A DNA stretch of 18,189 nucleotides from Pseudomonadota bacterium (GTDB lineage Bacteria; Myxococcota; JACRCW01; JAFGSX01). Both the position numbers and the translations under genes were made by a program. Positions 1 to 18,189 of the stretch are shown in pieces (position 1 is the stretch's first letter; every line of letters starts with the position of its first letter). The notes beneath the pieces were generated by a model that was not told the DNA's origin, ran no database searches, and saw nothing but the letters and a program-made list of their open reading frames with translations. The stretch is from positions 1 to 18,189 of the forward strand of contig JBDRCO010000061.1 in the NCBI GenBank assembly GCA_043821645.1. The letters run 5' to 3'.

Positions 1-1424
1 TCGGGCCCGGTGATGAAGGTGACGTCGAGGTCGTTGATGTAGGTACTGCCCAGCGAGGTGCTCAGGTTATAGGCGGGCTCGCTGCCGCCGGTGGTACCAA
101 AGGCGCCGTCGAGCTGGTTGTAGGCCGCGGCCGGCGCCAGCACCTGCACCCCGGCCGCGTTGGGCTGGGAGCCGATGAGAAAGCCCGCGCCGCGCTCCTT
201 GGCGTTGCGAGGCAGGCAGCAATCCCGGGTCCCGCCGTCACATCCTGCGGTCACGCACTGGGCGTCGTAGTCCAGGCCCGAGCAGGGCGTGCCACTGCTG
301 CAGCTCGGCGGCGTGCCTGTCGTCGTCAAGAAGTGCCCCAGGCGCCCGGCGTCGTCGAGAAAGGGCCAGGCCGGGTTGGGTATGGTGTTCTCGTAGGCGT
401 TGACCGCCTGGCATTCGCCGAAGAAGTGCGTGGCATAGCCGAGAAAGGAGCGCACCTCGGCCACCACCTCGTGCCCGTGGTAGGTGAAGGGCTCTCCCTG
501 GCACTCGGCCTGAGTCGCCGGGCAGTTGCCACCGCCGCACTTGACCGTCTCGCGGTCGTTGACGCCCCAGTGCATGCTCATGATCTGGCAGTAGGCCGGC
601 ACCCCGTCGGCGGTGAACAGCTCGCCGTTCTTGTGGTCGGTGTTCGGGGCGTCGCAGGTACCCATCTCGCCCATGATGCTCTCGACGGTCAGCAGGTCGG
701 GATTGGGCGTGCCCGCGCCGCAGGACCCGCACTTGGCGGTGGGGAACTCGTTGCCGTTGGACTGCGGGATGCCGGCCGCGCGCAGGTAGCCGGTGGCGAT
801 GTCTTCGTTGCCGTCGGCGAACACGGCGATGGTCGGCGCTGCCACCATGCGCTTGGCCACGAAGGCATCAAAAGCCGCGGCTGCCCGGTGCACCGTGACC
901 ACCTGGAACTCGCTGCGCTGTGCCCAGGTGTTCGCGGTCCACTGCGCCTGGTCGTTCCACACGTCGATCACGGCCAGCGCTGCGCTCGCCCTGTCCGCCG
1001 CGACGACGAAGGGGCCGCCGCGGTAGCCGTGACCGGCGATCGCTGCGCCCGGCTGCAGTACGCCCTCGCCGTCCCACACCACGGTGCTGTTCACCGTGAA
1101 GTCGGGGGACGCCGTGGGGTAGTGACAGCGGCTCGAGCTGGCATCGGCGCAGGGCCAGGCGCACTCGTCCCCGGCGGTGTCGCAGGGCGCGGCGTGCCAG
1201 GTCTTGCCGGGCTCTATCACCCAGGCCACCTCGACGCCCTGGCGCAGGAGCTGGAACACCAGGCCATAGGCCTGAAACATGCCGTGGTCCTGGTAGGCGA
1301 GGTCCATGGGCACGATCAAGCTGCCCGCCTCGAAGTGCTGCTGCTCCCCGGCGCGCGCTGCAGGTGCGAGGAACCCACCCAGGATCAGGACGAGTGCGGC
1401 AAGGCCTGCTTGGCAGCGTGACAC
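1..1424 (-). CDS. Secreted cysteine-rich protein, N-terminal 474 codons (partial; runs off the left edge). Resembles the N-terminal domain of large myxobacterial surface proteins
   Basis: Absent from the ORF track because it has no stop in the window. Manual translation of the minus frame (codons 1424 down to 3) is open: MSRCQAGLAALVLILGGFLAPAARA|GEQQHFEAGSLIVPMDLAYQDHGMFQAYGLVFQLLRQGVEVAWVI...GYRGGPFVV...FADGNEDIATGYLRAAGIP...YCQIMSMHWG...HFFGECQAVNAYEN...TFITGP. Sec-type signal peptide ending A-R-A. GTG start at 1424 with AGGGGG just upstream; an alternative in-frame ATG lies at 1481. Strong GC3 bias. The family resemblance is from recall, not a search. Confidence 0.85.
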   Translation of the reverse strand, partial: MSRCQAGLAALVLILGGFLAPAARAGEQQHFEAGSLIVPMDLAYQDHGMFQAYGLVFQLLRQGVEVAWVIEPGKTWHAAPCDTAGDECAWPCADASSSRCHYPTASPDFTVNSTVVWDGEGVLQPGAAIAGHGYRGGPFVVAADRASAALAVIDVWNDQAQWTANTWAQRSEFQVVTVHRAAAAFDAFVAKRMVAAPTIAVFADGNEDIATGYLRAAGIPQSNGNEFPTAKCGSCGAGTPNPDLLTVESIMGEMGTCDAPNTDHKNGELFTADGVPAYCQIMSMHWGVNDRETVKCGGGNCPATQAECQGEPFTYHGHEVVAEVRSFLGYATHFFGECQAVNAYENTIPNPAWPFLDDAGRLGHFLTTTGTPPSCSSGTPCSGLDYDAQCVTAGCDGGTRDCCLPRNAKERGAGFLIGSQPNAAGVQVLAPAAAYNQLDGAFGTTGGSEPAYNLSTSLGSTYINDLDVTFITGP

Positions 1425-1855
1425 GAGTCCCCCTGGCGGCAGTTGTGCAGGGCTTTTCAGACGTACCCCAAGGATAGCCATGCGTTGACGTGCTCACAAA
1501 TGACTAGGGCCAAAATGGTCGCCGGCACGACGACCCATCTCGGCCAATGGCAGCCGCCAGCAGCGGTAGAGAGCTCAGCTGGAGTGAAACTGTTGTCGGA
1601 GGCTGCTCCCCCGGCTCTACCAGCCGCCACTGGCAGGCCTGTTCACAACGCTGGGACAGTGCCGCGGGACGAGAGCGAGGCTGGCACTCGACCGGGAGTC
1701 ACCCCGCTTGCGTGCTGGCGGGGGAGGTGGAGCTGTGGCATGGAACAGGGACGGGCCGTGTTGGTCCTGCACCCAGCGGAGTGCTCGGGTGGCAATGTTG
1801 CGGTGCGCGCCTGCGGGGGGCCCGCACCAAGGATCGTCACGAAGGCGTCGGTGCC

Positions 1856-4800
1856 ATGACCGAGCTCACACCGAGCCGTATCGGGCAGTACGAGATCCTC
1901 AAGCGCCTCGCGCGCGGGGGCATGGGTGAGATCTACCTGGCGCGCCAGCTCGGGATCGCGGGTTTCGAGCGCCTTGTCATCGTGAAGACCATGCTGTCGG
2001 ACCTGGCCAGCGAGAGCCACACCGTCGACCAGTTCTTTGACGAGGCGCGGCTGGCCGCCAACCTCAATCACCCCAACGTGGTGTCGACCTTTGAACTGGG
2101 TCGTTCGGAGCAGCGCTACTACATCGCCATGGAATACATCCATGGTGTCAACCTGGCCGAGCTGGAAGCTCAGGTGCGGAGTCGCGGTGCCCGCATCCCG
2201 CCTCGGGTTGGCGCGGCCATGCTGCGGAGCGCAGCCCTGGGCCTGGACTACGCACACCACGCGGTGGACCTGAGCGGGCGTCCCATGCAGGTCGTGCACC
2301 GCGACGTCAGCCCGCAGAACCTGATGGTGCGACTCGACGGCGGCGTCAAGGTTGTCGATTTCGGCATCGCGCACGCCACCAACCGCTTCGTCAAGACCGA
2401 GCACAACGCCATCAAGGGCAAGCTGCTGTACCTGTCACCCGAGCAGGTGCGCGGGGAGCCCCTGACCGAGGCCAGCGATCAGTTCAGCCTGGGCTCGGTG
2501 GCCTGGCGCCTGTTCACCGGGAGTCCTCTGTTCAAGGGCGACAACCCCGGCGAGACCATGTACCGCATCGTGACGGCGCCGGTGCCATCCCTGTGCGAGA
2601 TGGTCGAGGGCTTTCCCGGCGAACTCGACGCGGTCATACAGCGCATGCTTCAGAGGCAGCCACAGGCGCGCTATGCCGATTGCGGCGCGGCAGCCAGGGC
2701 TCTGCAAGCCTACCTGGATGGATCCGGCGGCAATGCCGATCACGAGGTGGCCGACTTCGTTCAGCAGAATGCGGGCACCTTGATCGCGGCGCGCGCCCTG
2801 GTGTCGGCCGGCGATTCCTCGACGATGGCGACCCTGGTGACAGAGACCGCGTCGCTGACGTCAGAGCCCGTGGTCAAGGAAGTCATCCAGGAATCCACAC
2901 TGGTCAACTGTGCGGCCTGCTTGCGCAGCCAGTCGCCGCACAATCTGCGTTGCGAACACTGTGGCGCGCTTCTGATCGGGGACACCTCCACCGGGCCCGT
3001 GGACGGGGTCGATGTCTCGTCGGTCTTCAGGTCGCTGCCTTCGCTCAGTCTCGACGTCATGCGCTCCTCGGTCTCGCAGCGCCCGGAGCTGGCCGCCGAC
3101 GACGGGGACCCCTGGGAGATCCCTGCGACCAAGGTGGATGGCGTGCTGCGCGCCTCGGGTGGCACCAAGCTCAACGAGTTCGGAGAAGCCCTGCAGAGCG
3201 TGGTGCTCGATCTGGGCGCCCAGCAACGCGGTACCCGCGGCGATCCCTCGGAGGCGGCACTGGTGGGACGGAGCGAGGCTGTCAGCCAGGTGCAACAAGC
3301 GCTCGCGCAAGCCCGCGCGGGCACCGCGTGTGGATTGCTCGTGCTGGGCCAGAGCGGCATGGGAAAGACCTTCCTGGCTCGCGAGGTGAACCGGCTGGCT
3401 GTCGAGCAGGGTTTCGCAACCTGCCATGCCATCGCCCTGCGCCGAGGCGTGCCGCTCGCCATGGACCTGTTTCGGCAGTGGGTGATGGGCGTGGCGCTGG
3501 CCTTCGCTCCGGAGCCGCGGAAGCATGGCCTGACCCTGGTCGCCACGGTGGCAGACGCCCTGCAAGCCATGCCGTCCGAGCTCCTCACCCCCTGTCTGCA
3601 GCAGCGCCTGGTGCAACTGTTTGACGGGCTTGGCGGCGAGACCTCGACCACACCCATGGCGCACGCCCAGCGCATGGCCACCGCTGCCGTGCAGTTCCTG
3701 GGGCAGGTCGCGACCCGGCAACCGCTGTTGCTGATCGCCGATGATGTTCACGACGTCGACGAACCCAGCCAGCTGTTGCTGCGGTCTCTGCTCAAGCGGC
3801 TACCGCGTTCCAACCTGTGCGTGCTGGCCACCGGTTTGCCGGGAATCGTCGATGTGATCGCGGACGATCTGCATCGCCTGGAGCTGGAGCCGCTCGACCC
3901 GCAGGACAGCCAGGGGCTCGTCCGGCAGGCGATCGCGGAGCGTGACTGGCCGGCGGGCCTGGACGACGCGGTTGCCCAGGCATCAGGCAATCCCGGTGTG
4001 CTCGCCATGCAGGTACGAGCGCTGATGCTCGAGGGGTACGTCGGCCCACTGCGCAGGCGGGGTCCCAAATCTCTGCACCCGGATCACGCGCTTGGCACCA
4101 TCGAGGGGTGCTCCCACTGGCTGGTGCAACGGCTTGGTCGAACCTCGCTGGAGGTGATGCAGAGCGCAGCCCTGCACGGCTCCGTATTCAGTAGCGAGAT
4201 CCTGATCCGAACCTGTGGTGGCGCCGCGGCCGTGCGGACCGCGCTCGCCGAGGCCGTGCGATTGGGGCTCGTCCATGGGGTGGCGACGGGGGCCGCCGTC
4301 TTCCTGTTCACGCAGAGCAGCTGGCGCCAGTCCTTGCTGGCCACGCTGGCAAGCGAAGCGCGAGAAGGACTCCGGGCCACCTACGCTGTGGAGCTGCACC
4401 GGACTGGCGGTGCCCTCCCTCGAGATGATCTGGAGGTGCTTGCCAGCCTCCCCAGCACCCCCAACACCTTCGATGTACCTACCATGGCACTGCGCGCGCG
4501 GGCGGCGCGGGTCCTGCTCCACCAGGGGATCACCACGCAGGCGCATGGCCATCTCAGCAGCATCCTCGAGCAGGCTGCCCAGGCCTTCTCGGCGTCACAG
4601 CCGGCGACCGGTGAGGCCTGTGACGTGTTGCTCCATGTGGCAGCGCAGGCGGGCCTCATCGATCAGCATCGGGAGCCGGAGCGCGGCAGTGCGGCCATCC
4701 AGCTTGTGCTCGACCTGACGGCGCCCAGCGAGGCACCGCGCGAAAGAGCGCTGGCGCTGTGGTACCTCGCCCAGTGCCATCGCAGTGCACATCGGCGAGC

Positions 4801-5422
4801 CGAGGCGGTGGACGCCATCGAGCAGAGCCAGCTGTGTGCGAGCACCCTGCAGGACCCCGCCCTTCAGGCGACGCTGGACGTCGAGCAAGCCCTGCTGCTG
4901 TGGGCCTCGGGGGAACAGCGCCAGGGGATCTTCCTGCTCGCGGCGGCCCTCGAGAGGCTGGGGCAGGTGCCCATCGGGAACGATGAGACGCTGGCGACGC
5001 GGCAACTGCAGCTGGCGATGGTCTATCGGTTCCTCGCTCGCCTCTACCACCTGCTGGAAAATGACGGGCTGGCCGTGAAGGCGGCCCAGCGGGCACTTGA
5101 GATGGGAATGGCGGCGAGCCAGCTCCACGAGGAAGTGGCTGGTGCTGTGCTGCTGGGCGAGTTCGAGCGCGATAGGGTGCGCGCGGCCACGCTGTTGGAT
5201 GCGACGCTGCAGCGCGTGCAGACCTCGGATGATCCGTGGCTCGGGGCCGAACTCCAGGTGGTCTGTGGACGGGCACTGCAGTCTGTGGAGCCGCGGGCCG
5301 CCGCCGAGCTTTTTTTGCAGGCGCGGGCTGCGGCGGTGCTCAGTGACCGCCGTGACATCTTCACCAGTCGTGGTGGTGACGTCCTCGCTGACCCGACTGC
5401 GACAAGGCTGGCGGTGTTCTGA
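1856..5422 (+). CDS. Hanks-type Ser/Thr protein kinase fused to a zinc ribbon, a P-loop (AAA_16/STAND-like) NTPase and a helical/TPR-like C-terminus (~1188 aa)
   Basis: Kinase motifs ARGGMGEIY, VIVK, HRDVSPQN, DFG, KGKLLYLSPEQ and SDQFSLG. Zn ribbon CAAC-x10-CEHC. LVGR motif, Walker A GQSGMGKT, Walker B LLLIADD, and SGNP. Ala/Leu-rich helical tail. ATG 1856 is preferred over 1547 because the kinase domain begins immediately after it (MTELTPSRIGQYEILKRL). Confidence 0.92.
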   Translation: MTELTPSRIGQYEILKRLARGGMGEIYLARQLGIAGFERLVIVKTMLSDLASESHTVDQFFDEARLAANLNHPNVVSTFELGRSEQRYYIAMEYIHGVNLAELEAQVRSRGARIPPRVGAAMLRSAALGLDYAHHAVDLSGRPMQVVHRDVSPQNLMVRLDGGVKVVDFGIAHATNRFVKTEHNAIKGKLLYLSPEQVRGEPLTEASDQFSLGSVAWRLFTGSPLFKGDNPGETMYRIVTAPVPSLCEMVEGFPGELDAVIQRMLQRQPQARYADCGAAARALQAYLDGSGGNADHEVADFVQQNAGTLIAARALVSAGDSSTMATLVTETASLTSEPVVKEVIQESTLVNCAACLRSQSPHNLRCEHCGALLIGDTSTGPVDGVDVSSVFRSLPSLSLDVMRSSVSQRPELAADDGDPWEIPATKVDGVLRASGGTKLNEFGEALQSVVLDLGAQQRGTRGDPSEAALVGRSEAVSQVQQALAQARAGTACGLLVLGQSGMGKTFLAREVNRLAVEQGFATCHAIALRRGVPLAMDLFRQWVMGVALAFAPEPRKHGLTLVATVADALQAMPSELLTPCLQQRLVQLFDGLGGETSTTPMAHAQRMATAAVQFLGQVATRQPLLLIADDVHDVDEPSQLLLRSLLKRLPRSNLCVLATGLPGIVDVIADDLHRLELEPLDPQDSQGLVRQAIAERDWPAGLDDAVAQASGNPGVLAMQVRALMLEGYVGPLRRRGPKSLHPDHALGTIEGCSHWLVQRLGRTSLEVMQSAALHGSVFSSEILIRTCGGAAAVRTALAEAVRLGLVHGVATGAAVFLFTQSSWRQSLLATLASEAREGLRATYAVELHRTGGALPRDDLEVLASLPSTPNTFDVPTMALRARAARVLLHQGITTQAHGHLSSILEQAAQAFSASQPATGEACDVLLHVAAQAGLIDQHREPERGSAAIQLVLDLTAPSEAPRERALALWYLAQCHRSAHRRAEAVDAIEQSQLCASTLQDPALQATLDVEQALLLWASGEQRQGIFLLAAALERLGQVPIGNDETLATRQLQLAMVYRFLARLYHLLENDGLAVKAAQRALEMGMAASQLHEEVAGAVLLGEFERDRVRAATLLDATLQRVQTSDDPWLGAELQVVCGRALQSVEPRAAAELFLQARAAAVLSDRRDIFTSRGGDVLADPTATRLAVF

Positions 5423-5626
5423 GGTGCATCGCTCGGGACTGGGCTGCCGTGCGTCGCGGCTTTGCCAGGTCCCACCCCAATAGCCCTCCGCAATTCCCGC
5501 AGCTTGGCCGCGCCGACACCTTTTCAAGGGGATGTCCCGGCGGCTCTCGACCCGACAATTACCACCCGCAAAGGTCTGAGTTTCTCGCACTGGAAGTGAC
5601 ACTCCGCGCGGAATGTGTGCCCGATG

Positions 5627-5642
5627 TTCAGTGGTCACTGAA
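5627..5642. promoter_or_regulatory. Perfect inverted repeat TTCAGTG-GT-CACTGAA, candidate transcription-factor operator upstream of the redox operon
   Basis: 7-2-7 palindrome read directly. It lies about 70 bp upstream of the candidate -35 element. The cognate regulator is unknown. Confidence 0.35.
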
Positions 5643-5709
5643 AGTGTCGAGCATCCCCGTTACCGTCCGGAATTTATCGGGATATGACAAATCAATGGGA
5701 CCGAGCTGG

Positions 5710-5737
5710 TTCAAAAGAAGCTCTTCGTGGGTATAAA
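5710..5737 (+). promoter_or_regulatory. Candidate sigma70-type promoter of the hdrCB/Fe-S/flavoprotein operon
   Basis: TTCAAA (5710-5715), a 16-nt spacer, then TATAAA (5732-5737). It sits in the only strongly AT-rich patch of the window (gtataaaaaatttaaatc), about 180 nt before the hdrC start. Confidence 0.45.
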
Positions 5738-5915
5738 AAATTTAAATCGAAAGCCAGCGAGTTCTGCTTGATGTTTTCGTCCCCGGGCCTAGGATGCCCT
5801 CACCTGCCGCAACGAGCAGCGAGACGCCCCCCAGAGACCCCTTCCTCGGTCGCGCCTCGCCCCTGCTGGCGGGTGCGTGGTGCGAAAACGCGTGCCACAG
5901 AGGACAGAGGGAACC

Positions 5916-6323
5916 ATGACGCTGTCTATCTTGCTCAAGGCCCTGCGCGCGGATGCGTTCAGGCGGGTCAACGAGATCTCGGGCCAGAACATTTACCAGT
6001 GCATGCAGTGCGGCACCTGCTCCAGCGTCTGCCCCATGTCTGGCGACATGGAGATCACGCCGCGCCAGGCCATGCTGATGATGCAACACGGGATGATCGA
6101 CGAGGTGGCGGATTCGCGCACTCCGTGGTTGTGCGCGTCCTGCCACAGCTGCCAGGTGCGCTGCCCGCGCGGCATTGAGGTGCCCCGCGTCATGGAGGCG
6201 CTCAGACAGCTCACCCTGCGCGACAACGTGGACCGCATCAACCCGCGGACCATTCCCCAGGACCAGGTGAAGACCCTGCCCCAGATCGCCCTGGTGGCGG
6301 GCTTTCGCAAGATGACGGCGTGA
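5916..6323 (+). CDS. hdrC: Heterodisulfide reductase subunit C-like 2x[4Fe-4S] protein (135 aa)
   Basis: CMQCGTCSSVCP and WLCASCHSCQVRCPRGI ferredoxin motifs, the PRQ motif and the VMEALRQ tail typical of HdrC. SD GAGGGA before ATG 5916. Directly precedes hdrB. Confidence 0.9.
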   Translation: MTLSILLKALRADAFRRVNEISGQNIYQCMQCGTCSSVCPMSGDMEITPRQAMLMMQHGMIDEVADSRTPWLCASCHSCQVRCPRGIEVPRVMEALRQLTLRDNVDRINPRTIPQDQVKTLPQIALVAGFRKMTA

Positions 6324-6331
6324 GGCATGCG

Positions 6332-7213
6332 ATGAAGATCGGTTACTACCCGGGTTGCACGCTCAAGACCAAGGCCAAGAACCTCGAGGATTCGGCGCTG
6401 GCCTCCCTGCAGGCCCTGGGCGTCGAGGTGCAGGAGCTCGAGCGCTGGAACTGCTGCGGCGCGGTGTCCTCGCTCAGCGACGACGACCTGATCCACCAGC
6501 TGGCACCGGTGCGCGACCTGATCCGCGCTCGCGACCAGGGCTGCGACCAGGTCATGACGCTGTGCTCGCAGTGCTTCAACGTGCTCAGGCGCGCCAACAA
6601 CCTGATGCGCGACGACGCCGAGAAGCGCAAGACCCTGAACCTGTTCATGGACGAGGAGGCGGACTACGCCGGCGAGGTCGAGGTGCTGCACTACCTCGAC
6701 CTGCTCGAGCAGCAGGTGGGATGGGACAAGCTGCAGGCCGCGGTGAAGAAGCCCCTCGGTGGCATGAAGGTCGCCCCGTTTTATGGCTGCGCCCTGCTCA
6801 GGCCGCGCGAGGCCGCCCTGGGCGGCGGTTCTCCGGATCAGCTGGAGAAGTTTCTGACCGCCCTGGGCGCCACGCCTGTGGTGTACAGCGGCGAGGATGA
6901 GTGCTGCGGCGCCTACCAGGTGCTGGTGAATCCGGTCGAGGCCACGCGCCAGGCCGGCCGCGTGCTCAAGGGGGCCGAGCAGGGCGGGGCCGAGGCCCTG
7001 GTGCTGAGCTGCCCACTGTGCGAGCACAACCTGGGCAAGCGCCAGGTCGAGCTGGCGGCGGCCGACGGCGAGATCAAACCGCTGCCGGTGCTGTACTTCT
7101 CGCAGCTGCTGGCGGTGGCCCTGGGCCTGGAGCCCGGAGTCAACCACTTCGATCTGAACGCGCCCGTGGTGCGCGACTTTGTGAGCGCGCGCCAGCTGGC
7201 GCCGAACGCCTGA
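6332..7213 (+). CDS. hdrB: Heterodisulfide reductase subunit B-like protein with two CCG domains (293 aa)
   Basis: MKIGYYPGC(9)...WNC(41)C(42)G...C(78)SQC(81) and FYGC(153)...EC(191)C(192)G...SC(227)PLC(230), ending LPVLYFSQLLAVALG. These are two complete Cx31-39CCx33-36CxxC motifs. GAGG precedes ATG 6332. Confidence 0.93.
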   Translation: MKIGYYPGCTLKTKAKNLEDSALASLQALGVEVQELERWNCCGAVSSLSDDDLIHQLAPVRDLIRARDQGCDQVMTLCSQCFNVLRRANNLMRDDAEKRKTLNLFMDEEADYAGEVEVLHYLDLLEQQVGWDKLQAAVKKPLGGMKVAPFYGCALLRPREAALGGGSPDQLEKFLTALGATPVVYSGEDECCGAYQVLVNPVEATRQAGRVLKGAEQGGAEALVLSCPLCEHNLGKRQVELAAADGEIKPLPVLYFSQLLAVALGLEPGVNHFDLNAPVVRDFVSARQLAPNA

Positions 7214-7265
7214 GCGAACCCTTTCGACGATCGCTGATGCAGCGACGCGTGACGAGGTGACACCC

Positions 7266-8009
7266 ATGACGACGGAAGCAACCAGCATGCAGGCGGAGAT
7301 GATCCCCGTCTACATCATGGGCAAGCGCTACTTCGTGCCCGAGGCCCTGACCATCATGAAGGCCATGGAGTATGCCGGGTACAAGTTCATCCGCGGCTGC
7401 GGCTGCCGCGGGGGCATCTGTGGCGCCTGCTCGACGGTGTTCCGCAAGGCTGGCGACTACAAGATCTACAGCGGGCTGGCCTGCCAGACGGTGGTCGAGC
7501 CCGATATGTACCTGACCCAGATCCCCTTCTACCCGGCGCTGCGCATCGGCTACGACTACGACGCCAGCGAGGCGGCGGCCGAGACCATCCACGCCCTGTA
7601 CCCCGAGATCTTCCGCTGCGTGGCGTGCAACGCCTGCACCAAGATTTGCCCCATGGACGTGCAGGTGCTGGACTACATCTCGGCAGCCAAGCGCGGTGAC
7701 ATCGAGGCCGCGGCACACATCAGCTTCGACTGCATCCAGTGTGGTCTGTGTGCCAGCCGCTGCATGGGCGAGATCCCGCAGTACCACATCGCCCAGCTCG
7801 CGCGACGCCTGTACGGCGGCAAGATCGCGCCCCGGGCCGAGCACCTCGAGAAGATGGTCAAGGACATCGCCGCGGAGAAGTACAAAGCGGTGATCGACGA
7901 GCTCAAGGGGCTCAGCGCCGACGAGCTGAAGAAGCTCTACGTCGAGCGCGAGATGGAGCCGTCCATGACCGACGATTCGTGGCGGCCCAAGGCCAACATC
8001 GGTCTGTAG
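7266..8009 (+). CDS. SdhB/FrdB/TfrB-like iron-sulfur subunit ([2Fe-2S] + 2x[4Fe-4S]) (247 aa)
   Basis: [2Fe-2S] motif GCRGGICGAC...LAC, then CVACNACTKICP and CIQCGLCASRC. SD GAGGTG 6 nt before ATG 7266. Immediately upstream of an SdhA/FrdA-family flavoprotein. Confidence 0.88.
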   Translation: MTTEATSMQAEMIPVYIMGKRYFVPEALTIMKAMEYAGYKFIRGCGCRGGICGACSTVFRKAGDYKIYSGLACQTVVEPDMYLTQIPFYPALRIGYDYDASEAAAETIHALYPEIFRCVACNACTKICPMDVQVLDYISAAKRGDIEAAAHISFDCIQCGLCASRCMGEIPQYHIAQLARRLYGGKIAPRAEHLEKMVKDIAAEKYKAVIDELKGLSADELKKLYVEREMEPSMTDDSWRPKANIGL

Positions 8010-8072
8010 CTTTTTGACTTCTGGACTCTGACGGCCCGCCCGTCGACGACGGCGCAGGCACAAGGTGATGCG

Positions 8073-9737
8073 ATGGGTTACCCCGCCAAGCTCGAAGAGT
8101 TGATCAAGGTCGTCGAGAAGACCCGCCCCGAGCGCGTGGCGCGCAAGAACGCAGGCGGCGAGGTCCCCTTTCTCTCGCTCGACGAGCGCAAGGAGATGCT
8201 CAACCATCACCCCGACTTCAAAGAGGAGGGGCGGCGTGCGCTGCAGGTGGGCACCAGCAAGGGCTACAAGATCGCGCATGAATATGCGGATCTGCTCGAG
8301 GCCCGCAGCCGTCTGGATCCGGCCAAGATCGACGTCAGCAAGCCCGACATCGTGACCGACGTGCTGGTCATCGGCGGCGGCGGCGCCGGTACCTCGGCTG
8401 CGATCCTGGCCCGGGAGGGCGGTGCCAAGGTCACCCTGGTGACCAAGCTGCGCCATGGCGACGCCAACACCATGATGGCCGAGGGCGGCATACAGGCCGC
8501 CGACAAGGGCGAGAAGGACTCACCCTACTTCCACTACCTCGACGTCATGGGTGGCGGTCACTTCACCAACGTGCCCGAACTGGTCGAGGCCCTGGTCAAC
8601 GACGCGCCGCTGGCCCTGCACTGGCTCGAAAAGATGGGTGCCAACTTCACCAAGGATGCCACTGGCCGCATGAAGAGCATCCACGGTGGTGGCACCAGCC
8701 GCAAGCGCATGCACTACGCCGCCGACATCACCGGCGCCGAGATCATGCGCACCCTGCGCGACGAGTGCCGCAACCGTGACATCGAGGTCGTCGAGTTCGT
8801 GCCCGCGGTCGAGCTCATCCTCAACCAGCACGGGCAGTGCGCCGGCGCCGTGCTCTACAACCTGGAGACCGAGGAGTACCTGGTGGCCCACGCCAAGGCT
8901 GTCGTGATGGCGACGGGTGGCTCCGGGCGCCTGCACGTGCAGGGCTTCATGACCACCAACCATTACGGCGCCACCGGCGACGGCATCGTCATGGCCTACC
9001 GCGCCGGCGTGCCGGTCAACTTCCTGCACACGGTGCAGTACCACCCGACCGGCATCGTGTTCCCGGAGCAGGCCGAGGGCATCCTGATCACCGAGAAGTT
9101 CCGCGGCTCGGGCGCCAACCTGGTCAACATCGAGGGCAACCAGTTCGTCAACGAGCGCGAGCCCCGTGACGTCGAGGCCGCGTCCATCATCAAGCAGTGC
9201 ACCGAGGTCGGCAAGGGTGTGCCCACGCCCACCGGCAAGGTCGGCGTGTGGCTCGACTCGCCCATGATCGACATGCTCAGCGGCGAGGGCACCGTGCGTC
9301 GCGAGTTCCCGGGCAAGTACATCCTGTACAAGCGCTTCGGCATCGACATCAGCAAGCAGCCCATGCTCATCTTCCCGACGCTGCACTACCAGAACGGCGG
9401 CGTGCAGTTCAACAACAAGGGCGAGACCACGCTGCCTGGCCTGTTCATGGCCGGCGAGGTGTCGGGCGGCGTCCACGGCGCCAACCGCCTCATGGGCAAC
9501 TCGCTGCTCGACATCGTGGTGTTCGGACGCATCTCGGGCAAGAGTGCGGCCGAGTTCGCCAAGGACCAGGCCAAGGACGGCAAGCGCTCGCTGGATCACG
9601 TGGTTGCCTACAACAAGGAGGTCGAGGCCTCCAAGGCCGCCAATGGCCGCGTGGCACCCATGCTGCTGCCCGACTACACGCTGCCCCACGTCAAGGCCAG
9701 GCAGCTGACCACCGAATACCTGGGGACGTTGCGCTAG
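8073..9737 (+). CDS. Succinate dehydrogenase/fumarate reductase-family flavoprotein (FAD_binding_2), TfrA-like (554 aa)
   Basis: FAD-binding VLVIGGGGAG, ANTMMAEGG, GGTSRKR, ATGGSG and TGDG. Dicarboxylate site motifs QYHPTG, ITEKFRG, EPRD, LHYQNGG and GEVSGGVHGANRLMGNSL. SD AAGGTG upstream. Confidence 0.92.
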   Translation: MGYPAKLEELIKVVEKTRPERVARKNAGGEVPFLSLDERKEMLNHHPDFKEEGRRALQVGTSKGYKIAHEYADLLEARSRLDPAKIDVSKPDIVTDVLVIGGGGAGTSAAILAREGGAKVTLVTKLRHGDANTMMAEGGIQAADKGEKDSPYFHYLDVMGGGHFTNVPELVEALVNDAPLALHWLEKMGANFTKDATGRMKSIHGGGTSRKRMHYAADITGAEIMRTLRDECRNRDIEVVEFVPAVELILNQHGQCAGAVLYNLETEEYLVAHAKAVVMATGGSGRLHVQGFMTTNHYGATGDGIVMAYRAGVPVNFLHTVQYHPTGIVFPEQAEGILITEKFRGSGANLVNIEGNQFVNEREPRDVEAASIIKQCTEVGKGVPTPTGKVGVWLDSPMIDMLSGEGTVRREFPGKYILYKRFGIDISKQPMLIFPTLHYQNGGVQFNNKGETTLPGLFMAGEVSGGVHGANRLMGNSLLDIVVFGRISGKSAAEFAKDQAKDGKRSLDHVVAYNKEVEASKAANGRVAPMLLPDYTLPHVKARQLTTEYLGTLR

Positions 9738-9961
9738 CAAATCGAGCCCGATAGGCTGTACCTCTGACTTCCCGATGGCATGGCGTGCCGCGGTCGGGTT
9801 GGGGCCGCGGAGTGTGTGGTGCGCGGATGGCACCACAGGTTCGTGGTTGCGGGACTGGCTCCTGGTGACGACGGCGATTTGAAGTCGCACATGCCTGTGA
9901 CCGCGGTTTCCGCGCGCAGTCTCTTGCGGCGTGGCCTCGTGCCAACGGAGCTCGAAGCGCG

Positions 9962-11353
9962 ATGCTCCCACAGCGATCTCGCGAGACGATTTACAGCGTG
10001 GCGCTCATGGCGACGCTGCTCGTCGGCGTGGGACTGCGCCTGGTTCTTCCTGGCGATCGCGAGTGGAAGGAGGACGAGGCGACATCTCTCGCCATCGGCG
10101 CGGACTTCGTTGCACATCCCCAGCTCGCAACACACGGGCTTCGGTCAAGCGTGGGACTGCACAACCCCCCGGCGACGGTCTACGTGTTCGCTCTGCTGCG
10201 CTTGCTGTCGCGCGGTGACCCGCTCCTGGCGAGCTTGTGTGTCGTCTTGTTTCACTCCCTGGGCATGCTGATGGCAGGTGCGTGGTTGCGCAAGCGCACT
10301 GGGTCGCTGGACTGGTTCGCCGTGTGGTGGGGCCTGGCATACCTCTGCGTGGACGCCTGGTGGGTGATCAATAGCCGGAAGGTCTGGGCGCAGGATCTGC
10401 TGCTGCCCTTCGTGGTCGGCGCGGTCTGGGGCCTGTCGGACCTGTGGGAGCACCCGCAGGTGCGCTGGCGACGGGTCGCACCGGGCATGGTGTGTCTGGT
10501 CCTGGCGAGCCAGATTCACATGACAGGCATCCTTTGGGGTGTGGCACTGGTCGGGGCCACGGTGCTTCACCCCCCGCCGGCTGTGCGCCAGCACTGGAGG
10601 GCACTGTGTGCAGTGGCCGTCGGCGTCACACTCCCAGCCTACCTGCCGTGGATCCCTGAGGTGTGGAGACACCTGCAGCACGATGGTGCTCTGTCTCACA
10701 GCGCAGTGGCTGATGCGGGCTGGATTCACCTCGGCTCCCTGTTCCTTGGTGCGCTCGCGGCGACGGGATCCTCACTGAACTGGTTCATCGACGCCACCGA
10801 GGTTCCGGTACTTGTTCAAACCTTCGGTGGCACGCCCTGGCGAGTGGCACAGAGCCTGGCCTTGCTCCCTCTCGGAGTGACGGCGGTGGCGGCCATGGTG
10901 GTGTGGGTCCGCCATGTGCACCATCGAGACGCGCCGGATGCCTTGTACTGGCTCGCGAGCAGCGTGCCGCTCTTCATCCTTGTCTTGCTCTGTATTCGTA
11001 CGCCGGTACTCCCTCATTACTCGTCGATACTGGCTTTCCCCATGGCTGCTTTCTGGGCCCTGGGCTGGAGCGCGCTGCAGCGGCGAGCGGGCTGGCGTCG
11101 CTGGCTGGTTCGTGCAGTCGCTGGAGCATTGGTTGTCTTGATGACCTGGACCAGCGTGGGGTTTCTGCTCTTCATCCACCACAACGAAGGCAGCCGTGGA
11201 GACTACGGACCTGTCTACAGGGTCAAACTCCAGGCGGCGCAGGAGATCGTGGAGCGGGGCAGCGGCGGCCAGTTCCCCTACGAGATCTACTATCTGGTTC
11301 AGCTCCTTCGTGGCGAACCTGCGCAGATCCCACAGGAGCGCTTCATGCGTTGA
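9962..11353 (+). CDS. GT-C fold (ArnT/PMT-like) polytopic membrane glycosyltransferase (463 aa)
   Basis: N-terminal TM helix followed by the acidic EWKEDEA (DE) motif and GLHNPP loop. Later motifs SRKVWAQDLL, QIH and PHYSSIL. Roughly 10 or more hydrophobic segments by eye. Confidence 0.75.
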   Translation: MLPQRSRETIYSVALMATLLVGVGLRLVLPGDREWKEDEATSLAIGADFVAHPQLATHGLRSSVGLHNPPATVYVFALLRLLSRGDPLLASLCVVLFHSLGMLMAGAWLRKRTGSLDWFAVWWGLAYLCVDAWWVINSRKVWAQDLLLPFVVGAVWGLSDLWEHPQVRWRRVAPGMVCLVLASQIHMTGILWGVALVGATVLHPPPAVRQHWRALCAVAVGVTLPAYLPWIPEVWRHLQHDGALSHSAVADAGWIHLGSLFLGALAATGSSLNWFIDATEVPVLVQTFGGTPWRVAQSLALLPLGVTAVAAMVVWVRHVHHRDAPDALYWLASSVPLFILVLLCIRTPVLPHYSSILAFPMAAFWALGWSALQRRAGWRRWLVRAVAGALVVLMTWTSVGFLLFIHHNEGSRGDYGPVYRVKLQAAQEIVERGSGGQFPYEIYYLVQLLRGEPAQIPQERFMR

Positions 11354-11670
11354 CCAGAATCGTTGGGATGAAGCCCAGGTTTGCGGGACGTGTTCGATAG
11401 GGCCTCCGCGCGCCATCGTGGCCAAACCACCTGAGCACGGGCAGGTGGACAGAAGTACCGATCGGAGGCTGCGTCCGCAGAGGATCTGGCCTCTGAAGTC
11501 AGGCCTTGCATCTCCATGCCCGCCCAGCCGCAGGTCGGGGGAGTTGCCCGAACCGCTCCCCGGTTGCATCCGAGTCCCCCTCGTATACGATGCGCACGTC
11601 GTCACGCGAGGGCGATTATCGCCCGCGGGAGCGGAATGCATCGGTCTGTGTCTACAGGGACCTGGTCCGA

Positions 11671-12576
11671 ATGAGAGGCCCGATCCTCACGCCACGCTGG
11701 GTGGGCTCGCTCGTCAGCCTGGCCTCCCTGGTCCTGGTCTTCGTGCCCGTGTGGACGCTCAGCCAGTGCGCCACCATCGACGGCAGGGCACGCGATCTGG
11801 CTGCCAGGACAGAAGGCATCGCAGGGCCCGAGGACCTGATCCTCGCCGGGCTGCCGCGGGCGGATCCTGGGCGCTCGCGAGGGCGGCTGCTGTTTCCTTT
11901 CAGGCCCCTGTTCGCCGTGGACGCCGACACCGTGGACATGGACCTGCCCACGCTTCCATTTCGTCGCGTGCTCGCCGTGGGGGATCTCGACCCGGAGCGC
12001 CTCAAGCTCGGGCCCGCATCTCGAATCGTCGACACCGTGCGCTTGTTCGAACTCGGGGACCCAGGTCGGCTCCTGCTGTCCCTTGTGGACTACACCCGAA
12101 TCGAGATTCGTGGCGTGCAGGGTACAAGGAGCTGTCGCGTCGCGCATCCGAGCGGCGGTGTGGCCTGTGGCTCCGAGGCCTGGTTCCACATCGGACCGCG
12201 GGTGCAGCGGGTGGGTGGTCGCGATCGGCTGTGCCTGTGGGCGCATCCACCACCGGATGGGGCACAGCTGGCCATCGGTCTGAGCATCGCGCCGGGCACA
12301 GCAGCGCCTGGCTCGCGTCTATCGGTCGATGTGCAGTTTGCCGACGAGGTGCGACACGATCCCCTGCATCCCGAGGTTCAGGTGGAGCTGCGCGAAGAGG
12401 GGTCTGTCCTGGCCTCGACCACCTGCGACAACCACAAAGCTTCTTGCCAGCTGACGGGCCCTTCCGGGATGGATCGCGACCGCCGGCTCGAGCTCGTCGT
12501 CACCACCCCCCATAACGGCCGACAGCTGCTGTGCCTGGGAGGAGGACTGGTGGCGGAGGCTGGAGCACCACCATGA
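11671..12576 (+). CDS. Hypothetical protein with an N-terminal membrane anchor and an extracytoplasmic, probably beta-rich domain (301 aa)
   Basis: Starting at ATG 11671 (AGGGA upstream): MRGPILTPRW, then a hydrophobic segment VGSLVSLASLVLVFVPVW, then a soluble region with several Cys and RLCLWAHPP. Its stop overlaps the next start (ATGA 12573-12576), indicating translational coupling. The start site is uncertain. Confidence 0.7.
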   Translation: MRGPILTPRWVGSLVSLASLVLVFVPVWTLSQCATIDGRARDLAARTEGIAGPEDLILAGLPRADPGRSRGRLLFPFRPLFAVDADTVDMDLPTLPFRRVLAVGDLDPERLKLGPASRIVDTVRLFELGDPGRLLLSLVDYTRIEIRGVQGTRSCRVAHPSGGVACGSEAWFHIGPRVQRVGGRDRLCLWAHPPPDGAQLAIGLSIAPGTAAPGSRLSVDVQFADEVRHDPLHPEVQVELREEGSVLASTTCDNHKASCQLTGPSGMDRDRRLELVVTTPHNGRQLLCLGGGLVAEAGAPP

Positions 12577-14387
12577 GCGATGTGGTGGAGCAGGGCACGC
12601 CGCCGGACGCACTGGCTGCGGCATCTCCTGAACCCTCGCGGCCGGTGGACCGCCGGGGTTCGCTGCTGGTGATCGGCCTGGTGACCTTCGTCACCTGCTG
12701 GCTGCAACCGTACTTCGACGAGATGCACAACCCCAACGCGCTGGTGCGCGTGTACCTGACCCGCGCACTGGTCGACGATGACACGGTGCGCATCGATGCG
12801 CCGATCCGGAGCTTCGGCGATCTCCAGGACAAGTCTGTGCGAGAGGGGCACTTCTACTGCGACAAGGCACCTGGTGTGTCCTTGCTGGCGGTCCCTCTGT
12901 ACGGTGCTCTGCGTCTGCTGTGGCCAGCACAGGCCATCAGCAATCGCACCCTGATTCGCGTCACCCGGGTCGTACTGTGCGGCTTCGCGCTGCCACTCAT
13001 CCTGTGGCTGTGTGAGCTGTGGCTGGCTGGCCTGGGGGTGGCGCCCCGTCGACGGGCAGCTTCCCTGGCAGCCCTGGGCGGCGGCAGCATGTTGCTGCCC
13101 TACAGCCTGGACCTGTTCGGTCACGTGCCCGCGGCACTGTTCGTCGCCGCGACCGCTTACCTGTTGCTCGCGCCCGGCCGCCGCGAAGGAGACTTCCGGC
13201 GAGACGTGGGCGCGGGACTGTGCATCGGGCTGGCAGTGCTCACCGAGTATCCGGCACTGATCCTGGTCGCGGTTCTCGCTCTTGGAGCGCTGATCCGGCG
13301 TCCTGATCGCGTGCGGGCGGCGATGGCCATCGGGCTTGGTGGCCTGATCCCAGCTCTGATCTTTTTCTGGTACAACAACAGCGCCTTCGGCCATCCGCTC
13401 AAGACAGGCTACTCCTTCATCGCCAGCCCGTACTTTCACGCCGTGCACGAGAAGGGATTCCTTGGCATCTCCTGGCCCAGCGCCGAAGCCCTGGCGGGGA
13501 GCCTGCTGTCGCCTGCGCGCGGCATCTTCTTCGTCGCACCCTGGACCCTGCTGGCCCTGCTCGGCGTCGGGCTGTTGTGGCGGCAACGACGTGGCCTGGC
13601 CCTGATTCTCGGCACCTGCATGGTGCTCGACATCCTGTTCATCGCGTCCTTTGGCTACTGGATCGGCGGCTGGTCCGTCGGACAGCGACACCTGACCTCG
13701 CTGATGCCGCTGCTGACCGTGGCCTTCGCCCTCGGTTGGGAGCAGCTGGCACACGACGCCGAGGGCGGACGTCGGCGCATCCTCTCGTCGCTGTTTGCGG
13801 TGAGCGCGACCGTGGGGGTGGTCCTGGTCTCGGCGGCGAGTCTGACCCTGGCGGGCTTCCCCGAGGAGTTTCACAATCCACTGGTCGAGGTGACCGCAAC
13901 CCTGTGGCGCGAGGGCCTGTTTCCCTACACCGTGGGCACCATGCTGCACCTGCCGAGCCGGGTCGCCATCGTGCCCGCGATCCTGGCCTCGCTGCTCCTT
14001 GTCCTTGTCGTGCTTGAGGCCGCAACCGTCGACCCGAACAGGGACCGACGATCGCTCCTGATCCAGGCTACAAGTGCGGCCCTGGTCGGCGCCTGGCTCG
14101 GTGTGCTACCGCTGGCGGGCGAGGGGCCGGTGACGGCGCAGCACCATCGTGAGTGGATCATTGACACCGTGTGGGAACCTCGCGATGCGCTACCACCCAA
14201 GCAGTACGACCCCATCAAGGTGCTGCCCACCCTGCCGCGGCTGGCGCCGGTCTCACCTGTGCTGCTCAGGCACCTGGCGCGGCAAGAGGCGACCGGGGAT
14301 AGCGCCACCCGGGCGCTCGAGCTGATGAGCCAGGCGCGCTTGCTGGAGCTGGCCAGGACCGCGGAGCCGCCGCACGCATCACCCTGA
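12573..14387 (+). CDS. Polytopic membrane protein, probable GT-C fold glycosyltransferase (604 aa)
   Basis: TM1 followed by a loop NPNALVRVYLTRALVDD...DKS...FYCDKAPGVSLLAVP. Later motifs YSLDLFGHVP, LTEYP, YNNSAFGHPLKTGY, LLSPARGIFFVAPW and WIGGWSVGQRHL. Many TM segments. ATGA coupling with the upstream gene. Confidence 0.75.
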   Translation: MSDVVEQGTPPDALAAASPEPSRPVDRRGSLLVIGLVTFVTCWLQPYFDEMHNPNALVRVYLTRALVDDDTVRIDAPIRSFGDLQDKSVREGHFYCDKAPGVSLLAVPLYGALRLLWPAQAISNRTLIRVTRVVLCGFALPLILWLCELWLAGLGVAPRRRAASLAALGGGSMLLPYSLDLFGHVPAALFVAATAYLLLAPGRREGDFRRDVGAGLCIGLAVLTEYPALILVAVLALGALIRRPDRVRAAMAIGLGGLIPALIFFWYNNSAFGHPLKTGYSFIASPYFHAVHEKGFLGISWPSAEALAGSLLSPARGIFFVAPWTLLALLGVGLLWRQRRGLALILGTCMVLDILFIASFGYWIGGWSVGQRHLTSLMPLLTVAFALGWEQLAHDAEGGRRRILSSLFAVSATVGVVLVSAASLTLAGFPEEFHNPLVEVTATLWREGLFPYTVGTMLHLPSRVAIVPAILASLLLVLVVLEAATVDPNRDRRSLLIQATSAALVGAWLGVLPLAGEGPVTAQHHREWIIDTVWEPRDALPPKQYDPIKVLPTLPRLAPVSPVLLRHLARQEATGDSATRALELMSQARLLELARTAEPPHASP

Positions 14388-14444
14388 CAAGGCCTCGCCA
14401 ACCACCGACCCCGCAGGCTGGTGGTGCGAGCGCGCCTGTCAGGG
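14382..14444. terminator. Long imperfect inverted repeat between convergent genes; candidate bidirectional terminator or mRNA-stabilising stem
   Basis: Nested arm pairs CCCTGACA/TGTCAGGG, GGC/GCC, CTCGC/GCGAG and ACCACC/GGTGGT. There is no U-tract on either side, so it is not a classical intrinsic terminator. Confidence 0.4.
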
Positions 14445-16019
14445 CTGCCGTCGCGAGCAGCCCGTCGCATCGCACCAGCTGAGCAGCTCAAAGCCCGACG
14501 GTGTCCTGGCATCGGCCGCAGAAGCACTCGACCGACGACGGGCAAGCCACTGGTGGAATCCTGGTTCCTGGCTCAGCTCAGGAGGTGGCGATGGCCAAAA
14601 ACCCAGGTCGTTGATGAGCACGGTGTTAGAAAATATGATCAGGTCGCCGTCGACCAGGGTGCCGGCGCTGGCGCTGAGTTCCTGGGGTGGCAGGTGCAGC
14701 ACCTGGCGCGCAGGGATGCCGTACAGCACACGCACATGCTCGGGAGACAGATGAAACAGGTAGCTCCCCCTGTCCCCCGCCCAAGGTGAGGGCATCGCCG
14801 GTGGCAAGCTCAGCTGGTGGAAGGCCAGCACGGTGCGTGTCCCGGGCTGCCGTGCTTCGAGCGGCTGCAGCAGGGTGCGGTAGCTGCTGTGCAGGTAGAA
14901 GGGGTCGCGAAACTGCGCAGCGGCCGTCGTGGTCTCGATTGCGCTCCAGGCCAGCACCAGGACCAGGGCCGCCTGCAGCCCGCGCCAGCGACGCACCAGG
15001 GGCCACACGCGCGCCAGGAGCATGGCCGTCAGTGGCGCCAGCACCAGCAGGTAGCGGACCTCGCGTCCGGGCATGGCCTGGAGACCTACAAAGAAACCCA
15101 CCCAGGCCACCGCCAGTCGGCGTCCCGCGCCCTTCTCGCGCCAGCCGATGACGAGGGCCGGGACCAGTAGCAGGGCCACCAGCCAGCCCTGGGCGGGCAG
15201 GTTGCGCAGGTACACCCACCACGGGAACACCATCCCCGCGTCCGCATAGCCCTGGCGTATCGCCTGGACCTGCAACAGCGGACGCAACAGCAGGGGCGCC
15301 TCACCCAGGCTGTCGCCGAGGGCGGCCCCCATGACGACGAGGGTAAAAAGGGCGCTGCCGAGGGCCGCGAGCAGGAGACGCGTGAGCAGGCGCCCGGGAC
15401 GCAGGTTTCCCGCTGCACCACCGTCGCGAACCAGAGCCACACCGACGAGGACCACGACCCAGCACAGAGCATACACGTGCTTGATCAGAGGCAAGGCGGC
15501 ACCGACCACGACCAGCAGCAGCAGGTTCCATGGCGAGGGCCTTCGACGTTCGCGCTCCGCCCCGTGCAGCAAGAATAGGAAGAGCGCCCCGGGCAAAATG
15601 TCGTGGCTGATGAAGGGCGCGTAGCTGGCCCATAGGGGTGTGAGCACGGCCCCGAGCGCGGCGACCCAGCGCGCCGCGGGATCCTCGATGTGGCGAACGA
15701 TCTGCCGCAGCACCAGCGCCAGGGCCCCGAGGTGCAGGAACGCCATCAGCGCATGGGGCAGGCGTACGTCCAGGGGATGAAGCTGCCAGGTGCCGTGCAG
15801 CCACACCGCGGGCAGCTGCAGCAGGGCCATGAGCGGCGCGCGGATGGGGTTGTAGTCCGCATCCTGGCCGAGCATGGCGCGAGCGTTGCACAGGGCCTCG
15901 AAGCCGTCGTAGTACTCGACATCCAGGGACCAGGCGGTCCAGCCGAGCCACAGTGCGACCGGGGCCAGGATCCACCAGATCCTCGCCGTCCGGATGCGAT
16001 GAAAGGACCACGACGCCAT
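14439..16019 (-). CDS. Polytopic membrane protein, probable GT-C fold glycosyltransferase with a C-terminal soluble domain (526 aa)
   Basis: TM1 followed by the acidic loop DVEYYDGFEALCNAR...YNPIRAPL. Later motifs SHDILPG, LIKH, PWWVYL and REVRYLLVLAP (the late RY motif typical of GT-C enzymes). About 10 TM segments by eye. Confidence 0.75.
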   Translation of the reverse strand: MASWSFHRIRTARIWWILAPVALWLGWTAWSLDVEYYDGFEALCNARAMLGQDADYNPIRAPLMALLQLPAVWLHGTWQLHPLDVRLPHALMAFLHLGALALVLRQIVRHIEDPAARWVAALGAVLTPLWASYAPFISHDILPGALFLFLLHGAERERRRPSPWNLLLLVVVGAALPLIKHVYALCWVVVLVGVALVRDGGAAGNLRPGRLLTRLLLAALGSALFTLVVMGAALGDSLGEAPLLLRPLLQVQAIRQGYADAGMVFPWWVYLRNLPAQGWLVALLLVPALVIGWREKGAGRRLAVAWVGFFVGLQAMPGREVRYLLVLAPLTAMLLARVWPLVRRWRGLQAALVLVLAWSAIETTTAAAQFRDPFYLHSSYRTLLQPLEARQPGTRTVLAFHQLSLPPAMPSPWAGDRGSYLFHLSPEHVRVLYGIPARQVLHLPPQELSASAGTLVDGDLIIFSNTVLINDLGFWPSPPPELSQEPGFHQWLARRRSSASAADARTPSGFELLSWCDATGCSRRQP

Positions 16020-16599
16020 GACCCACGCATTCTACACGCCGCGTTTGTCTCCGTGTCGAACCCTCGCTCGACGGGCCTGGTGGCTGGGCTTGGGGCTGTC
16101 CGGAGTCCTGCTCGCGGCCTGCCCCAGCAAGGAAGAAGTCCTGCAAAAGGCCGAGGAGAGCGGCAAGTTCCTGGCCGAGAAGCAAGCGCAGATGGTCAAG
16201 GGCGTGGGCGAGGGACTCAAGGGCAAGGGCAAGGAGGGCGCCGAGAGTCTGAGCGAAGGTGTGGGCGAGGTCCTCAAGGGCACGGCCCAGGGCCTGGACA
16301 AGAGCTTGGGTGAGGTCAAGGTGACCACCGCCGACGCGGTGGCCGCGCGTGGCCTCAAGGTCGAACGCGGCCAGCGCCGCGCGGTGGGCGGCAAGGACGG
16401 CATCTCGCTGTACCTGATCAGCGACCAGGCCTTTGACGGCAAGCTCATGCTGCGCGTCGTCGACGCTGCGGGCAAGGAGGTGGGCCGTTCGACGGTGGAG
16501 CTGAAGCGCGCCGCCGGCGACGCCGGCTACGTCGACTTCGTCTTCGACGAGCGCACGCCGCTGTTGACCCTGGATCACGTGGACCTCGGCGTGCTCTGA
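16018..16599 (+). CDS. Hypothetical lipoprotein (193 aa)
   Basis: Signal RRAWWLGLGLSGVLLAA|C with an LAAC lipobox. A Lys/Gly/Glu-rich amphipathic segment is followed by a beta-rich domain (ISLYLI...GKLMLRVVDAAGKEVGRS...YVDFVFDERTP). AAGGA 10 nt upstream of the ATG. Strong GC3 bias. Confidence 0.85.
   Translation: MTHAFYTPRLSPCRTLARRAWWLGLGLSGVLLAACPSKEEVLQKAEESGKFLAEKQAQMVKGVGEGLKGKGKEGAESLSEGVGEVLKGTAQGLDKSLGEVKVTTADAVAARGLKVERGQRRAVGGKDGISLYLISDQAFDGKLMLRVVDAAGKEVGRSTVELKRAAGDAGYVDFVFDERTPLLTLDHVDLGVL
16029..16059 (-). promoter_or_regulatory. Candidate sigma70-like promoter for the minus-strand GT-C gene (near-leaderless)
   Basis: The minus strand reads TCGACA (16059-16054), N19, TAGAAT (16034-16029), 9 nt, ATG (16019). 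The gene has no SD, and the 19-nt spacer is at the long end of the usual range. Confidence 0.35.
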
Positions 16600-16606
16600 G
16601 ATCGCA

Positions 16607-16629
16607 CCGCCGGAGGATGCGCCCGGCGG
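16607..16629. other. GC-rich hairpin between the lipoprotein and SRAP genes
   Basis: CCGCCGG-N9-CCGGCGG immediately after the lipoprotein stop. No U-tract. Confidence 0.3.
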
Positions 16630-16665
16630 CGCGGCTCGATACATGGAGGTCACGGAGGCCAGCTC

Positions 16666-17349
16666 ATGTGCGGTCGCTTCATCCTCACCGAGTCGCCCGA
16701 TGTGCTGGCGGATCTGGTCGGGCTCGACGCCAGCTGGGCCGACGGCGTGGGTGGTTTCAAGCCGAACTACAACGTGGCCCCCACGCACCAGGTCATTGCC
16801 TTTCGTCAGCGCCCCGAGGGGACGGGCCGCGAGGCCGTGCGCTTGCGCTGGGGGCTCATCCCTTTTTGGTCCAAGGACGAGAAGATCGCCTACAAGCTGA
16901 TCAACGCCCGCTCCGAGACCGCCCCGGACAAGCCGAGTTTCCGGGCGGCGTTCAAGCGCCGCCGCTGTCTGGTTCCCGCCGACGGCTTCTACGAATGGAA
17001 GAAGAGCGGTAAGGCCAAGCAGCCCTTCTGCATCCGGCTGCGCGACGACCGGCCCTTTGCCATCGCCGGGCTGTGGGAGCACTGGCAGGGCCCCGACGGG
17101 CAGGTGGTCGAGAGCTGCACCCTCCTCACCACCGAACCCAATGCCATGATGGCCAAGATCCATGACCGCATGCCCGTGATCCTCGATCCTGCGGACTTCG
17201 ACCTGTGGCTGGATCCTGGCGTCGACAAGGCGGACCCTCTGCGACCTCTGCTGGCTCCCTTCGACGACAAACAGATGCGCGCCTATGAGGTGTCCTCGAG
17301 GGTCGGCAGCCCGGCCGCAAACGACCCGTCGTGCATCGCTCCGGTCTGA
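16666..17349 (+). CDS. yedK: SOS response-associated peptidase (SRAP; YedK/HMCES family abasic-site DNA-protein crosslinking protein) (227 aa)
   Basis: Diagnostic N-terminal MCGRF (catalytic Cys2), plus NYNVAPT, RWGLIPFW, LINARSET, RRCLVPADGFYEW, AGLWE and IHDRMPVIL. SD GGAGG. Confidence 0.96.
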   Translation: MCGRFILTESPDVLADLVGLDASWADGVGGFKPNYNVAPTHQVIAFRQRPEGTGREAVRLRWGLIPFWSKDEKIAYKLINARSETAPDKPSFRAAFKRRRCLVPADGFYEWKKSGKAKQPFCIRLRDDRPFAIAGLWEHWQGPDGQVVESCTLLTTEPNAMMAKIHDRMPVILDPADFDLWLDPGVDKADPLRPLLAPFDDKQMRAYEVSSRVGSPAANDPSCIAPV

Positions 17350-17415
17350 GCCAGTTGACCCTTGTGCCTGGCAGCCGCTGAGCCACAATCGGCCGGGCAA
17401 ACGCACGAGAGGCCC

Positions 17416-18189
17416 ATGCGCGCAGCTCTAGTCACCCGCTTTGGCTTGCAGCACCCGGTCCCCGTCGTGGATCGCGACGCGGCGGAGCCTGGCCCGCGCC
17501 AGTGCCTGGTGCGCGTTGACGCCAGCAGCGTCAATCCCATCGACTGGAAGACGCGTTCAGGTCACTACAGACCCTTCCTGTGGCCTCGGCTGCCCTACAT
17601 CCCGGGCTACGACCTGAGTGGCCAGGTCGTCGAGTGCGGGCCGGAGGTCACGGGCTTCAAGGCCTGGGACTGGGTCATGGCCATGAGCGATCGCCGGGCC
17701 GGACAGTGCTGTGCCGAGCGCATCGTGGTTGGTATCGATGCGCTGGCCCTCAAGCCCGCCACCCTGTCCGTCGATGAGGCGGCCGCGTTGCCACTCGCGG
17801 GTCTGACCGCCCTGCAGGGTCTGCGCGACCTTGGCAAGTTGCAGCCCGGGCATCGCGTGCTGGTGGTTGGCGCGTCCGGTGGCGTCGGGCATCTGGCCGT
17901 GCAGGTCGCGCGCATTCTCGGCGGCAAGGTCACGGCCGTGTGCTCGACCCGCAACGTCGAGTGGGTGCGGGCCCTGGGTGCCAGCCAGGTCGTCGACTAC
18001 ACACGCAACGAGCTGCGTCCCAATGGCGCGCCCTACGACCTCATCTTCGACACCGTGATCAAGCGGCCGGCCAGCGCCCTGGTCCCCTTGCTGGCGACCC
18101 AGGGCATTCTTGTTGCGGCGGCGCCCTCCGCCTCGCTGATCGGTGCGGCGGTCCGGTTGCGCGTGGGCACGGCCCAGCGCGTTCGTTTC
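17416..18189 (+). CDS. MDR-superfamily NAD(P)-dependent oxidoreductase (zinc-independent quinone/enoyl reductase-like), partial at the right edge
   Basis: Absent from the ORF track because it has no stop in the window. Manual translation: MRAALVTRFG...VRVDASSVNPIDWK...IPGYDLSGQV...EAAALPLAGLTALQGL...VLVVGASGGVGHLAVQVARILG...LGASQVVDY...YDLIFDTV. GAGAGG precedes the ATG. Confidence 0.92.
   Translation, partial: MRAALVTRFGLQHPVPVVDRDAAEPGPRQCLVRVDASSVNPIDWKTRSGHYRPFLWPRLPYIPGYDLSGQVVECGPEVTGFKAWDWVMAMSDRRAGQCCAERIVVGIDALALKPATLSVDEAAALPLAGLTALQGLRDLGKLQPGHRVLVVGASGGVGHLAVQVARILGGKVTAVCSTRNVEWVRALGASQVVDYTRNELRPNGAPYDLIFDTVIKRPASALVPLLATQGILVAAAPSASLIGAAVRLRVGTAQRVRF

Follow-up and report, generated by a model that had tools for sequence, protein, structure and literature searches.

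A four-gene cluster in a Myxococcota-like genome for a candidate soluble fumarate reductase wired through HdrBC-like subunits

The cluster and its four subunits

Four co-oriented genes lie tightly spaced on the forward strand of the window (the whole 18,189-nt stretch of DNA analysed here, from a Myxococcota-like MAG): an hdrC-like (FrdF-like) gene at 5916..6323, an hdrB-like (FrdE-like) gene at 6332..7213, a gene for an FeS subunit (FrdB-like) at 7266..8009 and a flavoprotein (FrdA-like) gene at 8073..9737. An earlier, sequence-only reading of this DNA had described the arrangement, and both the open reading frames and the gaps of 8, 52 and 63 nt were found again, the second gap with the ATG at 7266 as start of the FeS gene; an alternative GTG start lies at 7257. 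The upstream neighbour encodes a Ser/Thr kinase-AAA_16 protein and the downstream one, 224 nt away, is a 463-aa hydrophobic ORF of no family, which is not conserved in related loci. As that reading had it, none of the 11 flanking ORFs searched with Pfam came out as an hdrA, mvhD, flx or cytochrome b gene (the window as a whole holds no hdrA, mvhD or anchor gene), and the N-termini of the four proteins carry no Tat or Sec-like leader. These proteins have no transmembrane stretch either, the highest 19-residue Kyte-Doolittle mean being 1.53, in a segment conserved in methanogen HdrB too. The promoter, said to be AT-rich, fared less well: the upstream non-coding region (5640..5915, forward strand), presumed to hold the promoter and the 5′ leader, shows a mere dip in G+C (0.62 vs 0.65-0.69), and a scan of 5400-10100 gave no sigma-70-like site, so a promoter in this region is presumptive.

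The hdrC-like protein (135 aa, two [4Fe-4S] motifs) matches Pfam Fer4_8 at 43.9 bits, and solved HdrC chains are matched by its profile over their first ~100 residues. Among NCBIfam models the QmoC N-terminal domain scores best (86 bits), ahead of HdrC TIGR03290 (69 bits), both below cut-off, and the protein shares 37% identity with QmoC of the host across 78 residues. The hdrB-like protein (293 aa) has two CCG domains (Pfam CCG, 71.9 bits, two stretches), expected to hold two non-cubane [4Fe-4S] clusters; it scores 147 bits with TIGR03288 HdrB and 142 bits with MFR SdhE, again below both cut-offs, whilst its profile is collinear end to end with the solved methanogen HdrB 8rvu_b (204 bits, E 2e-59). 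The FeS subunit (~247 aa) combines a [2Fe-2S] motif with two four-cysteine [4Fe-4S] motifs; Pfam assigns it to Fer4 dicluster families and, weakly, to Fer2 (20.6 bits, cut-off 21), its Atlas neighbours carry 2Fe-2S/4Fe-4S protein names, and solved SdhB/FrdB chains give weak matches only. All 30 cluster-binding cysteines of the three proteins are invariant: eight in the hdrC-like protein (C29, C32, C35, C39, C73, C76, C79 and C83; 37 sequences), ten in the hdrB-like one (C9, C41, C42, C78, C81, C153, C191, C192, C227 and C230; 37 sequences) and 12 in the FeS subunit, counted from GTG 7257 (C50, C55, C58 and C76; C121, C124, C127 and C131; C159, C162, C165 and C169; 39 sequences).

The flavoprotein (554 aa) consists of a 95-residue N-terminal extension, an FAD_binding_2 core (269 bits, residues 96-478) and a short C-terminus, with no Pfam match to Succ_DH_flav_C. 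It belongs to a separate clade having this extension (SH-aLRT 99), and its nearest named family is TfrA (343 bits, cut-off 718), NadB scoring 289 bits. Asn132 occupies the position of the FAD-linking His of SdhA/FrdA, and every one of the 23 rows in the N-extension clade has Asn there, a feature shared with soluble fumarate reductases, whilst a TfrA above its cut-off has Gly; the FAD is predicted to be bound non-covalently. The C4-dicarboxylate site is kept as a complete set (His297, His324-Pro-Thr, Thr340/Glu341/Arg344, Arg365, His438 and Arg472 are conserved) and is identical across the tight family; its first His varies in some distant members of the clade. The identification as a fumarate-site flavoprotein fits the intact site and TfrA, though under its cut-off, as the nearest named family.

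Conserved linkage and its genomic company

A search of genome contigs for related loci gave at least 555 confirmed relatives, the best 80 of which were examined. Thirteen of these 80 are short of upstream DNA, and among the 67 informative loci the order hdrC-hdrB-FeS-flavoprotein is found in 54, an insert in 11 and a cut by the locus end in two, so that all 67 are compatible with the same linkage. This is far above chance, and the FeS gene always adjoins the flavoprotein gene in the loci examined; the linkage, which the sequence-only reading had wanted surveyed, is conserved in other genomes. Every insert follows hdrB and precedes the FeS gene; 10 of the 11 are hdrA-like/mvhD sets, with hdrA-like, mvhD and FrhB-like genes in 10 loci, and two Dehalococcoidia-labelled loci (L068, L085) have a pair of QmoA/QmoB-like genes in this position. 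The hdrA-linked variants branch below the four-gene subclade (support 99), and the stand-alone four-gene form is the derived version. The term stand-alone, accordingly, fits the cluster of this genome and neither its relatives with internal hdrA/mvhD nor the host at large, whose contigs C9 and C81 carry HdrA/Qmo-like genes. Genes of the sucC-like and sucD-like families occur in nine of the 80 loci each, adjoining the cluster in Ignavibacteria-labelled and Thermodesulfobacteriota-labelled ones.

The stand-alone form is nearly confined to genomes bearing dsrA/aprA. Out of 50 genomes carrying the four genes, 45 have dsrA above its curated cut-off (47 at E<=0.001) and 46 have aprA above its own, counts which overstate independence, since the genomes surveyed are mutually related MAGs with binning errors possible. 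In a lineage sample of 201 genomes, the flavoprotein is present in 44 and dsrA in 70: every one of the 44 carriers also has dsrA, the 131 genomes negative for dsrA include no carrier, and 26 of the 70 dsrA-positive genomes have no flavoprotein. Among 301 Myxococcota genomes dsrA occurs in 6/9 carriers vs 11/292 non-carriers; three Myxococcota genomes with 50-55% identical homologues are without it, and so are four of the 54 genomes with canonical loci. No dsr, apr, qmo or sat gene was found in the flanks of 103 related loci, so the association is genome-wide only. The host itself encodes dsrAB, dsrC, dsrMKJOP, aprBA, qmoABC and sat on contig C81, where qmoABC lies beside aprBA; its DsrC is canonical, with both C-terminal cysteines present. 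It also has a type-B sdhCAB and, on C111, a separate NadB-like gene that groups with NadB at support 100.

Proposed electron route and competing readings

From gene anatomy, cofactor motifs, intact fumarate site, conserved linkage and dsr/apr co-occurrence, all of them observed, the four genes probably encode a soluble HdrBC-wired fumarate reductase. The subunits would form one soluble, anchor-less complex of the FrdABEF or Hdr-linked type, reducing fumarate at the non-covalent FAD of the 554-aa flavoprotein, if the enzyme works in that direction. The FAD would get its electrons from the FeS subunit, by way of one [2Fe-2S] and two [4Fe-4S] clusters, and this subunit would in turn receive them from the two non-cubane clusters of HdrB and the two [4Fe-4S] clusters of HdrC, whilst the HdrB site may draw them from a redox hub of sulfate respiration. 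In relatives bearing hdrA/mvhD, an Hdr complex that splits electrons would probably use fumarate as its high-potential acceptor.

The likeliest donor would be the pair of C-terminal cysteine thiols of reduced DsrC. Of the chain earlier proposed, from thiol through HdrB, HdrC, FeS and FAD to fumarate, anatomy, invariant cysteines and fumarate site fit, and thiol oxidation as the donor step does not share this support. A DsrC-like partner, which that reading had listed, gains from the confinement to dsrA/aprA-bearing genomes and from the two-cysteine DsrC of the host, though QmoAB in trans or a quinol could serve too. The cluster keeps company with aprA/qmo just as closely as with dsrA, and the distribution therefore does not point to DsrC in particular. 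Moreover, the hdrA-linked variants have dsrA in 1/13 and a DsrC-family gene in 3/13, and the 10 of 13 with no such gene keep all ten HdrB cysteines, so HdrB can work without DsrC and may be a mere relay. Oxidised DsrC released by DsrAB is reportedly a trisulfide, so a simple dithiol/disulfide cycle with fumarate would be hypothetical. We therefore hold the feeding of the HdrB site by reduced DsrC only tentatively, at somewhat less than an even chance, and the mechanism as a whole, a soluble FrdABEF-type enzyme fed via HdrBC by reduced DsrC, with the same reserve.

An unlikely but serious alternative is that HdrCB of the same fumarate reductase docks on a flavoprotein of HdrA type whose gene lies elsewhere, QmoAB being the likeliest, with HdrB as relay only, on the model of the QmoAB-HdrCB modules serving AprBA in Gram-positive sulfate reducers. 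The frequency of aprA in the carriers, qmoABC beside aprBA in the host, the QmoA/QmoB-like pair within two of the loci and the QmoC-like character of the HdrC-like protein would all suit it. Against it, the loci examined have no qmo gene next to the four-gene cluster, the host's QmoAB is already paired with its own QmoC, and we know of no biochemical case in which QmoAB serves a second reductase; a pure relay would not need the full catalytic cysteine set of HdrB either, yet the hdrA-linked variants keep this set too. QmoAB-HdrBC sets have been described (PMC10504309), and a feed from Qmo to FrdABEF has been put forward as speculation (PMC5947623).

Decidedly less probable is a type-E-like menaquinol:fumarate reductase, in which the HdrB-like FrdE would lie peripherally on the membrane and oxidise menaquinol directly, a role proposed for SdhE of the Sulfolobus-type complex II and for MfrE of Campylobacterota. 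The MFR SdhE score comes close to that of HdrB, the second cluster motif of the FeS subunit is four-cysteine, a type E trait, and not three-cysteine [3Fe-4S], and a self-contained quinol-using enzyme would be easily transferred between phyla. However, the SdhE score is far below its cut-off of 500, an HdrC ferredoxin occupies the place of SdhF, and the only hydrophobic or amphipathic segment is the one shared with soluble HdrB. The predicted non-covalent FAD is unlike the flavoproteins of quinone-linked complex II, relatives carry a soluble HdrA-MvhD module as insert, the confinement to dsrA-bearing genomes is unexplained by menaquinone use, and the host already has its type-B sdhCAB. The name itself has a precedent, frdABEF being classed as type E Frd in the Syntrophobacter fumaroxidans genome paper (PMC3570798).

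A different substrate, for instance L-aspartate or some other enoate/dicarboxylate, with the fumarate-type site as family heritage, is improbable. NadB has the same site residues, the function of the N-extension clade is itself a prediction and the first His varies in some of its distant members. But NadB acts with no FeS partner, and here an FeS gene adjoins the flavoprotein gene in every case; the host has its separate NadB-like gene, and the site identity across the tight family, the sucCD context and the induction of FrdABEF by fumarate (PMC8691401) speak for fumarate.

Hardly credible, finally, is the reverse, a soluble succinate dehydrogenase passing electrons via HdrCB to oxidised DsrC (trisulfide), by which sulfate reducers that oxidise propionate or succinate would avoid reverse electron transport via menaquinone, and which the dsr co-occurrence, the adjoining sucCD and the presence of FrdABEF in sulfate-grown S. 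fumaroxidans (reversal being considered in PMC5947623) would favour. Yet the abundance of FrdABEF peaks when fumarate is the acceptor (PMC8691401). Asn replaces the FAD-linking His throughout the clade, and the succinate/fumarate couple, at +30 mV, is ill suited to drive sulfur reduction. In E. coli FrdA/SdhA, non-covalent FAD is said to abolish succinate oxidation and not fumarate reduction.

Comparison with known systems

The soluble HdrBC-wired fumarate reductase that we favour has its closest counterpart in FrdABEF of S. fumaroxidans MPOB (Sfum_4092-4095), which PMC3570798 describes as an anchor-less four-gene type E Frd, likewise composed of a flavoprotein in which the catalytic residues are present, an FeS subunit, FrdE (rich in cysteine) and FrdF (bearing FeS). 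The likeness is drawn by printed description; S. fumaroxidans is a sulfate reducer, and the present host differs in being a Myxococcota-like MAG. FrdABEF is up 11- to 45-fold in fumarate-grown S. fumaroxidans (PMC8691401) and present with sulfate as well, its authors suggesting a link to DsrC (PMC5947623). Also anchor-less, and by published description genetically joined to Hdr modules, are the two-subunit Hdr/Flx-linked tfrAB proposed for tubeworm symbionts, Thioflavicoccus mobilis and Pseudoclostridium thermosuccinogenes, where fumarate reduction would be coupled to ferredoxin reduction (PMC6315080, PMC11636981, PMC7282089); those come with flxABCD and hdrA, and the relevant passages report no dsr dependence, whereas here there is hdrCB only. 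Novelty is thus much lower than the sequence-only reading assumed: FrdABEF (PMC3570798), the DsrC link (PMC5947623) and Hdr-linked tfrAB (PMC6315080, PMC7282089) are in print, and such gene sets have been described before, though the enzyme has never been purified according to the FrdABEF sections of PMC5947623 and PMC8691401.

Type E SdhABEF and MfrABE share the replacement of the cytochrome b anchor by a CCG subunit and the four-cysteine second cluster motif. They differ in that their flavoproteins keep the FAD-linking His and that SdhF is not a ferredoxin; among alignment rows labelled SdhA by NCBIfam, His is present in P0218, P0205 and the host SdhA, and the MfrA-like P0225 has Ala. MfrA, besides, carries a Tat leader. 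AprBA with QmoABC or QmoAB-HdrCB is similar in that a flavoprotein of the fumarate reductase superfamily and its small FeS partner are served by Hdr-like proteins, in the same genomes, but AprA has no dicarboxylate-site residues and AprB, small and of ferredoxin type, has a C-terminal domain of its own. To HdrABC-MvhAGD of methanogens (PDB 5odc, 8rvu) the cluster is joined by HdrB end to end, the two-cluster core of HdrC, all cluster cysteines and the HdrA and MvhD added in its relatives; it differs by having neither of these two, by an HdrC of 135 aa vs ~185 aa, by scores below the TIGR03288 and TIGR03290 cut-offs and by a fumarate-reductase pair, not a hydrogenase, as partner.

TfrAB of Methanothermobacter (EC 1.3.4.1) reportedly oxidises CoM-SH and CoB-SH, both cofactors of methanogens, at its CCG domains and reduces fumarate. 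It is likewise soluble and without FAD-linking His, and joins a [2Fe-2S] and [4Fe-4S] module to two CCG domains, with the same proposed flow from thiols to fumarate. However, TfrB is one fused protein (scoring at most 32 here, cut-off 385), split in this cluster into FeS protein and HdrB with HdrC added, and our flavoprotein, in its separate N-extension clade, has no Succ_DH_flav_C. The stand-alone form occurs almost only in bacteria with genes for sulfate/sulfite respiration, and if the tentative DsrC step is true, the enzyme would work as a DsrC:fumarate oxidoreductase, in bacteria the equivalent of the methanogen thiol:fumarate reductase.

The cluster and its setting in the window

The cluster consists of four co-oriented genes on the forward strand, spaced by 8, 52 and 63 nt just as the sequence-only reading had given: an HdrC-like ferredoxin (5916-6323, 135 aa, Pfam Fer4_8), an HdrB-like protein with two Pfam CCG stretches (6332-7213, 293 aa), an iron-sulfur protein matching Fer4 dicluster families and, below threshold, Fer2 (7266-8009, with an alternative GTG start at 7257), and a flavoprotein of 554 aa with FAD_binding_2 at residues 96-478 (8073-9737). 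Neither the N-terminal 95 residues of the flavoprotein (its N-extension) nor its C-terminal 76 match anything in Pfam, even at E<=10, and the Pfam scan of this protein returned no Succ_DH_flav_C (PF02910). The NCBIfam matches were all sub-threshold, namely the QmoC N-terminal domain (86 bits) and HdrC (69 bits) for the HdrC-like protein, HdrB (147 bits) and MFR SdhE (142 bits) for the HdrB-like protein, and TfrA (343 bits, cut-off 718), SdhA/FrdA (306) and NadB (289) for the flavoprotein.

ORF calls and Pfam searches of the flanks bear out the earlier description of a cluster among unrelated neighbours (a Ser/Thr kinase-AAA_16 protein, an unassigned hydrophobic ORF, SRAP and an alcohol dehydrogenase), and hdrA and mvhD, said to be missing from the operon, are absent from the window by Pfam. 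The N-termini of the four proteins carry no leader peptide, in agreement with the earlier remark on signal peptides, and no transmembrane segment is predicted in any of them. The ‘AT-rich promoter’ of the same reading did not hold up: it is a dip in composition only, where a consensus scan found no sigma-70-like site. A convincing terminator was likewise not found, and RNA folding of the downstream spacer is unremarkable (z = -0.5). The gene directly upstream on the same strand (1547-5422) encodes a 1291-aa protein of STAND-type architecture, in which a Ser/Thr kinase domain at the N-terminus precedes an AAA_16/NACHT-like ATPase. The region 9962-16019 holds long ORFs with no Pfam family (9962-11353, hydrophobic, 463 aa; 11506-12576; 12531-14387; and 14439-16019 on the minus strand), some of which may be shadow frames in this high-G+C DNA (67% for the window).

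In alignments of 37-39 homologues per protein, drawn from related loci, the cluster ligands are invariant. The HdrC-like protein has eight cysteines, fitting two [4Fe-4S] clusters; the HdrB-like protein has two complete CX(31-37)CCX(34-35)CXXC sets (C9, C41, C42, C78, C81 and C153, C191, C192, C227, C230); and the iron-sulfur protein has a Cx4Cx2C...C arrangement and two CxxCxxCxxxC motifs. The HdrB profile is collinear over its full length with a solved methanogen HdrB (8rvu_b, E 2e-59) and the HdrC profile fits solved HdrC over the two-cluster core, the iron-sulfur protein giving weak, ferredoxin-type matches only to solved chains.

The host genome, a Myxococcota-like MAG (7.07 Mb in 140 contigs, estimated completeness 94.7%, the window being contig C61), also carries a type-B sdhCAB on contig C1 and a NadB-like gene on contig C111, whose product groups with NadB at 100 support in a 47-row tree. 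The four-gene cluster is therefore not the main complex II of the host, an identity ruled out by the sdhCAB genes.

Flavoprotein family and gene order among relatives

Close homologues of the flavoprotein number in the thousands: all 8000 scored candidates passed, the best 120 of at least 8000 being 75-100% identical and labelled as Myxococcota, Planctomycetota, Zixibacteria and others, and a scan without word index gave 2598 representatives at E<=1e-30. At full length, N-extension included, matches reach down to about 40% identity, and for nine distant members with this extension no NCBIfam model matched at E<=1e-130. Next in rank come representatives of TfrA-like (one above the TfrA threshold), mycobacterial Sdh1-like, NadB and SdhA/Mfr type. 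In the quick maximum likelihood tree of 47 rows (IQ-TREE, LG+G4, rooted on the long AprA branch), proteins with the N-extension (about 480-560 aa) form a single clade of 23 rows (SH-aLRT 99), separate from TfrA-like, PRK07803, NadB and SdhA/Mfr flavoproteins. Within it, a tight family of 14 rows (SH-aLRT 100) has the proteins of hdrA-linked clusters branching first, and the seven flavoproteins of four-gene clusters make up a subclade with 99 support and short branches that spans five named phyla. The same architecture, at 530-555 aa, occurs in large ESM Atlas clusters from Bacillota and Nitrospirota. An SdhA-SdhB fusion (row P0163) falls in a different clade, and the additional N-terminal part of row P0122 was assigned to no family.

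In the species-genome collection at least 555 relatives were confirmed, so the enzyme family is very widespread, and its flavoprotein is 70-80% identical from one phylum to another. Among the best 80 loci, 13 had less than 2.3 kb of sequence before the flavoprotein gene and 67 were informative. The order hdrC-hdrB-FeS-flavoprotein recurs in 54 of these 67, another 11 have an insert of 1.3-5.2 kb between hdrB and the FeS gene, and two run off the end of the locus; the four-gene unit is thus conserved elsewhere, as the sequence-only reading needed it to be. The insert may consist of hdrA and mvhD (loci L075, L079 and L083), of two QmoA/QmoB-like genes (L068 and L085), or of a 1020-aa HdrA-like gene with mvhD and an FrhB-like gene (the L065 group), and HdrA (and MvhD) genes lie within the cluster in 10 related loci. 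One locus otherwise of the four-gene type has an AbiJ_NTD4 (abortive-infection-like) gene at this place (L080:5962-6822). Directly upstream of hdrC, two of the hdrA-linked variants encode a 610-aa PBS-lyase-type HEAT-repeat protein (L075:1425-3257 and L083:1556-3394).

In the best 80 of the at least 555 relatives, the FeS gene always adjoins the flavoprotein gene. The sucC-like and sucD-like families (one representative of each scanned in Pfam) occur in 9 of these 80 loci each, abutting the cluster in loci labelled as Ignavibacteria and Thermodesulfobacteriota, and no other neighbour is conserved across phyla. Judged by sequence, these recurring putative succinyl-CoA synthetase genes tie the FeS-flavoprotein pair to succinate. 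In two Ignavibacteriaceae-labelled loci (L014 and L049) both enzyme types are encoded near each other, since the cluster is followed after a few genes by one for a canonical SdhB (Fer2_3) and one for a further SdhA-like protein.

Sulfate-respiration genes and the electron donor

The host has HdrA/Qmo-like genes elsewhere, on contigs C9 and C81. The first encodes a 1378-aa fusion of two CCG domains and two HdrA-like flavoprotein cores (C9 about 16000-25600; L108 4308-13558), followed by a 662-aa MvhD-Fer4_20-Pyr_redox_2 (HdrL/GltD-like) protein. The genome search met one in-frame TGA in the MvhD frame, where a selenoprotein may be encoded, and an aldehyde:ferredoxin oxidoreductase gene lies upstream. 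Contig C81 (about 1-26000; L109 and L110) carries a contiguous, complete dissimilatory sulfate-reduction island, with dsrA, dsrB, a GltD/DsrL-like gene, a dsrN-like gene, dsrC and dsrMKJOP on one strand, and lysR, aprBA, a CxxCxxCC protein, qmoABC and sat on the other. Its dsrA, dsrB, dsrC and dsrMKJOP all score above their NCBIfam cut-offs, and the DsrC C-terminus (...GACKVAGLPKPTGCV) has both functional cysteines.

With model TIGR02064 at its curated cut-off, dsrA was found in 45 of 50 genomes with the canonical, stand-alone cluster (47 of 50 at E<=0.001) and aprA over its cut-off in 46 of the same 50; over all 54 canonical-locus genomes dsrA passed in 47 and gave any match in 50, with none in those of L022, L048, L052 and L078, counts in which relatives are not independent and the genomes are MAGs whose completeness is not established. 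By contrast, among the 13 hdrA-linked genomes (L063, L065, L068, L069, L072, L075, L076, L077, L079, L082, L083, L084 and L085, L084 being included solely for its FrhB-like upstream gene) dsrA occurs in one (L072) and a DsrC-family gene in three. The link is not one of neighbourhood: the flanks of 103 related loci hold no dsr, apr, qmo or sat genes, save HdrA-like matches in variant clusters, and the DsrC-family gene of the L075 genome is on a separate contig, not next to the cluster. Of 301 sampled Myxococcota genomes, each at least 85% complete, the flavoprotein (a homologue at E<=1e-150) is present in 9 and dsrA in 17; 6 have both, which puts dsrA in 6 of 9 carriers versus 11 of 292 non-carriers. 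A second sample, 201 genomes from the labelled class of an Ignavibacteria-labelled genome and including Zixibacteria-labelled ones, has 44 carriers and 70 genomes with dsrA. Read side by side, the two sets of results place dsrA in all 44 carriers and show no carrier among the 131 genomes that lack dsrA; a further 26 have dsrA but not the flavoprotein. No report of such a dsr-restricted distribution was found in the accessible portions of the literature on fumarate reductases or hdrBC with dsr in sulfate reducers.

The four genes probably encode one soluble fumarate reductase that electrons enter via HdrBC. As to where these come from in the stand-alone form, we lean, tentatively, towards reduced DsrC, because TfrAB, the nearest biochemically known architecture, oxidises the thiols CoM-SH and CoB-SH at its CCG domains, because HdrB keeps its full catalytic set of cysteines, and because the stand-alone form is confined to dsr-bearing genomes whilst dsr-less relatives keep HdrA in cis. 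It is conceivable, and offered here as a speculation, that stand-alone HdrCB-FrdBA works as a DsrC:fumarate oxidoreductase: fumarate would receive electrons that the non-cubane clusters of HdrB withdraw from the two thiols at the DsrC C-terminus, and this form would derive from an HdrA-containing, electron-splitting ancestor after DsrC became available. The sequence-only reading, a soluble, split thiol:fumarate reductase with an HdrBC wire, stands in its observations and is partly supported in its interpretation.

QmoAB acting in trans would fit the phyletic pattern as well as DsrC does and is hinted at by the QmoC-like HdrC subunit, yet we regard it as an unlikely donor. Quinol use after the manner of the type E enzymes (SdhABEF, MfrABE) is improbable: the HdrB-like protein scores 142 bits against an SdhE/MfrE cut-off of 500 (NF042965), and type E flavoproteins have covalent FAD on a histidine and Succ_DH_flav_C, in place of which the window protein has Asn132 and no PF02910 match. 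That the flavoprotein acts on some other substrate is more improbable still. Compared with the solved chains of SdhA, FrdA and flavocytochrome c3, and in the 47-row alignment, its fumarate/succinate site is complete (His297, His324-Pro-Thr, Thr340/Glu341/Arg344, Arg365, His438 and Arg472), and all 14 rows of the tight family retain the HPT, TExxR, RD, H and R motifs. A reverse, succinate-oxidising role would come as a surprise. Asn132 occupies the position of the histidine in covalent-FAD enzymes, as does an asparagine in 23 of 23 rows of the N-extension clade, and, given the precedent of E. coli FrdA/SdhA, where work on the enzymes leads one to expect reduction of fumarate rather than oxidation of succinate with non-covalent FAD, it predicts just this for the window protein. 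APS reductase was rejected as an identity, AprA being without the dicarboxylate-site residues of the window flavoprotein.

If reduced DsrC is indeed the donor, it would be a general cytoplasmic redox carrier beyond its part as co-substrate of sulfite reduction, and a quinone-independent fumarate sink would be open to sulfate reducers in at least seven named phyla. Should the four-gene form be fed by DsrC or the Qmo/Dsr machinery, C4-dicarboxylate metabolism would be linked directly to sulfate respiration, the ‘bacterial heterodisulfide’ idea would gain a second concrete enzyme, and the presence of FrdABEF in sulfate-grown Syntrophobacter would be explained. To our knowledge no member of the family has been purified, and hdrA-linked clusters in dsr-less versus stand-alone clusters in dsr-bearing genomes make a sharp, bench-testable hypothesis.

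Comparison with known systems

Membership in TfrAB is not indicated by the scores: the flavoprotein reaches 343 bits against a TfrA cut-off of 718 (NF004900), a TfrA representative (row P0177, 765 bits) falls outside the N-extension clade, and the TfrB model (NF004898, cut-off 385 bits) gives partial scores of 28-32 bits. In addition, TfrB fuses its FeS domain to two CCG domains, whereas in the window this module is split over three genes. The HdrB-like protein resembles that of HdrABC in its two complete CCG cysteine sets and full-length match to solved HdrB; however, it scores 147 bits (TIGR03288 cut-off 345), the HdrC-like protein 69 bits (TIGR03290 cut-off 160), and no HdrA or MvhD gene lies beside the window's hdrBC. 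L-aspartate oxidase is not indicated either: the score is below the cut-off (289 against 452.75 bits, TIGR00551), NadB is a stand-alone protein whilst the window type always has an adjacent FeS partner, and the host has its NadB-like gene on C111. FrdD/FrdE of the Hydrogenobacter NADH-fumarate reductase, which may be HdrBC-like, carry no weight in the argument here.

The closest likeness is to FrdABEF of Syntrophobacter fumaroxidans, with which the window shares a flavoprotein, an FeS subunit, a Cys-rich FrdE-like and an FeS-bearing FrdF-like protein and the absence of a membrane subunit, a match by published description, as the 23 loci from a Desulfobacteria-labelled HdrB query include none from S. 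fumaroxidans. In PMC3570798, frdABEF (Sfum_4092-4095) is a type E Frd with no membrane subunit, a Cys-rich FrdE and an FeS-bearing FrdF. Its abundance peaks with fumarate, 11- to 45-fold, according to PMC8691401, and PMC5947623 has it present with sulfate too, never purified, and suggested to be fed by DsrC or Qmo. Other papers propose anchor-less ‘tfrAB’ reductases with flxABCD-hdrABC for tubeworm symbionts and Thioflavicoccus (PMC6315080, PMC11636981, PMC13147460) and also in the ‘succinate operon’ of P. thermosuccinogenes (PMC7282089), and QmoAB-HdrBC modules are already described in PMC10504309. Since this kind of enzyme is already in print, the window adds mainly another well-documented case, with a refined partner hypothesis, and its added value is the contrast in dsr genes between the stand-alone and the hdrA-linked forms.
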